Below are positions 1 to 64,000 of a stretch of DNA of 64,000 bases, one piece after another. The stretch lies in assembly GCF_016026235.1 (NCBI RefSeq), contig NZ_CP065613.1. One strand, 5' to 3'. The position numbers were made by a program, and so were the translations under genes. Numbering within the stretch: the stretch's first letter is position 1; every line of letters begins with the position of its first letter. This stretch comes from Escherichia coli (lineage in GTDB: Bacteria > Pseudomonadota > Gammaproteobacteria > Enterobacterales > Enterobacteriaceae). The notes under the pieces are model-generated. The model saw only the letters and a list, made by a program, of their open reading frames with translations. It was not told the DNA's origin and did not search any database.

Positions 1-4624
<4,624 letters not shown>

Positions 4625-4631
<7 letters not shown>

Positions 4632-5236
4632 CAGAACAACAACATCGCGAACTGGACTGGGAAAAAACCGACGGTCTGATGCCGGTGATTGTGCAACACG
4701 CGGTATCCGGCGAAGTGCTAATGCTGGGCTACATGACCCCGGAAGCCTTAGACAAAACCATCGAAAGCGGTAAAGTCACCTTCTTCTCGCGCACTAAACA
4801 GCGACTGTGGACCAAAGGCGAAACGTCTGGCAATTTCCTCAATGTGGTGAGTATTGCCCCGGACTGCGACAACGACACGTTACTGGTGCTGGCGAATCCC
4901 ATCGGGCCAACCTGCCACAAAGGCACCAGCAGCTGCTTCGGCGACACCGCTCACCAGTGGCTGTTCCTGTATCAACTGGAACAACTACTCGCCGAACGTA
5001 AATCTGCCGATCCGGAAACCTCCTACACCGCCAAACTGTATGCCAGCGGCACCAAACGCATTGCGCAGAAAGTGGGCGAAGAAGGCGTGGAAACCGCACT
5101 TGCAGCAACGGTACATGACCGCTTTGAACTGACCAACGAGGCGTCTGATTTGATGTATCACCTGCTGGTGTTATTGCAGGATCAGGATCTGGATTTAACG
5201 ACGGTAATTGAGAACCTGCGTAAACGGCATCAGTGA
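4625..5236 (+). CDS. hisI: Bifunctional phosphoribosyl-AMP cyclohydrolase / phosphoribosyl-ATP pyrophosphatase
   Basis: 203 aa; last gene of his operon, overlaps hisF end. Confidence 0.95.
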
Positions 5237-5289
5237 GTTGCAGGCTGAGCAGGTGTGATGTTGTTGTCACACCCGGAGCCATTGCCCGA

Positions 5290-5364
5290 TGCGCAAGCTT
5301 ATCGTGCCTACACATTATCTCAACACACGTAGGCCGGATAAGATGCGCCAGCATCGCATCCGGC
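5290..5364. repeat. REP-like palindromic element downstream of hisI
   Basis: gcctac...gtaggccggataagatgcgcc...gcatccggc palindromic units typical of enterobacterial REP sequences. Confidence 0.6.
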
Positions 5365-5370
5365 AAAAAA

Positions 5371-5406
5371 AACGGGCATGGTGTCACCACCCTGCCCGTT
5401 TCTCTT
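5371..5406. terminator. Bidirectional rho-independent terminator between hisI and wzzB
   Basis: Stem cgggca (5373-5378) / tgcccg (5393-5398), preceded by an A-run and followed by ttctctt; sits between convergent genes. Confidence 0.7.
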
Positions 5407-5421
5407 AAATGCACAATAATA

Positions 5422-6402
5422 TTATTTCGCGTTGTAATTACGCAGCGCGTTACGACCAAGCACAATCCCCGCGCCAACCATGCCGCCCAGCAGCACAGCC
5501 AGAATCAAGGTAATTGCTTTCTTCGGGCTATCACGACGAATAGGTAACGTCGGTTTCATCACATAGCGGTAAGCATGAATATCAAGATCACCAACTTTTA
5601 AGCTTTCGATATCCAGCAGGTTTTGACGTGTCTGATAGTAGTTTGGTGAGAACACCAACGGACGGGTCGCCTCGTGCTTAATCATCGACTCCAGCGCTTC
5701 GCTCCCCAAAAGGAACAACGTATCTTGTGTGATATCTTCGCCAGTCTGTTGAATCTGCGGTTTTGTCACCTGCGCCTGATTCGCATACTGCAACGCTTCC
5801 TGAATCTGACGGATACGCAGATCTTTCTGCTCCTGCGCAACCACTTCCTGAGTTCTCAAAGAATCCTGCAAGTTTTTCATACGCAGCGCGATGTTGTCTT
5901 TCAGGTCTTTTTCCAGCTCTACATTTACCTGGTCGTCAACTTGCTGGATATACTTCGCCAGCTGTTTCTGCGCACCTTCAGGTGTTTTACCAACATAAGA
6001 CACCGCTAAAGGTAATGACTGATTTTTAACGGTAGGCTCAATGGTCAGCTTTTCTGCTTCTTCCTGGTTATCCAGCGTTTCCGCTAATGCTGAAAATGCA
6101 GTGCTGTAACGTCCGATAAGTGAAGCCTGAATGTCGGAGACTTTCGGTACTGCCGGACCGTAAATCACATTCATCGCGTTGGTATAACCAGCGATTTGCC
6201 CCACATCAGGTTGAGTAACGATAGCTGTTGAAGTCCACTTTTCTTTGGCAACGGCCAGATACCCTATAGCCAAGGCAATAGCCACAATGACAGAAATGAT
6301 GATAGTCATCTTGCCACGCCATAGTTGGACCAGTAAATCAATCAAATCAATCTGTTCCGGGTCATGGTTTTGCCCAGAAACATTATTATTTTCTACTCTC
6401 AT
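5422..6402 (-). CDS. wzzB: O-antigen chain-length determinant (polysaccharide co-polymerase)
   Basis: ORF 5422-6459; start placed at internal MRVENNNVSGQNH as recalled for WzzB; two TM segments flanking a coiled-coil periplasmic region. Confidence 0.9.
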   Translation of the reverse strand: MRVENNNVSGQNHDPEQIDLIDLLVQLWRGKMTIIISVIVAIALAIGYLAVAKEKWTSTAIVTQPDVGQIAGYTNAMNVIYGPAVPKVSDIQASLIGRYSTAFSALAETLDNQEEAEKLTIEPTVKNQSLPLAVSYVGKTPEGAQKQLAKYIQQVDDQVNVELEKDLKDNIALRMKNLQDSLRTQEVVAQEQKDLRIRQIQEALQYANQAQVTKPQIQQTGEDITQDTLFLLGSEALESMIKHEATRPLVFSPNYYQTRQNLLDIESLKVGDLDIHAYRYVMKPTLPIRRDSPKKAITLILAVLLGGMVGAGIVLGRNALRNYNAK

Positions 6403-6548
6403 CATTACCCTAACGGACGAAATAATTTTAAGTCGCCATAGTTTAGCGATAATCGCCATAAATGCTATAGGATAAATGATAAAAACAATGAATTATCACA
6501 AAGAAAACAAAAGACAATCAGGGCAAAAATCGCCCTGATTACAAGATG

Positions 6549-6656
<108 letters not shown>

Positions 6657-6827
6657 CTAATAGTCAATTTAGAACAGCTTTGATTGTAAAACGAGCACGT
6701 TACCAGAAAAAACAGCTAAGTTTAGAACTGATACCGATTATCTTTTTTTCTTGTCTAACGGTATGATTTAACTTTCAGTTATGCCAGATGAAGATTGGCT
6801 ATATTCTAGCCTGAGCGAGGATTATAA

Positions 6828-7832
6828 ATGAAATTTCTGGTTACGGGAGCTGCTGGCTTTATCGGTTTCTATATAAGTAAACGGCTTCTTGCAGCTGGTC
6901 ATCAGGTTGTAGGCATTGACAACTTAAATGATTATTACGATGTCAACCTCAAACAAACACGACTTGATTTACTCAAGCACGACAATTTCAGTTTTTATAA
7001 AATTGACCTGGCCGATCGCGAGAAAATGGCGGTACTGTTTGCAGACGAGCGGTTCGATCGCGTAATAAACCTCGCTGCGCAAGCCGGTGTACGTTACTCC
7101 CTTGAAAATCCCAATGCATATGCAGATGCAAACCTGATTGGATTCCTGAACGTACTGGAAGGATGTCGCCATAATAATGTTCAGCATCTACTCTACGCTT
7201 CCTCCAGTTCTGTTTATGGCATGAACCGCAAGATGCCTTTCTCTACAGATGACTCTGTAGATCATCCTGTTTCGCTTTATGCAGCAACTAAAAAAGCGAA
7301 TGAACTCATGGCCCATACCTATTCTCATTTGTATGGCTTACCGACCACAGGGCTGCGTTTCTTTACGGTTTATGGTCCATGGGGACGTCCGGATATGGCA
7401 CTATTTAAATTCACTAAAGCCATGCTGGAAGGTAAAAGCATTGATGTTTACAACTTCGGCAAAATGAAGCGTGATTTTACTTATATTGATGATATTGCCG
7501 AAACTATTATTCGCTTACAGGATGTTATTCCAGAAAAAGATCCACAGTGGGCTGTAGAAACAGGCTCGCCTGCAACAAGTTCAGCACCATATCGTGTCTA
7601 TAACATTGGTAATAGTTCGCCTGTAGAGTTGATGGACTATATCAATGCGTTAGAAGAGGCTCTGGGTATTGAAGCCAACAAAAATATGATGCCTCTCCAA
7701 CCCGGTGATGTACTGGAAACCAGTGCTGATACAAAAGCACTGTATGACGTAATAGGATTCAAACCCGAAACGTCAGTTAAAGAGGGGGTAAAGAACTTTG
7801 TAGAATGGTATCGTAACTTCTATAAAGTTTGA
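6828..7832 (+). CDS. gla: UDP-glucuronate 4-epimerase (NAD-dependent SDR)
   Basis: 334 aa; GAAGFIG Rossmann motif, YAATKKANE catalytic YxxxK; close resemblance to Gla/LpsL-type UDP-GlcA 4-epimerases as recalled. Confidence 0.85.
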   Translation: MKFLVTGAAGFIGFYISKRLLAAGHQVVGIDNLNDYYDVNLKQTRLDLLKHDNFSFYKIDLADREKMAVLFADERFDRVINLAAQAGVRYSLENPNAYADANLIGFLNVLEGCRHNNVQHLLYASSSSVYGMNRKMPFSTDDSVDHPVSLYAATKKANELMAHTYSHLYGLPTTGLRFFTVYGPWGRPDMALFKFTKAMLEGKSIDVYNFGKMKRDFTYIDDIAETIIRLQDVIPEKDPQWAVETGSPATSSAPYRVYNIGNSSPVELMDYINALEEALGIEANKNMMPLQPGDVLETSADTKALYDVIGFKPETSVKEGVKNFVEWYRNFYKV

Positions 7833-7848
7833 TTTTACAAAACCATAA

Positions 7849-7880
7849 GAAAAGGCCCTAATTTATTAGGGCCTTTTCTT
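7849..7880. terminator. Bidirectional terminator between convergent gla and ugd
   Basis: Perfect hairpin aaaaggccctaa / ttagggcctttt with A-run on one side and T-run on the other. Confidence 0.75.
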
Positions 7881-7897
7881 AGAATGAAACAAAATAA

Positions 7898-9064
7898 TTA
7901 ATCATTGCCAAACAAGTCGCGAGTATAAACTTTATCTGCTACATCAGCCAGATCGGCAGACATACGGTTAGAAATAATAACATCAGCTTCTTGTTTGAAT
8001 GCATCCAAATCACGTACCACGCGCGACCGGAAAAAATCGTCCTCTTTCATCGCTGGCTCATAAACGATTACAGGAACGCCTTTCGCCTTGATTCGCTTCA
8101 TAATACCCTGAATCGAGGAAGCACGAAAATTGTCTGAACCACTCTTCATAATCAAACGATAGACGCCAACAACTTTCGGTTTACGTGCAAGGATAGAATC
8201 GGCAATAAAGTCTTTTCGCGTGCGGTTGGCATCAACAATTGCCGAAATCAGATTATTCGGCACAGATTGATAGTTTGCCAGTAACTGCTTGGTATCTTTC
8301 GGCAGACAATAACCTCCATAACCAAATGACGGATTGTTGTAGTGATTACCGATACGCGGATCAAAGCAAACCCCCTCAATAATCTGGCGGGAATTAAGCC
8401 CCAGACTTTCAGCATAACTATCTAGTTCATTGAAATAAGCTACACGCATCGCCAGATAGGTGTTGGCAAAAAGTTTAATCGCCTCAGCTTCCGTTGAGTC
8501 AGTAAACAACGTTGGAATATCTTGCTTAATAGCACCTTCTTGTAATAATGCTGCAAAACGTTCAGCGCGTTCAGACTGCTCACCAATCACAATGCGTGAT
8601 GGATGCAAGTTATCATAAAGTGCTTTCCCTTCGCGTAAAAACTCCGGCGAAAAGATCACATTTTCAATACCAAATCGTTCTTTAATGGACTCTGTAAAAC
8701 CAACAGGGATAGTTGATTTTATAATCATTACAGCGTTGGGATTAATTTCTGTCACATCACGGATGACCGCTTCCACGCTTGAGGTATTAAAATAATTTGT
8801 TTTTGGGTCATAATCGGTAGGCGTGGCAATAATAACGTAATCGGCATTTTTATACGCGTCATACTTATCTGTCGTAGCGCGGAAATTGAGCTCTTTAGTC
8901 GCCAGATACTCTTCAATCTCCTTATCAACAATCGGTGACAGCTTCTTGTTAAGCATGTCCACTTTGGCCTGAACGATATCCAATGCCACCACTTCGTGAT
9001 TTTGCGCAATCAGAATACCATTTGAAAGACCAACATAACCTGTACCTGAAATTGTTATTTTCAT
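7898..9064 (-). CDS. ugd: UDP-glucose 6-dehydrogenase
   Basis: ORF 7898-9091; start placed at [16 protein letters not shown] (NAD-binding GxGxxG); 388 aa from that start. Confidence 0.93.
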
Positions 9065-9267
9065 TAGCTCTGACTTCTTCCGATTAAACATTTAGAGTGG
9101 TCATTAATCCACCACCATAACTTCATCTACTGCGGGATTTTTAACGCTGATGTAGATGAACAGTCAAGGCAGCGATCCTGCTGTGCGGCTCTGTATTATA
9201 TCTCTTTTTTAACCCAAAATTATAAAAAAAGTCCATAACCTGCCGCTTTGTATAATAAAAAAGCCCG

Positions 9268-9279
9268 GAGGATTTCTCC
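9268..9279. repeat. Target-site duplication (left) of the IS element: GAGGATTTCTCC
   Basis: Identical 12-mer directly abuts both ends of the element (also at 10572-10583). Confidence 0.75.
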
Positions 9280-10571
9280 TGAGGGATCCCCAGAAAATTT
9301 AGTAAACCATTATCATATTGGTATACCGTTGCTGTAGAACTTTCAGCCCTGCGTCAAGTGACAGTGTGTTTAGTATGAGTGGAGAATGTCGAATCACATT
9401 CTCCGCCAGTTTTAATAACGAGATGACTCGCCTGTGCTTCACTGTATTTGCCTGATATTTATGATGTATCCCTTTGTTTTCCAGGCTGAAACCGCTTAAC
9501 CACATAATGATACTGGCTAATGTTGCGATCAGACTCAATACCGTGACCCGCCCGGATGAATGACTGGCACCAAACCGTAGTCCAAATCCCCAGCGAGGAT
9601 TTTTTTCATCCCTGAAATTTTGCTCAATTTGCATTCTACGGCTGTATAATTTCATTACCTGTTTTGGCGAGAACTCAGTACTGTTTGTGAAAATAAACCA
9701 TGGTGATTTCCCGGCAGTACGAGCTTTAGCCGTCACCGATGGTCTGGTTGCTCTTTCCTTCGAGCGTTTAAATCTACGACCTTTAGGCTTACTTTTATAA
9801 AGATAAAAATGCCCTTCATGTTGTGCATTTTTATCTCGACCCAGCAGGCCTTCACCTAAATAAATTGCTGTCGTTGATGCTTTTGTGCCTGAGTCCGACA
9901 CCTTTTCCCAGCCATTACCAACATTGTAATAATGATTGCCCAGTACCCGGCAAATATAGGTCCAGCCACGGGAGCGGAGCTGTTGGAACCATCGCCCCTG
10001 AAAACCGGCATCTGTAATAACAATGACATCAGTCCCGGGGGAAAAGCACTCAGCAAGCGATTCCAGAAAACGCTCATGTACATCTGCATTCGCTGTCTGT
10101 GATGATGGAACGACACAACTCATCAACGGTAAAGAACGCCCGTCACATGCCAGGCTTGCCCGCAAAAGCTGAAAACGAGAGGCATGATAAGCACTCCAGT
10201 CAATGAGTATCACAACACGAGACATTCCCCGCGTAATCTTTTGGGTAATTCGCTGAAAAATGGTGGAAACCTCATTTTGCAAATGTCGATTCCCCAACAG
10301 TCGATCCACCCGCTTTATTTTGTTTTTAACTGATGCCGTACCGGTTAAATGACGCCCGATACTGGTAAGTGTGAGGGAAGCGCCATTTATTACAGCATTA
10401 GTTGCGTCAATCAGTGATTTTTGACGGTAAAGATGCAAAGGGGCCAGTATATTGTTAAGGAAATTTTGGCATAATGAACGTGCAGGCATAGTGGTGATCT
10501 CCTTGAAATTGTTAGCACAATCAATTAGATCACATCTCACTATGCCTGTCTTGTTTTCTGGGGATTCCTCA
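9280..10571 (-). mobile_element. IS4-family (IS10-like) insertion sequence, about 1.29 kb, apparently intact
   Basis: Terminal inverted repeats TGAGGGATCCCCAGAAAA (9280-9297) and TGAGGAATCCCCAGAAAA (reverse complement of 10554-10571), 17/18 match; single transposase ORF; flanked by 12-bp direct repeats. Confidence 0.85.
9299..10489 (-). CDS. DDE transposase, IS4 family (IS10-like)
   Basis: ORF 9299-10594 extends beyond the IS end, so start placed at internal MPARSL (10489) preceded by AAGGAG; motifs KIKRVDRLLGNRHL, ITDAGF, YSRRMQIEQNFRDEK, HKYQANTVKHRRV parallel the IS10 transposase as recalled. Confidence 0.85.
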   Translation of the reverse strand: MPARSLCQNFLNNILAPLHLYRQKSLIDATNAVINGASLTLTSIGRHLTGTASVKNKIKRVDRLLGNRHLQNEVSTIFQRITQKITRGMSRVVILIDWSAYHASRFQLLRASLACDGRSLPLMSCVVPSSQTANADVHERFLESLAECFSPGTDVIVITDAGFQGRWFQQLRSRGWTYICRVLGNHYYNVGNGWEKVSDSGTKASTTAIYLGEGLLGRDKNAQHEGHFYLYKSKPKGRRFKRSKERATRPSVTAKARTAGKSPWFIFTNSTEFSPKQVMKLYSRRMQIEQNFRDEKNPRWGFGLRFGASHSSGRVTVLSLIATLASIIMWLSGFSLENKGIHHKYQANTVKHRRVISLLKLAENVIRHSPLILNTLSLDAGLKVLQQRYTNMIMVY

Positions 10572-10583
10572 GAGGATTTCTCC
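10572..10583. repeat. Target-site duplication (right) of the IS element: GAGGATTTCTCC
   Basis: Identical to 9268-9279. Confidence 0.75.
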
Positions 10584-10616
10584 GGGGTTTGCATTGATTA
10601 GTTGATTTAAATCAGA

Positions 10617-12023
10617 TTAATCCAGCCATTCGGTATGGAACACACCTTCTTTATCAATGCGCTTATAAGTATGTGCACCGAAATAGTCACGCTGTGCCTG
10701 GATCAGGTTCGCAGGAAGAACAGCGGCGCGGTAGCTGTCATAATAGGCAACCGCAGCGGCGAAGGTCGGAACCGGGATACCGTTCTGTACCGCATAAGCG
10801 ACGACATCGCGCAGCGCCTGCTGGTAGTCATCGGCAATTTGCTTGAAATACGGAGCCAGCAGCAGGTTAGCGATCTGCGGATTTTCGGCATAAGCATCGG
10901 TGATTTTCTGCAGGAACTGCGCACGGATAATGCAGCCAGCACGGAAAATCTTCGCGATTTCGCCATAGTTCAGATCCCAGTTGTACTCTTCAGACGCAGC
11001 ACGCAACTGAGAGAAGCCCTGGGCGTAAGAAACGATTTTGCCCAGATACAGAGCACGACGAACTTTTTCGATGAACTCAGCCTTGTCGCCTGCTGGCTGC
11101 GCTTGCGGACCAGACAGTACTTTGGACGCGGCAACACGCTGCTCTTTCAGAGAAGAGATGTATCGTGCAAACACAGACTCGGTAATGAGCGACAGCGGTT
11201 CACCGAGATCTAGCGCGCTTTGGCTGGTCCATTTACCGGTACCTTTGTTAGCCGCTTCATCCAGAATCACATCAACCAGGTAGTTACCGTCTTCATCTTT
11301 TTTAGTGAAGATGTCTTTGGTGATGTCGATCAGGTAGCTGCTTAGTTCACCATTATTCCACTCGGTAAAGGTCTGCGCCAGTTCATCGTTGGTGAGGTTC
11401 AGGCCACCTTTAAGCAGAGAATAGGCTTCAGCAATCAGCTGCATATCTCCGTATTCAATACCGTTGTGAACCATCTTCACATAGTGACCTGCGCCATCGG
11501 CACCAATATAGGTAACACATGGCTCCCCATCTTCAGCCACTGCGGCGATTTTGGTCAGGATCGGTGCGACCAGTTCATAGGCTTCTTTCTGGCCACCAGG
11601 CATGATGGAAGGTCCTTTCAGCGCACCTTCTTCGCCACCAGAAACACCGCTACCGATAAAGTTAAAGCCTTCTGCAGACAGCTCACGGTTACGACGAATG
11701 GTGTCCAGGAAGAAAGTGTTACCACCATCAATGATGATGTCACCTTTATCGAGGTATGGCTTGAGAGAATCAATAGCAGCATCCGTGCCTGCACCTGCTT
11801 TCACCATTAACAGGATGCGACGAGGCGTTTCCAGAGATTCAACAAACTCTTTTATTGTATAGTAAGGAAATAACTTCTTATCCGAATGAGTAGCTATAAT
11901 TTTTTCTGTTTTTTCACGAGAACGGTTAAAAATTGAAACAGTATAGCCGTGACTTTCGATATTTAGTGCAAGATTACGCCCCATTACCGCCATACCGATA
12001 ACCCCAATCTGTTTTTTTGACAT
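10617..12023 (-). CDS. gnd: 6-phosphogluconate dehydrogenase (decarboxylating)
   Basis: ORF 10617-12029; start placed at [21 protein letters not shown]; ends ...GVFHTEWLD. Confidence 0.95.
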
Positions 12024-12874
12024 TTTCACTCCTATTTAATTAGCAGAATAATAAACGTATTGAAACACATATAAAAATATGTCATATGGAAAATATTGCA
12101 TTAAGACAAACAACAGATAATTGTATATGTAATTAAACTTATATTAAATTAATTACAGAAAATACTCAAAACTAACGTTGCTCTCCACACTCTAGTTTCC
12201 AGTGTCTCAGACTAACTATTATTAATAGTCTCCGCGATATATAAGAGATTTAACTGCCATGCCTCAAATATATCTTTCAACTCACTTACATTTTATAAAT
12301 TACAATAATCGAGAGTCAAATTATCAACCTCAAAATAATTTTGACAAACAACGAGGCTGTTGGTGTTTCCAGAATACTCAAATTGGTTCTATTCGTCATA
12401 TGTACTAAAACCTTAAAGCCAATGAAATATATCTTATCACAGTCATCTAATAACCATATGATAGCCACCAATGAATTTAGAAAAAATAAAACTTAAGACT
12501 GTTCCTGACTCTGAAATTTTATACAGCACAAATAATGCAATGAACTATTCTATACTTTTAAGTAAAATAAAGACAATCTTTATCATAATACTAAGTTCAT
12601 TCGCACCAATTAACCTCAGAATTCATTTCAATGATAACTAAAGGCTTTATAAAAATAATTCTTCAGGAGAGGCACTTGGTAAACATAATTTTACTAAATA
12701 GATTGCAGATTATAATCTGATACAAAAACATTAATCACACTTCTTGTCCACACAGACCCACATTTCCCTATTCTATTGAAATTCACTTAAAACTCATCCA
12801 TGACATCATCAAATATAAAAATACATTTGCAAATCAAAAGCATTATCCAATATTTCTTTATAAGATTTGCCGAA

Positions 12875-13678
12875 TTATCTCCAAGAGGCAAAGTGGCGCT
12901 TAAAAAACAAACACAGCGGATTTATATGATGTTTGGCAACAGCATTAACAGCATAGTGGGAGAAATAATAAAGAGATTTAAACAGACCAAACTTTAAATA
13001 TTTCCTGTAAAAGGCCCATTGTGAAAATATTATTTTTAATTTATTTGACGAGAGTGTATCGGTGCCTACTCGATAATAGGCCAGTGTTTCGTTCAAACAA
13101 TATGCATAATCAATTTTATCTAAAATGCTCAGCCATAGTGCCATGTCCTGTCTTTTCCTGATTGTTGGCATAAACATTTTACCAAGAGATGAAGTATCAT
13201 ATACAGCTGTCAAGCAACCTATTACATTAGTCTTTAATAATTCAGAATAATTAACTTTAGAAACAGGATTAATTTGGGATAAAAGTTTCCCGCTAAAACT
13301 AACCTTTTGATATGAGGTATAAGTGAAAGCATAATTATTTGAAAGCATAAAGTCTATCTGTTTTTTTATTTTCTCTTTATGCCAAAAATCATCACTATCT
13401 AAAAAAGCGATAAACCGACCTTTAGCTTTACTGATCGCTATATTTCTTGACATACCAGCCCCATAATTCTTCTCATTTGAAATGAGAACAACTCTTGAAT
13501 CTTTTTTTTGATATTCCCTGCAAATAGACACTGTATTATCTGACGAACAATCATCGACAATAATCATTTCTATATTATTATATGATTGAGATAGAACAGA
13601 ATCAATTGTACATCTAATCGTTCTTTCAGAATTATATGTGGGTGTTATGACTGAAACTAAATATTTATCGGTACTCAT
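12875..13678 (-). CDS. Glycosyltransferase, family 2 (last gene of O-antigen cluster)
   Basis: 267 aa; ITPTYNSERTI ... VDDCSSD ... FLDSDD motifs typical of GT-A fold GT2 enzymes; AT-rich. Confidence 0.8.
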   Translation of the reverse strand: MSTDKYLVSVITPTYNSERTIRCTIDSVLSQSYNNIEMIIVDDCSSDNTVSICREYQKKDSRVVLISNEKNYGAGMSRNIAISKAKGRFIAFLDSDDFWHKEKIKKQIDFMLSNNYAFTYTSYQKVSFSGKLLSQINPVSKVNYSELLKTNVIGCLTAVYDTSSLGKMFMPTIRKRQDMALWLSILDKIDYAYCLNETLAYYRVGTDTLSSNKLKIIFSQWAFYRKYLKFGLFKSLYYFSHYAVNAVAKHHINPLCLFFKRHFASWR

Positions 13679-13837
13679 AGAATCATCTCAAACTTACATA
13701 AGTTTCATTATATAATGTCATGTTTATCATATCCATCCTTGGTAGCTTATTAAGAAATTTCACATATTAAATATTTATCAAGTATTTCATTAACATCCCA
13801 CCTTAATATAAAAAGCCGTTAATTAAGAGAGTAACTA

Positions 13838-13937
13838 CAAAGCAAAGCAAAGCAAAGCAAAGCAAAGCAAAGCAAAGCAAAGCAAAGCAAAGCAAAGCAA
13901 AGCAAAGCAAAGCAAAGCAAAGCAAAGCAAAGCAAAG
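13838..13937. repeat. Pentanucleotide microsatellite (GCAAA)x20 on + strand, (TTTGC)x20 in the operon direction
   Basis: Perfect tandem array visible at 13838-13937, between gne (ends 13989) and the GT2 gene (starts 13678). Confidence 0.95.
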
Positions 13938-13988
13938 ATGGTTTTATAAAAATATTGACAGTGAATAAAATAGCACATTAAAATCGTC

Positions 13989-15002
13989 TTATTTATATCC
14001 TTTGGGATTGTTTTTTTGCCAACGCCAAGAATCAATTATCATTGTATCTAAATCATATCGAGAAGACCACCCTAATTCTAAAAATGCTAGAGATGGATCA
14101 GACCAACATTCAGCTATATCACCAACTCGACGAGGTTTGAAACAATAAGGGATATCAATTCCAGTACAACGTTTAAAGGTATTTATCACATCAAGAACTG
14201 AATAACCAACCCCTGTACCAAGATTATATACTTTATAATTTCCCCCAAAATTACGGTGTTCTAAAGCAGCTATGTGCCCTTCAGCCAAATCCATAACATG
14301 AATATAATCTCTAATGCCTGTTCCATCAGGTGTAGGATAATCATTTCCGAATACTGATAAATATTTTAGATTACCAATAGCCACTTGAGTAATATAAGGA
14401 ATTAAATTATTTGGAACACCATTAGGATCTTCGCCTAATAGACCAGAAGAGTGGGCTCCTACAGGATTGAAATAACGCAAAATAGTAATACGCATTGTTG
14501 GCTCAGCCAAAGCTATATCCTTCAAAACCCTCTCTACTATAAGTTTTGAAAAGCCATATGGATTAGTTGTTCCGCCAACGCTACTATCTTCCTTCAAAGG
14601 AATAGTTTCAGGCTTACCATACACTGTTGCGGAGGAGCTAAAAATAAAACTAATAACGCCAGCGCGCATCATTTCTTCAAGTAAAACAATAGTTCCGTTA
14701 ACATTGTGATCATAATATTCCAATGGATTTGAAACAGATTCAGCGACGGCTTTTAATCCTGCAAAATGAATAACATCTGTAATATCATGATACTGGAAAA
14801 TATGTTTGAGTTTTTTCCTATCACGCACATCACCATGATAAAATAGAGGCCTACGTCCACAAATTTTTTCGACCCTTTCTAACGACTTAGACGATGAGTT
14901 CGATAGATTATCCAACACCACCACATTTTTTCCGTATGATAATAAGGATAATACAGTATGTGAACCAATGTAACCTGCACCACCAGTAACCAAAATAGTC
15001 AT
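13989..15002 (-). CDS. gne: UDP-hexose 4-epimerase, GalE family (probably UDP-GlcNAc 4-epimerase Gne)
   Basis: 337 aa; LVTGGAGYIGSH ... HFAGLKAVAESV ... YxxxK context; GalE-family SDR inside an O-antigen cluster. Substrate (UDP-Glc versus UDP-GlcNAc) cannot be decided from sequence by eye. Confidence 0.8.
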   Translation of the reverse strand: MTILVTGGAGYIGSHTVLSLLSYGKNVVVLDNLSNSSSKSLERVEKICGRRPLFYHGDVRDRKKLKHIFQYHDITDVIHFAGLKAVAESVSNPLEYYDHNVNGTIVLLEEMMRAGVISFIFSSSATVYGKPETIPLKEDSSVGGTTNPYGFSKLIVERVLKDIALAEPTMRITILRYFNPVGAHSSGLLGEDPNGVPNNLIPYITQVAIGNLKYLSVFGNDYPTPDGTGIRDYIHVMDLAEGHIAALEHRNFGGNYKVYNLGTGVGYSVLDVINTFKRCTGIDIPYCFKPRRVGDIAECWSDPSLAFLELGWSSRYDLDTMIIDSWRWQKNNPKGYK

Positions 15003-15348
15003 AAAACTCCTTATATTTCATCTATCTGCCTAGGATATAAAACAAGAATATAAACACATTATAAATAGTATAAACTGTGAAAGAATAAAAATTTAGAATA
15101 GTTAAGCCCAATGTTACTATAAAAATACAATATGCAAGTATACGTTATTTTTCTAAACATCTCGACATATTGTATGAGTCTAACACTATATTGCATTTTT
15201 TTCGTGTAAATTATGTTCTAGTGGTGTCAGTAATTCGAGCAATTTATGAGGCCTTTTATTCTTGTACAGTATGCAATATTGAGCCTGTTTATGATTGACA
15301 TATTCAGATTTTCAAAGAGCAATTCTTCATTAAACTCAATAAACGGCT

Positions 15349-15634
15349 ATCTCAGTGATCGGTTAAAGCGCTCACAGATGGTGTTCATTTTCGGCGTATC
15401 GAGATAAGCCTATTGGTGCCTGATAGCGGCTTCCTGTAGCTTTTTGTCAAATTTTCCCAGGAACTCTTCCCCATAATCGGGTATATTCTGGTTGATTCCA
15501 ACAGGTAACAACCGAGCTTGATGGCAGAAGAAACTCATGATTACATCACTGTTAAGCGACGTTACCGCCACCGCCAAAGCGTAGTTGCTGCGTTCGTCAA
15601 TCACGGTAATAACATAACGCCGATTCTGAGCTCA
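15349..15634 (-). pseudogene. Remnant of an rve-type (integrase-core DDE) transposase gene, frameshifted and truncated
   Basis: Minus-strand frames give ...RRYVITVIDERSNYALAVAV... (VIDxxSR-like first catalytic-D region) and, in another frame, ...PKMNTICERFNRSLR* (xERFNRxL C-terminal integrase-core motif); local G+C looks higher than the surrounding cluster. Confidence 0.45.
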
Positions 15635-15944
15635 ATATAAGCTCACCGGTCTTTAGCGGGCTAATAGTACCTTGGACTTGAAGTCTGGGAACCCAGTTAC
15701 ACCAGTATTAGCCACATTTTATCATGTGCTGCCTAGCTCATTCCTCCAATAGTGGAGACGCTCGGGCAGGCCAAATGCTACTGTTCACACTACAGATTCA
15801 GACGGTCAAAAATCTGTTCTTTTCCAAGGTTGAGAAGTCCTATTCTAATTCATCATATTTCTTTCAAAATTTCTGGATGTCATAGTTTTGTAAGACATAC
15901 TAGAAAGATTTACTACTTGAGATAAGCACTTCCGAGCCTATATA

Positions 15945-16307
15945 TTAAACGCGTATTGATACACAAAAATTTTCTGCGGATGCATTGATTCCATGTCTTT
16001 CCCTAAAATGCAGGGTTTTCATTCTTAATTTTGCAATATCAGGCATGGCATTGTATTCCATCGCATAGATTGTTGCACGGTAATGCCCGAAACACCTGAC
16101 GCCGATATGTTGGTTCAACATAACAATCTCTCCTTTCTTATCTGGAGACAATTGCAACATCTCTGAAAACTTACACTCTGCCCATCGTGTACATAACCAA
16201 AGACAACAGAAATATGTCACGCCTTTTTCCAAATTCCAATTTATATTCCTTACTCTTATAACACAAGGAGTATCTGAATATATAAGAGTGAAGGAGTGCT
16301 TTGGCAA
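15945..16307 (-). CDS. Hypothetical protein or gene fragment of unknown function
   Basis: 120-aa ORF in the decayed segment between gne and wzy; no recognisable motifs; may be a remnant. Confidence 0.25.
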   Translation of the reverse strand: MPKHSFTLIYSDTPCVIRVRNINWNLEKGVTYFCCLWLCTRWAECKFSEMLQLSPDKKGEIVMLNQHIGVRCFGHYRATIYAMEYNAMPDIAKLRMKTLHFRERHGINASAENFCVSIRV

Positions 16308-16752
16308 AAATATTTAATTCAAAGATATAAAACACAATCGATTTAGTATCAAAAGATTACTCAGTAATCTTTCACCAAATAAATTAGTTCAAAATAACAC
16401 TACAGCAATGGCAATAAAACCATTCCATGAAATAGCAACATAAACACGCAAATAGAATTTCCACGTAAATTTATAACACTTACCAATCCAAAACATTATT
16501 TATTATAGATTGTATTCATGGGATTATCACCTGGTTCAGTTATAGATTTGTGATCTATGTAGTTCACTATTCTTACAGTTCTCAAAAAACTTAAATTAAA
16601 TTGTTGCGCTATTACCCTATAGTCTTTAAATACCCATAAAAACAAAGGCAAAAACCAATTTGTTTTACAGATATCTAGAATAAGATAATATGTCAACAAT
16701 TAACAAGTTACTACTATTGTTTGTTAATAAAAACCTGCAATTAAAATAATAA

Positions 16753-18015
16753 TCATGCATTAACCGAACCCCTTCTTATTAATCTTTTTTTATGACAAAT
16801 ATAAAAAGATGAAAATATATATATATATATTATTTTCATATATGCAACATTCAAAAATATAACCTCGCCTTTATAATGAAAAGAAAAACTGAGTATCGTA
16901 ATCATTAATACAACTATTTTAGGTTTGATGCTATTAGCAGCATAAATAGTCAAAAAAATAAAAAATAAAAAATAAAAAATAACCGATGGTACCGCACCCA
17001 AAAATAATGCTAACCGCATAAATCCAGCATCGGTCCCGAGATAATATGTCCCATCCTTTAACGTATAGTACCCATCACCAATGAAGATCTGTTTTTCTGT
17101 TAACGGAAAATACATATTAAATAATGCATCTGTAGATGTTGTTGATAACTTTCCTGAATCTAAATAATAATATAACATTTGAAAAGAATAATCCGAATAT
17201 TTTTTCAAGATATCATAAACATGTTCATTTAAAAAAAATCTCCAAAAAATAAATAAAAACAGAGATACATAAATCAAAATTTGAAGCGCCCGATAAAACT
17301 TCTTTTTATAATCAGAGCAAATAAAACTATATACCCCTCCGAGGACAAACCCCAAAACAGCCGTACGCCCAGCAGAAATTGACGCGAACAGCAAGAGTAT
17401 GATAAAAAATAATTTAAAAAAGAAAGGAATATTACAGTCTTCCTCATTAAACCAAACAATTGAAAGAAAAGATAATAATGACATAATTATAGCAAGACCA
17501 AAGGCAACAGAACCTGATATACCTAATCCCCTGATGCCTCCATATGTATTACTCATAAATTCTATTTCTTCTTTTGTTCTAATAATACTTTGAATATAAG
17601 CATTTATACTGGGAAAAAACATCATCAGAATAATAAAAAAGGATTGTAAGAGGGCAATTAGAAAAAACAATTTCAACACATTATCATTGTTATGCTGGAT
17701 TAAGTGCGACGCAATTATAACAGAGCTGAATAATGCAGCGAAATTATTAAAGATAACCCCCATGATAGATAAATCTCCTGTACCATTTAATACCAATGAA
17801 ATACAAGAAAAAAAGAGCATGCAGGCCAAAGACAAAAACGCAATAAAAAATATTCTTGTACTTATTAGACTAAAAAAAACAGTCCTTATCCTGATATTTG
17901 TAATTAAATAAATCAAGGAGAAAATATATATAAGATAGCCTGAATTAAAAAAAACAGGGATGCTAAAAGCAAACACAAATAAAAACAACAAAAATACATC
18001 AAAAAAAACCTTCAT
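16753..18015 (-). CDS. wzy: O-antigen polymerase
   Basis: 420 aa, highly hydrophobic multi-TM protein with a larger hydrophilic loop, adjacent to glycosyltransferases and wzx; identity as Wzy is by elimination (the other polytopic protein has the Wzx pattern). Confidence 0.7.
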   Translation of the reverse strand: MKVFFDVFLLFLFVFAFSIPVFFNSGYLIYIFSLIYLITNIRIRTVFFSLISTRIFFIAFLSLACMLFFSCISLVLNGTGDLSIMGVIFNNFAALFSSVIIASHLIQHNNDNVLKLFFLIALLQSFFIILMMFFPSINAYIQSIIRTKEEIEFMSNTYGGIRGLGISGSVAFGLAIIMSLLSFLSIVWFNEEDCNIPFFFKLFFIILLLFASISAGRTAVLGFVLGGVYSFICSDYKKKFYRALQILIYVSLFLFIFWRFFLNEHVYDILKKYSDYSFQMLYYYLDSGKLSTTSTDALFNMYFPLTEKQIFIGDGYYTLKDGTYYLGTDAGFMRLALFLGAVPSVIFYFLFFIFLTIYAANSIKPKIVVLMITILSFSFHYKGEVIFLNVAYMKIIYIYIFSSFYICHKKRLIRRGSVNA

Positions 18016-19127
18016 AAAAATTCCTTTTGTGACACGACCCGATAATAAATATCAACCATACGCTTTGTGTTTTTATTTATATCAAACATTTTTATTATTG
18101 TATCTCGGTTATATTCAATCGAACACCTATATTGATTACTATCTATTAATTTCACACACCTTGAAAAAACAGATTTCATGTCAATATCATCATGCAGATT
18201 CAAATACATTGCATGATTTCCTAATAGCTCTCTGTTTGCATCGATGTCTGATACTATCGGAAAACAATTACATAAAACGCCCTCCATTAAAGATAATGGA
18301 GCACCATCATTGCTAGGAATACTAAGAACAAAATCAGATTTATGAAGAATCGACCTTAATTCCTCTTTTTGAATAAACCCTATTAAATTTACTTTATAAT
18401 TATCTCCCTCACATTTTTTTGTGAGTTCTATTATCTTATCATGTGTGGTCTTTGACGATGAGCGGCCTAGTATATTGATATTAAAAAAGTACCCTTTACA
18501 ATCATAATCTTTCATATCAATAACAGCTTCTAAAAAGGACTCTATGTTATAAATATTATCCCAATTTCTTACAGAAGTTATTGTTATACATTTATCGTCC
18601 CTTATGCTTGACGTTTTTTCATCTGAAAAGAACCCCACATCTACACCATATTGAAAAGTATGTATTCGCTCCTGATTCACATTGAAATACGATATTATTT
18701 TATTTGTTATATGCTTGGCGGGTGAATTTACAACACAAAAACTTTTCATTGCTTTTACATATATTTTTCCTAATATCCCTCTCTTTTTTATAGTATTGTT
18801 AATGTCACTTCCCCATACTGAGAGTATCTTCTTTACTTTTCTAGGCAAAACACATGAAATTAAACCATAAGAACTAAAAAAATGGACATGAACCAACTCA
18901 GGCTTTAATAAAAAAAAATAAAAAAGAAGAAAAACAGGTGCGTATATAAAATCAAATTTAGTTTTTGTAAGTCTTGGTATCTTATATATCTCTCCTATTC
19001 CAACATTCTCAGAAATACTTTTGTCATAGTGTAGTGTGACAATTCTATAATCAATATATTCTTTGGAACCATGAATCCAGTTACTAATATGACCAGATAT
19101 CATAGGGCCAAAAACAAGTACTCTCAT
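18012..19127 (-). CDS. Glycosyltransferase, GT-B fold (GT4 / family 1 type)
   Basis: 371 aa; C-terminal E-x7-E-like region ...LSLMEGVLCNCFPIVSD...; overlaps neighbours by 4 bp. Confidence 0.75.
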   Translation of the reverse strand: MRVLVFGPMISGHISNWIHGSKEYIDYRIVTLHYDKSISENVGIGEIYKIPRLTKTKFDFIYAPVFLLFYFFLLKPELVHVHFFSSYGLISCVLPRKVKKILSVWGSDINNTIKKRGILGKIYVKAMKSFCVVNSPAKHITNKIISYFNVNQERIHTFQYGVDVGFFSDEKTSSIRDDKCITITSVRNWDNIYNIESFLEAVIDMKDYDCKGYFFNINILGRSSSKTTHDKIIELTKKCEGDNYKVNLIGFIQKEELRSILHKSDFVLSIPSNDGAPLSLMEGVLCNCFPIVSDIDANRELLGNHAMYLNLHDDIDMKSVFSRCVKLIDSNQYRCSIEYNRDTIIKMFDINKNTKRMVDIYYRVVSQKEFL

Positions 19128-20017
19128 TTTTTCCCCATTCGTTTTCTTAAATTTAAATAATAATTTTTAGCATGGAGTGGAGACAACCACCCAATACATT
19201 TCCCCACAATATTGTGCTTGATTTTTATTGATTCAATGACAGAGAATAAAAAAAACTCAACTGAAAAGTTGGTTGCATTAAATAAATGAATAGGTGCAAC
19301 TTCATTTTTTCTGAAAAATTTAGATAAAATAGTCTTGTTTTTTATTTGGATAAACTTCTTACAACTGCCAATTGAGCCATGCCTTATCCTATAAAATAAA
19401 ACCACGTCATCTATATTCCTTACAATACATCCACTCAATACAGCCCTACACAAAAAATCATAATCTTGAGCAGCATCTAAACGCCTGTAACCACCTAATT
19501 TATAATAAAGCTCTGACCTTAACAACCAAGTTGGATGAATTATTTCATTCCCCCACGAAAAATCTACTGGGTTCATATTAAAATAATCCCTAACAACATT
19601 ATCGTTCTCATCAATAACAACAGCCTGTCCACCGACTAAACTGACATCAGAATGCTTATTCAGATATTCTAATTGCTTTTTAAAACGCCCGTTAATAACA
19701 ATATCATCAGCATCCATTCTGGCAATAAAATCATAGCCATTACACGCGCCAAAAATTAATTTATTTAAACTTGCCGCCAACCCTTCGTTCTCATTAAAAA
19801 AAACAACGCACACATCATTTCTGGCACTAACTTCTTTTAAATATAAACTCTCAACATGAGGAATATCTTCATTTCTCCTATCGACTCCAATTATTAATTT
19901 ATATTTCACATTCTTCTTTTCCAATCTTTCCAGATCCTGAAGAGTACTGTCTACTGCCTTTTTTAGTATTATGTAACTCTCATTATAGTAAGTCATGATT
20001 ACAGCAAGTTTTTGCAT
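19124..20017 (-). CDS. Glycosyltransferase, family 2
   Basis: ORF 19124-20143; start placed at internal MQKLAVIMTYYNE (typical GT2 N-terminus); DAD/DxD-like motif RMDADD. Confidence 0.75.
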   Translation of the reverse strand: MQKLAVIMTYYNESYIILKKAVDSTLQDLERLEKKNVKYKLIIGVDRRNEDIPHVESLYLKEVSARNDVCVVFFNENEGLAASLNKLIFGACNGYDFIARMDADDIVINGRFKKQLEYLNKHSDVSLVGGQAVVIDENDNVVRDYFNMNPVDFSWGNEIIHPTWLLRSELYYKLGGYRRLDAAQDYDFLCRAVLSGCIVRNIDDVVLFYRIRHGSIGSCKKFIQIKNKTILSKFFRKNEVAPIHLFNATNFSVEFFLFSVIESIKIKHNIVGKCIGWLSPLHAKNYYLNLRKRMGKK

Positions 20018-21204
20018 TTCAAATCCCACAGACAACAAATTGTAATAATAATTGGCGATAGAACTACAGCATATACTATATAATAATATGGGAATAATGA
20101 AGAAAATAAAAAAATAGATATTAACGATAATACATTCGAACAAATCACATATTTTACTATATTTTTTGATGAGTGTATCATATGAATTAATTGAGTTAAA
20201 TATTGATTGAGTATACTTGGGATAACAGCTAGGCTAAATGAAAATATTAGAAAAATAAAAAAACGAGATATTTCTCCCTTTGTCAAATAAATAGAGATAT
20301 ATGATATTGCAGCCACACATATAAAAACAACGATGCTGTAAAACAACAATTTGAGTAGCTGACTTCTGTATTTTACTTCCACATAGTTAGTTTTGTGCCC
20401 TACGGAATAAAAAACCTCTGAATTACATTTATTTAAGACAGTGATAATTGAATTGGAAAATGTTACGGATACTGTCACAAATCGCATAACGACGTTATAT
20501 ATCCCTAACAAGCTAGCATTTCCTGATGCCAATATAGCAGAATTAATTATAGGCTGAATAAGTGCATTTACCCCGCTATATATGTACATATGCTTAATGT
20601 TTTTCAAATAATTTTTAATGTGTCTAAATGATATTTTTCCCAACCTATTATCATTCTTTATTTTTATCAAACTAATAAGTCCAACCAGAGCAGATGCTAT
20701 CGCCTGAATAAAAATAAACATGTGTAATTCAAAAGCATAATATAAAACAAATAAAACCGCTAAAATTTTAACTACCAAGGACACTATTATTATAAACCTA
20801 AAGTTATCCTTTGCTATATAGTACCAACTATTAAGCATGCCAAATCCAAACGAGAATATTACGACACAAAAATAATCACTCTTCCCTGCAGTCTCTGAAA
20901 TTATAATAAACACCATCGCACATACAAAAAAAAACACTAACTTAAAGAAAATCGCTGAAATAACAAACGACTGCTGAGCAATTTCATTACCCTTAAGCTT
21001 ATTTAATTGTTGTACGCCTACTGTATTTAGACAAGCATCATAAATAAATGAAATAAAAGTTGATATAGTTAACACATACGAATAAACTCCATATCCCTCT
21101 AAATTAAATCTAGTTAAAACCAGCGGCATAATTATTATTGGGACAATATAATCCACTAGCTTTAGAGCACTTACAGAGATAATACTTCTTAAAAAACTAG
21201 ACAT
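19999..21204 (-). CDS. wzx: O-antigen flippase
   Basis: 401 aa, about 12 predicted TM segments, polysaccharide-transporter-family N-terminus. Confidence 0.75.
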   Translation of the reverse strand: MSSFLRSIISVSALKLVDYIVPIIIMPLVLTRFNLEGYGVYSYVLTISTFISFIYDACLNTVGVQQLNKLKGNEIAQQSFVISAIFFKLVFFFVCAMVFIIISETAGKSDYFCVVIFSFGFGMLNSWYYIAKDNFRFIIIVSLVVKILAVLFVLYYAFELHMFIFIQAIASALVGLISLIKIKNDNRLGKISFRHIKNYLKNIKHMYIYSGVNALIQPIINSAILASGNASLLGIYNVVMRFVTVSVTFSNSIITVLNKCNSEVFYSVGHKTNYVEVKYRSQLLKLLFYSIVVFICVAAISYISIYLTKGEISRFFIFLIFSFSLAVIPSILNQYLTQLIHMIHSSKNIVKYVICSNVLSLISIFLFSSLFPYYYIVYAVVLSPIIITICCLWDLKCKNLL

Positions 21205-21643
21205 CTTTTATTTTTCTAGCCGGTTGCCCAACATATACACCTGGTTCCTCTAAGTTTTTTGTAACTATCGCTCCGGCACCAACAATAATATTACTACAGA
21301 TCTCCACTCCCGGTAAAACAATTGCTCCAGCACCTAACTGAACATTATCTTTTATTACTACCTTATCTTTTTTATATTTAAAGATTTTCTTTTCAAATAC
21401 CAAACCTGTACTGAGAATTTTACTACCAGCAGACAGTACTACATTATGGCCTAAAATGACTCCTCCACTAGCATTTATATACACAAAATCATTAATTGAA
21501 AAGGAATTACCGAATTTAAGATTCGATGGTTCTACTATCTTATAAGGACCATAAATATGGGATTGCTTATAACGTTTTACTCCAAACTCACAGATAAAAC
21601 ATAATTTATACCATATTAATTGAATTCTAGAGAATATGCTCAT
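21197..21643 (-). CDS. Hexapeptide-repeat O-acetyltransferase
   Basis: 148 aa; left-handed beta-helix hexapeptide repeats (GHNVVLSAGSKI... GAGAIVLPGVEI... GAGAIVTKNL). Confidence 0.8.
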   Translation of the reverse strand: MSIFSRIQLIWYKLCFICEFGVKRYKQSHIYGPYKIVEPSNLKFGNSFSINDFVYINASGGVILGHNVVLSAGSKILSTGLVFEKKIFKYKKDKVVIKDNVQLGAGAIVLPGVEICSNIIVGAGAIVTKNLEEPGVYVGQPARKIKDV

Positions 21644-22557
21644 AGCTTTAACTCCTTTCCGAGCCTTTCATCCCATTCAAATGGAGTTATCTTATCATAC
21701 CCCGATCCTTGATGAAATGTTAATTCGCCTACATATATTTTTTCTTGAACAAGATATAAATCAACCCTAAGATATTTGAAACCTTGACTTAGTTTTTTAG
21801 ATATATTTAGAGCGTTTTCTAACTGACTTGGTTTACTAATATTCTTCACATTAAATTTTGAAAGATCTTTTCCCCTTCTCGCCCAGCAAAAATCTAACAT
21901 ATTCCAACTAGTATCATATATAGAACGATAATTCCCTCCCTCACGATCTAACGACACATAAATAAATTTCGGTTCTCCATTAAAACAATGAATTTTTATA
22001 TCATTAGGAACTTTCCCTGCCTCATCCTCTAATAACCTTTCAACAATTATACGCCTATCAATATTTTTATATTGCCATTCTCTTCCGTGATGGTAAATAT
22101 TACAATTAAGTGTTCTAATAAATTTCCACTTAACCTCATCAATATTCAATAAATTCTTGTCTCTAACAATAAAATAATCGCCACAATAGTGGTTCGATTT
22201 TATAACAAACTTACCCTGTGGTAAAGACTCAAAGGTAATATCAAAAGGGGTATCATAAACCTTTAACAAATCAATTATATTATCTCTCGTTCCCAGCCTA
22301 TTTTCCACATATTCTCGCACTCTAATTTTATCAGCACATATTGTATGTAATAGTGTTCTGTCATTTAGTTTCAACCATTGTAACTTTTGATTTAATGTCT
22401 TCGGATTGTTCAATCCGAGAGGGTATCCCTGATATTCAAGAAACTGCTTTTTTATAATCAAGCTATCTGGAGTAATCAGAACGACAAAGCATTTCAATAA
22501 ATACTTTATATTATACAATATATACATCAATTTCATGGAAAGATTTTTTCTATTCAT
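21640..22557 (-). CDS. TupA-like ATP-grasp protein (predicted amide ligase acting on a sugar carboxylate)
   Basis: 305 aa; NPKTLNQKLQWLKL motif and overall layout recalled as characteristic of the TupA-like ATP-grasp family. Confidence 0.65.
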   Translation of the reverse strand: MNRKNLSMKLMYILYNIKYLLKCFVVLITPDSLIIKKQFLEYQGYPLGLNNPKTLNQKLQWLKLNDRTLLHTICADKIRVREYVENRLGTRDNIIDLLKVYDTPFDITFESLPQGKFVIKSNHYCGDYFIVRDKNLLNIDEVKWKFIRTLNCNIYHHGREWQYKNIDRRIIVERLLEDEAGKVPNDIKIHCFNGEPKFIYVSLDREGGNYRSIYDTSWNMLDFCWARRGKDLSKFNVKNISKPSQLENALNISKKLSQGFKYLRVDLYLVQEKIYVGELTFHQGSGYDKITPFEWDERLGKELKL

Positions 22558-23237
22558 ATTAGAATCTCAAATAATTTATGCTGTCTTACCCATTCTCTTG
22601 CCTGACCTTTCGATACTACTACCCCAACGTTGCTCATTTTTAATATTGGTAAATCGCTAATAGAATCAGAGTAAGTTGTTATATGATACTCAGAAACATC
22701 TAACGACAAAACACCTTTTAACATTAATACTTTATTATATCCCATGCAATTCTTGCCACTAATTCTCCCTAAACACCTGCCTCTATTATCAAATTTAATT
22801 TTTGTGCATACAAAGCCATTAATCTCTAATGCTTTAACTAAATATTGAATATAAATATCATAGCCTCCAGAAATAATAATAACCTCATCTCCATCTTTTA
22901 AATGCTTATTCAATATCTTAATTATGGCAGGATTAATTCTGCGCAATATAATTTCATTAACGTAATCACGAGCCATTACATTAAGAATATCCCTTTCAAT
23001 ATTTTTTAACATATACAATAAAATTCTTTTCCTTAAGCTTTCCCCCAATCTTATTTTATTTATTATTTGTTCGATTTTGAAAATGGATAATGAAGATGCC
23101 ACCCTATTTAAAGTCTGTATTTTGATGTTATTACATATCCCCAAACGATCTATTACATAGTATATAAACCCATCGCCAGTTTGAAAATCAACTAAGGTTT
23201 CACACAGATCAAATAATGCTATCTTTTTTAACTTCAT
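22554..23237 (-). CDS. HAD-superfamily phosphatase (subfamily IB-like)
   Basis: 227 aa; N-terminal motif I variant FDLCETL, ISGG, C-terminal YSDSISDLP acidic motif. Confidence 0.7.
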   Translation of the reverse strand: MKLKKIALFDLCETLVDFQTGDGFIYYVIDRLGICNNIKIQTLNRVASSLSIFKIEQIINKIRLGESLRKRILLYMLKNIERDILNVMARDYVNEIILRRINPAIIKILNKHLKDGDEVIIISGGYDIYIQYLVKALEINGFVCTKIKFDNRGRCLGRISGKNCMGYNKVLMLKGVLSLDVSEYHITTYSDSISDLPILKMSNVGVVVSKGQAREWVRQHKLFEILI

Positions 23238-24315
23238 ACATCTGCTCTAAAATTCTGATTACATACAACATTTGTTTTTTCGTTCCAATAGTAATTCTGA
23301 CACATAACTCGACCTCTTTCATATGAGATAAATCACGAACAAATATTAAATTAGATTTTAAACGTTCAATGAATGCTTTTTTATCATTCATCGATTTAAA
23401 CTCAATAACCAAAAAGTTCCCCTCTCCATATACAATATTTTTTTGACCTATATTTATATTTTTCAACTTATCATAAAAAAAACGCTTAGCCTGATTAACT
23501 TCCTTAACATAATTATTCATATATTCAACTTCGTCTAATGCATTCAAAGCGGCAATCTGACTTAGCTGAGGTATATTTTTTGCATTTCTGACTTTATTTA
23601 TTGCACCTAACAAATCTTGTGACGCTATTATATATCCCATTCGCATCCCTGCCAATGAAAATGCTTTGGAAAATGTTCGCGTAATAATTATGTTATTAAA
23701 GGAGTTTACAAAATCAGCACACGTTAATTTTGCAAATTCATAATAGGCTTCATCGATAATAAAATATATTCCTTTATATTTTTCTACAAGATAATGTATA
23801 TCTCCTTTAGGAATAAGAGTACCTGTAGGATTATTTGGGTTACATAAATAGGCCATTTGAGGTTGAAACTTATTGAGATCGCTTTCAAACTTCTTTAATG
23901 ACCAATAGTAATTATCTTCAAAAATTGAATAACAAATTGTTGCCCCTTGAGCTTCACCTGTTGTTCTGAAATTATCATACGTAGGTGCTAACATCAATAT
24001 TTTATCATTTTCATTAATTAATGTACGAATGATAGACTCGTGTGCTGAGTCTGAACTACAAAAATATTGGATATATTCCTTTGGCACCCCCACATAGTTT
24101 GATATCTTTATTATTAAATCTTTATTGCTCACATCTGGATAATACCTAATTAGATTATTTACCAACGAATTCATTAATGCATTTTTTACTCTTTCTGGCG
24201 GTTCAATAGTAGATTCGTTCCAATCTAATTTTAATATTGTTTCTTTATTTTCACTCTCCCATATAGCGTGGGATGCAAGTTTATATGGTTTCATTTTTTT
24301 TACGAACTTATTCAA
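23209..24315 (-). CDS. HisC-family PLP-dependent enzyme (aminotransferase or decarboxylase acting on a phosphorylated substrate); first gene of the O-antigen operon
   Basis: 368 aa; motif-for-motif parallel with the hisC in this window (CNPNNPTG vs CSPNNPTG; IDEAYYEF vs ADEAYIEF; TRTFSKAFSLAGMRMGY vs [16 protein letters not shown]; VRITIGT vs LRITVGT) but highly diverged and AT-rich. Confidence 0.8.
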   Translation of the reverse strand: MNKFVKKMKPYKLASHAIWESENKETILKLDWNESTIEPPERVKNALMNSLVNNLIRYYPDVSNKDLIIKISNYVGVPKEYIQYFCSSDSAHESIIRTLINENDKILMLAPTYDNFRTTGEAQGATICYSIFEDNYYWSLKKFESDLNKFQPQMAYLCNPNNPTGTLIPKGDIHYLVEKYKGIYFIIDEAYYEFAKLTCADFVNSFNNIIITRTFSKAFSLAGMRMGYIIASQDLLGAINKVRNAKNIPQLSQIAALNALDEVEYMNNYVKEVNQAKRFFYDKLKNINIGQKNIVYGEGNFLVIEFKSMNDKKAFIERLKSNLIFVRDLSHMKEVELCVRITIGTKKQMLYVIRILEQMYEVKKDSII

Positions 24316-24800
24316 TTTTTACTCCATTACGTTCTGTGCATAACATTTAAAGAATTTAAACATGCTCAAGAAAACACAATATCTTATCTTAGATAATTTT
24401 CAGAATTGCTCCTATGTTTCATAATTCGTATATAAGCCCATACATTTATTTTATTCTTAATATAATCTCGTGAAGAATAATCGACATATTGTGTCAAAAA
24501 AAATATATATCTATTCCACATACTGAATATCTTCACTAACTTCTGCAAATTGAGAGCATAAGTAATCAGACACAGAATATTCAATATATTATACTTTCCA
24601 TGCTTGTCTGTAGTCAGAAATATAGAGACACCTTATTAAATCTTTAAGTTTTATCTTACTCTTTTTGTATATATACTGAGTATTTGGACATTTATAATAT
24701 ATAAAATAATAGCGTTTGATGTTAAGGAAAATCTCCATTATTGAATATTTATCGCCAATTGTTTAGTAAAAAATCAGTGCCACATGTTTTCTCTTATATG

Positions 24801-24839
24801 CACGCTACCGCCCCTGGCTTTACAGCTACCAGAGCACTG
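24801..24839 (-). promoter_or_regulatory. 39-bp JUMPStart element with ops (GGCGGTAGCGTG) antitermination site upstream of the O-antigen operon
   Basis: + strand reads cacgctaccgcccctggctttacagctaccagagcactg, the reverse complement of the JUMPStart consensus as recalled; ops 12-mer at 24801-24812. Confidence 0.85.
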
Positions 24840-25097
24840 CATGCATGCCTACGATGTGACGAGCGTTACCCACTCGCGCTAAACCCGAAAAATTCAAACG
24901 CTAATTGTCTTACCAATCCGCTCTGGAAACAAGGAAAATCCTGGAAAACTTTGACGAAAATCCTATTGCTAACTCTTTGTTATTCTGATTGTTTATATAA
25001 AACAACGGCAGGAATATTCGCAACAAATTACCTTCGCCGCAAATCTTCACAGCCGTTATAATTTTCTTATCAACCGTTACATCCGGTCAGATTTTCA

Positions 25098-25991
25098 TTA
25101 TTCGCTTAACAGCTTCTCAATACCTTTACGGAACTTCGCCCCTTCTTTTAGGTTACGCAGTCCATACTTCACAAACGCCTGCATATAGCCCATTTTTTTA
25201 CCGCAGTCGTAGCTGTGACCTGTCATCAGCATGGCATCAACGGACTGTTTTTTCGCCAATTCGGCAATGGCATCAGTCAGCTGAATACGCCCCCATGCAC
25301 CTGGCTGAGTGCGTTCAAGTTCCGGCCAAATATCGGCAGAAAGCACATAGCGACCAACGGCCATGATGTCTGAGTCCAGCGTCTGCGGCTGATCCGGTTT
25401 TTCGATAAATTCGCCGATGCGGCTGACTTTACCTTCACGATCCAGTGGTTCTTTGGTCTGAATGACGGAGTATTCAGAGAGGTCACCCGGCATACGTTTT
25501 GCCAGCACCTGGCTGCGGCCCGTTTCGTTGAAGCGCGCAATCATGGCAGCAAGGTTGTAGCGTAGCGGATCGGCGCTGGCGTCATCGATAACAACGTCTG
25601 GCAGTACCACGACAAATGGATTGTCACCAATGGCAGGTCGTGCACATAAAATGGAGTGGCCCAAACCTAAAGGTTCGCCCTGACGCACGTTCATAATAGT
25701 CACGCCCGGCGGGCAAATGGACTGTACTTCCGCCAGCAGTTGACGCTTCACGCGCTGCTCAAGGAGAGATTCTAATTCATAAGAGGTGTCGAAGTGGTTT
25801 TCGACCGCGTTCTTGGACGCGTGAGTTACCAGGAGGATTTCTTTGATCCCTGCAGCCACAATCTCGTCAACAATGTACTGAATCATTGGCTTATCGACGA
25901 TCGGTAGCATCTCTTTGGGAATCGCCTTAGTGGCAGGCAACATATGCATCCCAAGACCCGCTACAGGAATAACTGCTTTTAAATTCGTCAT
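25098..25991 (-). CDS. galF: UTP-glucose-1-phosphate uridylyltransferase paralogue (regulatory subunit)
   Basis: ORF 25098-26003; start placed at [30 protein letters not shown]. Confidence 0.93.
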
Positions 25992-26165
25992 TATTTCATC
26001 CACCTGTAAAATGGTTGCTGAATTATAGCTTGTTCGATTTTTTTCGCCAGCATCAATTACCCTGAATTGATTACTGAATTACTTATGATGTTACGCCGCT
26101 TCGTTGTGGATTGCAGTAGCATTGTTCCTAAGTATGGCTCCATTTTTCCAGGAATGGTCGCAAAT

Positions 26166-27560
26166 CTACTCCCTCCGTTCCGGCAATCTAAAGTTAATCT
26201 TTTCCACATTAACAATATGGTGATTAACCCTGTCGATATCGACGGAGCTTTGTCCTTTTTCATTCACCGCATGAACATTTGCAAGAGATAGCAGTGTTTC
26301 TTTTTTCGCCATAAAGACACCTCGTACGTCTTTGCGCATGTCGAAGTTCATGCTCAATGCGGGTCCAACAGAGGATTCCTGCATCACATTGATATTTCTC
26401 ATAAAAAGGTGTTGCGGTTTGTTGTGTAACTCCAGCGACGCACGCTTCATCTCAATGTTAGTCAGCGCCACAAAGGAGACAGCATTCCCGGCAGAGATTT
26501 GGATGCCGCGCAATTTATAAACAAGGTGGGTGTTATCCAGTTGAATATTATTCACTCGGAAATTTTGCGGTATCGAGAGATATTTGCCTTTAATTACCCC
26601 ATAGCCGATTAACATCCCGGCGCTATTAATCATTTCAATATTATCAATCACGAAATTATTACAACCGTAAATAGCGACCGTGGCGTTATCAATACCTGCT
26701 TTCTTACTGAAATCCGGTGTGATATTGCGGGCTTTGATATTACGGATAACAAAATGTTTCCCATTTTCAACATGGATCAACTGTCGACAGTCCGATCCGG
26801 TGATATTCGCCACGACAAAGTTTTTCACTGCCTGGTCTTCCGGGTAGTTGTTATCGTAAGTACTCCCCGCAAGACCTATGCCAATGCCCCAGTTGATTTT
26901 GCCGTTAGTACAATTGATGCGCTCGATGACATGGTCAGATATCAAAATATCACGGTCGTTAATTGCCACGTTCCATTCAATGGCGTCGCCCTGTAAGTCG
27001 CTGAACTTACAATTGGTGATATTGGCACCGATAATCTGGTTATGAAATCCCTGACGTAAGATGGCGTAGTTAGCGTGGCTAACGGTGAGGTTATCGATGG
27101 TCAGGTTGCGCATAACCCGTTTGTTTTTGCCGCCGATATAAATCTGCGTTACCGGGCCAAAGCCGCTCATCGCCAGCCCTTTGATGGTGCAGTCAGAGCC
27201 GCGCACATCCAGGGTGATGTTATGCATACTGCCGCCCTCCTCCCCTGTCACCTGGCTGCCGTCCTGTAAGACAAATCGCCCTCTGCCGTTGCCGCGCAGG
27301 CTTCCAAGGATGTGTAACGTTTTGCCAGGAGGAATGAAGATGCCGGTGTTGATATTGTCACAAACCAATCCGCCAGGCACGACGACCGTTTGCCCTTCGC
27401 TGAAGGCTTGTTTAAATGAGGCGATCCAGTCGTGTGGGTTGTAGTCGTTAATGTTAACGCTTTGTCTGGCGGGAAGTGCACGAGCGAAAGGGGTATGGAG
27501 GAAGGCAAGCGCCGAGCTTGCCGTCAGGAAGGTGCGTCGGGAGAGTTTTTTAAATGGCAT
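26166..27560 (-). CDS. wcaM: Colanic acid biosynthesis protein WcaM
   Basis: 464 aa, signal peptide plus beta-helix-like repeats; last gene of the colanic-acid cluster by position. Confidence 0.9.
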
Positions 27561-27570
27561 ACGTTCTCCT

Positions 27571-28791
27571 CTATAAAGCCTGCAGCAAGCTGGCGAGTTC
27601 TCGATTGATCACCTGCTGGTTAAAATCGTGTTCGACTTTTTCGCGAGCACGTTTGACGACCGGAGCCAGTTCGTCGGTGTCCAGTTGGCTAAACGCCGCC
27701 AGTCGTTGCGCCAGTGCTCGAGCATCGTTCTCAGGCACCAGCCAGCCGGTTTTATCAGCCTCCACCAGTTCAGGTATTCCACTATGCAGAGTAGAAACCA
27801 CCGGAATGCCGACCGCCATCGCTTCCATTAGCGCCACCGGAATGCCTTCCATATCGCCATCCGCACCTGTAACCGATGGCAACAGGAAGACATCCGCGTC
27901 ATCGAGCATCGCTTTCACTTCATGGCTCGGTTTAAAGCCCGGCATCTCCACCACATCTTCCAGTTGATATTGTTCGATGAGGGTGCGCAGGCGTCGTTCC
28001 CACGGGCCAATGCCGAGGATGCGATAACGAAATGCCACGCCCTGCTCTTTCAACTGACGGCAGGCTTCAATCGCCACATGCAGGCCTTTTTTCTCGGTTA
28101 AGCGTGCGACGGAAATGATTTCCAGCGGCGTTGCAGGCGCTTTCACCGGACGCGGGCTAAAGCGCGTCATGTCCACGCCCATGCGCAATACGGCGATTTT
28201 TTCCCTCGGGCAGCCCATTTTTTGCAGCCTTCCGGCCCACAGATCGCTTATCGGTAGCATCAGGTCGCCACGGCGAAACAGTTGTTGATATTCGGGGGTG
28301 TAGTGGTTGAGAACTTCCCGACTGGAGATATCAATACCGTGGAAGATAGTGGCAATTTTGCCGCGAATGACACCCAGTTCGCGGAGTTTTGCTGCGGTTA
28401 CCCCCGCTGGACCAAAATGAGCGATGAACACATCGGCGCGAAACGGTGTTGCGACCTGGCCGCAAATAGCAGACAAAATCAGGTTCCGCGCCTCAGAGCC
28501 ATAGCGTTTGAGGTTGAGCGCCTGCCAGGTATTTTTACGATGAATGCCGCGTAAGGTCTGGCTGGTACGGTGGCGCAGTTTCGCCACTTTGCCTTGTGGT
28601 TCGTCCTGTAACCAGCGAGTTCTGGCAGCAAGGTTATATTTCGTCCATGCCGCGTGGGTGTTCTGGGTGTCGCCTTTTTGCAGCGCGACAATCTCCACTT
28701 CAAAGCCCATATCAATAAACGCAGTGATTTGGTTAAGAACGAAGGTTTCCGACGACAACGGAAATTTCAGTAAAAAGAAGCCGACCTTCAT
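27571..28791 (-). CDS. wcaL: Colanic acid glycosyltransferase WcaL
   Basis: 406 aa GT-B glycosyltransferase; position. Confidence 0.9.
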
Positions 28792-30068
28792 TTTGCCTCC
28801 CCGATGCGTTCAAGCACAGATTTCACCATCTGCATTCCTGTATGACGCTCACGACTGACAGCTTCGTTAAGTCGTGTGTTCAGCGCCGGAAGCTGACCTA
28901 AGGTATCCGCAACCATCGCTTGCAGGCTGCCGTCTAATAAATGACGGATATCAATTGCCATCTCTGGTAGCCCCAGCTGTTGCATGATCCCGGCGGATTT
29001 ATGTTCATAGTTGATGGCAATCGCTGGAGTGGCAAAGTTCATCGAGATAATGGCAGAGTGTAGGCGCGTACCGACGGTGAGTTCACAGGCCCCCAGAATT
29101 TTGCCCATTTCCAGATCGTTGAGTTCATCCATCACTACGTGATAACGGGCAGGATCGCTGATGTGCTGGCGCAGGTTAAGCGCCACCATGCGGTCGTCTT
29201 TGTTATAGCTGTCAATGCCCGTACAGGTGGAAAGCGCAATCACCTGATACCCTTCATCGAGAATGCGATTGACCACCCCGGCAAAGGCTTTTTCATACGC
29301 TTGTTGAGTGGTGCCGAGACGTTTGTCGAACGGTGCCAGTTCGCGCAGGGTAATTGCCACCGCTTTCTGTTGTGCGGCAACGTCCAGCCAGTGTTGAACG
29401 GCATAGCTGGCGGTGAAGTCTTCAATGTGGTGATCGACCAGCCACGCGGTATCGACGCCATGTTCAACTTTTGCAGTGGTGATATTGCTGCGTTTCATTA
29501 GATCGAGGCTGACCGATTCGCGCAGGATCAGCGCGTCGCAGTGACCAAAAACGTAGTTCGCCAGTTGGTTAAATTGCTCATCCTGGAACGGGCCGACGCT
29601 GTGACCAATCATAAACAGCGGCTTTTTCGCCATAAACGTGCAAAGCGCATGTTCAAACTGCGGCACGCCATAGAGATCGACAAAAAACGATCCGCCGACC
29701 TGAATAATGGCGTCGTAACCTGACAGCAGGCGCACGAAGTCAGTGAATCCCTGGGCGATGGCGATATTACGCAACTTGCCAGTGTCGGTGACGCGTGAGA
29801 GCAGTACCTGATGTTGGTAACGGCGACGGAGGACTTTTTTAACGCGCCCGACAACGCCCGCTGCGCTGTTGTGTTGTTTCATTTGCAGGAACAGCGGATC
29901 GCCCATTACCGGGCGGTTGAGCAGCCAGGAAGAACTGACCGGATAGCGGCTCATCACGTCCACTTCGGCATGTGGATTGAGGATATTGATGGCATCAAGT
30001 AAGCCGCGCAGGATGGCGCTGTCGCCGCGGTTGCCGCAAGTGTGGTTGCCCAGAATCAGTAATTTCAT
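28788..30068 (-). CDS. wcaK: Colanic acid pyruvyl transferase WcaK
   Basis: ORF 28788-30134; start placed at internal MKLLILGNHTCGNRGD; position. Confidence 0.88.
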   Translation of the reverse strand: MKLLILGNHTCGNRGDSAILRGLLDAINILNPHAEVDVMSRYPVSSSWLLNRPVMGDPLFLQMKQHNSAAGVVGRVKKVLRRRYQHQVLLSRVTDTGKLRNIAIAQGFTDFVRLLSGYDAIIQVGGSFFVDLYGVPQFEHALCTFMAKKPLFMIGHSVGPFQDEQFNQLANYVFGHCDALILRESVSLDLMKRSNITTAKVEHGVDTAWLVDHHIEDFTASYAVQHWLDVAAQQKAVAITLRELAPFDKRLGTTQQAYEKAFAGVVNRILDEGYQVIALSTCTGIDSYNKDDRMVALNLRQHISDPARYHVVMDELNDLEMGKILGACELTVGTRLHSAIISMNFATPAIAINYEHKSAGIMQQLGLPEMAIDIRHLLDGSLQAMVADTLGQLPALNTRLNEAVSRERHTGMQMVKSVLERIGEAK

Positions 30069-30138
30069 TTTTTCCTCATAAATTTGATGCCAGGTGAGGT
30101 TAGTTGTTGTTTTCGTTGCCGGAACAGAAAACAACCAT

Positions 30139-31617
30139 TCACCCCGCCCGTAAAAGCATTTTCATTTTTTCGCTACGACAAAACTGACGCTTCACTTCCA
30201 CCACCAGCGGATGGAGCGATAGCACAATCATCACCACAAACGCCAGCACGCCTGCGGCTATTTGCACCGCCAGCAGCATCCCCAGCGCCAGTTGCCCTTT
30301 CAGCAATAGGCCCAGCGCATAACTGACCACCAGTGTCGGCAGCGAGAGATAAAACGGCAGCCACAAACTCAGGATGTACTGACGATAACTGGAACCGAGC
30401 ACCGGTTTAATCATCACGAAGTAACTCAGAATGGTGTTGATAATCTGCACCAGCAGGAAGCCAAGCGTGACGCCGATTGCGCCCGCCATCTGCCCACCAA
30501 TAACAATCGCCGGAATAAACAGAAATGTTTTGAATACGTTGAATTTAAAGCTGATATCCACCCGCGCTTTCGCCATCAGCAGCGAGCCAATCGGGTTACC
30601 CACTGAGCGCAGTAGCCCCACAATACACAGCAATTGCAGCACCGGAATAATGCTGTTCCACTTTTCGCCAAATACCAGCGGTACAAAATTATTCGACACC
30701 ACCATCAGCCCCAGCAGCGCCGGAAAGTTGATAATCCCCACCACCGACAGCAGCTTGTAGAAGTTGACGCGCAGCTTTTCGGTGTCGTCCTGAATTTTGG
30801 CAAACGCCGGAAACAACACACGGGTGATGATTGGGTTCAGCTTCATCGGCGGCACAACGGCCACGTTGTACGCCAGGTTGTATCCCCCTGCCACGCCCGC
30901 GCCGAGAATACGCGCCAGCACCAGCATTGAAAGGTTGGTATTGAGATAGTTGATGATGCTGTCCGCCGTCAGCCAGGCACCAAAGCGTAAGTTCGGTGTC
31001 ACCGACGCCAGCGAGAAATGCAGACCGGGGCAATAAATTTTGCGGCCAAAGTAGCCAAACAGCAGCGTTCTTACCGCACTATTGACCAGATAACCGAGGA
31101 TCGCGGTCATCGCCAGCGGCCAGAAATGGGCGCTAACCACCGTAAAAGTAAAGCCCGCCAGCACCGCGCTGGTTTCGATCATGCCGATTTTGTTGAACTC
31201 CAGCTCCTTCTGCATCAACGCGCGGAACTGTTGCCCGTGGGGGATCACCACAAACGCCAGCGACAATGTTTTAATCAAGGGTGCCAGGTCCGGGTTATTC
31301 AGCACGTCGCCGATGAGATCACTCAACAAAAACACCGCCACGCACACCACGATTCCCAGCCCGACGTTCAGCCAGTACAACGTGGTGAGTTCAAGGTGGC
31401 TGATTTCTTTTCGCTGAATAATCGAGTTAGCGATACCGAAGTCAGAAAGCGTATCTGCCAGCGCGATAATCACCAGAGACACGGTAAGCAGGCCGAACTG
31501 GTGGTTGTCGATAATCCGCGCCAGCACAGTCATTTGCACCAGACCGAGGCCGATGATGATCACCGTGGCAATCGCCGACCACTTCGCGCCGCTGATGGTT
31601 TTTTCACGTAAGCTCAT
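30139..31617 (-). CDS. wzxC: Colanic acid repeat-unit flippase
   Basis: 492 aa polytopic membrane protein; position. Confidence 0.9.
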   Translation of the reverse strand: MSLREKTISGAKWSAIATVIIIGLGLVQMTVLARIIDNHQFGLLTVSLVIIALADTLSDFGIANSIIQRKEISHLELTTLYWLNVGLGIVVCVAVFLLSDLIGDVLNNPDLAPLIKTLSLAFVVIPHGQQFRALMQKELEFNKIGMIETSAVLAGFTFTVVSAHFWPLAMTAILGYLVNSAVRTLLFGYFGRKIYCPGLHFSLASVTPNLRFGAWLTADSIINYLNTNLSMLVLARILGAGVAGGYNLAYNVAVVPPMKLNPIITRVLFPAFAKIQDDTEKLRVNFYKLLSVVGIINFPALLGLMVVSNNFVPLVFGEKWNSIIPVLQLLCIVGLLRSVGNPIGSLLMAKARVDISFKFNVFKTFLFIPAIVIGGQMAGAIGVTLGFLLVQIINTILSYFVMIKPVLGSSYRQYILSLWLPFYLSLPTLVVSYALGLLLKGQLALGMLLAVQIAAGVLAFVVMIVLSLHPLVVEVKRQFCRSEKMKMLLRAG

Positions 31618-31618
31618 A

Positions 31619-33013
31619 TCAATATGCCGCTTTGTTAACGAAGCCCTTGAATACCGTCAGGAAAACGATTTTGATATCGAACCAGACGCTCCATTCGCGG
31701 ATGTACTCAAGGTCGAACTCGACGCGTTTTTCCATTTTCTCCAGCGTGTCGGTTTCGCCGCGCCAGCCGTTAATCTGCGCCCAGCCGGTAATGCCCGGTT
31801 TCACTTTATGGCGCAGCATGTAGCCTTCAATGAGCTGGCGATACTGTTCGTTATGCGCCACCGCATGCGGACGTGGACCAACAATCGACATCCCGCCAGT
31901 CAGCACATTGATAAACTGCGGCAGTTCATCCAGCGAAGTGCGGCGCAGAAAGTTCCCCACTTTAGTAACGCGCGGATCGTTCTGCGTCGCCTGAGTCACC
32001 ACTTTGTCGTTCTCCATCACTTTCATAGAACGGAACTTCCACACTTTGATCGGCTTGCCATCCATGCCGTAGCGAGTCTGGCGGAAAATAACCGGCCCCG
32101 GTGAGCTCAGTTTCACCGCCAGCGCAATGCAGCACAGCACCAGGGAGATCAGCAGCAGGATAAGCGTCGCCAGCACAATGTCTTCTGCACGTTTTATCAG
32201 GCGGTTAACCCCGGAAAGCGGCGTGTCATACAGCGGCACCACCGGTACGCCATTCATCTCTTCGAGGCGTGAATGGAGAATGTTGAAGGTAAAGACATCG
32301 GGGATCAGCAGCACCGAACAGGTGGTGTCCGCCAGTTGATGGACCAGTTTTTTCACTCGCGCGCCGTCGCACATCTGCATCGCGATATAGACGTTATGAA
32401 TCTTGCCCGCTTTCGCATCCTCGACCAGTTGTTGCAGATTGCCCGCCCAGTCGTTAGAAACGCCACCCGGTTTCAGGTCGTGGTAAACGCCCACCACTTC
32501 AAACCCTAACCACGGCTGATTACGGAAGCTCTCCATCAGCATTTGTCCGGCGGCTAAATCCCCCGCCACCGCGACCATGCGCTTGTTATAGCCATGATTA
32601 CGCAGCCAGCCCGCCCCAATGCGAATACACGAACGGCAAACCACCAGTCCGATGCTGGTCAGCCCATACCACGCCAGCCAGATTTTCAGTTGCGTGTCGA
32701 AATCATTGTTGAACGCCGCCAGTCCGGCGCTGAAAATCACGCTTATGGTCCAGTTTTGTAGCAACAGGGCAAATTCTGTCGCTGCCCGAACACCGCGCCA
32801 TGAGCGATAAAAGTCGGTGATGCCGCCCAGCATCTGGAACACCACCAGCGTAATCAGCGCCACCAACAGGTGCATGTAGAGGAATGACAGTCCGCTCACT
32901 TCGCAAACCAGCCATAGTCCGGCAAACATGATGGTGATATCTGAAAAGCGTTGCACCATAGAGATTAACGATGCATTGGTTTTCGCTCGCTCGCGCTTTT
33001 TTAGATTTGTCAT
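31619..33013 (-). CDS. wcaJ: Undecaprenyl-phosphate glucose-1-phosphate transferase
   Basis: 464 aa; membrane N-terminus and C-terminal sugar-transferase domain (...SIVGPRPH...). Confidence 0.92.
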   Translation of the reverse strand: MTNLKKRERAKTNASLISMVQRFSDITIMFAGLWLVCEVSGLSFLYMHLLVALITLVVFQMLGGITDFYRSWRGVRAATEFALLLQNWTISVIFSAGLAAFNNDFDTQLKIWLAWYGLTSIGLVVCRSCIRIGAGWLRNHGYNKRMVAVAGDLAAGQMLMESFRNQPWLGFEVVGVYHDLKPGGVSNDWAGNLQQLVEDAKAGKIHNVYIAMQMCDGARVKKLVHQLADTTCSVLLIPDVFTFNILHSRLEEMNGVPVVPLYDTPLSGVNRLIKRAEDIVLATLILLLISLVLCCIALAVKLSSPGPVIFRQTRYGMDGKPIKVWKFRSMKVMENDKVVTQATQNDPRVTKVGNFLRRTSLDELPQFINVLTGGMSIVGPRPHAVAHNEQYRQLIEGYMLRHKVKPGITGWAQINGWRGETDTLEKMEKRVEFDLEYIREWSVWFDIKIVFLTVFKGFVNKAAY

Positions 33014-33067
33014 CGTTGTTCCTGTTTTTAGCCCCTTACCCGCAGTGGGGTAAGGGAAGATCCGACA

Positions 33068-34438
33068 TTACTCGTTCAGCAACGTCAGCAGAGTTCGCGT
33101 TCGCGCTTCCATCAGCGGCACATCACCGCGTGATTCCACATTCAGGCGCACCACCGGTTCGGTGTTGGAGGAGCGCAGATTAAAGCGCCAGTCGGCAAAG
33201 GTCATGCTGATGCCATCGGTACGATCCACCGCCAGCGCCTCGCGGCTAAAGTGCTGTTCCACGCGGTTAATCGCCTCAACGGGTTGTGCCAGTTTGCTGT
33301 TGATCTCACCGCTTGCCGGAAACGCTGACATCCGGTCGCACACCAGTTCGCCCAGCGTTTTTCCTTTCAGGCACACCAGTTCGGCGACCAGCAGCCACGG
33401 GATCATGCCGCTGTCGCAGTAAGCGAAATCACGGAAGTAATGGTGGGCGCTCATTTCGCCACCGTAGATAGCGTCTTCCTTGCGCATACGTTCTTTAATA
33501 AAGGCGTGTCCGGTTTTCGACATTACCGGGGTGCCGCCTGCGGCAGTCACCACATCAACGGTGTTCCAGGAGAGACGTGGATCGTGGATGATCTTCGCGC
33601 CGGGATTTTTTTCGAGGAACGCTTCTGCCAGCAGGCCGACAATGTAGTAGCCCTCAATAAACTGCCCTTTTTCGTCAAACAGGAAACAGCGGTCAAAATC
33701 GCCATCAAAGGCAATGCCCATATCCGCGCCGTGTTTAATGACCGCATTGCGGGTATCGTCGCGACATTCCGGCAGCAACGGGTTAGGAATACCGTTGGGG
33801 AAATTGCCGTCCGGCGTGTTATGCACTTTGATCAATTCCACCGGTGCGCCGAGGGCTTTAAAGCGGGCTTCAATGGCGTCCACCACCGGACCCGCCGCGC
33901 CGTTCCCGGAGTTAATCACCAGCTTGAGCGGCGTGAGGTTTTTGACGTTGATATAACCGAACAGGTGATCAACGTATGCATCACGCAGGTTGATTTGCTG
34001 ATAGCAACCGCGTTTGGTTTCATCGACGGGAGGAAAGTCGTTGGCTTCTGCCAGACGCTGGACGTCGCGCAGTCCGGTATCGCCGCTGATCGGGCGAGCC
34101 CCTTCGCGCACCAGTTTCATGCCGTTGTAATCCATCGGGTTATGGCTGGCGGTAACTTCAATGCCGCCATCCACGCCAAGATGGAACGTGGCGAAATAGA
34201 TTTCTTCGGTGCCGGACATACCAATATCCAGCACGTCGACGCCCGCATCCTGTAAACCTTTTGCCAGCGCCAGTTTTAAGGTTTCGCTGGTGAGGCGGAC
34301 ATCACCGCCTAACACAATGGTTTTCGGTTTGAGAAATTCGCCATAAGCGCGACCAATGCGCCAGGCAATATCTTCATTCAGTTCTTCGCCTAATTTCCCG
34401 CGAATATCATAGGCTTTAAAGCAGGTTAATTTTTTCAT
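33068..34438 (-). CDS. cpsG: Phosphomannomutase
   Basis: ORF 33068-34486; start placed at [17 protein letters not shown]; phosphohexomutase active-site TASHNP. Confidence 0.93.
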
Positions 34439-34494
34439 ATCGTTACCCTTTTTCAGGCAATAGTTGGCCCTGACCGAAGCGGCCAATTTTATTT

Positions 34495-34628
<134 letters not shown>

Positions 34629-34630
34629 GT

Positions 34631-36067
34631 TTACACCCGTCCGTAGCGATCCGCGAAGCGCACCACATCATCCTCTTCGAGATAAGAGCCGGAGCGCACT
34701 TCAATTAAATCGAGCGGAATTTTCCCCGGGTTTTCCAGGCAGTGCGTCGCCCCCAGCGGAATATAAATCGACTCGTTTTCACCAAGCAGTTTGATATCAC
34801 CATCGATAGTGACTTTTGCCGTTCCCGCGACCACCACCCAGTGTTCCGCGCGGTGATGGTGCATCTGTACCGACAAGCCTTCGCCCGGTTTCACGGTGAT
34901 GCGTTTCACCTGGTAGCGGTCGCCCGCGTCGATAGAGTCATATTTGCCCCACGGACGATACACTTCGCGATGCACCCGATGCTCATGGCGACCATCGGCT
35001 TTGATCTGCTCGACCACTTTTTTCACATCCTGCACCGCGTTACGGTCGGCAATCAGCACCGCATCTTTGGTCTGCACTACCACCAAATCTTTCACCCCGA
35101 CGGTGGTGACCAGGCCAGATTCGGCATACACATAGCTGTTTTCGGTTTTGTGATTAATCACATCGCCGTGGCAAACGTTGCCCTCGGCGGTGTGGGCGCT
35201 GATTTCCCATAAAGAGGACCAGGAGCCAACATCGCTCCAGCCCGCATCCATCGGCACCACAACAGCATCTGCCGTACGTTCCATGACCGCGTAATCCACC
35301 GACTCTTCCGGGCAGGCCAGAAACGCTTCTTCATCCACGCGAATAAAATCGAGATCCGGATCGACGGCGCTCATCGCTTGTTCACAGGCGTCGAGAATAT
35401 CCGGGCGATATTTTTTCAGTTCTTCGAGATAGCGTCCGGCGCGGAACAGGAACATGCCGCTGTTCCAGTAATATTCGCCGCTTGCCACATAGGCCTGGGC
35501 GGTTTCCAGATTCGGTTTTTCGACAAACTGCGCCACTTCAAAGGCCACCGTATCCTGCTCACCCGCCGACACTTCACCGCGACGAATATAGCCATATCCG
35601 GTTTCAGGTAGATCCGGCACAATGCCGAAGATCACCAGCTTGCCCGCTTCGGCATACGGCATGGCATTACGCACGGCGGCACGGAACGCGTCTTCATCGG
35701 CAATCACATGATCCGCCGCCAGCACCAGCATTAACGGGTCGCTCTCCGGGCTATGACGTTTTGCCGCCAGCGCCGCCAGTGCAATGGCAGGTGCAGTGTT
35801 ACGCCCTGCCGGTTCGAGAATAATGTTCTCGGTGAGTTTGTTCAGTTGACGCAGCTGTTCCGCGACAATAAAGCGGTGCTGCTCATTGCAAATCACCACT
35901 GGGCTTTCGCACTCCACGCCGTTCAGGCGGCAGATGGTGGTTTGCAGCATGGTGAGATCGCCTTTCAGGCATAAAAACTGCTTGGGGTAAAGTACGCGGG
36001 AAAGCGGCCATAAGCGGCTACCGGAGCCACCTGCCATCACAACTGGATAGAGTTTCGACTGCGCCAT
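34631..36067 (-). CDS. cpsB: Mannose-1-phosphate guanylyltransferase
   Basis: 478 aa; nucleotidyltransferase N-terminus ([16 protein letters not shown]) plus cupin C-terminus. Confidence 0.93.
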
Positions 36068-36069
36068 AA

Positions 36070-37293
36070 TTATCCCCGAATATCATTTATAAATTGACGT
36101 AACACGTTCTCTTTATCGAGTGTGCGTTCGGCATATTCACGTGCCACCGTGTTGTGTTTGGGCAGCAGGAGCGCCTGACGGATCCCCGCCACCAGCGCCT
36201 CGACCGATTCCGGTTCTACGCAAACCGCAATGCCCGGAAAGGTTTCGCAAAGCTGCCCCAGTTCTGTGTGGGCCTCTGCGGTAATCACCGCGTTACCGCC
36301 TACCGCCAGAATATTGGTCAGTTTCGACGGCAATACGGCATCTGCCGCACCGCGTTTTTGCACCACCAGATGGCAATCGCCCATCTTCAGCAGTGCGGGT
36401 AAAGCGTCATACGATTGCAGCGGGAAAAATTGCATGTTGCGCAGTCCACGCTGCTGCGCCATTTTTTCCAGCCGCGCTTTGCCGCCGCCCTGCCCGACAA
36501 TGGCAAAAATCAGCGGTTCATCGCGCAGACGATCGGCAGCTTCAATAACGTTTTCCAGCCCCTGCTTTTCACCAATATTGCCGGAGTAAAGAATGATTTT
36601 TTTGTTATCCGGCAGGTCAAGCTGGTTACGAAGGGCGTCAACATCGGCATCTGCAACATGCTGAAAACGGGCAATTTCCGACCAGTTGGGGAAGAAGATG
36701 ACGTTTTCCGCCGCCACGCCTTTTTCGATGGCTTTATTCATCATCGAACGCGAAATCGTGGAGACGTTATCGACGTTATGCAGTCCGCTACGTTCGAACG
36801 CCGTTGCCAGCTGTGCCACTTTGCCGCCTTTGCCTTTTCCGGCAAGGCCCAGCCCCAGCATGGCGTCCACTTCGTAATCCTGAATATGCAGCACGGTACG
36901 CGCACCAGAGAGCTTCGCCAGCAGGCGCATTCCCGGCGTGCAAAACAGCGTTGGCACTACGCCGATAATGCGATCCGGCTTCCAGCGACGTTGCGCCATC
37001 AGTGGAAAGAAACTGCTGACGGCAAAACTGCCGAGATGCAACAAGCGTTTCAGGGTGCTCGGCTGTTTTGGCACGTACAGCGGGCAGCGCCACACCGTGG
37101 CGGCCCCCTCTTCTCGTTTGTAGCGCCAGGCGGAATAGTTCTCACCCACCTGCCATTGCGGGTAGTAAGGCGGTGCGGTAATGACCCGCACCTCATGACC
37201 TTGTGCCGCCAGCCATTCCACCATCTCGCCGGTGTATTTGCCGATGCCGGTTAACTCCGGCGAGTAGTTAATGCCGTAGACCAGTATTTTCAT
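36070..37293 (-). CDS. wcaI: Colanic acid glycosyltransferase WcaI
   Basis: 407 aa GT-B glycosyltransferase; position. Confidence 0.9.
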
Positions 37294-37772
37294 AATCCGG
37301 GTACTCCGGCACGCTTCTCAGCGAGAAAATAGGCGCGGCTGTTAGCGTGAACATCGTTACTGGCGAGCAGCGCGTCCGGCGTCAGCCAGCGGTAATCGTC
37401 ATGCTGCTCATCCGGCAGTAACAGCTCTTCTTCCGCTACTCTGAAGCGAAAACCGAGCACCACATAGTGAGTGGTGAAATCCGTGCCGGAGAAGTTATCG
37501 TCATAAAAGTGCTGCCAGACACCGTAAAACTGGCCTGCTGTTATCGGCAGACGCAGCCCCAGTTCCGCCATCGTCAGCCGCTCAAATGCGGCTTCCAGCG
37601 TTTCGTCTTTCTGCACGCGCCCTCCCGGCACAAACCAGTAACCCTGCGCCGGGCGGTTGGTTCTTTTGCCAAGCAGAAACTCGCCGCGACTGTTCTCGAC
37701 AATAAAGTCGAGAGAGACAAGCGGTGTGGAGCGCACTACCGTGGCAAAGTCTTCCTGACGTAAAAACATCAT
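37290..37772 (-). CDS. gmm: GDP-mannose mannosyl hydrolase (Nudix)
   Basis: 160 aa; Nudix-type sequence; position between wcaI and fcl. Exact start (MM versus M) uncertain by 3 nt. Confidence 0.9.
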
Positions 37773-38737
37773 TACCCCCGAAAGCGGTCTTGATTCTCAA
37801 GGAACCACTGGTAAGTGCTGGCAAGCCCCGCTTCCAGTGAGATTTCGTGATACCAGCCAAGCTGATGCAGCCGCGTCACATCCAGCAGTTTGCGCGGCGT
37901 GCCATCCGGTTTGCTGGCATCAAAAACTACCCGACCTTTGTAACCCACCACTTTGGCGATGGTTTGCGCCAGCTCACGGATAGTGCAGTCAACGCCCGTG
38001 CCGACGTTAATGTGCGACAGCATCGGCTGGGTGTTCTCCTGCCAGACTTCGTGCGCCAGCTCCATCACATGAATGCTCGCCGCTGCCATATCATCAACGT
38101 GTAGAAATTCGCGCATCGGCGTACCGCTGCCCCACACCACCACGTCCGGCGCATTCTGTGCCGTCGCCTCATGGAAGCGACGCAGCAATGCTGGGATCAC
38201 ATGCGAATTACTCGGGTGGAAGTTGTCGTGTGGCCCGTACAGGTTGGTTGGCATGACTGAGCGGTAATCCCGTCCGTACTGGCGGTTGTATGATTCACAC
38301 AGTTTGATCCCGGCGATTTTGGCAATGGCATAAGGCTCGTTGGTCGGCTCCAGCGTGCCCTGCAACAACTCGCTTTCTGCCATCGGCTGTTTTGCCAGTT
38401 TCGGGTAGATGCAGGACGATCCGAGAAACAGCAGTTTGTTCACGTCGTTCTGATGCGCGGCGTGAATGATGTTGCTCTCAATCATCATGTTCTGGTAGAT
38501 GAAATCTGCCGGATACGTGTTGTTGGCAACAATGCCGCCCACTTTCGCCGCCGCCAGATAGACCTGGTCAATACGTTCGCTGGCAAAGAAATCATGCACC
38601 GCGCGGCTGTCCAGCAGGCTCAGCTCGTCGCGGGTGCGTAATACCAGTTCCACATCACCGCGCTGTTCGAGCTGTCGCCTGATGGCGGAACCGACCATCC
38701 CGCGATGGCCAGCGATAAAAATGCGTTGTTTACTCAT
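37772..38737 (-). CDS. fcl: GDP-L-fucose synthase
   Basis: 321 aa SDR; position. Confidence 0.93.
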
Positions 38738-38739
38738 GC

Positions 38740-39861
38740 TTATGACTCCAGCGCGATCGCCACGTCGTAGCCGTGAGATTTCAGCAGAGAGTGTTTTTTC
38801 GCCGCTTCGAGGTCATTAGCCACCATTTCAGACACCATCTCTCTGAGGGTGATTTCCGGTTTCCAGCCCAGTTTTTCGTGCGCTTTGGTCGGGTCACCGA
38901 GCAGCGTTTCAACTTCAGCCGGACGGAAGTAGCGCGGGTCAACGGCGATAATCACATCACCCGGTTTAACGCCCGGCGCGTCATGCCCGGTGACGGAAAC
39001 CACAATGCCCTTCTCTTCAACACCCGTGCCTTCAAAGCGCAGTTTGATACTCAGCTGTGCCGCCGCCATTTCCACGAACTGACGCACGGAGTACTGAACG
39101 CCGGTAGCAATAACGAAATCTTCCGGTTGTTCCTGTTGCAGCATCATCCACTGCATTTTTACGTAGTCTTTGGCGTGGCCCCAGTCACGCAGGGAATCCA
39201 TATTGCCGAGATACAGGCACGACTCCAGCCCCTGGGCGATGTTGGCGATTGCGCGGGTGATTTTGCGGGTAACGAAAGTCTCGCCACGGCGCGGGGATTC
39301 ATGGTTGAAGAGAATACCGTTACAGGCGTACATGTCGTAGGATTCGCGGTAGTTAACGGTGATCCAGTAGGCGTACAGTTTGGCGACCGCATACGGAGAG
39401 CGTGGGTAGAACGGCGTGGTCTCTTTCTGCGGAATTTCCTGCACCAGACCGTACAGTTCAGAAGTAGAAGCCTGATAGAAACGGGTTTTCTTTTCCAGAC
39501 CGAGGAAGCGGATCGCCTCGAGCAGGCGCAGCGTACCCATCGCATCGACGTCTGCGGTATATTCCGGTGACTCAAAAGAAACCGCAACGTGGCTCATTGC
39601 GCCCAGGTTGTACACTTCATCCGGCTGCACTTCACGCAAAATGCGCGTCAGGTTGGAGGTATCACTCAGGTCGCCATAATGCAGATGGAATTTCTGGTTG
39701 CAGGTGTGCGGATCCTGATAAATGTGATCCACGCGCTCGGTGTTGAATGACGATGCACGACGCTTAATACCATGCACTTCGTAACCTTTTTCCAGCAGAA
39801 ACTCTGCCAGGTAAGAACCGTCTTGTCCGGTTACACCGGTGATGAGAGCGACTTTTGACAT
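38740..39861 (-). CDS. gmd: GDP-mannose 4,6-dehydratase
   Basis: 373 aa; [26 protein letters not shown] start. Confidence 0.95.
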
Positions 39862-39887
39862 GTCTTATTCCTCTGTATTTTTTGAAT

Positions 39888-40436
39888 TTATTCAGTTTCA
39901 ACGCGTTTGCGTATCACCACTGCGGGGTTCCCCCGACAAACCACATTTGCCGGAAGCGATTTAAAAACACTGCTTCGCGCACCCACGACGGTGCCGTCGC
40001 CGATCGTGACGCCAGGGGCAACAAAGACATCGGTTGCCAGCCAGCATTTCTCGCCAATCACAATAGGCGTGGCGTTAATGGTGAAATGTTGACTTGCATG
40101 GTCGTGGCTACCGGTGCATAAATAACTTTTTTGCGATATCACCGAATGTGCGCCAATGGTTATTTCACCGAGGGTATATAAATTGACCTCATCGCCGACC
40201 CACGCGTAATCACCTAAGGTTAATTTCCACGGATAGGTAATTTTTACTGACGGACGAATAACTACGTTTTTACCTATTTTTGCCCCGAATAAACGTAATA
40301 AAAATGCCCGCCAGCGATACAATACTTGTGGCGACCAGGCAAATATTGTTGCCTGTACTGCCCACCACAATTGCACTTTAATAGCGTTGCCACCCCGGAA
40401 CCCTTTCGGCACCGAGAAACCACTTAAATCCTGCAT
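39888..40436 (-). CDS. wcaF: Colanic acid acetyltransferase WcaF
   Basis: 182 aa hexapeptide-repeat acetyltransferase; position. Confidence 0.9.
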   Translation of the reverse strand: MQDLSGFSVPKGFRGGNAIKVQLWWAVQATIFAWSPQVLYRWRAFLLRLFGAKIGKNVVIRPSVKITYPWKLTLGDYAWVGDEVNLYTLGEITIGAHSVISQKSYLCTGSHDHASQHFTINATPIVIGEKCWLATDVFVAPGVTIGDGTVVGARSSVFKSLPANVVCRGNPAVVIRKRVETE

Positions 40437-40451
40437 CGTTTTCCCTTATAT

Positions 40452-41198
40452 TCAGATTTTGTTATATAAGGCTTTCGTCTTTGAGGTAGTACGTTGGCGT
40501 AAATGCCAGGATAATTCTGCCCAGAAACCAGGCACATGTAATATCTGCCGTTGGACTTTTTTGGCGTCAGCACATAATTCCATATTATTGGTGGTAGATA
40601 CTCCACCCATAGAAAATTCAGACACCAGGCCATTGAGTTTTCTAAATGCATAACCGGCTTTATACATTTTGGCTGCCAGCGCGTAATCGGAAGAAACTTT
40701 ATATTCCAGGTCATAACGCCATTTTTTCAAGCCGGATACCGGAAAAAATATCGCCTGATGACTGGCGGGCAGGCTGTGATAAATATACCAGCCCGGTTTG
40801 GCGCTACGTTTAATTTTATGCCCGTCGCCAAAATCCAGCAGCGCATCGCCAGTGATCATCACGTTATCTTTTTGTACTTTTAACTTACGGACAAAATTTG
40901 CGGCATCCTGATGAAAAATATCACCTGAGTTGAGAAACAACGCGAACTTGCCTTGTGCCATCGCAATGCCTTTGTTCATGGCGTCGTAGATACCGTTATC
41001 TGGCTCGCTGACAAAACGTAGGTTATAGATACCCTTGAGATTTTCCAGGTACTCACGGGTGCCGTCATTGGAACCGCCATCGACAACAATCCATTCGAAG
41101 CTGATATCGTCCGCCTGCGCCAGATGCGCCAGCGAGGCGTGTGTTTTGACTATCCCTGCGAGGTTACGAAACGCGACAGTGATTATGCTAAGCAACAT
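40452..41198 (-). CDS. wcaE: Colanic acid glycosyltransferase WcaE (GT2)
   Basis: 248 aa GT2; position. Confidence 0.9.
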
Positions 41199-41208
41199 GT
41201 TCTTATTC

Positions 41209-42426
41209 TTACCTCGTAATATTTAACGCTTTTCGCAAAATAAACGGACAGACGATTAAAAATGCATATTCCGGGCTAAATATCGAACCGGTAAAAAACA
41301 GCGATACCGGAGTAAAAAGATATAATTGCACGCGAAAATTGCGGTTATCACCAAAAGCGTTGATCATCATTTTTATCACTTTCCCCATGTACCACAGCGA
41401 TAAAAACACTGCGAACCAGGAAAAATAAATAATCAGCAGATACAAACCATTGTCTATGGTTTTTCCGACATCCGCACCGTTAAATATTCCGAATGATGCG
41501 ACGTATTCATAAAGTGAGCCAAATCTGACTACACCGTCAATATGGGTCAAAGAATAACCGACCATCACCAGCGGACCGACAATACGATAATACGATGACG
41601 ATCCTTCCGTACCTAAATCGCCCAGACGGGTGGAAATATAAGGAAACGCGATTACCACACCAACCAGGAATACAGCCAGAGAAATCAATGCCAACGGTAA
41701 CTTTTTCTTAATCGCCTCTTTATTCAGATATTGAAATGCCCACTCCAGCAAATAAAACAGGATAAAGGTCATAACCCCTGAAAACGATCCGGATAATATT
41801 ATCCCTGCGAGAATCATAGCATCGGTTTTAGGCGTTTTGATACCAAACTGTTTGATGCTGAGCCAAATTGAGATTAATGCCAGAGCGAAAAATGCCGGTT
41901 CGAAATAAAGTGCTGTCGTGCGCTTGCCGCCGAATTTAATGAAATTCAGTACATAGCTGTTGCTGTAAATCAGATATTTCGAAATCGACTCCATAATACT
42001 GCTGCCACCGGTGAGGATAATTTGCGCCATCTCCACCGCCGCCAGCGCCACCACCAGCCCGACCACCAGATAAAAGAAACGTAATATCTTGCGATGGTTG
42101 TGTGGCGAAATCGTTTTAAAGCGAATACTCCACACCATGCCAATAATGATCACAATATAGACAAACAGCATGGTTGAAGTGACGTATTTACTGGCATCCA
42201 GCGACTGACCAAACAGATAGTTAAACGCCGTGAGTCCCGCACCAATCCCTAAGGCAATCATCAATTTTTTAACGCTGATGCGTTCTAAAAACAGCAGTAA
42301 CAAGACAGGTAAAAAAGTGACGATGGTGATGGGGAAACTTTCGCCAAGCTGGGCGATTTTGACGTTAACCAGCAGGTAGATCAGCGGCAGCAGCAGGTAG
42401 CTACAGATTCTGATAGAAGTTGACAT
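41209..42426 (-). CDS. wcaD: Colanic acid polymerase WcaD
   Basis: ORF 41209-42498; start placed at internal [15 protein letters not shown]; polytopic membrane protein. Confidence 0.85.
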
Positions 42427-43618
42427 ACTCCTCCAGCATCTGTTGTCCACTGTAGGCCGCGCGGCTGCGTTGGCTGAACTCAGCCAGCGTGGTACCAAAT
42501 ATCGCCTGCGCGATTTCCGGTTTGCTTAACTGCACCAGTTGCAGCACGTCTTCTTCGCTGACGGTTTTACCGCCGGATTTTTGCAGCACTTCCCGCGCCG
42601 CGTCGCTATGGGTGGCAATCACCGGCACGCCAATCGATAGCGCCTCACACAAAATCAGCGGGTAGTTATCGACGCGAGAACTGAACACCAGCGCATCCAT
42701 CTGATTGAGCGCGCTCATCAACTTGCGCTTGTCAGTTTCAAAGCAGTGATTAACCACGTTGCCAGCGGTGAACGGCGAGAACTTACCAAAGGTATGCAGT
42801 TCGATTTTGTCGCCCAGCGCCATCATCTCACGCACCAGTTGCTGGTTAGTTTTGCCGTCGTAACGCAGGTCATGCGCCACCACCGCGATTTTCGGCTTAC
42901 CCTGGGTTTCGCGCACCGGGGGCAGATCCGCCAGAATCGCTTCGGTTGCCATATCAATACCATTATTGATAATCCGGCAACGCCCTGGCCCGTACAGACT
43001 ATTGAAAGCGTCAGCCACATGCTGGCTGGGGGAAATAAACTGACAGCCCAGCGCCAGCATCTCGCGGAATAACTGGCGTTTGCCCGCCACCAGCTGGTGC
43101 GCGCGATCAATCTTCACCGGCGGATAGTTATTTAAGGTCGGGCATTTCTGGCAGCCCGTTTTCCAGCCTTCGCAACCGTCGGTAAAGGCGCAGCGTCCGG
43201 TAACGCTCCAGTGGTCGTGTAACGTCCAGACCAGAGTGACGTCCGGTTTATGGTTTTTCACCTTCTCGCAAAAGCGCACCACGCTCTTAAGATTCAACCA
43301 GTAGCTGTGCAGCACATGCAAATGCAGGACCACCGGGCCCGGTGTGCGAGTAATGGTGCGATATAACTCATTGAAATTGCCAAACAGATCGTGATTAAAC
43401 AGACGAAACAGGGCAATATTCGCCATCGCGGTCATCCGCGGCGTATGTTTGATGACCTGCGGATAGTTCTGATGGCTGACGCTCTCTTTGCCGCCTTTGC
43501 CGTAGCCATAGACAAAATGTGACGCCAGCCCCTGTTGCAGCGCACGCTGGTGGAGATCTAACGCCACACCTGCTGCCCCGCCTTCCGCCAGTCGCACATT
43601 AAATTGCAAAATATTCAT
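42401..43618 (-). CDS. wcaC: Colanic acid glycosyltransferase WcaC
   Basis: 405 aa GT-B glycosyltransferase; position. Confidence 0.9.
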   Translation of the reverse strand: MNILQFNVRLAEGGAAGVALDLHQRALQQGLASHFVYGYGKGGKESVSHQNYPQVIKHTPRMTAMANIALFRLFNHDLFGNFNELYRTITRTPGPVVLHLHVLHSYWLNLKSVVRFCEKVKNHKPDVTLVWTLHDHWSVTGRCAFTDGCEGWKTGCQKCPTLNNYPPVKIDRAHQLVAGKRQLFREMLALGCQFISPSQHVADAFNSLYGPGRCRIINNGIDMATEAILADLPPVRETQGKPKIAVVAHDLRYDGKTNQQLVREMMALGDKIELHTFGKFSPFTAGNVVNHCFETDKRKLMSALNQMDALVFSSRVDNYPLILCEALSIGVPVIATHSDAAREVLQKSGGKTVSEEDVLQLVQLSKPEIAQAIFGTTLAEFSQRSRAAYSGQQMLEEYVNFYQNL

Positions 43619-44103
43619 TTAATTACCTTCACTCGCGCTTTTTCTCCCACCACCAGCGCGTTGTCCGAGACAGAGTCGAGCACCACGCTGCCCGCGCCCA
43701 CGGTGACGTTGTTACCAAGCGTGATATCACCAAGAATAATGACGTTGGCACCGAGTTCGACGCCGTTGCCAATGTGTGGACATGCCATGTTATCGGCACC
43801 ACGATTGCCGATAGTGACGCCGTGGCGAATGGTGAAATCATCCCCCGCTACCACGTTTTTATTGATCACTACGGCGTAACCGTGATGGATAGTAAAGCGG
43901 CGGCCAATGGTCGCGGCTGCCTGGATTTCATAACCGAAAAAGCATTCGGTGATAATGCGATACAGCACCAGCAGCGGGGCCGCCCACAGATTGTTGAGGA
44001 CGTTCTTTTTGCGCCACACCGAACAAAAATGAGCGACGCGATAGGCAAGAACCATGCAGCACGGGCGTAAACTCCAGCTGTTGGCGCGTAGATCTTCCAG
44101 CAT
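43615..44103 (-). CDS. wcaB: Colanic acid acetyltransferase WcaB
   Basis: 162 aa hexapeptide acetyltransferase; position. Confidence 0.9.
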   Translation of the reverse strand: MLEDLRANSWSLRPCCMVLAYRVAHFCSVWRKKNVLNNLWAAPLLVLYRIITECFFGYEIQAAATIGRRFTIHHGYAVVINKNVVAGDDFTIRHGVTIGNRGADNMACPHIGNGVELGANVIILGDITLGNNVTVGAGSVVLDSVSDNALVVGEKARVKVIK

Positions 44104-44105
44104 CT

Positions 44106-44945
44106 TTAGCGCCCCCGAATACCATCAGCCAGACGTTTGCCGTTACGCACCGACAGCAGCGTCAGCAAAGTGCGCCAGGTCATACGTTTATTGCGGATCT
44201 GGTAGAGGGTAAACAGCTGATATTTTTTACTGGCACGGTCGAATTTGTCTTTGTGCTTGCGGTAAAAGTGGAAGTATCCGGAGAATTTTTTCGGTGACGA
44301 GGTGATCTGCATTTCACCGTGATTGATATGCAGGATCTGCGTCGCCTCTTCCACTTTCCACGGTTCGCCATACTCCACCACCATCCGCAGGAAGATGTCG
44401 TAATCCTGTGCCGCTTTCAGTTCGGTATCGAACAAACACTCTTTGAAACGCCATGCCCAGGTAAAGACCTGATTGCCAATGATATTGCGTTTATAGAACA
44501 GGCGGCGTGAATACGGCGATTTGGGATACAGCGGCAAGCTTGCCGGTTGGGAATAGACTTCGCCCTGGCAAACGTAGTCGTTAGCGTACAAAAAGGCGTG
44601 AGTGACCAGTTGCTGTTTATGGGCGAGGAAGACGCTCAGACGGTTGGGTGTCCATTCATCATCATCATCGATCCCGGTGATGTATTCCCCTTGCGCCAGC
44701 ATAATCGCCTGGTTACGTACCGCGCACGCCCCGCTGTTAATGTCGTTGTGAATGTAAGTGATACGCGGATCGTTGAGGGCGGTGACGTACTGTTGCAGTT
44801 GTTCCCAGGAGGTGGAGCAATCATCCACGATGATCATCTCCCAGTTGCTGTAGTCCTGGCGCAGGACCGATTTTATCGCCCGAATCGCCAGTTGTTGGCG
44901 GTTCCAGGTCGGCATATAGATTGAAATCAGCGGATTGTCTTTCAT
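44106..44945 (-). CDS. wcaA: Colanic acid glycosyltransferase WcaA (GT2)
   Basis: 279 aa GT2 (ISIYMPTWNRQQ ... VDDCS); position. Confidence 0.9.
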   Translation of the reverse strand: MKDNPLISIYMPTWNRQQLAIRAIKSVLRQDYSNWEMIIVDDCSTSWEQLQQYVTALNDPRITYIHNDINSGACAVRNQAIMLAQGEYITGIDDDDEWTPNRLSVFLAHKQQLVTHAFLYANDYVCQGEVYSQPASLPLYPKSPYSRRLFYKRNIIGNQVFTWAWRFKECLFDTELKAAQDYDIFLRMVVEYGEPWKVEEATQILHINHGEMQITSSPKKFSGYFHFYRKHKDKFDRASKKYQLFTLYQIRNKRMTWRTLLTLLSVRNGKRLADGIRGR

Positions 44946-44974
44946 TGGTTGTTCTCCCGGAGTGTCGAGATGTT

Positions 44975-45115
44975 CTGCCGGTTTATAAGCTTGTTTACGG
45001 GTTCTGTTGCCGGATGCGGCGTGAGCGCCTTATCCGGCCTACGGAGCTGGTTTGCTTGCCGGATGCGGCGTGAAGGTAGGTCGGATAAGATGCGTCAGCA
45101 TCGCATCCGACAGCG
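44975..45115. repeat. REP/BIME cluster between wcaA and wzc
   Basis: Two or three copies of gccggatgcggcgtga...cgccttatccggcctac type palindromic units. Confidence 0.65.
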
Positions 45116-45122
45116 GATGTCG

Positions 45123-47285
45123 TTATTTCGCATCCGACTTATATTCGTATTCGTAATAGCCATAATCCTGATACGCGCTGGCGCGGCGGAAGATGGAGTT
45201 CAGAATCACCCCTTTCACCGGAATACCGTTTTGCTCAAAGCGGCTCAGACTGGTTTCCACTTCTTTCAAGGTGTTGACCGCATAACGCGCCACCATTAAC
45301 GTGGTTCCGACATGACGACCAACAATTGCGGCATCGGTCACTGCCAGAATCGGCGGCGTATCAATCAACACCAGGTCGTAGTTTTTACTCGCCCAGTTCA
45401 CCAGTTCGGCAAAGCGTTCGCTCATCAACAGTTCAGAAGGATTTGGCGGCACCTGACCGCGCGGGATCAGGTCAAATTTGGCAATAGAGGTCGGTTTAGC
45501 TGCGGTAGTAATATCGCCCTGACCAATCAGAATTTCCGACAGGCCATTGACGTTATTGGTACCCAACAGCTCGTGGGTGTAGCCTTTGCGCATATCGCAG
45601 TCGATCAACAACACCCGTTTATTGGTCTGACTGATCACCGCCGCCAGGTTGGCGCAGACAAAGGTTTTACCAATTGACGGGCTAACCCCGGTCATCATCA
45701 ACACATTGTTCTGCGCCTGCATCATCGCGAAGTGCAGACTGGTACGCAGACTGCGGATGGCTTCAATCGCCAGATCGGTTGGATTCCCCACCGCCAGTAG
45801 CTGGCTCTGTTTATAGCGTTTAATCCCTTTGATGGTTTTGACGCTATCGCGCGCTTTCTGCCATTCCGACAGCGGGATGCTGGCATAGACGCTGATACCA
45901 TGTTCTTCCAGCACCTGCGGGCTTTCGATGCCGCGATTAAACAACGAGCGCAGCAGCACACCCACGATAGAGAGCATCAGGCCAAGGATAATCGCGCCGA
46001 GGATAATCAGTCCTTTCTTCGGTTTCAGCACGCCAGGCTGGGTGATTGCCGGGTCAACAATGCGCACATCGCCGACGGTGCTGGCTTCGGTGATTTTCAG
46101 CTCCTGCTCTTTATTCAGCAGTTGCATATAGACCTGCTGACCAGACTCGACATCGCGGGTCAGGCGCACAATCTCCTGCTGGGTTTTCGGCATCGCCGTT
46201 ACGCGACCGTTAAGTTTGGCTTTCTCTTCTTCCAGCGCCTGACGTTTCTCCAGCAGCGTGCGGTACGCCGGGTGAACTTTGGTGTACAGCTTGGAGATTT
46301 CCGCCTCTTTAAAGGTCAGTTCGTTCAACTGCGCGTCGATGTTCACCATCGAATCGAGCACCGCTTTCGCTTCAAGCGGCAGATCAACAGAATCTTTATC
46401 CTGACGGAAGGCATTCAGTTTGTTTTCGGCAACATCGAGGCGGCTACGTACTTCCGGTAACTGTTGCGCGAGGAAAGCGAGGCTTTTCGACGCTTCCGCC
46501 GATTTGCGCTCAATATTTTGTTCCTGATAGTTACGGGCGATGCTGTTAAGAATGTCGCGGATCTGTTCGCGATCTTCACCGGTATAAGTCAGGCTCAGTA
46601 CGCCTGCGTCTTTGCCGTTCTCCGTTACCGTCAGGCTGTTTTGCAGTTGGTTGATCATCCCCAACGTGGAGTATTTGGTGACGGTAAACTCACTGCCCGG
46701 GCGGGCGTGAATGGCTTCAACCATCAGCGTGACGCCTTCTTTTTTCAGCATCTGGCCCGCTTGCCCACGGGCGCTAAAGCCGCCATCACTGCTCAGGGTG
46801 TAGTTTTTATTGTCCAGCACATTAAGCGTAAACACCTGGTCCGCCATCTCTTTCGGGCGGTTAAAGGTAGTCACTTTCACCGTCTCGTTCTGGCGTCCCA
46901 TCAGTCGATCCCAGCCCGCCCCGAAAATCGGGAACGTGTTTTTGCTCACTGCAATATCGAGGTCGAGATCGTCCACCGTTTTACCAAGCACCAGACGCGA
47001 ACGAATCAACTGGATCTCGGCGTCCGATGCAGGCGGTTTGTTGGCTAATGCCGAACCAATGTCCTGCACTAACGAATTGCCGATGTTTTGCTCGATTTGT
47101 ACCAGTGCGTCGGCACTATAAATCGGCGTGGCGAAGAAGGTGTAAACCACGGCACAGAGGGCAAATACAGCGGTGATGCCAATCACCCACCAGCGCGCTT
47201 CAATGACGGTGCCGACCAGGCGACCAATATCGATTTCATCACTGCCCGTTACCGGAGCGGCATGTTGTTTTACTTTTTCTGTCAT
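45123..47285 (-). CDS. wzc: Tyrosine autokinase / polysaccharide co-polymerase
   Basis: ORF 45123-47321; start placed at MTEKVKQHAAP; Walker A (PSIGKT) and C-terminal Tyr-rich tail YYEYEYKSDAK. Confidence 0.93.
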   Translation of the reverse strand: MTEKVKQHAAPVTGSDEIDIGRLVGTVIEARWWVIGITAVFALCAVVYTFFATPIYSADALVQIEQNIGNSLVQDIGSALANKPPASDAEIQLIRSRLVLGKTVDDLDLDIAVSKNTFPIFGAGWDRLMGRQNETVKVTTFNRPKEMADQVFTLNVLDNKNYTLSSDGGFSARGQAGQMLKKEGVTLMVEAIHARPGSEFTVTKYSTLGMINQLQNSLTVTENGKDAGVLSLTYTGEDREQIRDILNSIARNYQEQNIERKSAEASKSLAFLAQQLPEVRSRLDVAENKLNAFRQDKDSVDLPLEAKAVLDSMVNIDAQLNELTFKEAEISKLYTKVHPAYRTLLEKRQALEEEKAKLNGRVTAMPKTQQEIVRLTRDVESGQQVYMQLLNKEQELKITEASTVGDVRIVDPAITQPGVLKPKKGLIILGAIILGLMLSIVGVLLRSLFNRGIESPQVLEEHGISVYASIPLSEWQKARDSVKTIKGIKRYKQSQLLAVGNPTDLAIEAIRSLRTSLHFAMMQAQNNVLMMTGVSPSIGKTFVCANLAAVISQTNKRVLLIDCDMRKGYTHELLGTNNVNGLSEILIGQGDITTAAKPTSIAKFDLIPRGQVPPNPSELLMSERFAELVNWASKNYDLVLIDTPPILAVTDAAIVGRHVGTTLMVARYAVNTLKEVETSLSRFEQNGIPVKGVILNSIFRRASAYQDYGYYEYEYKSDAK

Positions 47286-47287
47286 TC

Positions 47288-47731
47288 TTATACCTGCTCT
47301 GCGTTCAATGCCTGCGCCCACTGGCGGGCAGACCGTTCAAGTAATGTGTACACCGCTGCAAACGTTTCCCGGCTTTTGCGATACGGATCGGGGATTTCAC
47401 ATTCGTTATCCCAGTGACCAAACAGCATCACTTTGCCGCGCATCTCAGGTGCCATCTCGCATAAGCGTTCGATATGGCGCTTTTCCATGGTCAAAATCAG
47501 GTCATAGTTGCGACACAGGCGGCGGCTGATTTGTCGTGCACAGTGGCCTTCCAGAGACAGTTGATGTTCTGCGGCGACGCTGATAGCGGTAGGATCAGCG
47601 CCCTTACCGACCAGCGCGCCGAGTCCAGCGGACTCCACTTTCAGTTCCGGGTGATAACGTTGCAGTAAGCGTTCCGCCGTCGGGGAACGGCAAATATTGC
47701 CGACACAGACAACTAATATGTTGTTAAACAT
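47288..47731 (-). CDS. wzb: Low-molecular-weight protein-tyrosine phosphatase
   Basis: 147 aa; CVGNICRSP P-loop. Confidence 0.95.
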   Translation of the reverse strand: MFNNILVVCVGNICRSPTAERLLQRYHPELKVESAGLGALVGKGADPTAISVAAEHQLSLEGHCARQISRRLCRNYDLILTMEKRHIERLCEMAPEMRGKVMLFGHWDNECEIPDPYRKSRETFAAVYTLLERSARQWAQALNAEQV

Positions 47732-47736
47732 GACGA

Positions 47737-48876
47737 TTACCAGTTATGAATGTCGCTGGCTGTATCCGTCATGTAACGGACACCGCTAATAGTTGGCAGC
47801 AACTGATTGATCAGACGGTTCCAGCGGGAAACCGGGGCGGTGGTGACATACACCACGTCATAAGGTTGCAGGCGGAATTCTGTCGCCATCACCAGCGACG
47901 TGGCATCGGACATATCCAGCTGGTAGATATTGGCAATCTTGCCATTACGCCCGCCCTCGCCTTTCAGCGGACGAATGACAAAGATGCCGCTGGCGTTGGA
48001 GGTGGTCATGTCGATACCTTCAGCATTGCCCAGAGCTTCAGTCAGGGTCATGCCGCTAAAGTCCATTTTCAGGGTGCTCTGTTTCTTCACTTCACCCATC
48101 ACAAATACTTTCAGATCATCATTACGGGGCACGTAGAGAATATCGCCGGGATAAAGCAGTCGGTTCTGATTGAGGTCGCCGTTTTGCATCAGCGCCTGTA
48201 AAGAAATGCGTTCTTCACGACCATTGTGTGTTAGCACTACGTTGCGCCAGTCAGCGGTGTCGGTCAGGCCACCTGCGGCGTTGATGGCGTCGAGAATAGT
48301 CAGTGGCACGTTGGTGATCGCCTGTTGACCGGATTTATTCACCTGACCGGAGATATAGGCCTTTTGTGAGCGGAAGGCGGCGATATTAACGTCCACCTGC
48401 GGGTCAGCGATGTACGTCGCTAAGCGCCCGGTAATATCACTGCGGATTTCAGCGAGCGTTTTCCCGACTACGTGAACCTTGCCGATATACGGGTAAAACA
48501 TAGTGCCGTCAGGCTGTACCCAGTTGCCGGTGTCGCTGGAGCTGCGGTACTGACCGGCTGGCGTGGTGAGTTCCGGGTGATCCCAGACGGTGACATTAAG
48601 AACGTCCCCCGGCCCGACGCGATACTGGTAATTCGCGATCTCGCTTTCCAGCGTCATATTGGGGCGCGCTACATTCGGGCGTGGGCGTAATTGGTCAATC
48701 AGGCGCGGGGTCAGCGGATAAACATTCACCATTTTGTCGAGATCGAAATCAGCGTCCTGCTGTTTGATGACGTCTTTGCCCATCGTCGACATATTGCTGC
48801 CCGGAAGTACTGTGCAACCGCTTATCAAGGTTACTGACACCAATAATGGCATCAATTTCATTTTGGATTTCATCAT
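47737..48876 (-). CDS. wza: Outer-membrane polysaccharide export lipoprotein
   Basis: 379 aa; lipoprotein signal with LISGC lipobox; first gene of the cps operon. Confidence 0.95.
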
Positions 48877-49054
48877 TGTTTATTTATCACTTTGGCAGAG
48901 TAATTATCCTGTGCACTATTAATAGCAATGTCGCCATGCACATTTACCTTGCAGTTAATTGAATAAAAATTTAACTGGCATCAGTCCTAAAAAAATTGAT
49001 TTCATCCGCAGGCTATTGACAGAATAATTCAGACTGGTCTTTCAGGCATCCAGA

Positions 49055-49093
49055 CACGCTACCGCCCCTGGCTTTTTAGCTACCAATACACTG
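49055..49093 (-). promoter_or_regulatory. JUMPStart-like element with ops site upstream of wza
   Basis: + strand cacgctaccgcccctggctttttagctaccaatacactg; same ops 12-mer (reverse complement) at 49055-49066; lies in the wza leader. Confidence 0.8.
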
Positions 49094-49534
49094 ATTTAGA
49101 TTAATTTTTCAAACCCTCTCTGCATACAATCGTTGATGAGAAAGGGTTATTGCGGAAATTAACTTCCGAATATAAGGTGACATTATGGTAATTGAATATT
49201 GGCTCTCCAATAATGCAGGAGGAAGTGTTACAGCTAACGGAATAGCAGGCAAGGTAACAATTCGGCAATTGGCTATTTTTAAGAATTATATTAAGTGTCA
49301 TTCAATATGGTTTTTAGGAGTTTCTTTAGGTTGACAATATTTAATATTGCGCCTCCACATGCGATATTTCTTAAATAATGTTTTATTATTACCACTTTTA
49401 ATTCAGGGATAATGTGAGGTTATTACCCTCAAATAATATGAGATAAATAGTGCTGCAACATTGCATTTTTTCCCCGATTTATCCATGATCGAATTGTGAC
49501 ATTTGTCATACAACGAATAGGTTTTGTACTTACT

Positions 49535-51118
49535 ATGGAATGGATTGCCGATCCGTCTATCTGGGCCGGGTTAATCACGCTGATTGTGATCGAACTGGTC
49601 CTCGGCATTGATAACCTGGTCTTTATTGCCATCCTCGCCGAAAAACTACCGCCGAAGCAGCGCGACCGCGCACGGGTTACCGGGCTGCTGCTGGCGATGT
49701 TAATGCGCCTGTTACTGCTGGCGTCAATCTCCTGGCTGGTCACCCTGACTCAACCGCTGTTCAGCTTCCGCTCGTTTACCTTTAGCGCCCGCGACTTAAT
49801 CATGCTGTTTGGTGGTTTCTTCCTGTTGTTCAAAGCCACGATGGAGCTGAACGAACGGCTGGAAGGGAAAGACAGCAATAATCCCACACAACGCAAAGGT
49901 GCGAAGTTCTGGGGCGTGGTGACGCAAATTGTGGTACTGGACGCCATCTTCTCACTCGACTCAGTGATTACCGCCGTCGGGATGGTCGACCATTTACTGG
50001 TCATGATGGCCGCCGTGGTTATCGCTATCAGCCTGATGTTGATGGCCAGCAAGCCGTTAACGCAATTTGTTAACAGTCACCCGACGATCGTTATTCTCTG
50101 CTTAAGCTTCCTGTTGATGATTGGCTTTAGCCTGGTGGCAGAAGGTTTCGGCTTCGTCATTCCGAAAGGCTACCTGTACGCTGCCATTGGTTTCTCGGTG
50201 ATGATCGAGGCGCTCAATCAGTTGGCTATCTTTAACCGGCGACGTTTTCTTTCCGCTAACCAGACGCTGCGCCAGCGGACTACCGAAGCGGTAATGCGCC
50301 TGCTTAGCGGGCAAAAAGAAGATGCGGAACTGGACGCCGAAACCGCGTCCATGCTGGTGGATCATGGTAACCAGCAGATCTTTAATCCGCAGGAACGGCG
50401 GATGATTGAGCGGGTACTTAATCTTAACCAGCGTACCGTCAGCAGCATTATGACGTCGCGCCACGATATTGAGCATATCGATCTCAACGCGCCGGAAGAA
50501 GAAATCCGCCAGTTGCTGGAGCGAAATCAGCATACGCGGCTGGTGGTTACCGACGGTGATGACGCAGAAGATTTGCTCGGTGTTGTTCACGTTATCGACC
50601 TGCTACAACAGTCTCTGCGCGGCGAACCGCTCAACCTGCGGGTGTTGATTCGCCAGCCGCTGGTGTTCCCGGAAACCTTGCCGTTGTTACCTGCCCTGGA
50701 GCAGTTCCGTAATGCCCGCACGCACTTTGCTTTTGTGGTGGATGAGTTTGGCTCGGTGGAAGGGATTGTGACATTAAGTGACGTCACTGAAACCATTGCC
50801 GGTAACTTACCGAACGAAGTGGAAGAGATCGACGCCCGCCATGATATTCAGAAGAATGCGGACGGTTCCTGGACGGCGAATGGTCATATGCCGCTGGAAG
50901 ATCTGGTGCAATATGTGCCGCTGCCGCTGGATGAAAAACGTGAATATCACACCATTGCCGGGCTGTTGATGGAATATTTACAGCGTATTCCAAAACCTGG
51001 CGAAGAAGTTCAGGTGGGGGATTATTTGCTTAAAACGTTGCAGGTGGAAAGCCATCGCGTGCAGAAGGTGCAGATTATTCCGCTGCATAAGGATGGCGAG
51101 TTGGAGTACGAGGTGTGA
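49535..51118 (+). CDS. yegH: TerC-family membrane protein with CBS and CorC/HlyC domains
   Basis: ORF 49496-51118; start placed at [13 protein letters not shown]; membrane N-terminus, CBS pair and transporter-associated C-terminus. Confidence 0.88.
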
Positions 51119-51324
51119 TGGTATCGGTCATTTTACCCGATAGCCGAAAGGAATAAGATGAGGGAACCGCGCCAGCGGCGATTTACCGCCGGGAGCCCGG
51201 GTTGCCAGGGTGGTGGCGATTGAGCCACCCTGGCACGTTCACCGGCTTGAGCGTTCCATAGTAGTGAGGAACATCAAGTGAACGGAACAGCCTTCGATCT
51301 TACATATTCAGAATATAATGGTGC

Positions 51325-51385
51325 CGCCGCGAACGCCTGATGCGACGCTTTACGCGTCTTATCAGGCCTACAGGACAGGTCACCT
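51325..51385. repeat. REP element between yegH and asmA
   Basis: gcctgatgcgacgctttacgcgtcttatcaggcctac palindromic unit. Confidence 0.6.
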
Positions 51386-51391
51386 GGTAAC

Positions 51392-53245
51392 CTACATCTT
51401 CTCCAGCAACTTCTTCACATCCTTGCCATTGCGGGAATCTTTATTCCGCTCGGCCCAGTCATTCAGGCGACGTTTCGCTTCGTCCTGTAGATGTTTGCGC
51501 AGTAACTGATCCACTTGCAGACTGTAATTGAGTTGCTGCCAGTTGCCATAAACCCGCAGCGGTACTGGCGTTTCTTTGAGGAAATCAATCAGTTTGCTTT
51601 CCCCGTTCCAGCCACCCACGACCCGAATATCAAACTGGGTGTCGCAGGTTTGATCTGCCAGATTCAACATGCCTTCCCCTGTCAGCGCCAGCACAGGCGA
51701 TTGACCTTGCATGTCGTTTAACGTCACGACGCCATCCTTCAACGTCAAATCGGTGGTAAAGCGGTCAAGCCGCGTCACGTTATCAAAGTTTTCAGCGGCC
51801 TTCACATCACCGCCATTACGCTCTACCGCTTGCTGAATCATCTGCTGGAAGTTCATCCCTTCCATGCGCGTGTCGGTCATTTCGACATGTGCCTGTCCTT
51901 GCCAGTTGTGGCGGAATGCGTCGGCATCTATGTCAGCACCGGAGAAATCACCAGCCAGTGACATTTTTCCGGTCAACGAAATCGGATAGTTAAACGCCTT
52001 CAGAATGGTACCAATCTCAACGTTTTCCAGCCGTGGCTGGAAGTTTATCCGCGGATTTATTGATGTCGCGTCCAGCGTGCCCGGCAGTGAAACCTGTCCA
52101 CCGTTAAGTTTGCCCTGCAGTTGAGTAATTTCCAGCAAACCCGACTTGTTGGTCATTTGCGTGGCAACATCTGTAAAATTCATTCCGCGCCAGCGCACGT
52201 TACTGGCCTGCAACAAAATATCAGCCGTAAAGCCTTGCAGTCCCTGATAGGCCGGTTCATCAATACGCGAAGAAATGACCGGGCGCGGCAACGTTGATTG
52301 GCTCTGCCCCTGCTGCGCGGCACCGTTTTCACCATTCGCGGTTTCATTAAGCGGGATGAGGTTGTCAAGATTCAGTTGCGGGAATTGCAGTCTCAGCTGC
52401 CATTCCGGTTTCTCTGTCAGCGTGACCTGTGCTTGCCCGCTCAGCGTACTGTCATTGGCGGTCAAGCTGATTTGGTTAAATGAAAGGCGTTTATGTGACT
52501 CCTGCCACTGGGCCTGGAAACTCCCCTGCCCCTGAATACCTTGTTTGGGTAAATCGGCACCCTGCAACTGCCAGTTAATTTGTTCAATAGCCGCCGTTAA
52601 ATCATGCGGATAATCAGAAGCATCTACCGTACCGTTAAGGGATATTGTGAGATCGCGCTGATCGCGATTAACCCGCCCGGAGAACTCAAATGAGCCACGA
52701 TGTTGGGGATCTTGTTCCATTTGCAGGCGGATATTGCGGATTGTCACCTGCTCGTCATCTTCATGCTGGAACACCAGCACGCTGTCCGCCACCTTAAGAC
52801 TGGATATATCAAACGACCATCCGCGATCGTCTGACAGATCCGGCAAGGTATTGTCGCGCGGTGCAACCGGAGCGTCTTCACTGCGCACCGCTTCCGTCTG
52901 CGGCGTCAGTTGGATCACTGCCCCTTTTAGCATCACCTGCTTAACGCTCAGTTGATGACTCAGTAGTGGTAAAAGCGCCACGTCCAGACGCATGTTGTCG
53001 GCGCGAACCAGTGGCTGGCTTGCGCCCTGGGCGGTGAGAGACATTCGCCCAGAGAGGATACTAAGCTGCGGCCAGACGTGCCAACGCAGTGGCCCGTCGA
53101 GCTGCAATTGATAACCGCTACGTGCAGCAACTTGCTTGACCATATAGTCGCGGAAATCATTCGGATTCACCAGCAACACTAACGCAGATAACCCGGCCAC
53201 CAGCACGACCAGGAGTATCATCAGCGTCGTCAGAAATCGTCTCAT
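51392..53245 (-). CDS. asmA: AsmA outer-membrane assembly protein
   Basis: 617 aa; N-terminal TM anchor then long periplasmic domain; position. Confidence 0.92.
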   Translation of the reverse strand: MRRFLTTLMILLVVLVAGLSALVLLVNPNDFRDYMVKQVAARSGYQLQLDGPLRWHVWPQLSILSGRMSLTAQGASQPLVRADNMRLDVALLPLLSHQLSVKQVMLKGAVIQLTPQTEAVRSEDAPVAPRDNTLPDLSDDRGWSFDISSLKVADSVLVFQHEDDEQVTIRNIRLQMEQDPQHRGSFEFSGRVNRDQRDLTISLNGTVDASDYPHDLTAAIEQINWQLQGADLPKQGIQGQGSFQAQWQESHKRLSFNQISLTANDSTLSGQAQVTLTEKPEWQLRLQFPQLNLDNLIPLNETANGENGAAQQGQSQSTLPRPVISSRIDEPAYQGLQGFTADILLQASNVRWRGMNFTDVATQMTNKSGLLEITQLQGKLNGGQVSLPGTLDATSINPRINFQPRLENVEIGTILKAFNYPISLTGKMSLAGDFSGADIDADAFRHNWQGQAHVEMTDTRMEGMNFQQMIQQAVERNGGDVKAAENFDNVTRLDRFTTDLTLKDGVVTLNDMQGQSPVLALTGEGMLNLADQTCDTQFDIRVVGGWNGESKLIDFLKETPVPLRVYGNWQQLNYSLQVDQLLRKHLQDEAKRRLNDWAERNKDSRNGKDVKKLLEKM

Positions 53246-53266
53246 GGTATCCTCAATGGGCCTGAA

Positions 53267-53848
53267 TTAGTCTTTATCGATTCGGCTGGCTACCGCGCCC
53301 TGCTGGTTGCGATATTTCGCATCTTCACGGCGGTTGTAAGGTCGCGCCGCCGGGCCGGAAAGCGGCTCAAAGCTCAGCGCACCAATTAACATGCCCGGAC
53401 GCAGCGCCAGCGGCAGCTTACCGGAGTTGTAGAACTCCAGCACAATGCAACCAGACCAGCCCGGATCGATACGGTGCGCGGTGACGTGCACCATCAGCCC
53501 CAGACGCGCCAAAGAGGAACGCCCGTCCAACCAGCCCACCAGATCGGCTGGCAGCGTCACCGACTCCAGCGTCACCGCCAGCGCCAGCTCTCCTGGGTGA
53601 AGATAGAACGCCTCGCCCTCGTCGAGAACGATCTCATCGCTCATCACGCGGTCAAGCGCGGCGCTCACTTCATCTTTGGGACCGCTCAGATCGATAAACG
53701 CTGCCGTGTGACCACGGAAGGTACGAAATTTATTGCCCAAGCGTACATCCACCGTCGCGCCGTTAATACGCTCCACTGGCGGACGTGGGTTGATCGACAA
53801 ACGGCCTTCATCAAGCCAGGCTTCAATATCTCGGTCACACAGACGCAT
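53267..53848 (-). CDS. dcd: dCTP deaminase
   Basis: 193 aa; [17 protein letters not shown] start. Confidence 0.95.
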
Positions 53849-53939
53849 GGCATTTTCTCCTTTCGCGCATCACTCCCTTAACGCCAATTACGTCAAGGGC
53901 ATACCAGGTTATCACTGAACGGTACACAATTTATCAAGC

Positions 53940-54581
53940 TTATTCAAAGAACTGACTTATTTTCGCTTTCAATATATCGATCGCGATGCGGTTTTTCCCG
54001 CCGCGCGGCACGATAATGTCCGCATATTGTTTAGAAGGCTCAATGAATTGCAGGAACATCGGGCGCACGGTTTTTTGATATTGCGCCATCACGGAATCCA
54101 TTGAACGCCCACGCTCGTTAACGTCACGCTTGATGCGGCGCATCAGGCAGATATCCAGCGGGGTATCAACGAAAATGGAGAAGTTAAGTTCGTCACGCAA
54201 ACGCGCATCCGTCAGCAACAAAATGCCTTCGAGAATGATGACCTTCTTCGGCTCAACCGTCACCGTTTCTTTCATACGCGTATGTTCAACATAGCTGTAA
54301 ACCGGCAGGTCAATTGCCGAGCCACGTTTCAACGCTTGTAAATGCTCAAGCAACAGGCTGTGATCCATCGCGCTGGGATGGTCGTAGTTGGTCTTAACGC
54401 GTTCTTCCATCGACAGATGGCTTTGATCTTTGTAATAGCAGTCTTCGGGAATTACGCCGATGTGTTCATCACCGACTTGCTCACGTAATTCACGATAAAG
54501 GGTACTGGCAATAAGACTCTTGCCGGAAGCCGATGCGCCAGCGATACCGATAATGACGCACTGATGAGACTGATCAGTCAT
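53940..54581 (-). CDS. udk: Uridine/cytidine kinase
   Basis: ORF 53940-54644; start placed at [22 protein letters not shown] (P-loop). Confidence 0.93.
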
Positions 54582-54898
54582 ATATTTAGCGACCTGATTA
54601 ACCTGGATGTTAGGAAGGGGGCGACGAAGCGCCAAACGCGGCAATTATAGGGATTTCATCCGTCTGATACCAGTCGAATAGCGTTGCCGCGCGCTCAGAG
54701 TTAATTGTTGACAAAGAATTCCCGGTGGCAAATTACGTTGATCAGTTTTATGTAAGGTAAAAAATGTTATACGCAGTTGCGCAAATTATCCGCCTTTACG
54801 TCACTTTATGAGCAATTCGCATATAAAATGTAAAACTTTTGTACTAGCATAAACACAGAAACGAATACTGGCGACCTGGTCTTGCGGATAAAGCGGTA

Positions 54899-57800
54899 AT
54901 GAGCAAACAATCACAGCATGTATTAATTGCCCTGCCCCACCCGCTGCTTCACCTGGTCAGTTTAGGTTTAGTCTCGTTTATCTTTACCCTTTTCTCGCTT
55001 GAGCTTTCGCAGTTTGGCACCCAACTCGCCCCACTGTGGTTCCCGACGTCCATCATGATGGTGGCGTTTTATCGCCATGCCGGGCGCATGTGGCCGGGAA
55101 TTGCGCTGAGCTGTTCGCTGGGAAATATCGCCGCATCCATCCTGCTTTTTTCCACCAGCTCGCTGAACATGACCTGGACGACCATCAATATTGTTGAAGC
55201 CGTGGTCGGGGCAGTGCTGCTACGTAAATTGCTGCCGTGGTATAACCCCTTGCAAAATCTGGCTGACTGGCTGCGTCTGGCACTCGGCAGCGCCATTGTT
55301 CCGCCTCTGTTGGGGGGTGTTCTGGTTGTCCTGCTGACGCCCAGAGACGATCCTCTCAGGGCATTTTTGATATGGGTACTGTCAGAATCCATCGGCGCTC
55401 TGGCACTGGTGCCGCTGGGATTGTTATTTAAACCACACTATCTGCTGCGCCATCGCAACCCACGGTTGCTTTTTGAGTCGCTGCTCACGTTAGCCATCAC
55501 ACTGACGTTAAGCTGGCTTTCGATGCTGTATCTGCCGTGGCCTTTTACTTTCATTATTGTGCTGTTGATGTGGAGCGCCGTGCGCCTGCCACGAATGGAA
55601 GCCTTTTTGATCTTCCTTACCACGGTGATGATGGTGTCGCTGATGATGGCCGCGGATCCCTCCCTGCTTGCTACGCCGCGTACGTACCTGATGAGCCATA
55701 TGCCGTGGCTACCGTTTTTGCTGATCCTGCTGCCCGCCAATATCATGACGATGGTGATGTATGCCTTTCGTACTGAACGAAAGCATATTTCCGAAAGCGA
55801 AACCCGTTTTCGGAACGCCATGGAGTATTCCGCCATCGGCATGGCTCTTGTGGGAACGGAAGGACAATGGCTGCAAGCCAATAAAGCCTTATGTCAGTTT
55901 CTCGGTTACAGTCAGGAAGAGCTGCGCGGACTCACCTTTCAGCAACTGACCTGGCCGGAGGATCTCAATAAAGATCTCCAACAGGTTGAAAAGCTGATAA
56001 GCGGTGAAATAAACACCTATTCAATGGAAAAACGCTACTACAACCGTAATGGCGATGTTGTCTGGGCGTTGCTTGCCGTCTCACTGGTGCGCCACACGGA
56101 TGGCACGCCGCTCTATTTTATCGCTCAGATTGAAGACATTAACGAGCTAAAACGCACCGAACAGGTGAATCAGCAACTGATGGAACGCATCACGCTGGCT
56201 AACGAAGCGGGCGGGATTGGCATCTGGGAGTGGGAGTTGAAGCCGAATATTTTTAGCTGGGATAAGCGGATGTTCGAGCTGTATGAAATTCCTCCACATA
56301 TCAAACCGAACTGGCAGGTGTGGTACGAGTGCGTGCTGCCGGAAGATCGCCAGCATGCCGAAAAAGTGATTCGTGATTCGTTGCAATCACGCTCGCCCTT
56401 TAAACTGGAATTTCGCATTACCGTAAAAGACGGTATTCGCCATATCCGCGCCCTCGCCAACCGGGTACTGAATAAAGAAGGCGAAGTCGAACGCCTGCTC
56501 GGCATTAATATGGATATGACTGAGGTTAAACAGCTTAACGAGGCATTGTTTCAGGAAAAAGAGCGCCTGCACATTACGCTGGACTCCATCGGCGAAGCCG
56601 TGGTCTGTATTGATATGGCAATGAAAATTACCTTTATGAATCCAGTGGCGGAGAAGATGAGAGGCTGGACGCAGGAAGAAGCATTAGGTGTTCCGCTCCT
56701 GACGGTGTTGCATATTACCTTTGGCGACAATGGTCCCCTGATGGAGAACATTTACAGTGCCGACACCTCACGTTCCGCGATTGAACAAGATGTGGTGTTG
56801 CACTGCCGGAGCGGCGGCAGCTACGACGTGCATTACAGTATTACGCCGTTAAGTACTCTGGACGGCAGCAATATTGGTTCGGTTCTGGTGATTCAGGACG
56901 TTACCGAATCACGCAAAATGCTGCGCCAGCTGAGCTACAGCGCCTCCCATGATGCACTGACGCATCTCGCCAATCGCGCCAGTTTTGAGAAACAACTGCG
57001 TATCCTGCTGCAAACGGTAAACAGTACACATCAGCGACATGCCCTGGTGTTTATCGATCTTGATCGCTTTAAAGCGGTGAATGACAGCGCCGGGCATGCG
57101 GCGGGTGACGCTTTGCTGCGCGAACTGGCGTCGTTAATGCTGAGTATGCTGCGTTCCAGCGACGTGCTGGCGCGACTCGGTGGGGATGAATTTGGTCTGC
57201 TGCTACCAGACTGTAATGTTGAAAGCGCGCGTTTTATCGCTACACGCATTATCAGTGCCGTGAATGACTATCACTTTATCTGGGAAGGACGTGTACATCG
57301 GGTAGGTGCCAGTGCCGGGATTACCTTGATTGATGACAACAATCATCAGGCGGCTGAAGTGATGTCGCAGGCTGATATCGCCTGTTATGCCTCCAAAAAT
57401 GGTGGCCGGGGCCGGGTGACGATTTACGAACCGCAGCAAGCTGCCGCACATAGCGAGCGGGCAGCGATGTCGCTTGATGAACAGTGGCGGATGATTAAAG
57501 AGAATCAGTTGATGATGATCGCCCACGGTGTCGCTTCGCCACGGATCCCGGAAGCACGTAATTTGTGGCTGATTTCACTTAAGCTCTGGAATTGCGAAGG
57601 CGAGATTATTGATGAACAAACATTTCGTCGTAGCTTCAGCGATCCGGCACTTAGCCATGCTCTTGACCGACGGGTATTCCACGATTTTTTCCAGCAGGCC
57701 GCCAAAGCGGTTGCCAGTAAAGGCATAAGCATCGCCCTCCCTCTTTCCGTTGCCGGTTTGAGTAGCGCCACGCTGGTGAATGATCTGCTTGAGCAGCTGG

Positions 57801-58216
57801 AAAATAGCCCTCTACCACCACGGTTATTACATCTGATTATTCCGGCTGAAGCGATTTTAGATCACGCAGTAAGCGTGCAAAAACTGCGGCTGGCGGGATG
57901 TCGGATAGTGCTCAGCCAGGTGGGCCGCGATCTGCAAATCTTCAACTCGCTGAAAGCGAATATGGCAGATTACCTGCTACTTGATGGTGAGTTATGCGCC
58001 AACGTGCAGGGTAATTTGATGGATGAGATGCTGATTACGATTATTCAGGGGCACGCTCAGCGACTCGGGATGAAAACCATCGCCGGGCCAGTCGTTTTAC
58101 CCTTAGTGATGGATACGCTTTCTGGCATCGGCGTCGATCTGATTTATGGTGATGTGATTGCCGATGCCCAACCGCTGGATTTGCTGGTGAATAGCAGTTA
58201 TTTCGCGATTAACTGA
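54899..58216 (+). CDS. dgcE: Multidomain c-di-GMP protein (membrane MASE1-like N-terminus, PAS domains, GGDEF, degenerate EAL)
   Basis: 1105 aa; polytopic N-terminus, PAS-like repeats, GGDEF motif RLGGDEFGLL; position after udk (yegE). Confidence 0.9.
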   Translation: MSKQSQHVLIALPHPLLHLVSLGLVSFIFTLFSLELSQFGTQLAPLWFPTSIMMVAFYRHAGRMWPGIALSCSLGNIAASILLFSTSSLNMTWTTINIVEAVVGAVLLRKLLPWYNPLQNLADWLRLALGSAIVPPLLGGVLVVLLTPRDDPLRAFLIWVLSESIGALALVPLGLLFKPHYLLRHRNPRLLFESLLTLAITLTLSWLSMLYLPWPFTFIIVLLMWSAVRLPRMEAFLIFLTTVMMVSLMMAADPSLLATPRTYLMSHMPWLPFLLILLPANIMTMVMYAFRTERKHISESETRFRNAMEYSAIGMALVGTEGQWLQANKALCQFLGYSQEELRGLTFQQLTWPEDLNKDLQQVEKLISGEINTYSMEKRYYNRNGDVVWALLAVSLVRHTDGTPLYFIAQIEDINELKRTEQVNQQLMERITLANEAGGIGIWEWELKPNIFSWDKRMFELYEIPPHIKPNWQVWYECVLPEDRQHAEKVIRDSLQSRSPFKLEFRITVKDGIRHIRALANRVLNKEGEVERLLGINMDMTEVKQLNEALFQEKERLHITLDSIGEAVVCIDMAMKITFMNPVAEKMRGWTQEEALGVPLLTVLHITFGDNGPLMENIYSADTSRSAIEQDVVLHCRSGGSYDVHYSITPLSTLDGSNIGSVLVIQDVTESRKMLRQLSYSASHDALTHLANRASFEKQLRILLQTVNSTHQRHALVFIDLDRFKAVNDSAGHAAGDALLRELASLMLSMLRSSDVLARLGGDEFGLLLPDCNVESARFIATRIISAVNDYHFIWEGRVHRVGASAGITLIDDNNHQAAEVMSQADIACYASKNGGRGRVTIYEPQQAAAHSERAAMSLDEQWRMIKENQLMMIAHGVASPRIPEARNLWLISLKLWNCEGEIIDEQTFRRSFSDPALSHALDRRVFHDFFQQAAKAVASKGISIALPLSVAGLSSATLVNDLLEQLENSPLPPRLLHLIIPAEAILDHAVSVQKLRLAGCRIVLSQVGRDLQIFNSLKANMADYLLLDGELCANVQGNLMDEMLITIIQGHAQRLGMKTIAGPVVLPLVMDTLSGIGVDLIYGDVIADAQPLDLLVNSSYFAIN

Positions 58217-58229
58217 GGGAGCGTTTGCC

Positions 58230-58258
58230 CATTGCCTGATGCGACATATCAGGCCTAC
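58230..58258. repeat. REP element between dgcE and alkA
   Basis: gcctgatgcgacatatcaggcctac palindrome overlapping the alkA stop. Confidence 0.55.
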
Positions 58259-59112
58259 AATTCGTCCGTTCCGTCTGGTTGCCAGCCTTCCGTATACCAG
58301 ATATGCAACAGCGCATAAGAACGCCAGGGCTTCCAGCGCTCGGCATAACGGCGGATTTGTGCCGGTGTCATCCCCGGAAATCGCTGTTTAATCAGATAAT
58401 CATCCGGCAGAAAAACATCTTTCGCCTGCCAGCCACGCAAAGCGAAATAATTCGCCGTCCAGCGCCCAATACCCGGAAAAGTTTGCAGCGTTTTCATCGC
58501 CTGCTCCACATCGCCCGGAATTGTCATTGGTAAGCTGCCCTCCAGCGCCGCATTTGCCAGATGAATCAGTGCCTCTGCCCGTTTCAACGGCATGCCTAAC
58601 GCTTTTAATGCCTGCGGGTCGGCTGCTGCCAGCCGCTGAGGCGTGGGGAAGCAGATATACTCCGGAAAATCATCCAGCCGTTCGCCATAAAGCTGTACAA
58701 CTTTGGCAGTCAATTTTGCCGCCATCGCCACGCTCACCAGTTGGCCTAAAATCGCCCGCACACCCTGCTCAAAAGCATCAATACAGCCGGGTAAACGCAA
58801 TCCGGGCCGCGCCGCGCCTAACTTGCCCAACGCACCGTTAACAATCTGCGGGTTACATTGCAGATCAAACAGGCGGCTCATTTTCGCCAGACACTCAGCG
58901 GCAACGGGTTCTAAACCTGCACTTAAATTTATGTGCAGAGTATGGCGGGCTATATCCGGAATAGCAGTCACCACGCCGCGATATTCGCCCACCGCCAGAC
59001 TACGGGCATAATAATCCTCAGCGACCGTTTCCACACCACTCACTGCACGGGCGGCGAGAAATCCCAACATCCACGACCAGTCATACGGCGGCTGCCAGTT
59101 CAGGGTATACAT
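58255..59112 (-). CDS. alkA: 3-methyladenine DNA glycosylase II
   Basis: 285 aa; MYTLNWQPPYDWSWMLGFLAARAV start; HhH glycosylase. Confidence 0.93.
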   Translation of the reverse strand: MYTLNWQPPYDWSWMLGFLAARAVSGVETVAEDYYARSLAVGEYRGVVTAIPDIARHTLHINLSAGLEPVAAECLAKMSRLFDLQCNPQIVNGALGKLGAARPGLRLPGCIDAFEQGVRAILGQLVSVAMAAKLTAKVVQLYGERLDDFPEYICFPTPQRLAAADPQALKALGMPLKRAEALIHLANAALEGSLPMTIPGDVEQAMKTLQTFPGIGRWTANYFALRGWQAKDVFLPDDYLIKQRFPGMTPAQIRRYAERWKPWRSYALLHIWYTEGWQPDGTDEL

Positions 59113-59245
59113 CGCATCTCCTTATTCATCCGCTTTCAGCATAAACGTTATTCAGACGCTACGCTTTGCTTTCATATTCCGGTTGTCGCGACGGCAACAT
59201 TTCGCTAAAGTCACGCCCCTTCTTCACCGGCATGGGGATTAATTC

Positions 59246-60586
59246 GTGTTTATTGGTTTTGATTACGGTACAGCAAACTGTTCAGTGGCGGTCATGCGTG
59301 ACGGTAAACCGCAATTACTGAAAATGGAAAACGACAGCACGCTGCTGCCTTCAATGCTTTGCGCGCCAACGCGTGAAGCAGTAAGTGAATGGCTGTACCG
59401 CCATCATGATGTTCCGGCAGACGACGATGAAACGCAGGCGCTGTTACGTCGGGCGATTCGTTATAACCGCGAAGAAGATATCGATGTTACGGCGAAAAGC
59501 GTGCAGTTCGGTCTTTCCTCACTGGCACAGTACATTGATGATCCAGAAGAAGTGTGGCTTGTGAAATCACCAAAATCGTTCCTCGGTGCCAGCGGCTTAA
59601 AACCGCAGCAGGTAGCGCTGTTTGAGGATCTGGTCTGCGCAATGATGTTGCACATTCGCCAGCAGGCGCAGGCGCAGCTGCCAGAAGCGATTACTCAGGC
59701 GGTGATTGGTCGCCCGATCAACTTCCAGGGGCTGGGCGGCGATGAAGCAAACGCCCAGGCGCAAGGGATTCTGGAACGCGCGGCGAAGCGTGCCGGATTC
59801 AGGGACGTGGTATTCCAGTACGAGCCGGTCGCGGCTGGGCTGGATTACGAGGAAGAAAAACGGGTGCTGGTGGTGGATATCGGCGGTGGTACGACTGACT
59901 GTTCATTGCTGCTGATGGGACCGCAGTGGCGTTCGCGTCTCGATCGTGAAGCCAGCCTGCTGGGTCACAGTGGTTGTCGTATTGGCGGTAACGATCTGGA
60001 TATCGCCCTGGCGTTTAAAAACCTGATGCCACTGCTGGGTATGGGTGGCGAAACCGAAAAAGGCATCGCCCTGCCGATCCTGCCGTGGTGGAATGCGGTT
60101 GCCATCAACGACGTACCTGCGCAGAGTGATTTCTACAGTAGTACCAACGGTCGTCTGCTTAACGATCTGGTACGCGATGCCCGCGAACCGGAAAAAGTGG
60201 CCCTGTTACAGAAAGTCTGGCGTCAGCGTTTAAGCTATCGCCTAGTGCGTAGCGCAGAAGAGTGCAAAATTGCTCTTTCAAGCGTAGCGGAAACCCGCGC
60301 CTCACTGCCGTTTATCAGCAATGAACTGGCTACGCTGATTAGCCAGCGAGGGCTGGAAAGCGCCCTCAGCCAGCCACTGGCGCGGATTCTGGAACAGGTG
60401 CAACTGGCCCTGGATAACGCCCAGGAAAAACCGGACGTTATCTACCTGACCGGCGGTAGCGCCCGTTCTCCGCTGATTAAAAAAGCGCTGGCAGAACAGT
60501 TGCCGGGCATTCCGATTGCAGGCGGCGATGACTTTGGCTCCGTCACCGCCGGGCTGGCACGCTGGGCGGAAGTGGTGTTTCGTTAA
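59246..60586 (+). CDS. yegD: Hsp70-family (actin-like ATPase) protein
   Basis: 446 aa; FIGFDYGTANCSVAV and DIGGGTTDCSLL Hsp70 phosphate-binding motifs. True start may lie slightly upstream at a non-ATG codon. Confidence 0.88.
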   Translation: MFIGFDYGTANCSVAVMRDGKPQLLKMENDSTLLPSMLCAPTREAVSEWLYRHHDVPADDDETQALLRRAIRYNREEDIDVTAKSVQFGLSSLAQYIDDPEEVWLVKSPKSFLGASGLKPQQVALFEDLVCAMMLHIRQQAQAQLPEAITQAVIGRPINFQGLGGDEANAQAQGILERAAKRAGFRDVVFQYEPVAAGLDYEEEKRVLVVDIGGGTTDCSLLLMGPQWRSRLDREASLLGHSGCRIGGNDLDIALAFKNLMPLLGMGGETEKGIALPILPWWNAVAINDVPAQSDFYSSTNGRLLNDLVRDAREPEKVALLQKVWRQRLSYRLVRSAEECKIALSSVAETRASLPFISNELATLISQRGLESALSQPLARILEQVQLALDNAQEKPDVIYLTGGSARSPLIKKALAEQLPGIPIAGGDDFGSVTAGLARWAEVVFR

Positions 60587-60598
60587 TTGAAAAATGGC

Positions 60599-62548
60599 TC
60601 AGCAGCGGCTTAAATCTGCCTGCGCCTGAGCCAGTTTTTCTGCTGCCTGACGTAACGGTTCCATCAACGGCATGGTCCGTGCTGGAGCATGAAGGCGGAA
60701 TCGCTGCAACTCTGTCGCGCCGACTGTCAACGCCGATTCCAGCCGATGTCGTTTGGCGGTCATTTTCGCCATTACCGCTTGTCTGTCTGCTGGCGTTATC
60801 GCTTCATTCGGCCTGAACACAAAACGGCGTTCACAGCTCGCTTTCCAGTCGATAACCGCCTGGGTCAGATGGTCGCCAAACCCTTTCACTTGCTTAACAC
60901 CACGACGGGTAACATCTGCCGCTGTTTCAATACCAAAGGACCGTAACGCCGCTTTACGCGCAGGGCCAACGCCGGGAATAGAGGCAACATCAATAAAAAA
61001 TCCCTCCAGAAACTTCTGCTTCTGCCGTTCCCTTGCGGTGTCGTGAAGTGCTGCCAGAGCGCGTTTCTCTTCTTCCGGTAACCCGAGAATTTCGTCTTTC
61101 ATTTTTTCGAGCATCGCCCGTTTGGCGATAAAACCTTCCAGCCCGCCCAACTGTTGGATCTGGTTGACTAAATGGTCATAGTCCATTTTCGCGCGATTAA
61201 ATGCCTCACGGCGTTGCTGGATTTCTGCTTTATAAGCTTTGCTTGTCAGACTGCCAATAATCCAGATAGCCGCCAGCACAGGAACCAAAATAATATAACG
61301 CGGTTCTGCCTGAAGGCCGCAAAGCAACAGCGATAACGCTGACAGTGCGATCTCAATCAGAATGATGTATTCGCGCCGTAACAGGCCTAAAGGAAGCGGC
61401 CGGCCAGTCGGTTGGAAATGATCGGGTAATGGCAATTGCAATGCTGGCGGTGCTACTGACGCCATCACCATCGCCCAGACTTTCGCCAGCACAAAATCAC
61501 CGCTGGTGGTAATGACCTCTTCGCCGAGATCAATAAAATAGATAACGCCTTGATTATCCAGCGCACACCACGGGCAGTCAGTCAAATGAGCGGGGTAAAC
61601 ATGCATTGCTGAAACGGTACATTTCTTTAAATGTTGGCGTAGAGAGTCCAGTGCCGCTACCCACGCTTTAGCCGTCGGACGCCCGGTTGCCACGCCACTT
61701 TCCGTGAATGCCTGCTGAAACATGGCTTCAACATCACTCGGTAACATCGACAGCGGAATCGATCGTGGCGGCGGTTTTAAACCACGCCGCTGATTATCTG
61801 ACGCGTAGGCATAACGGAAATGGGCAATATCCGTCTCCAGCGCATTCCCCGCATCAGAGATAAGCGGCACACCGGAATAAGGATGCCGGCCACCAAACAA
61901 GACGTGAAAAATCAGCAAGGCAAGGCCAAAATTATCGTGATTTTCTGTGCGTTCAAAGCCGACAAATGACGACAAGGTTTGTAGCTCTGGCGGCGTAAAA
62001 TGCGACACGCCGACTTCGCATAAATGCAGTGTGCCATTGGCGTTAATCTGAAAGGAGTCGCTATCAATCAACACCACTTTGCTGTCGCGACCTACCATAA
62101 AGCTGTTCTGGTTTACGTCACCCACGACGTGCCCGTGCTCGTGAACCGTAGCAAAAGATAAAGCAATATTGCGCGCAACATAGAGTAGAAAATCCCACGC
62201 ATAATGAGGGTAACTCTGGCGACGATGTGCCGGGCTATAGATCATATGAATCGGTTCTTTACCAGAAACTTTTGGCATCATAAAACCGATAACTTTTCCG
62301 CCTCGTCCACCGTGAAGCGTTGCCTGCGGCCAGGCGACATAATTCAACAACTGCGCGTCAGCTGTCGCAGCCATAAAGGCAAGTTTGTCCTGTTTTAAGG
62401 CGGGTGGCGGCGTGTGATAAATCTTGGCGACGCTATCGACAAACTCATTGATATCATAAACCGCGCCTTCACCGCCTTTGCCCAGTTCACGGCCTGGCGT
62501 AACGCACTCACCAGTAGCAGTATATAAAGTGGGTTTCATGGTAACCAC
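60599..62548 (-). CDS. yegI: Hanks-type Ser/Thr protein kinase with TM segment and C-terminal domain
   Basis: 649 aa; kinase catalytic-loop-like HGHVVGDVNQNSFMV and DFG-equivalent region; position. Confidence 0.88.
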   Translation of the reverse strand: MVTMKPTLYTATGECVTPGRELGKGGEGAVYDINEFVDSVAKIYHTPPPALKQDKLAFMAATADAQLLNYVAWPQATLHGGRGGKVIGFMMPKVSGKEPIHMIYSPAHRRQSYPHYAWDFLLYVARNIALSFATVHEHGHVVGDVNQNSFMVGRDSKVVLIDSDSFQINANGTLHLCEVGVSHFTPPELQTLSSFVGFERTENHDNFGLALLIFHVLFGGRHPYSGVPLISDAGNALETDIAHFRYAYASDNQRRGLKPPPRSIPLSMLPSDVEAMFQQAFTESGVATGRPTAKAWVAALDSLRQHLKKCTVSAMHVYPAHLTDCPWCALDNQGVIYFIDLGEEVITTSGDFVLAKVWAMVMASVAPPALQLPLPDHFQPTGRPLPLGLLRREYIILIEIALSALSLLLCGLQAEPRYIILVPVLAAIWIIGSLTSKAYKAEIQQRREAFNRAKMDYDHLVNQIQQLGGLEGFIAKRAMLEKMKDEILGLPEEEKRALAALHDTARERQKQKFLEGFFIDVASIPGVGPARKAALRSFGIETAADVTRRGVKQVKGFGDHLTQAVIDWKASCERRFVFRPNEAITPADRQAVMAKMTAKRHRLESALTVGATELQRFRLHAPARTMPLMEPLRQAAEKLAQAQADLSRC

Positions 62549-63297
62549 AGCGCCAGTGCCAACGTTTTATCATCATCCGTACGCTCGTTTACCGCCGGGC
62601 TGGACAAAAACTGCTTTAACAATTCAGGTAATAAATCGAGTTGTTCCTGCGTTGCTGACGCCAGTCCATTGAAAAACGGGGTAAAGAAAGGCACATGCGG
62701 AGAATTATCCAACATATTTAACGCCAGTCGCTGGATACCATCCGTAAATGCTGCAACTTTATGCACACGCTCAGTGCTGGTGAAAGTTTCCAGTCTGGAA
62801 ACGGCATCTTCATCGGTAATGAAGTGCGTCATATTGGCATATTCACCCACCATCGGCGTAAGCGGCAATTGCAGACCGTGACCAAAATCCACCACCACGC
62901 CGCCATCGCCAATCTGCATAATCAAGGTGCCATTAGCCGATGAAATCAATCCCAGAAACGTGCAGGCAAAATCGCGAACTGCTAATTCTTTGGCTTCCGC
63001 CTCGGCAAAAAGTCGCTGACGAACGGTCAGCACAATATCCGTGGCGAGGATATCATTAAGCCCCAATTCCCCACCCTGCACTTTTTGCGACATATAAGCC
63101 ATCGCTTCATTGACGGCGAGCGTCGCGCCTTCTCCTCCCTGCGAAACGCTACCTGCGCCATCAGCAAGGAACATCACCAGTAATGGCTGCTGGTCATTTA
63201 GCCAGGCAACCTGCATCTGGCAGGCATCCTGGCAAGGCAAGTCCGCGCTGATGTGCGACGTTCCAACAGCGGATGCATAAACCAGACGCCAGCTCAC
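62536..63297 (-). CDS. pphC: PP2C-family protein phosphatase
   Basis: 253 aa; PP2C-like acidic motifs (FLADGAG, FTDG); stop overlaps the yegI start. Confidence 0.85.
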
Positions 63298-63953
63298 ACT
63301 GACGTCCAGCCTTTTGGCGCTTCCAGCACAACTTCCGTTCCCGGCGTGGAGCGGGAAACCGAACGCAGCGAACTGGATAACCAGCTAAACAGTTCACGGA
63401 ATTGTAATCCTTGCAGAGGCAAAGGCTGACGAACGCTGATTTGTGCCAGAGTCTTCATATCCGCCCCCTGAACACCGATGGAAAAGAAAGCAAACCTTTT
63501 ATCTTCTTCCCCCCGAAACACTTTGTTGGCTGCAGCCTGCCACTCATCGGTTGGTGCACCATCGGTAATCAGGAAAATCCACGGGCGATAATACGAAATA
63601 CCATTTGCACGATACTCACGTTTCCGCTCCTCTACCATATCCAGGGCTTTGGTAATGGCCGCACCCATTGGTGTATCGCCCTGGGCAAACAGGATGGGCG
63701 GAAAAAAATTAGCGGCGCTGGTAAAGGGTTGTTCCACATGCACCGGGCCGAACGTCACAATGCCGAGTTCCACTCTTTTTAAAGCCAGCGAATCGGCAAG
63801 CAGCTCATCGCGAAAGGTAACCAATCCGGTGTTAAGTTCATTAATAGGTCTGCCACTCATCGAGCCAGAAACATCCAGCAGCAGAATGCAGGGGCAACGT
63901 GGTTCCGGGTTACTGGCAAAATCGCTGGTGGCAAACGTGATTTGTTCGCTCAT
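63294..63953 (-). CDS. yegL: von Willebrand factor A domain protein
   Basis: 219 aa; vWA MIDAS-like motif DVSGSMSG; overlaps the pphC start by 4 bp. Confidence 0.85.
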
Positions 63954-64000
63954 AAGAAATCCTTTCTTAGAGAATTATTGAGGTCCGGTATCATACCGAC

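Follow-up and report, generated by a model that had tools for sequence, protein, structure and literature searches.

Three overlapping genes of the Escherichia coli O-antigen cluster, encoding a HisC-like aminotransferase, a stand-alone HAD phosphatase and a TupA-like ATP-grasp ligase, very probably (probability of about 0.85) form a module that decorates a uronic acid of the O143 O-antigen with amide-linked serinol (2-amino-1,3-propanediol). Analysis of the window, i.e., the whole 64,000-nucleotide stretch, showed the homologies directly, as it did the clade of the aminotransferase, the conserved motifs, the linkage of the genes and their place in the operon. The module is an ordinary case of a known system, itself uncharacterised, and does not overturn current understanding. 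Its closest relative is the capsule amidation system of Campylobacter jejuni, formed by Cj1437, the C-terminal domain of Cj1438 (Cj1438C) and Cj1435 in serotype HS:2, and by HS19.10, HS19.11C and HS19.09 in HS:19.

Layout of the O-antigen cluster

The O-antigen cluster lies between galF and gnd. Over 13 kb it was 99.5 to 99.6% identical to four E. coli genomes in RefSeq with wzx and wzy genes named 'O143 family O-antigen flippase/polymerase', and it types as E. coli O143 / Shigella boydii type 8. The start of the operon is marked by a JUMPStart element (24801..24839, minus strand) with its ops motif GGCGGTAG at 24805-24812 (minus strand), upstream of the aminotransferase gene; the region reads cagtgctctggtagctgtaaagccaggggcggtagcgtg, which we take to be JUMPStart by established knowledge.

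The first two genes of the operon encode a HisC-family fold-type-I PLP aminotransferase of 368 aa (23209..24315, minus strand; Pfam PF00155, Aminotran_1_2, 2.8e-47) and a probable HAD-IB phosphatase of 227 aa (22554..23237, minus strand; Pfam PF12710, HAD, 1.9e-20). Both open reading frames were called identically by RefSeq, and the first-pass annotation was right to place such a pair in the O-antigen cluster, apart from the genuine hisC and hisB about 21 kb away. It was also right that the O-antigen copies are AT-rich, G+C content being 29-31% between 16 and 25 kb, compared with 54-58% across the his operon. The pair is followed by the ATP-grasp amidoligase (305 aa; 21640..22557, minus strand; Pfam PF14305, 2.2e-45) and by a hexapeptide-repeat acyltransferase (148 aa; 21197..21643, minus strand; Pfam Hexapep, 1.2e-09; WcaF-family and WbbJ-like matches). 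The latter is probably the O-acetyltransferase of the O-unit, and an acyltransferase with 59% identity follows the ligase at the same position in Gallaecimonas. Neighboring genes overlapped by 29 nt (aminotransferase/HAD), 4 nt (HAD/ligase) and 4 nt (ligase/acyltransferase). Across 5426 complete E. coli genomes, the aminotransferase-HAD-ligase trio was found only in the four O143-type genomes.

Genes for the sugar precursors were found in the same window. The UDP-glucose 6-dehydrogenase gene ugd (7898..9091, minus strand; RefSeq annotation) is adjacent to a gene for an NAD-dependent SDR epimerase (6828..7832, plus strand; Pfam Epimerase, 1.1e-56), probably a UDP-glucuronate 4-epimerase supplying UDP-GalA. 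The epimerase matched no NCBIfam equivalog; its best PDB matches were a near-identical structural-genomics entry and then the 6zl6/6zla group (9.6e-44), the Bacillus cereus UDP-GlcA 4-epimerase. The housekeeping hisC (409..1479, plus strand; 422.7 bits on TIGR01141, cut-off 276.55) and bifunctional hisB (1476..2546, plus strand; NF003937, 646.8; TIGR01261, 278.2; TIGR01662, HAD-IIIA, 90.7) served as comparators, the N-terminal domain of hisB being a HAD-IIIA histidinol-phosphatase.

Ligase, phosphatase and the likely order of steps

The ligase is the key to the function of the aminotransferase-HAD pair. It covered 240 of the 241 positions of the PF14305 model (155.5 bits, cut-off 25), shared 35% identity with Cj1438C (E 2e-46) and is named 'ATP-grasp fold amidoligase family protein' in RefSeq. 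As an orthologue of Cj1438C, it is predicted to amidate a uronic acid already present in the O-unit, at its C6 carboxylate, with serinol phosphate. The gene (21640-22557, minus strand) had been overlooked in the first-pass annotation; it lies outside the coordinates given there and belongs to the same module.

Each of the six polysaccharide loci examined retained the aminotransferase-HAD pair, and five of them also carried a TupA-type ATP-grasp ligase, syntenic with both genes (L002, from C. jejuni, and L004, L005, L006 and L007). In the sixth (L008) the pair was present along with a ligase of a different type. Gallaecimonas, Vibrio alginolyticus and a metagenome contig had polysaccharide loci with the order aminotransferase-HAD-ATP-grasp, as in the window, and one locus encoded fusion proteins (aminotransferase with HAD, and GT2 with ATP-grasp). 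The role in a glycan substituent first proposed for the pair is supported.

The phosphatase aligned with Cj1435 over its full length (E 4e-18), the identity of only about 25% being a weak point. It scored above the cut-off of TIGR01488 (HAD-IB; 70.4 bits, cut-off 45) and 1.5 bits below that of TIGR01490 (96.8 bits, cut-off 98.3), on which Cj1435 itself reached 209. Its motif I reads D10-L-C12-E-T14, within a signature (D-x-C-x-T-L...FQT) common to the window protein and Cj1435, and D-x-C-x-T was present in all 30 database homologues. Canonical HAD phosphatases have a general acid/base aspartate where D-x-C-x-T enzymes have cysteine. Residues D10, C12, T14, Q19, S123, K169, D191 and D195 were invariant in an alignment of seven sequences including Cj1435; in six cases the gene lies next to that of the aminotransferase or is fused with it. 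Orthology to Cj1435 predicts that the enzyme removes the phosphate from a glycan-bound serinol-phosphate amide.

In the proposed pathway, ugd and the adjacent epimerase would supply UDP-GlcA and UDP-GalA. The HisC-like PLP enzyme would convert dihydroxyacetone phosphate and L-glutamate to (S)-serinol phosphate, as its orthologue Cj1437 suggests; once a glycosyltransferase has added the uronic acid to the lipid-linked O-unit, the ATP-grasp ligase would activate the C6 carboxylate with ATP and then join it to the amine of serinol phosphate, by orthology to Cj1438C; and the HAD-IB phosphatase would act last, hydrolyzing the phosphate off the glycan-bound amide, by orthology to Cj1435. We infer these substrates, the step order and the timing on an undecaprenyl-linked intermediate from the homologous enzymes. 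The order transaminase, ligase, phosphatase is likely by analogy, and placing the ligase before the phosphatase extrapolates to a Wzx/Wzy O-antigen from an ABC-transporter capsule. In the C. jejuni pathway, the ATP-grasp ligase takes serinol phosphate and the HAD enzyme dephosphorylates the glycan-bound amide afterwards (PMC11800397); in the two C. jejuni systems that have been characterised, the ligase acts on (S)-serinol phosphate and the HAD enzyme on the ligase product (PMC11800397, PMC13276843). The chemistry of an aminotransferase and then a phosphatase, assigned to the pair in the first-pass annotation, thus stands as an analogy, the HAD enzyme dephosphorylating later; the immediate succession is probably wrong, since the C. 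jejuni homologues have the ligase in between.

[quoted passage not shown] The aminotransferase gene adjoins and overlaps the HAD gene, the two are fused in one locus, another locus has the pair without a TupA-type ligase, and RtxA is reported to yield free serinol from dihydroxyacetone phosphate (PMC3222319). We consider this route unlikely: both C. jejuni ligases use (S)-serinol phosphate, the homologous HAD enzyme acts on the ligase product, and free serinol is reported to be probably toxic to E. coli (PMC3222319).

More tentatively, and with the odds rather against it, the Cj1435 and O143 enzymes could represent a distinct D-x-C-x-T subfamily of HAD-IB phosphatases specialized for glycan-bound amino-alcohol phosphates, with the aminotransferase-HAD pair as a portable cassette. 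Such a cassette would plug into varied carboxylate-activating ligases, mostly TupA-type ATP-grasp enzymes and, in at least one locus, a CapK-like adenylate-forming enzyme. If true, attaching an amino-alcohol phosphate and then trimming it would be a general, largely unrecognized route of polysaccharide decoration in Proteobacteria and other phyla.

The aminotransferase and its predicted product

The aminotransferase gene starts with TTG, 8 nt downstream of a GGAG, and residues 2-7 of the protein align with Cj1437. Identity was 39% to Cj1437 (360 aa, E 2e-83) and 28% to E. coli HisC (312 aa, E 5e-36), more than the motif-level similarity to hisC previously described. At this identity the gene is nevertheless far too diverged for a recent hisC duplication, in agreement with the first-pass annotation, and is an old paralogue. 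The module would have been acquired by horizontal transfer within the AT-rich polysaccharide cluster and would play no part in histidine synthesis.

A neighbor-joining tree was built from 69 sequences (the window protein, Cj1437, 30 homologues, 36 HisC representatives and Cj1436 as outgroup). The window protein, Cj1437 and the 30 homologues were monophyletic in 99 of 100 bootstraps, and the HisC representatives, which were the top matches to E. coli HisC and left out Gram-positive and Thermotoga-type HisC as well as CobD, separated from this clade in 83 of 100. The phylogeny suggested in the first-pass annotation thus placed the protein with Cj1437 and not within the HisC orthologues sampled. 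On average, the window protein was 25% identical to the HisC sequences and 46% identical to the members of its own clade, and it carried the clade residue at all 13 clade-discriminating columns (including, relative to HisC, A36W, I88H, G111D/M112N/Y113F and Y243K).

Residues K217, D188, Y191, N162, S216, R225, R327 and R340 correspond to HisC K214, D184, Y187, N157, S213, R222, R322 and R335. The PLP lysine, the PLP-binding residues and the phosphate-binding arginines are common to the whole branch and do not discriminate for HisC; conservation of Lys217 and of Arg327/Arg340 fits a phosphorylated keto substrate. Every HisC active-site residue listed was kept, the counterparts of Tyr110 and Asp85 among them, so that, judged by sequence alone, the enzyme may have some residual histidinol-phosphate activity. 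Cj1437 converts dihydroxyacetone phosphate to (S)-serinol phosphate with L-glutamate as partner (PMC11800397), and its orthologue in the window is predicted to be a dihydroxyacetone-phosphate:L-glutamate transaminase yielding the same product.

The identity of 39% to Cj1437 is not high, and Cj1437 differs from the rest of the clade at three discriminating columns, as it might if the clade transaminated another phosphorylated ketone and the same module attached a different amino alcohol. Tight clade membership and the conserved phosphate-binding arginines make this improbable. In 1996 Landersjo et al. reportedly found GalA with an amide-linked 2-amino-1,3-propanediol in the repeat unit of O143 and Shigella boydii type 8, and such a serinol amide would fit the predicted product exactly.

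Just as improbable is a CobD/Cj1436-like decarboxylase that would turn L-serine phosphate into ethanolamine phosphate and lead to an ethanolamine amide. The superfamily is common to these enzymes, the window protein matched TIGR01140 (CobD; 2.3e-41), and the C. jejuni pathway uses two amines, of the serinol and ethanolamine types (PMC11800397). However, that match reached 142 bits where the cut-off is 290.55, identity to Cj1436 was 23% against the 39% to Cj1437, Cj1436 fell outside the clade, and the O-antigen cluster encodes just one PLP enzyme.

The phosphatase gave no significant BLASTP alignment with the HisB of the window (best E 0.31), and TIGR01261 and TIGR01662 were matched by HisB and not by the O-antigen enzyme. 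The suggestion that it is the counterpart of the HisB phosphatase, a HAD-IIIA domain, does not hold for this HAD-IB protein. Its scores on two histidinol-phosphatase models (57.3 bits on NF052360, Pseudomonas type, cut-off 280; 56.2 bits on NF052359, Neisseria type, cut-off 400) we read as generic HAD-IB resemblance only. Although hisC was the best-scoring NCBIfam model for the aminotransferase (TIGR01141, 262.4 bits), all top PDB matches were HisC, the HisC active site is conserved and the phosphatase weakly matches those models, a true second histidinol-phosphate aminotransferase/phosphatase pair, serving redundant histidine synthesis or a histidinol substituent, is the least probable reading of all, given an aminotransferase below the hisC cut-off and outside the HisC clade in 99 of 100 bootstraps, a phosphatase far short of both cut-offs, polysaccharide loci with an amidoligase beside the pair, and intact hisC and hisB already in the genome.

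Annotation and comparison with known systems

The aminotransferase fell about 14 bits below the cut-off of the hisC equivalog (276.55); Cj1437 and four other clade members were all below it too (246.8-270.5 bits). Among the best 120 homologues, all ten named by JGI were called 'histidinol-phosphate aminotransferase', while RefSeq avoids the hisC label ('pyridoxal phosphate-dependent aminotransferase'). The risk of mis-annotation that had been foreseen is thus real, and the gene is a concrete case of a HisC-like sequence just under the equivalog threshold and yet mislabelled by some pipelines.

Specific functions are predicted here for three generically annotated genes of the O-antigen cluster of enteroinvasive E. 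coli O143. A review noted that O143 has "one extra glycosyltransferase", without obvious explanation. Only three glycosyltransferases in the window had Pfam support, and homologues of the ATP-grasp ligase are named "glycosyl transferase" in databases; such misnaming possibly explains the extra one. Through this module, the serinol-amide pathway of Campylobacter would reach a Wzx/Wzy O-antigen and, probably, GalA as the acceptor. It would offer a second system in which to study how the ligases select their sugar, and a means to make O143 and S. boydii 8 antigens by chemoenzymatic synthesis.

The O143 and C. jejuni loci both serve surface polysaccharides, include a UDP-glucose dehydrogenase gene and encode the same three protein families: HisC-like transaminases, ATP-grasp ligases of the TupA-like type and D-x-C-x-T HAD-IB phosphatases. 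The O143 ligase is free-standing, whereas that of C. jejuni is fused behind a GT2 glycosyltransferase, and the gene order is aminotransferase-HAD-ligase in O143 but ligase-aminotransferase-decarboxylase-HAD in C. jejuni. Without a Cj1436-type decarboxylase, O143 is expected to use a single amine. The O143 polymer is a Wzx/Wzy O-antigen and the C. jejuni one an ABC-transporter capsule. The amidated sugar is GlcA in C. jejuni and reportedly GalA in O143, so the ligases must differ in specificity.

The aminotransferase resembles HisC in its fold, its PLP lysine, its two phosphate-binding arginines and the logic of a 2-keto-1-phosphate substrate (dihydroxyacetone phosphate for Cj1437, imidazole-acetol phosphate for HisC), and in both pathways a HAD-superfamily enzyme strips the phosphate later. 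It differs by its 28% identity, its separate clade and the 13 clade-discriminating positions; the phosphatase is of HAD-IB type with Cys at Asp+2, unlike the HAD-IIIA domain of HisB; and a ligation step would stand between transamination and dephosphorylation. CobD (L-threonine-O-3-phosphate decarboxylase) and Cj1436 fall, like the window protein, in the HisC/CobD branch of the class I/II aminotransferases and likewise handle a phosphorylated three- or four-carbon amino compound, but these two and the serine-phosphate decarboxylases are decarboxylases, not transaminases. [quoted passage not shown] This domain, part of a 90-kDa bifunctional enzyme of rhizobitoxine synthesis, is likened to the window protein by predicted activity and not by sequence, and it delivers free serinol to a small molecule rather than building a glycan amide.

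Aminotransferase affiliation

Within the O-antigen cluster, the HisC-like gene (23209-24315, minus strand, 368 aa) and the stand-alone HAD gene (22554-23237, minus strand, 227 aa) described as a pair in the first-pass annotation were both recovered as open reading frames with exactly these boundaries, the former a class I/II aminotransferase (PF00155, 2.8e-47) and the latter a HAD hydrolase (PF12710, 1.9e-20). The authentic housekeeping genes of the his operon, hisC (409-1479, plus strand) and hisB (1476-2546, plus strand), were also found as expected and were assigned by equivalog models (422.7 bits for a cut-off of 276.55 and 646.8 bits for a cut-off of 443). Similarity of the O-antigen aminotransferase to HisC went beyond the motif level first assumed, with 28% identity over 312 aa (E 5e-36). 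A recent duplication of hisC, already discarded on first reading, was ruled out by this identity and by a difference of 25 points in G+C content.

Among the characterised capsule enzymes of Campylobacter jejuni HS:2, the aminotransferase was closest to Cj1437 (39% over 360 aa, E 2e-83), compared to 23% for Cj1436 (E 7e-17). On the hisC equivalog model it reached 262.4 bits, just under the 276.55 cut-off, as did Cj1437 and four other members of its clade (246.8 to 270.5 bits for the same cut-off); the anticipated risk of such a gene being annotated hisC is therefore real. CobD membership clearly failed (142 bits vs 290.55); on this score and the 23% identity to Cj1436, a decarboxylase function was rejected.

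The phylogeny that had been suggested as a check included the window aminotransferase, Cj1437, 30 database homologues, the window HisC and 35 diverse HisC (pairwise less than 50% identical and drawn from relatives of E. coli HisC), with Cj1436 as outgroup and without CobD itself, Thermotoga HisC and Gram-positive HisC. The tree was built by neighbour-joining on Kimura distances (347 trimmed columns, 100 bootstraps). The window aminotransferase, Cj1437 and their homologues were monophyletic in 99 of 100 bootstraps, apart from the sampled relatives of E. coli HisC, which formed their own group in 83 of 100. On average, the window protein was 46% identical to members of its own clade and 25% identical to the HisC sequences.

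The Cj1437 clade and the HisC set were told apart by thirteen alignment columns, including A36, I88, G111-M112-Y113 and Y243-P244 in HisC vs W32, H92, D114-N115-F116 and K246-N247 in the window aminotransferase, which carried the clade residue at all 13 columns; Cj1437 carried it at 10. Both groups retained the PLP lysine, the residues that bind PLP and the two arginines for the substrate phosphate, which fits a phosphorylated keto substrate.

Organization of the O143 locus

The his operon of the window ran through hisIE. Between it and the gnd side of the locus was wzz, along with an SDR epimerase gene (6828-7832, plus strand) and ugd (7898-9091, minus strand). An intact IS4-family transposase gene (9299-10594, 431 aa; NF033591, 360 bits) separated ugd from gnd; it was absent from the O143 RefSeq strain STLEFF_47, where the ugd-gnd gap was about 250 bp. 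An AT-rich block encoded on the minus strand throughout followed at about 12.8-24.3 kb, then galF (25098-26003, minus strand) with the colanic-acid genes beyond. G+C content was 29-31% over 16-25 kb vs 54-58% in the his operon.

Four RefSeq E. coli chromosomes matched a 13-kb block at 99.5-99.6% identity; their wzx and wzy were named "O143 family" and the genes of the module "pyridoxal phosphate-dependent aminotransferase", "HAD family hydrolase" and "ATP-grasp fold amidoligase family protein". In a sensitive search of 5426 complete E. coli genomes, this trio was found in those same four only. A JUMPStart element with its ops motif (24801-24839, minus strand) was located 5' of the aminotransferase gene, and GGAG preceded its TTG start by 8 nt; the aminotransferase gene therefore opens the O-antigen operon. 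Overlaps of 29, 4 and 4 nt joined the first four genes, the HAD gene being followed directly 3' by a TupA-like ATP-grasp ligase gene missed in the first-pass annotation (21640-22557, minus strand; PF14305, 2.2e-45) and then by a hexapeptide acyltransferase gene (21197-21643, minus strand).

Several other features of the locus were observed. The 1.75 kb between a galE-like gene and wzy (15003-16752) held no ORF above 120 aa, and its counterpart in the RefSeq O143 strain was a frameshifted 'integrase core domain' pseudogene, from which we infer a decayed IS remnant inside the cluster. The wzy gene, annotated as frameshifted in STLEFF_47, was intact in the window (420 aa). Thousands of other E. 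coli genomes matched the galF-aminotransferase intergenic region (24527-25000) at about 80-83% identity; the feature annotated under these matches was 'ISAs1 family transposase', and the same region contains the JUMPStart element. Four more exact ops-like GGCGGTAG motifs were detected at 36300, 49059 and 49646 (minus strand) and 60452 (plus strand), giving a total of 5 in the window vs 1.2 expected (1 of 100 shuffles reached 5); some of them may be tied to colanic-acid or neighbouring operons.

HAD phosphatase and gene linkage

The window HAD aligned with the C. jejuni phosphatase Cj1435 over its full length (25%, E 4e-18) and was assigned to the HAD-IB type by TIGR01488 (70.4 bits for a cut-off of 45), while HisB-N is HAD-IIIA. 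Pairwise protein comparison displayed no detectable similarity to HisB, which rules out the HAD as a relative of HisB-N. HAD-IB histidinol-phosphatase models matched weakly (57 and 56 bits vs cut-offs of 280 and 400), with scores that point to subfamily resemblance only. In membership tests, the window module fell outside HisC, CobD and both kinds of histidinol-phosphatase.

Aligning the window HAD with Cj1435 and five HADs of other loci (four adjoining an aminotransferase gene and one fused to an aminotransferase) recovered all HAD motifs, with D10, C12, T14, S123, K169, D191 and D195 invariant. Canonical HAD phosphatases carry their general acid/base aspartate two residues past the nucleophile. 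A cysteine replaced it in every relative examined, motif I reading D-x-C-x-T followed by FQT in 7 of 7 aligned HADs as well as 30 of 30 homologues from the database (P0391-P0420). Cj1435 (L002:3786-4421), which harbors the same D-x-C-x-T, is an experimentally active phosphatase (PMC11800397).

Contigs of six aminotransferase relatives were examined, and all six were polysaccharide loci. The order aminotransferase-HAD-ATP-grasp was found in Gallaecimonas pentaromativorans (L004), Vibrio alginolyticus (L006) and a metagenome contig (L007), while C. jejuni (L002) displayed ligase-aminotransferase-decarboxylase-HAD, i.e., Cj1438 (C-terminal part)-Cj1437-Cj1436-Cj1435. A sequencing-run assembly (Logan; L005:1454-5282) encoded a GT2 and ATP-grasp fusion and then an aminotransferase and HAD fusion. 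A second metagenome contig (L008:4523-7747) carried a CapK-like AMP-binding ligase followed by aminotransferase-HAD, with no ATP-grasp, and may be a variant with a different carboxylate-activating (adenylate-forming) enzyme. A carboxylate-activating ligase accompanied aminotransferase-HAD in 6 of 6 loci; this pair, as the first-pass annotation had sensed, forms their constant core. It is conceivable, though we consider it doubtful, that D-x-C HAD-IB enzymes are a mechanistically distinct subfamily and that the aminotransferase-HAD cassette is a general modular decoration system served by different ligase types.

In the Logan assembly, the fusions were a Cj1438-like GT2 glycosyltransferase and TupA ATP-grasp protein of 650 aa and an aminotransferase and HAD protein of 627 aa (P0117); two genes for radical-SAM proteins and one for a methyltransferase came after them. 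The whole O143 cluster (12875-24315) was collinear with G. pentaromativorans L004:8001-17086 (GCA_001247655.1) in the order aminotransferase, HAD, ATP-grasp, acyltransferase, wzx, GT2, GT4, wzy, GT2, ugd, with protein identities of 35-68% (wzx 35%, wzy 44%). This collinearity points to an old transfer between genera and to repeat units that are identical or very much alike.

Predicted serinol-amide pathway

In C. jejuni HS:2, Cj1437 converts dihydroxyacetone phosphate to (S)-serinol phosphate by transamination (PMC11800397, Raushel laboratory papers), and Cj1436 converts L-serine phosphate to ethanolamine phosphate by decarboxylation (PMC11800397). The C-terminal ATP-grasp domain of Cj1438 uses serinol phosphate and ATP to amidate the C6 carboxylate of the in-chain glucuronate, and Cj1435 takes the phosphate off the ligase product afterwards (PMC11800397); serotype HS:19 follows the same logic (PMC13276843). 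Sequences of Cj1438C and Cj1435 were taken from the paper supplement, and those of Cj1437 and Cj1436 from L002, reached by a Cj1438C homology search. The window ATP-grasp ligase (305 aa) shared 35% identity with Cj1438C (E 2e-46), and the module passed every sequence-level membership test for this pathway.

A six-step serinol-amide model is the best-supported reading of the O143 module, given the observed homology, linkage and operon structure. The aminotransferase would form (S)-serinol phosphate from dihydroxyacetone phosphate and glutamate, while glycosyltransferases would assemble an undecaprenyl-diphosphate-linked O-unit from UDP-GlcA and UDP-GalA, probably supplied by ugd and the adjacent epimerase. 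The best solved relatives of this epimerase, behind a near-identical structural-genomics entry, were the 6zl6/6zla group, which we take to be UDP-GlcA 4-epimerase. The ATP-grasp ligase would then make an acyl-phosphate at the uronate C6 and couple serinol phosphate, the HAD would strip the phosphate, the acyltransferase would O-acetylate the unit, and Wzx and Wzy would flip and polymerise it. Substrates, the order of coupling and dephosphorylation and the lipid-linked timing are presumed by analogy with C. jejuni. The first proposal, that HisC-like chemistry was recruited independently to make a glycan substituent, is retained along with the annotation risk. The proposed succession of aminotransferase then phosphatase is not, since in C. 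jejuni the ligase takes serinol phosphate and the HAD acts on the ligase product, nor is the implied parallel with HisB.

The repeat unit of O143 and S. boydii type 8 is reportedly (Landersjo et al. 1996) a tetrasaccharide of GlcNAc, GlcA, GalNAc and terminal GalA, the latter said to be amidated with 2-amino-1,3-propanediol and also O-acetylated. This structure, if right, accounts for all genes named in the model and implies a ligase that tells GalA from GlcA. A literature search found no paper linking serinol biosynthesis to O143 or S. boydii 8 and RefSeq names are generic, so the O143 module appears as an uncharacterised addition to a known serinol-amide type, useful for annotation and O-antigen biochemistry but no surprise to specialists.

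A 2019 review of E. coli O-antigens credited O52, O143 and O167 with one extra glycosyltransferase each, for which it saw no evident reason, and listed amide-linked L-alanine in O167 (PMC7685785). Only three Pfam-supported glycosyltransferases were found in the window, and homologues of the ATP-grasp ligase carried the name 'glycosyl transferase' in NCBI records; speculatively, the extra O143 glycosyltransferase may be this ligase (21640-22557).

The window module is predicted to operate in the same mode as the C. jejuni serinol-amide pathway. The two differed in gene order and in the ligase, which was stand-alone in the window and fused in C. jejuni, while the decarboxylase was present in C. 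jejuni only. The pathway was of the Wzx/Wzy type in the window compared to the ABC-transporter type in C. jejuni, and the acceptor, unlike that of C. jejuni, is probably GalA.

Follow-up and report, generated by a model that had tools for sequence, protein, structure and literature searches.

The 39-bp sequence CAGTGCTCTGGTAGCTGTAAAGCCAGGGGCGGTAGCGTG, located between galF and the first O-antigen gene, is the JUMPStart of an O143-type O-antigen operon of Escherichia coli, and its last 12 bases, the ops sequence, are predicted with high confidence to load RfaH for transcription of the distal genes. The sequence lies in a 64-kb stretch of DNA that was analysed as a whole (the window), and the features discussed are collected in Table 1. 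Sequence identity, strand, position, operon layout and composition were established directly.

Table 1. Features of the O143-type O-antigen operon and its galF flank, in the order in which the minus strand reads.
Feature	Coordinates	Strand	Remarks
galF	25098-26003	-	NTP_transferase; PGAP GalF
galF terminator-like long hairpin, then U tract	24995-25059 (about)	-	directly after galF stop codon
Candidate sigma-70 promoter TTGTTT-17-GACAAT	24904-24932	-	weak consensus; inferred
39-bp JUMPStart element	24801-24839	-	exact match; RF01707, 60 bits; K-12 identity
5-bp stem-loop of the Rfam model, CUGGU / GCCAG	24814-24832	-	cmscan structure line; 5/5 pairs standard or G-U
ops 12-mer, GGCGGTAGCGTG	24801-24812	-	last 12 bases of the JUMPStart 39-mer
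Untranslated leader, ops to first gene	24316-24800	-	485 nt, 26% GC; sense-strand ORFs all ≤66 aa
Decayed 5′ end of ISAs1/ISEc1 (H-repeat) element	24479-24773	-	alignment to intact ISEc1
PLP-dependent aminotransferase (HisC-like), first gene	23209-24315	-	TIGR01141, 262 bits, below cutoff; PGAP name
HAD-IB hydrolase, ATP-grasp ligase, hexapeptide acyltransferase, wzx, two glycosyltransferases, wzy	16753-23237	-	
wzy	16753-18015	-	intact 420-aa ORF
1750-bp segment without intact gene	15003-16752	-	between wzy and gne
IS481-family transposase pseudogene	about 15186-16121	- (operon strand)	frameshifted
gne/galE-type UDP-hexose 4-epimerase	13989-15002	-	NF007956, 460 bits; TIGR01179, 443 bits
Last glycosyltransferase (GT2, TuaG-like)	12875-13678	-	NF047683, 293.6 bits, below cutoff; PGAP "glycosyltransferase family 2"

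The JUMPStart element and its ops sequence

The 39-mer occurs a single time in the window, on the minus strand and with 0 mismatches, and no other site was found for it even with up to 3 mismatches allowed. A scan of the whole window with the Rfam model RF01707 (JUMPstart) recovered the same 39 positions at full length, scoring 60.0 bits (gathering score 35; E 2.6e-11), and 100 dinucleotide-preserving shuffles gave zero matches to the 39-mer, even at ≤3 mismatches. On both grounds a chance match was rejected. The initial annotation had read an exact JUMPStart on the reverse strand and proposed alignment with published JUMPStart sequences as a check; both the search and the alignment bear it out, since the element is identical to the JUMPStart of E. 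coli K-12 MG1655 and 30 of 30 bases of the published JUMPSTART long-PCR primer match it (PMC4384082). Among 5426 complete E. coli genomes, 2178 carry the 39-mer at ≥99% identity. Hobbs and Reeves reportedly described JUMPStart in 1994 as a 39-bp conserved sequence with two GGTAGC repeats, and both copies of the repeat are present at 24801-24839. The element lies 3′ of galF and 5′ of the first O-antigen gene, on the same strand. By every sequence-level criterion tested it is a member of the JUMPStart/ops family. Such elements have already been described for E. coli O-antigen clusters (PMC4732683, PMC4384082), and this one is no departure from known biology. A 106-aa plus-strand ORF overlapping it (24741-25061) runs antisense through the conserved non-coding spacer and was treated as spurious.

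The ops 12-mer was correctly placed within JUMPStart by the initial annotation and equals the "ops12" oligo used by Zuber et al. (2018) in their structural work on RfaH:ops (PMC5995543). It has the 12-nt form GGCGGTAGnnTG, with T6 and with TG at positions 11-12; exact comparison revealed no mismatch to the ops consensus, the observation that was said to count against the assignment. Just two sites in the 64 kb fit the ops pattern GGCGGTAGNNTG, the second being in the wza leader, and the same search of the window found no second ops inside the O143-type operon. G1, T11 and G12 agree with a consensus pause sequence (G at -10, Y at -1, G at +1) that ops exemplifies (PMC5995543). Its 5′ to 3′ direction is that of the minus strand, the non-template strand and the coding strand of all cluster genes, and RfaH recruitment requires ops on precisely this strand (PMC9765446). 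That ops recruits RfaH for antitermination, as had been stated, is established: RNA polymerase pauses at ops, a small non-template hairpin forms there and flips out T6, RfaH binds and excludes NusG, and the polymerase so modified, which can recruit a ribosome, withstands both pausing and Rho-dependent termination (PMC5995543; PMC9765446).

Could JUMPStart act mainly as leader RNA, its stem-loop binding a factor or controlling stability or processing, rather than through the ops DNA? In Rfam the family does belong to the cis-regulatory RNAs and its model includes a 5-bp stem, a conserved stem-loop among these elements was reported by Weinberg et al. (PMC2864571), and the stem is intact here. 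Against this, the 121-nt region around JUMPStart folds no better than its shuffles (z -1.16; 27/200 as good), the stem having weak thermodynamic support in its context, and structural and genetic work shows that it is the non-template DNA hairpin of ops that RfaH recognises (PMC5995543). We consider a mainly RNA-level role very unlikely; the stem may still contribute alongside ops and RfaH, the two readings being compatible. Given the folding result, no extended leader structure is claimed.

In an alignment that includes K-12, the serogroups are homologous up to the last G of ops and lose homology from the very next base, exactly where the element itself ends on its 3′ side. This is what would be expected if the 39-mer were kept merely as part of the conserved galF flank, the recombination junction of cluster exchange, and had no regulatory role in this strain. 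Upstream of wza, though, in an unrelated flank, a further copy shares the 21-nt 3′ part, and for the identical K-12 element a function is on record: PMC2864571 cites Wang et al. (1998) for an O-antigen cluster that is RfaH-dependent through JUMPStart. A purely passive junction is, in our judgement, extremely improbable, and a regulatory JUMPStart is the reading that we retain.

The second JUMPStart of the window (49055-49093, minus strand; RF01707, 57.3 bits) is the leader element of the colanic acid operon, 178 nt from wza (47737-48876). It shares with the O-antigen copy the ops 12-mer, the stem-loop and the Rfam family, and differs from it at 5 positions of the 5′ half. Rcs controls the wza operon. 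An algC RNA motif within the colanic acid cluster (RF02929; 34443-34492, minus strand; 76.6 bits, gathering score 33.8) stands immediately upstream of an ORF (33068-34486) that, from its position in the cluster, is probably the phosphomannomutase gene cpsG/manB.

The galF spacer and the probable start of transcription

Directly after galF, the predicted hairpin at 24995-25059 has a folding energy of -27.4 kcal/mol (z -4.3), and 0 of 200 shuffles were as stable. Such a strong terminator-like structure suggests that galF transcripts end there and that the operon has a promoter of its own in the roughly 160 bp before JUMPStart. The spacer between this hairpin and JUMPStart is almost invariant among the four sequences aligned (K-12, the window and two other serogroups). 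It is here, past the galF terminator, that transcription of the operon most likely begins, proceeding leftwards. Marolda and Valvano are said to have mapped, in 1998, a 173-nt leader in the O7 cluster, and it is on this basis that the candidate sigma-70 promoter was placed at 24904-24932. Its hexamers are weak, and a consensus promoter scan of 11900-25200 did not list it. The same scan returned 85 promoter-like sites, against 77.9 ± 9.8 in shuffles, and 3 terminator-like sites, against 4.8; neither count is above chance, and such numbers support no claim of internal promoters or intrinsic terminators in this interval. Two promoter-like hexamer pairs located 3′ of ops (24725-24696 and 24617-24588, 10/12 matches) could yield ops-independent transcripts.

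In the K-12 galF-rfbB spacer, genomic SELEX pointed to the hexamers TTCACA-18-TGGAAT, downstream of JUMPStart (PMC3946193). These hexamers cannot be transferred to the present operon, as the K-12-specific sequence is absent from the window. The K-12 rfb (O16) cluster is a close reference: the 39-mer is identical, the upstream 260-bp spacer is nearly so, and strand and place with respect to galF are the same, whereas the downstream genes are unrelated and the first of them begins 75 nt after ops in K-12 and 485 nt after it in the window.

The ops site is non-coding and downstream of the galF terminator-like hairpin, with the weak candidate promoter upstream of it. In the uropathogenic strain CFT073, RfaH is loaded in vivo at non-coding leaders, and ops-like sites within coding regions are unbound; the ChIP signal begins at the leader ops of wzx, wza, rfa, hly and kps (PMC9765446).

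Insertion-sequence scars in the leader and before gne

Why is the leader of this operon so long? The initial annotation had put JUMPStart about 490 bp upstream of the first O-antigen gene, which agrees with the 485 nt that intervene between ops and a TTG codon at 24315 (505 nt to the first ATG). The gene most likely starts at this TTG: a GGAG Shine-Dalgarno sequence precedes it by 6 nt, the alignment to the HisC model begins at residue 3, and in four O143 genomes PGAP has chosen the same codon. In a spread sample of 10 genomes carrying the JUMPStart element, the distance from JUMPStart to the first annotated gene was 47-110 nt in nine; in the remaining one it was about 1390 nt, filled by an ISAs1 pseudogene. 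The length found here, and its difference from K-12, can be attributed to an ISAs1 remnant between ops and the first gene, a scar that the initial annotation had missed. Positions 24479-24773 align with the left end and the first ~60 codons of an intact ISEc1 (213/310 identities, 69%; E 1e-25), and the relic SDYRQAWKV corresponds to PDYRQAWKV of the transposase N-terminus, the start codon having been lost. Against ISAs1 copies, the segment gave matches of 67-70% in 4911 genomes. Because just the first 295 bp are present, interrupted by stops and lacking a right end, the alignment identifies a remnant and not an element.

ISAs1 beside JUMPStart is recurrent. Clusters unrelated to O143 in 226 of 5426 complete E. 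coli genomes share a junction of another type, in which the insertion sequence begins 7-11 nt after ops. The clusters of strains such as CP131_Sichuan, Z1323CEC0003 and TUM12357 resemble the present one: the left end of an ISAs1-family element begins no more than about 25 nt beyond ops, and the biosynthetic genes start far downstream. They differ from it in carrying a near full-length ISAs1 pseudogene, leaders of 1367-1455 nt and a different junction sequence, the O143 copy having been reduced to 295 bp at 69% identity. In CFT073 start codons follow ops by 40-67 nt in wzx, kps and rfa but by about 600 nt in hly, and in the long hly leader RNA polymerase drops immediately when RfaH is lacking (PMC9765446). 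With its ops followed by a long untranslated leader, the O143-type operon resembles hlyCABD in this one respect, although operon and flank are different. It is conceivable, if unlikely, that the site just 3′ of ops is a favoured target of the ISAs1 family and that long leaders (485 nt here, ~1.4 kb elsewhere) make such operons unusually RfaH-dependent, as for hly; the idea of a favoured target comes from the 226 genomes sharing one junction and the O143 type having a different, older one.

A second scar lies between wzy and gne. What had been described as a decayed segment of 1.75 kb measures exactly 1750 bp (15003-16752) and contains no intact ORF. An IS481-family pseudogene within this gap had escaped the initial annotation, and a stretch of 630 bp with 25-34% GC (16122-16752) separates it from wzy. 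A scan for C-rich, G-poor 78-nt windows (C>G) marked 16263-16344 and 15162-15432, both within the 1750-bp segment. These are the places where an uncoupled polymerase would meet Rho, although the scan is a heuristic and not evidence of termination. The two scars are kept in all four complete O143-type genomes of the collection, at 99.5-99.7% identity, so the layout is common to the O143 type.

A further, IS4-like element, ISEc60 (9259-10592), is inserted between gnd and ugd. It carries a 431-aa DDE transposase ORF on the minus strand (9299-10594) and 37-nt imperfect inverted repeats (9261-9297 and 10554-10590), and is lacking at the gnd-ugd position of the O143 strain STLEFF_47. In the same strain wzy is annotated as frameshifted, while the copy in the window is intact.

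RfaH and the distal genes of the O143-type operon

The cluster is 99.5-99.7% identical over 12.4 kb to those of four complete E. coli genomes, whose wzx and wzy genes, between galF and gnd, are named "O143 family" by PGAP. The operon extends over 12.8 kb with a GC content of 28-36% throughout, and gnd follows the last glycosyltransferase gene in minus-strand order, after an 845-bp non-coding gap of 28% GC (12030-12874). The first three genes (21640-24315, minus strand), for a HisC-like aminotransferase, a HAD-IB phosphatase and an ATP-grasp amidoligase, look like a pathway in which a small amino alcohol is made and amide-linked to a uronic acid. A 2-amino-1,3-propanediol substituent, which we take to be part of the O143 O unit, would fit these three genes; no terms for an amino-propanediol pathway appear in a review of E. 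coli O antigens (PMC7685785).

GlcNAc has been assigned as the initial sugar because gne is present in the O143 cluster, and the cluster has one glycosyltransferase more than expected (PMC7685785). Reaching gne matters for the first of these reasons; the need for the last glycosyltransferase is less certain than that for gne. Both genes do lie beyond the 1750-bp segment, as the initial annotation had said. Its further statement, that the operon must be transcribed through this segment to reach them, is too strong in its "must", since internal promoters may exist. On the operon strand, promoter-like sites with a TATAAT hexamer are found at 16530-16502 (GTGATA-17-TATAAT), in the AT-rich IS scar, and at 13735-13707 (TGGATA-17-TATAAT). 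If such sites expressed most of gne and the last glycosyltransferase, ops and RfaH would not be what delivers polymerase to them. Several observations make this unlikely: promoter-like sites are no more numerous than chance provides, AT-rich sites of this kind are typically silenced by H-NS, and RfaH stays with the polymerase through whole transcription units in CFT073 (PMC9765446).

We favour delivery by RfaH. The CFT073 operons bound by RfaH are all coated by H-NS/StpA, and RfaH counter-silences such DNA (PMC9765446); with its 28-36% GC, the present operon is of this type. RNA polymerase would pause at T11/G12 of ops, and the exposed non-template GGCGGTAGCGTG would form the small hairpin recognised by RfaH. 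RfaH would then replace NusG, and the modified polymerase is expected to resist pausing, Rho-dependent termination and H-NS/StpA roadblocks. In this way it could cross the 485-nt leader with its IS scar, the eight AT-rich genes that follow and the 1750-bp IS481 scar, and reach gne and the last glycosyltransferase. In this scheme we infer the transcription start site, the loading of RfaH in this strain and the dependence of the distal genes on it. The rfaH gene itself is located outside the window.

O143 is a serologically defined O antigen, so clusters of this type would be expressed. With this element the 5′ boundary of the O143-type O-antigen operon, and the point at which its regulation enters, can be annotated. 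The copy is genuine, exact and unremarkable, and has little significance beyond that use. What is slightly unusual is the amount of untranslated, IS-derived RNA that has to be crossed, 485 nt of leader and a further 1750 nt ahead of gne. The strain is predicted to need RfaH for expressing its O antigen, and the cluster would be a convenient natural test case for the suppression of polarity by RfaH.

Follow-up and report, generated by a model that had tools for sequence, protein, structure and literature searches.

A JUMPStart/ops element upstream of wza in the colanic acid operon of Escherichia coli

The wza Locus and Its JUMPStart Element

The window analyzed here, a 64-kb stretch (64,000 nucleotides) of Escherichia coli DNA, carries the colanic acid (wca/cps) operon on its minus strand. 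The first gene of the operon is wza (48876 to 47737), an ORF of 379 aa starting with MMKSKMKL, whose counterpart in matching E. coli genomes bears the annotation Wza. It is followed by wzb and wzc and then by the genes from wcaA to wcaM, and, according to the ORF list and the annotation of a syntenic genome, the wza-wcaM unit comprises 20 intact ORFs over 22.7 kb (48876 to 26166). Upstream of wza lies the divergent yegH with asmA beyond it, and galF is located after wcaM. An untranslated leader with conserved blocks of primary sequence occupies 48877-49054 of the minus strand, between the ops site described below and the wza ATG. No GGAG-type Shine-Dalgarno sequence was found within 20 nt of this ATG.

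An Rfam scan of the whole window matched the JUMPstart family (RF01707) at 49055-49093 on the minus strand with 57.3 bits (E-value = 1.6e-10), against a gathering threshold of 35 bits and over model positions 1-38 of 38. The matching 39-mer of the wza leader reads CAGTGTATTGGTAGCTAAAAAGCCAGGGGCGGTAGCGTG. Its last 12 nt (49055-49066, minus strand) are GGCGGTAGCGTG, an exact match to the ops 12-mer that serves as the RfaH recruitment sequence, and they fit the ops consensus GGCGGTAGnnTG with zero mismatches. The motif reads on the coding (non-template) strand of wza, within the untranslated leader; ORFs of 47-66 aa that lie over or beside it on the same strand are mechanical calls, and none of them is annotated in the genomes looked at. 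The scan also returned a second full-length match at 24801-24839, again on the minus strand (60 bits, E-value = 2.6e-11), located between galF and an O-antigen cluster of the O143 family. The 64 kb contain exactly two exact copies of GGCGGTAGCGTG, one at 49055-49066 and the other at 24801-24812, and the minus strand carries both. A search with the looser consensus GGCGGTAGNNTG led to the same two sites only, compared with an average of 0.12 in dinucleotide-preserving shuffles. We therefore consider it very probable that the 39-mer at 49055-49093 is the JUMPStart element of the colanic acid (wca/cps) operon leader and that its 3′ 12 nt are the ops site.

A previous sequence-only reading of this stretch had described the wza element as a near-identical second copy of a JUMPStart/ops element with its ops 12-mer intact, and the exact matches and the pairwise alignment of 24801-24839 with 49055-49093 bear this out. 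When both are read in the sense of transcription, the 39-mers of the wza and O-antigen leaders have 34 of 39 bases in common, including an unbroken 3′ stretch of 21 nt, AAAGCCAGGGGCGGTAGCGTG, which is identical in both. The same reading had placed a few differences downstream of ops. Differences do exist, five in number, but all of them fall in the promoter-proximal (5′) portion of the 39-mer and lie 5′ of ops, so that they are downstream only in plus-strand coordinates. One of these substitutions gives the O-antigen copy a C-G in place of the U-G of the wza copy at the closing pair of the stem in the Rfam model. The flanks of the two 39-mers are unrelated on both sides. The spacing of about 24 kb on one strand that had been proposed for the two elements stands at 24,254 bp, with the correction that the strand is the minus strand for both, and each copy heads its own transcription unit. 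Finally, the distance to wza, previously put at about 180 bp, is 178 nt from the last base of ops to the ATG, or 190 nt from its first base.

Conservation within and beyond E. coli

Comparison with a reference cps leader likewise agrees with the assignment. The window and K-12 MG1655 are base-for-base identical over the stretch that begins with the 39-mer and runs up to the wza ATG, with zero differences within the element and with the same neighbors (yegH divergent upstream, wza-wzb-wzc downstream). The sole difference in the compared stretch is at position 49099, 6 nt upstream of the 39-mer, an unconserved position with T in the window, A in MG1655 and G in another strain. The whole intergenic region of 671 nt is present in 4818 of the 5426 complete E. 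coli genomes, and a 71-nt stretch around the element was recovered at an identity of at least 95%, with the wza copy in place, in 4817 of them. This 71-nt stretch is 100% identical in only 2 of the 5426 genomes, because of the single SNP at 49099, which lies outside the element; its near-uniqueness was thus ruled out as a noteworthy feature.

Concerning other species, wza orthologues were collected together with 2 kb of upstream sequence, one genome per species, resulting in 80 loci with 87-100% protein identity. The genera sampled include Citrobacter, Salmonella, Enterobacter, Kosakonia, Lelliottia, Cedecea, Buttiauxella, and Trabulsiella. The sample is unbiased as to the element, and 79 loci had upstream sequence that could be assessed. 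The consensus GGCGGTAGnnTG is present on the wza strand in 72 of these 79 species, and near-matches are found at the same place in 4 further loci. Three of the four end in GCGTA or GCATA, the forms that ops takes at c1882 and kpsM, which are bound by RfaH in strain CFT073. Variation within ops is confined to positions 9-10 (CG, CA, or CC, all allowed by the consensus) and occasionally position 12. In all loci checked ops starts 188-199 nt before the ATG, with one exception at 308 nt. The latter belongs to Citrobacter amalonaticus (1666-1974 of its locus), whose leader contains an insertion of approximately 118 nt downstream of ops.

Across 77 sequences, ops matches the window with a mean identity of 0.94, the 27 nt on its 5′ side with 0.81, and the 39-mer as a whole with 0.85. 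The value falls to 0.33 in the 80-nt 5′ flank and is 0.53 in the 25-nt 3′ flank. The edge of conservation is sharp and coincides with the initial CAGTG of the element. The difference between ops (0.94) and the 5′ flank (0.33), together with this sharp boundary, demonstrates that strong purifying selection acts on the wza JUMPStart/ops element itself. In three of the 79 loci, all belonging to the Pseudescherichia clade, the element has been deleted cleanly from an otherwise alignable leader. These cases of natural ops loss are Pseudescherichia vulneris, "Escherichia sp. ESNIH1" and a related MAG, with the deletion at about 1780-1830 of each locus. Since these genomes keep the remaining leader and have lost the element, JUMPStart is dispensable in some lineages. 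The cross-species table, in which 72 of 79 species retain ops with a fixed spacing and one clade lacks the element, is a modest quantitative supplement to published work.

Conservation also extends into the leader between ops and the ATG, which has an identity of 0.74 overall in the cross-species comparison. Three blocks are conserved across genera, at 49031-49011, 48995-48973, and 48916-48877 of the minus strand. The last one, which corresponds to the final 40 nt before the ATG, reaches 0.89 and exceeds the first 30 codons of wza. A search for conserved RNA structure in the ops-to-ATG leader of 26 species yielded only 8 weak pairs with no covariation, and such a structure was rejected. The leader also contains GGA motifs, for instance ACAGGAT at approximately 48913, which we take to resemble CsrA sites. 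The conservation of the 27 nt 5′ of ops and of the three blocks raises the idea that the wza leader is more than a loading site for RfaH. The same idea is suggested by the last 40 nt before the ATG, which are more conserved than the start of the coding sequence, lack a canonical Shine-Dalgarno sequence and contain GGA motifs. Such a second, undescribed regulatory layer might be a platform for a protein or an sRNA, or a ribosome-loading sequence for RfaH-coupled translation, although we regard its existence as rather unlikely. The clean loss of JUMPStart in Pseudescherichia provides a natural test of this possibility.

Promoter Candidates Upstream of the Element

Full-text literature searches returned no published coordinates for the wza promoter or its RcsAB box, and the region upstream of the element was described from its sequence and its conservation. 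At 49277-49295 on the minus strand lies the sequence CTTAATATAATTCTTAAAA (plus strand TAAGAATTATATTA), with an identity of 0.87 across species. It resembles the RcsAB consensus reported by Wehland and Bernhard (2000) and may be an RcsAB box. The candidate for a conserved promoter is located at 49224-49252 (minus strand) and would consist of TTGCCT, a 17-nt spacer with a TG, and AACACT; the block that contains it (49254-49222) has an identity of 0.82. A consensus scan gave one match upstream of the element, a sigma-70-like promoter at 49182-49209 (minus strand) with TGGAGA, a 16-nt spacer, and CATAAT. Since the stretch 49209-49182 is not conserved outside Escherichia (identity 0.33), this match was demoted to an alternative. 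Both candidates are upstream of JUMPStart, which would consequently lie within the transcribed leader whichever of the two is used.

Two further observations were made in the same region. A conserved block at 49337-49312 (minus strand), with the form TTGTCAAC...TCCTAAAA (TTGTCAA...TCCTAAAA), lies approximately 33 nt upstream of the RcsAB-like box. Its TCCTAAAA part echoes the TCTTAAAA half of the box and recurs in inverted orientation at 48995-48987, and the block is possibly a further RcsB-type half-site. In addition, many E. coli genomes carry a PGAP annotation ("hypothetical protein", WP_162829205.1) for an ORF of 49 aa on the plus strand (49185-49334), which is the only annotated small ORF there. 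This ORF lies upstream of the element, runs opposite in strand to the RcsAB-like box and the promoter candidates, and overlaps them. The pattern of blocks and indels over 49185-49334 across genera is not coding-like.

RfaH Recruitment and Alternative Readings

The element is real, functional-looking and strongly conserved, but it is also ordinary and already known. According to later literature, Hobbs and Reeves (1994) and Stout (1996) described it in the K-12 cps promoter region. Further publications attribute JUMPStart-RfaH antitermination to the wca operon and count colanic acid among the products under RfaH control. According to a published summary, RfaH binds at ops, travels with the polymerase, excludes NusG, suppresses pauses, and recruits the ribosome. 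Applied to the window, this would lead to the following course of events. The Rcs system, acting at the putative RcsAB box approximately 220 nt upstream, would switch on a promoter that is otherwise silenced by H-NS. RNA polymerase would then enter the wza leader and pause at ops, where the non-template GGCGGTAGCGTG would be exposed in the transcription bubble. RfaH would bind the exposed strand and the polymerase and would remain bound for the rest of the operon. By excluding NusG it would blunt Rho, and it would suppress pausing and help ribosomes to load on a leader without a good Shine-Dalgarno sequence. Transcription could thereby reach the distal genes of the wza-wcaM unit, and the element would explain how polymerase gets to the end of this 22.7-kb capsule operon after the Rcs stress system has switched it on. 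The base composition of the wca genes (~53% GC) is a point against RfaH dependence, as it differs from that of the AT-rich clusters in which dependence is strongest.

The closest experimental counterpart is the wza ops of strain CFT073, which has the same 12-mer GGCGGTAGCGTG, the same position of -190 (start of ops to start of wza), and the same placement on the non-template strand of the leader (PMC9765446). ChIP-seq located an RfaH signal at this site in a delta-hns delta-stpA background, and the signal was absent in delta-rfaH (Hustmyer et al., 2022; PMC9765446). RfaH occupancy was measured in CFT073, whereas the window, which does not include the rfaH gene, is known from its sequence; by analogy with the orthologous site, RfaH probably loads at the wza ops of the window as well. 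Together with the Rfam model and the conservation, the ChIP signal supports the earlier proposal of an RfaH-type antitermination site in the wza leader. CFT073 also has a second ops at its O-antigen cluster, ~24.5 kb from the wza ops (24,254 bp in the window), although the O-antigen clusters differ, that of the window being of the O143 family. With both copies, the window has the usual two entry points for RfaH, one for colanic acid and one for the O-antigen. In CFT073 the O-antigen cluster is constitutively transcribed and RfaH-bound in the wild type (PMC9765446), whereas wza-wcaM is a "cryptic" RfaH-regulated locus whose promoter is H-NS-silenced in rich medium (Hustmyer et al., 2022; PMC9765446), and wild-type cells give no RNA polymerase signal at wza (PMC9765446). 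In K-12, ChIP-chip is reported to have detected RfaH at only two operons, in keeping with a promoter that stays silent in laboratory culture. From these two observations, it follows that the wza ops site is idle under standard laboratory growth.

In an alternative reading, the element is not, or not only, a DNA signal for RfaH but a cis-regulatory hairpin formed by the nascent transcript, the "JUMPstart RNA motif". The structure line of the Rfam alignment does define a hairpin at 49068-49086 (minus strand), with the arms TTGGT (49086-49082) and GCCAG (49072-49068) and a 9-nt loop. Its 5-bp stem can pair in 99.3% of the cells among 56 distinct orthologous sequences, and the closing pair varies between U-G, U-A, and C-G without being broken. 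Moreover, conservation extends to the 27 nt on the 5′ side of ops (0.81) even though RfaH contacts the 12-mer, so that RfaH recruitment explains their conservation only partly. On the other hand, no compensatory change on both sides of the stem occurs in the 56 orthologues, and shuffled sequences reach the observed pairing values (172/500 and 164/500). The folding energy of either JUMPStart copy is no better than that of shuffles (z = -0.03), and the minimum free energy fold of the wza copy does not use the stem of the model. These results lend no support to a function at the RNA level, which we regard as unlikely, and recruitment of RfaH through ops is preferred.

It is also conceivable that the site is vestigial, i.e., that ops is still recognizable but contributes nothing to colanic acid expression, over which Rcs-dependent initiation would be the sole control. 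The two RfaH operons in the K-12 report, the untranscribed wza of wild-type CFT073, and the loss of the element from a whole clade would all be compatible with an idle site. However, the element is conserved over ~75 species at the level of coding sequence, beside a flank that is not conserved, and it varies only at ops positions known to tolerate change. RfaH also loads at the wza ops of CFT073 once the promoter is de-repressed (PMC9765446), and we consider a vestigial site very unlikely. Even less credible is the view that the direct 39-mers serve mainly as recombination junctions for the exchange or deletion of polysaccharide cassettes, with wca and galF between them. As direct repeats 24,254 bp apart they do bracket these genes, and the galF-his region is described in the literature as a hotspot of polymorphism. 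Nevertheless, only 21 nt in a row are identical, the wza copy is retained in place in 4817 of 5426 genomes, and the spacing to the wza ATG is fixed from genus to genus, a constraint of the transcription type rather than that of a junction, leading us to reject this reading. A chance resemblance, for which nothing speaks but the shortness of the motif, was rejected altogether in view of the E-values of both Rfam matches, the two consensus sites where 0.12 would be expected, and the conservation across species. There is nothing new here for the field, and the value of the result is a correct annotation, together with a check that such elements can be recognized by eye.

As for the barriers that RfaH would have to overcome, intrinsic-terminator-like hairpins in the wza-wcaM operon are no more frequent than in shuffled sequences, which is a further point against the RfaH reading. 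The only strong structure found in the operon is a long hairpin formed by REP-type inverted repeats in the wzc-wcaA intergenic region (44946-45122, minus strand), 3.9 kb downstream of ops. Its folding energy is -62.7 kcal/mol (z = -4.7), and none of 200 shuffles was as stable. The hairpin is a candidate for an intra-operon barrier or attenuator met by the RfaH-modified polymerase, or alternatively for a stabilizer of the mRNA. The group 1 capsule locus of K30 and the cps locus of Klebsiella have a similar organization, with JUMPStart ahead of the wza-wzb-wzc export block and a structured gap before the serotype-specific genes. A stem-loop attenuator is reportedly present in the K30 group 1 capsule operon (Rahn and Whitfield, 2003), and presumably the REP hairpin after wzc has the same position. 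The two arrangements differ in that the K30 and Klebsiella elements follow galF and precede wzi, with largely constitutive expression, whereas the element of the window follows an Rcs-dependent promoter beside yegH.

Two other regions of the window deserve mention. Inside the wca operon, a full-length match to the algC RNA family (RF02929) is located at 34443-34492 on the minus strand (76.6 bits, threshold 33.8), in the gap between cpsB and cpsG just ahead of the phosphomannomutase gene. The O-antigen cluster of the O143 family, which the other JUMPStart copy precedes, extends over 12875-24315 (minus strand). It is AT-rich (29-37% GC, compared with ~53% for wca) and has a full-length match in only 4 of the 5426 complete genomes. 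Within it, the stretch 15002-16753 is without ORFs; at the corresponding place, the closest single-piece reference has a degraded integrase/IS remnant. The wzy gene (16753-18015) is an intact ORF of 420 aa in the window, while it is frameshifted in that reference.

Follow-up and report, generated by a model that had tools for sequence, protein, structure and literature searches.

The yegL-pphC-yegI operon of Escherichia coli encodes a conserved vWA-phosphatase-kinase triad with the architecture of the TerY-P class

The yegL-pphC-yegI operon of Escherichia coli is already known: its genes carry names and annotations, and biochemical work has characterized two of its three products. Rajagopalan & Dworkin (J Bacteriol 2018, FEBS Lett 2020) found that YegI autophosphorylates on serines with second-order kinetics in a reaction that requires K39, D141, the DSD loop, and S162, is abolished by the K39D and D141N mutations, and prefers Mn2+ over Mg2+. 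PphC was shown to be a PP2C-type phosphatase that retains 6 of the 8 canonical PP2C residues and dephosphorylates YegI-P (Rajagopalan & Dworkin; bioRxiv 10.1101/303594, 10.1101/819920), and both enzymes are Mn2+-dependent. [quoted passage not shown] Expression of the 3 genes is barely detectable under laboratory conditions. The arrangement of adjacent genes for a TerY-like vWA protein, a PP2C phosphatase, and a Ser/Thr kinase defines the TerY-P class of Anantharaman, Iyer & Aravind (2012). A TerY-P system with anti-phage activity comes from Gao et al. 2020, and Stokar-Avihail et al. used the copy from E. coli G3/10 (277, 239, and 561 aa).

We analyzed a window of 64,000 nucleotides from an E. 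coli genome (contig NZ_CP065613.1), in which 3 minus-strand ORFs lie exactly where the original prediction had put a yegL-pphC-yegI operon (Table 1). The gene names and the operon reading were borne out as well, as the DNA is 100% identical over 3601 bp to that of E. coli VL40, where RefSeq names the genes yegL, pphC, and yegI. The two predicted overlaps of 4 and 13 bp fared differently: that of yegL with pphC is indeed 4 bp, whereas the 13-bp overlap of pphC with yegI is obtained only from the in-frame GTG at 62548, the start of the longest yegI ORF. The ATG at 62539 is backed by the RefSeq annotation (646 aa), by the published expression construct, and by an M1 that is invariant in 33 of 33 aligned homologues. 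We thus place the yegI start, as annotated and supported by this comparison, at that ATG, which makes the overlap 4 bp and not 13 bp.

Table 1. Features of the yegL-pphC-yegI locus, in coordinates of the window
Feature	Coordinates	Strand	Evidence
yegL-pphC-yegI operon	60599-63953	-	three ORFs at exactly the originally predicted coordinates
yegL CDS, 219-aa TerY-like vWA protein	63294..63953	-	ORF; RefSeq yegL; Pfam VWA
YegL MIDAS DxSxS motif (D27, S29, S31)	63861..63875	-	invariant in 76 homologues
GTGA overlap, 4 bp, yegL stop / pphC start, translational coupling	63294..63297	-	sequence; annotation
pphC (yegK) CDS, 253-aa PP2C-type phosphatase	62536..63297	-	ORF; RefSeq; Pfam PP2C_2
ATGA overlap, 4 bp, pphC stop / yegI start	62536..62539	-	sequence; RefSeq; published construct; homologue alignment
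yegI CDS, 646-aa membrane Ser/Thr kinase	60599..62539	-	ORF; RefSeq; published construct and topology
YegI protein-kinase domain, residues ~1-300	61640..62539	-	AF2 model; Foldseek; homologue Pkinase matches; invariant residues
YegI CHCC zinc-ribbon-like motif (C307, H313, C322, C325)	61565..61621	-	invariant in 115 sequences
YegI transmembrane hairpin	61241..61369	-	hydropathy; AF2; published PhoA-LacZ topology
YegI long cytoplasmic helices / probable coiled coil, residues ~435-511	61007..61237	-	AF2 pLDDT ~85-95
YegI (HhH)2 module, residues ~515-570	60830..60997	-	Pfam HHH_5; profile matches
YegI C-terminal helical tail, residues ~580-646	60602..60802	-	AF2; published autophosphorylation sites S602, S644

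The genes are those studied by Rajagopalan & Dworkin, with no functional difference, and their arrangement in the window is the uninterrupted REL606 type with an ATGA overlap and a 646-aa YegI. In K-12 MG1655 the order is yegL-pphC-yegJ-yegI; compared with K-12, the strain analyzed here lacks yegJ, has another YegI N-terminus, and differs in 19 of 253 PphC residues. The yegJ insertion separates pphC from yegI in approximately 35% of complete E. coli genomes, indicating that tight pphC-yegI coupling is dispensable. The triad stands isolated between yegD and ibsA in a neighborhood formed by yegD, alkA, ibsA, and mdtABC, the annotation shows no ter genes near it, and its GC content (0.515) is unremarkable. 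Promoter and terminator scans gave hits at chance level only, the operon promoter lying outside the window end; an Rfam search of positions 58000-64000 returned no match, and a repeat search found only short chance matches.

A Pfam domain search, which had been proposed as a check on the prediction, supported the vWA and PP2C assignments directly and the kinase only through homologues of the E. coli protein. YegL matched VWA at E 6e-10 (40 bits; cut-off 23.8), and residues 11-220 of PphC matched PP2C_2 (PF13672) at E 3e-50 (171 bits; cut-off 24). The metal-binding aspartates of PphC (D24, D46, D131, D186, D242, and D243) show no variation across 77 sequences, and neither do the glycines of D46-G47, D131-G132, and D186-G187. 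YegL has a complete MIDAS site, since the DxSxS residues D27, S29, and S31 are accompanied by T94 and D131 further downstream in the coding sequence, and all 5 are invariant among 76 homologues. The metal of a MIDAS usually serves protein-ligand binding and not metal sensing, as in vWA/integrin I domains. YegL also ends in a conserved Ser-rich helix (W191-L-S193-x-S195...S200-x-S202). In tblastn searches it was 31-35% identical to vWA genes of ter plasmids (E down to 6e-16), and its alignment with the TerY-C protein of a ter plasmid (27% identity over 190 residues, E 2e-18) includes this C-terminal W-x-[ST]-x-S helix. Conservation of YegL exceeded that of the kinase in 67 of 67 loci, and among the 3 triad proteins YegL shows the strongest conservation.

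E. coli YegI itself did not match Pfam Pkinase (PF00069) even at E<=10, scanning it directly against Pfam and NCBIfam yielded no usable kinase-domain result, and only weak partial matches to the kinase domains of LanL/LanKC, PD-T4-6, and MkoA, and to TTK/S6K at E 0.017-0.9, were obtained. Pkinase was matched, however, by 57 of 61 diverse YegI homologues that are 32-50% identical to it (best E 6.4e-12). An AlphaFold run with 33 close homologues left most of residues 19-260 at a pLDDT under 50, yielded weak fold matches, and was replaced by one with a 115-sequence alignment, in which residues 1-345 were modelled with a pLDDT of 97 and a pTM of 0.94. Foldseek returned at least 1989 PDB matches for this model at E<=1e-3, the top ones being BRAF, LCK, PknB, PknA, Aurora B, and EGFR (E down to 3e-11, TM 0.6-0.73). 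Invariant or nearly so in the 115 sequences are G20xG22G23E24G25xV27, K39, D141, D159, TPPE185, D202xFG, and R287-P288. In agreement with the published description, VGD replaces HRD and D-S/C-D-S (DSD(S)) replaces DFG. The position 5 residues after the catalytic-loop Asp is Asn in 90 of the 115 relatives and Ser146 in E. coli YegI, where Asn145 takes its place; in the αC region of the 115 sequences, no conserved acidic residue could be identified as the αC Glu. The negative Pfam result is thus overturned by the homologue matches, the high-confidence model, the invariant catalytic residues, and the published kinase assays: on the predicted structure, YegI has a true protein-kinase fold, as the original prediction of a Hanks-type kinase had it. 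Rajagopalan & Dworkin described the subdomain XI arginine as replaced by glycine, which looks like a one-residue misalignment because R287, directly after G286, is invariant in our 115-sequence alignment.

The remainder of YegI carries several elements beyond the kinase. After the kinase domain, the invariant CHCC motif forms a predicted zinc ribbon; it is modelled by AF2 as 2 short strands and a helix and aligns with the CPYC of the kinase from a ter-plasmid triad. The original prediction of a TM segment was correct as to the membrane but not as to the number, as hydropathy revealed 2 hydrophobic segments (TM1, residues 391-409; TM2, residues 415-433), consistent with AF2 helices at 389-408 and 413-465 and with the published topology. 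The modelled coiled coil that follows may be a dimerization element, which would be consistent with the second-order autophosphorylation kinetics. Further downstream, profile searches show a (HhH)2 module that is putatively DNA-binding: Pfam HHH_5 scored E 1e-3 in E. coli YegI (20 bits, below the gathering score of 27 bits) and was matched by 12 of 61 homologues (best E 3e-6), profile matches to the REV1 / Pol IV thumb HhH in the PDB were marginal (E 0.02-0.03), and several sources label YegI a 'helix-hairpin-helix domain-containing protein'. The original prediction mentions neither the zinc ribbon nor the HhH module nor the link to TerY-P, and the Rajagopalan & Dworkin papers discuss none of these, nor YegL. 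Compared with the classical pairs PknB/PstP of Mycobacterium tuberculosis and PrkC/PrpC of Bacillus subtilis, YegI shares the kinase fold (PknB 5u94: E 1.4e-10, TM 0.70), and in all of them activation-loop autophosphorylation is reversed by the cognate PP2C phosphatase. YegI differs from these kinases in having no extracellular PASTA or other sensor, in its TM hairpin with both ends cytoplasmic, in the VGD and DSD(S) motifs, in the predicted zinc-ribbon and HhH additions, and in its obligatory vWA partner gene.

The original prediction had also called the triad conserved rather than novel, and the genes, besides being already described, are present at a single locus in 5416 of 5426 complete E. 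coli genomes, so that they form a core gene set. Purifying selection acts on all 3 genes (dN/dS 0.06-0.16), which together with their near-universal presence puts them well outside what chance ORFs would show. The order vWA-PP2C-kinase was colinear in 71 of 74 related loci, which span Proteobacteria, Actinobacteria, Planctomycetes, Acidobacteria, Cyanobacteria, Bacteroidetes, Synergistetes, and Methanoregula. Identity is 91% within Escherichia and falls to 63% at the next match, and values of up to 60-75% are found among E. coli, Klebsiella, and Betaproteobacteria. This level of identity together with the patchy cross-phylum distribution points to horizontal transfer of the triad. A conserved fourth gene was not found beside it, as the largest cluster of neighbors occurred in 7 of 86 loci. 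Among the 149 nearest neighbors no Pfam family occurred more than 3 times, and TerD-family (ter) domains were absent from the most frequent families. Some relatives adjoin type I RM, Mrr, Gabija GajA, AbiH, KAP NTPase, BrxR, JetB, SNase, Tn7-like, or conjugation genes, and many others are embedded in ordinary metabolic genes. As yegD does not adjoin the triad outside Escherichia, we ruled it out as a functional partner on this comparative ground. Judged from gene order, the comparison shows the 3 genes travelling as a unit across phyla with no fixed partner gene.

By its architecture, yegL-pphC-yegI is a TerY-P-class triad: the vWA, PP2C, and kinase genes are adjacent and co-oriented, and the predicted CHCC motif supplies the zinc ribbon that follows the kinase in this class. 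The ter, DNA-processing, or restriction neighbors of the class do not occur in E. coli, and RM, Mrr, GajA, AbiH, and SNase genes lie beside some relatives only. The TerY-P triad of a Klebsiella pneumoniae ter plasmid (NZ_LR890625.1) has the same gene order and is homologous in its vWA protein (27% identity, E 2e-18), its PP2C protein (E 4e-6), and the C-lobe and CxxC zinc ribbon of its kinase (E 1e-4). However, its vWA protein (346 aa, with a TerY-C domain) and PP2C protein (577 aa) are larger, its 499-aa kinase has neither the TM hairpin nor the HhH module of YegI, and ter genes surround it, in contrast to the isolated E. coli triad. The anti-phage G3/10 system resembles the triad in gene order and, roughly, in protein sizes, but sequence homology to it is marginal or absent: the vWA proteins align at E 0.006 over the MIDAS segments only, the kinases at E 0.015 over the catalytic loop only, and PphC does not align with the phosphatase (E 1.2). 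The C-terminus of the anti-phage kinase is reported to be an OB fold, unlike the TM hairpin, coiled coil, and HhH module of YegI. The G3/10 system is a rare accessory island, present in 4-5 of 5426 genomes and adjoining a type I RM system, in contrast to the core yegL-pphC-yegI. PADLOC called none of the triad proteins as TerY-P, which is uninformative as the ter-plasmid control triad was not called either, and no NCBIfam model caught even the RefSeq-named G3/10 TerY-P proteins at E<=1e-3.

With moderate confidence, we read the region as a self-contained phospho-switch of three translationally coupled components that belongs to the TerY-P architectural class and whose output would be directed at DNA. 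Membrane-tethered YegI would autophosphorylate in trans once clustered or dimerized, possibly on DNA that its HhH module holds; PphC would reset it by dephosphorylation; and YegL would be the regulated partner or effector, which may use its MIDAS site for binding or receive phosphate on its Ser-rich C-terminal helix. The output may be a stress or defense response to damaged or foreign DNA and not general housekeeping signaling. The relatives that adjoin restriction and other defense genes favor this reading. A genome-wide screen also found more DNA damage when YegL or, independently, YegI was overproduced, although membrane and unrelated proteins also scored there and the effect can be non-specific. 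Counting against the phospho-switch, the literature reports no substrate, stimulus, or phenotype for the triad, in line with the original prediction that its targets are poorly defined; the barely detectable expression, the sub-threshold HhH score of E. coli YegI, the yegJ insertion, and the many relatives among metabolic genes weigh against it too. A specific form of the phospho-switch, which we consider speculative and distinctly unlikely, has the triad as a TerY-P-class system that was domesticated into the core genome and monitors DNA at the inner membrane: incoming or damaged DNA would be bound by the HhH module, clustering would activate the kinase, PphC would hold it off, and YegL would act on DNA. 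An effector role for YegL, and not for the enzymes, would explain why overproducing YegL alone is genotoxic.

An anti-phage system equivalent to that of Gao et al. 2020, whose kinase would be activated upon infection and which would stop the phage directly or by abortive infection, seems to us unlikely. It would fit the domain types and order shared with the G3/10 and ter-plasmid triads, the patchy distribution implying horizontal transfer, the defense-island or mobile-element contexts of several relatives, the genotoxicity of overproduction, and the protection that TerY-P systems give against T7-like phages and Autographiviridae. However, similarity to the validated system is as marginal as described above, the HhH module of YegI stands against the OB fold, the triad is fixed at one locus in nearly all genomes, and the PADLOC negative, whose control makes it uninformative, adds no call. 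Moreover, TerY-P defense was demonstrated in MG1655, a strain that already carries yegL-pphC-yegJ-yegI, so that the native copy gives no such protection there; our literature search found no published phage-protection test of yegL-pphC-yegI. We think it improbable that YegI and PphC are an ordinary PrkC/PrpC- or PknB/PstP-like pair that tunes many cytoplasmic housekeeping proteins, with YegL as a co-transcribed bystander. Their mutual action in vitro, their core status, the many phosphosites and few known kinases of E. coli, and the rise of yegI mutations in the long-term evolution experiment would suit such a pair, but the vWA gene is retained with the pair in 71 of 74 loci and is the most conserved member in 67 of 67. 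The missing extracytoplasmic sensor, the predicted zinc ribbon and HhH module, near-zero expression in growing cells, and a cassette that moves horizontally and is missing from the close relatives that ought to have housekeeping genes in common (identity drops from 91% in Escherichia to 63% at the next match) also speak against it.

A metal or tellurite-type stress sensor, in which the YegL MIDAS would report cytoplasmic divalent-metal status through a kinase/phosphatase relay as proposed for ter-adjacent TerY-P systems, is in our view very unlikely. The homology of YegL to TerY-type vWA proteins of tellurite-resistance plasmids, the invariant MIDAS, the Mn2+ dependence of both enzymes, and a metal-sensing phospho-switch hypothesized for TerY-P in the literature are consistent with it, but against it stand the usual role of MIDAS metals in protein-ligand binding, the lack of ter genes near the E. 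coli triad and of TerD-family domains among the most frequent neighbor families, and the absence of a metal phenotype in the literature. We find it scarcely credible that the operon is a cryptic remnant of an old horizontal acquisition that is decaying and no longer has a function. Published work gives no expression condition and yegJ splits the operon in approximately 35% of genomes, yet it is intact in at least 5400 of 5426 genomes, its catalytic, MIDAS, and zinc-ribbon residues are intact, and the proteins are active in vitro; from the coding sequences compared, the selection signal on all 3 genes largely refutes decay.

YegI is one of only about 8 known Ser/Thr/Tyr protein kinases in E. 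coli. To the known operon, our analysis adds as new context the predicted zinc ribbon, coiled coil, and (HhH)2 module of YegI, the cross-phylum gene order, the conservation of YegL, and the TerY-P-class architecture. This context narrows the search for function, as the functional unit appears to be the triad and not the kinase/phosphatase pair, with YegL as its most constrained part, the kinase carries putative nucleic-acid-binding modules, and the cassette behaves as a mobile stand-alone module that is tied to TerY-P defense systems by architecture and marginally by sequence. If the triad did monitor DNA at the inner membrane, almost every E. coli would carry an innate-immunity or DNA-surveillance device.

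We located the three consecutive minus-strand ORFs of the original prediction at the positions listed in the table below, and the 3.6-kb stretch that holds them matches, at 100% identity, the E. coli VL40 chromosome, whose annotation agrees, with small corrections, with their identification and reading as yegL-pphC-yegI. This is a system already known and annotated. The overlap between yegL and pphC is the predicted 4 bp (GTGA), but the 13 bp proposed for pphC and yegI apply only to the longest ORF, which opens at a GTG at 62548; from the ATG at 62539, the start used in RefSeq, in the published 646-aa construct and in 33 of 33 aligned homologues, the overlap is 4 bp (ATGA). The stretch was matched in 5416 of 5426 complete E. 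coli genomes, with 95–99% identity in nearly all. The description of the triad as conserved rather than novel holds, and so does the remark that its targets are poorly defined. dN/dS ratios against two divergent Escherichia copies were 0.06–0.08 (yegL), 0.13–0.16 (pphC) and 0.11–0.16 (yegI), and the three are functional genes under constraint.

Positions of the triad and of related features in the window and in compared loci of other genomes
Feature	Locus	Position	Strand	Remark
yegL	window	63953-63294	minus	219-aa ORF; vWA domain protein in the E. coli VL40 annotation
pphC	window	63297-62536	minus	253-aa ORF; PP2C family phosphatase in the E. coli VL40 annotation
yegI	window	ATG 62539, ORF end 60599	minus	646 aa; 'protein kinase YegI' in the E. 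coli VL40 annotation
pphC/yegI junction	window	62495-62544		~50 bp, without yegJ
pphC/yegI junction	L006 (K-12)	7980-8765		~785 bp, with yegJ
yegI and yegD ends	window	60584-60601		convergent, 12 bp apart
dgcE, alkA	window	54899-59112		upstream genes; dgcE, 1105-aa diguanylate cyclase
pphC	L020 (E. coli E69)	2980-3738		dS 0.75
SNase-like gene	L002	5932-6474	same as vWA gene
SNase-like gene	L011	5917-6501	same as vWA gene
SNase-like gene	L014	8155-8478	same as vWA gene
Kinase, Thiotrichales	L050	10001-11014
Kinase, Thiotrichales	L060	5884-6882
Validated TerY-P system	L092 (E. coli G3/10)	7200-10459		adjoins type I RM system and IS5 element

In K-12, yegJ sits between pphC and yegI. This insertion alters the last two PphC residues and gives YegI the N-terminus MKTNIKVFTSTGELT in place of a different, 15-residue stretch in the window. 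The literature places it in 'K strains' only, but we found the segment in 1906–1934 of the 5426 complete genomes (approximately 35%), and it is therefore a common polymorphism and not a K-12 peculiarity. The operon is uninterrupted in the window and has the same form in all other genera. Within the operon pphC is an allelic hot spot: PphC of the window differs from that of K-12 at 19 of 253 amino acids, compared with 3 of 219 for YegL, and in strain E69 dS at pphC contrasts with 0.28–0.29 in the genes on either side, yegL and yegI. The dS contrast suggests that recombination, or the presence of old alleles, is confined to pphC. Between the ends of yegI and the Hsp70-like gene yegD no terminator-like hairpin was found; yegD, which a recent paper reports to be induced by yegJ overexpression, adjoins the triad only in Escherichia. 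The GC content of the triad is ordinary today (0.515) and that of the whole window is lower (0.473), which places the low-GC material of the window outside this locus.

The domain search supported the predicted vWA domain of YegL (Pfam VWA, E 6e-10) and PP2C fold of PphC (PP2C_2, E 3e-50). Among 76–77 homologues, the YegL MIDAS is complete, with D27, S29, S31, T94 and D131 invariant, as are the PphC aspartates D24, D46, D131, D186 and D242/243; YegL also has a conserved Ser-rich C-terminal helix in common with TerY. For E. coli YegI itself, Pfam gave no Pkinase match even at E ≤ 10, and comparison with kinase domains yielded nothing stronger than weak partial matches. The original prediction had staked the kinase fold on such a search; the fold stands nonetheless, because four independent lines (homologues, structural model, residues and published assays) overturn this negative result. 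The family comprises 8820 representatives of 50% clusters at E ≤ 1e-3, and 57 of 61 diverse members (32–50% identical) individually matched Pkinase (best E 6e-12). A first AlphaFold model, built on an alignment of 33 close homologues, was poor, but residues 1–345 modelled with a 115-sequence alignment reached pLDDT 97 and pTM 0.94, and Foldseek returned at least 1989 PDB matches at E ≤ 1e-3, the best being BRAF, LCK, Mycobacterium tuberculosis PknB (E 1.4e-10, TM 0.70), PknA and Aurora B. In the same alignment the Gly-rich loop GxGGEGxV, K39, D141, D159, the glutamate of TPPE185 (APE), D202xFG and R287-P288 are invariant or nearly so. Rajagopalan & Dworkin (bioRxiv 10.1101/303594, 10.1101/819920) reported that YegI autophosphorylates on serine with a preference for Mn2+, that K39, D141, the DSD loop and S162 are required, that the protein crosses the membrane twice with both ends cytoplasmic, and that PphC dephosphorylates phosphorylated YegI.

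The published deviations, VGD for HRD and D-C/S-D-S for DFG, were upheld family-wide, and no alpha-C glutamate was recognisable in the 115-sequence alignment. The catalytic-loop Asn at D+5 is kept in 90 of the 115 relatives; only in the E. coli branch is this position Ser, with an Asn one position earlier. According to the same authors, a glycine takes the place of the subdomain XI arginine. G286 is indeed present, but next to it R287 (window 61679-61681), which together with P288 is invariant in all 115 members, occupies the position where this arginine is expected. As judged from the alignment, the published substitution is probably a one-residue misalignment and R287 the subdomain XI arginine.

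Invariant in the 115 sequences are also C307, H313, C322 and C325, which the model places on two short strands and a helix, as a zinc-ribbon-like knuckle. The single TM segment predicted for the kinase proved to be two hydrophobic helices (residues 391–409 and 415–433), the published TM hairpin, followed by confidently modelled long helices (about residues 435–511) and two helix-hairpin-helix (HhH) motifs (about residues 515–570). The HHH_5 match of E. coli YegI (E 1e-3) is under the curated cut-off; 12 of 61 relatives matched this family (best E 3e-6), and among solved sequences the thumb HhH of REV1 and that of Pol IV come nearest (E 0.02–0.03). Several database sources call YegI a 'helix-hairpin-helix domain-containing protein', and an alternative name is 'DNA-binding helix-hairpin-helix protein with protein kinase domain'.

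When a single genome of each species was scanned, 518 relatives were obtained, of which the best 80 loci were retained. The order vWA, PP2C, kinase was colinear in 71 of the 74 of these with enough upstream DNA, in Beta-, Gamma-, Alpha- and Deltaproteobacteria, Actinobacteria, Planctomycetes, Acidobacteria, Cyanobacteria, Bacteroidetes, Synergistetes, Verrucomicrobia and Methanoregula archaea. YegL was the most conserved member in each of 67 comparisons, its mean identity of 65% exceeding that of the kinase domain (51%), PphC (43%) and the YegI C-terminus (38%). No neighbour recurred: the biggest neighbour cluster was limited to 7 of 86 loci, and any one Pfam family to at most 3 of the 149 nearest neighbours. 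Some loci lie near type I RM, Mrr, Gabija GajA, AbiH, KAP NTPase, BrxR, JetB, SNase, Tn7-like or conjugation genes, and others in purely metabolic surroundings. Identity within Enterobacteriaceae falls from at least 91% in Escherichia directly to 63% (Klebsiella spallanzanii/aerogenes), and to approximately 60% in Betaproteobacteria, which indicates an old horizontal acquisition by Escherichia. On all these grounds the triad is a mobile, self-contained module of three genes. In three Burkholderiales-type loci the gene immediately upstream of the vWA gene is staphylococcal-nuclease-like (SNase) and may encode an accessory nuclease specific to that lineage; in L002 and L011 an ORF of ~70 aa precedes it. 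E. coli lacks this gene. The two Thiotrichales kinases have neither detectable vWA or PP2C genes nor a YegI-type C-terminus, and in a further locus (L015) insertions of several kb split the triad, separating yegL from pphC and interrupting yegI.

In the literature the TerY-phosphorylation (TerY-P) triad consists of a TerY-like vWA protein, a PP2C phosphatase and a Ser/Thr kinase that often ends in a zinc ribbon, the hypothesis being that it acts as a phosphorylation switch that senses metal and is tied to DNA-processing systems; anti-phage activity has been validated for a variant whose kinase has an OB fold. The triad of a ter plasmid (K. pneumoniae NZ_LR890625.1) has the gene order of the E. 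coli triad; its vWA protein is 27% identical to YegL (E 2e-18), its phosphatase matches PphC at E 4e-6, and its kinase aligns with the YegI C-lobe including the CxxC (E 1e-4). The validated G3/10 system, taken from a supplementary table and then located in RefSeq, also shares the order, but similarity is marginal for the vWA protein (E 0.006) and kinase (E 0.015), and its phosphatase did not align with PphC. By architecture, then, yegL-pphC-yegI is a member of the TerY-P class, but it lies outside the validated defence family, whose phenotype cannot be transferred to it by homology. Systems of the G3/10 type occur in 4–5 of the 5426 complete E. coli genomes, and such strains therefore carry two architecturally similar, barely related triads each. 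PADLOC and NCBIfam returned no TerY-P match for the triad, a result that is uninformative because control triads were unmatched as well.

The step of the mechanism demonstrated so far is the reversible serine autophosphorylation of membrane-tethered YegI, which PphC resets. From the second-order kinetics of this reaction (Rajagopalan & Dworkin), YegI would dimerise via its cytoplasmic helices, the HhH module may place the kinase on DNA, and YegL, with its intact MIDAS and conserved C-terminal helix, could be the regulated partner or the effector. A hint of independent experimental evidence for a DNA-directed output comes from a genome-wide overproduction screen, in which endogenous DNA damage rose with YegL, whose phenotype was strong, and separately with YegI, by a factor of at least 5; unrelated proteins scored in the screen as well. 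Expression of the triad is almost undetectable in laboratory culture, which counts against strong mechanistic claims. We regard as speculative, and on balance improbable, the reading in which the triad would serve E. coli as a core-genome switch for DNA surveillance or defence, YegL being its effector.
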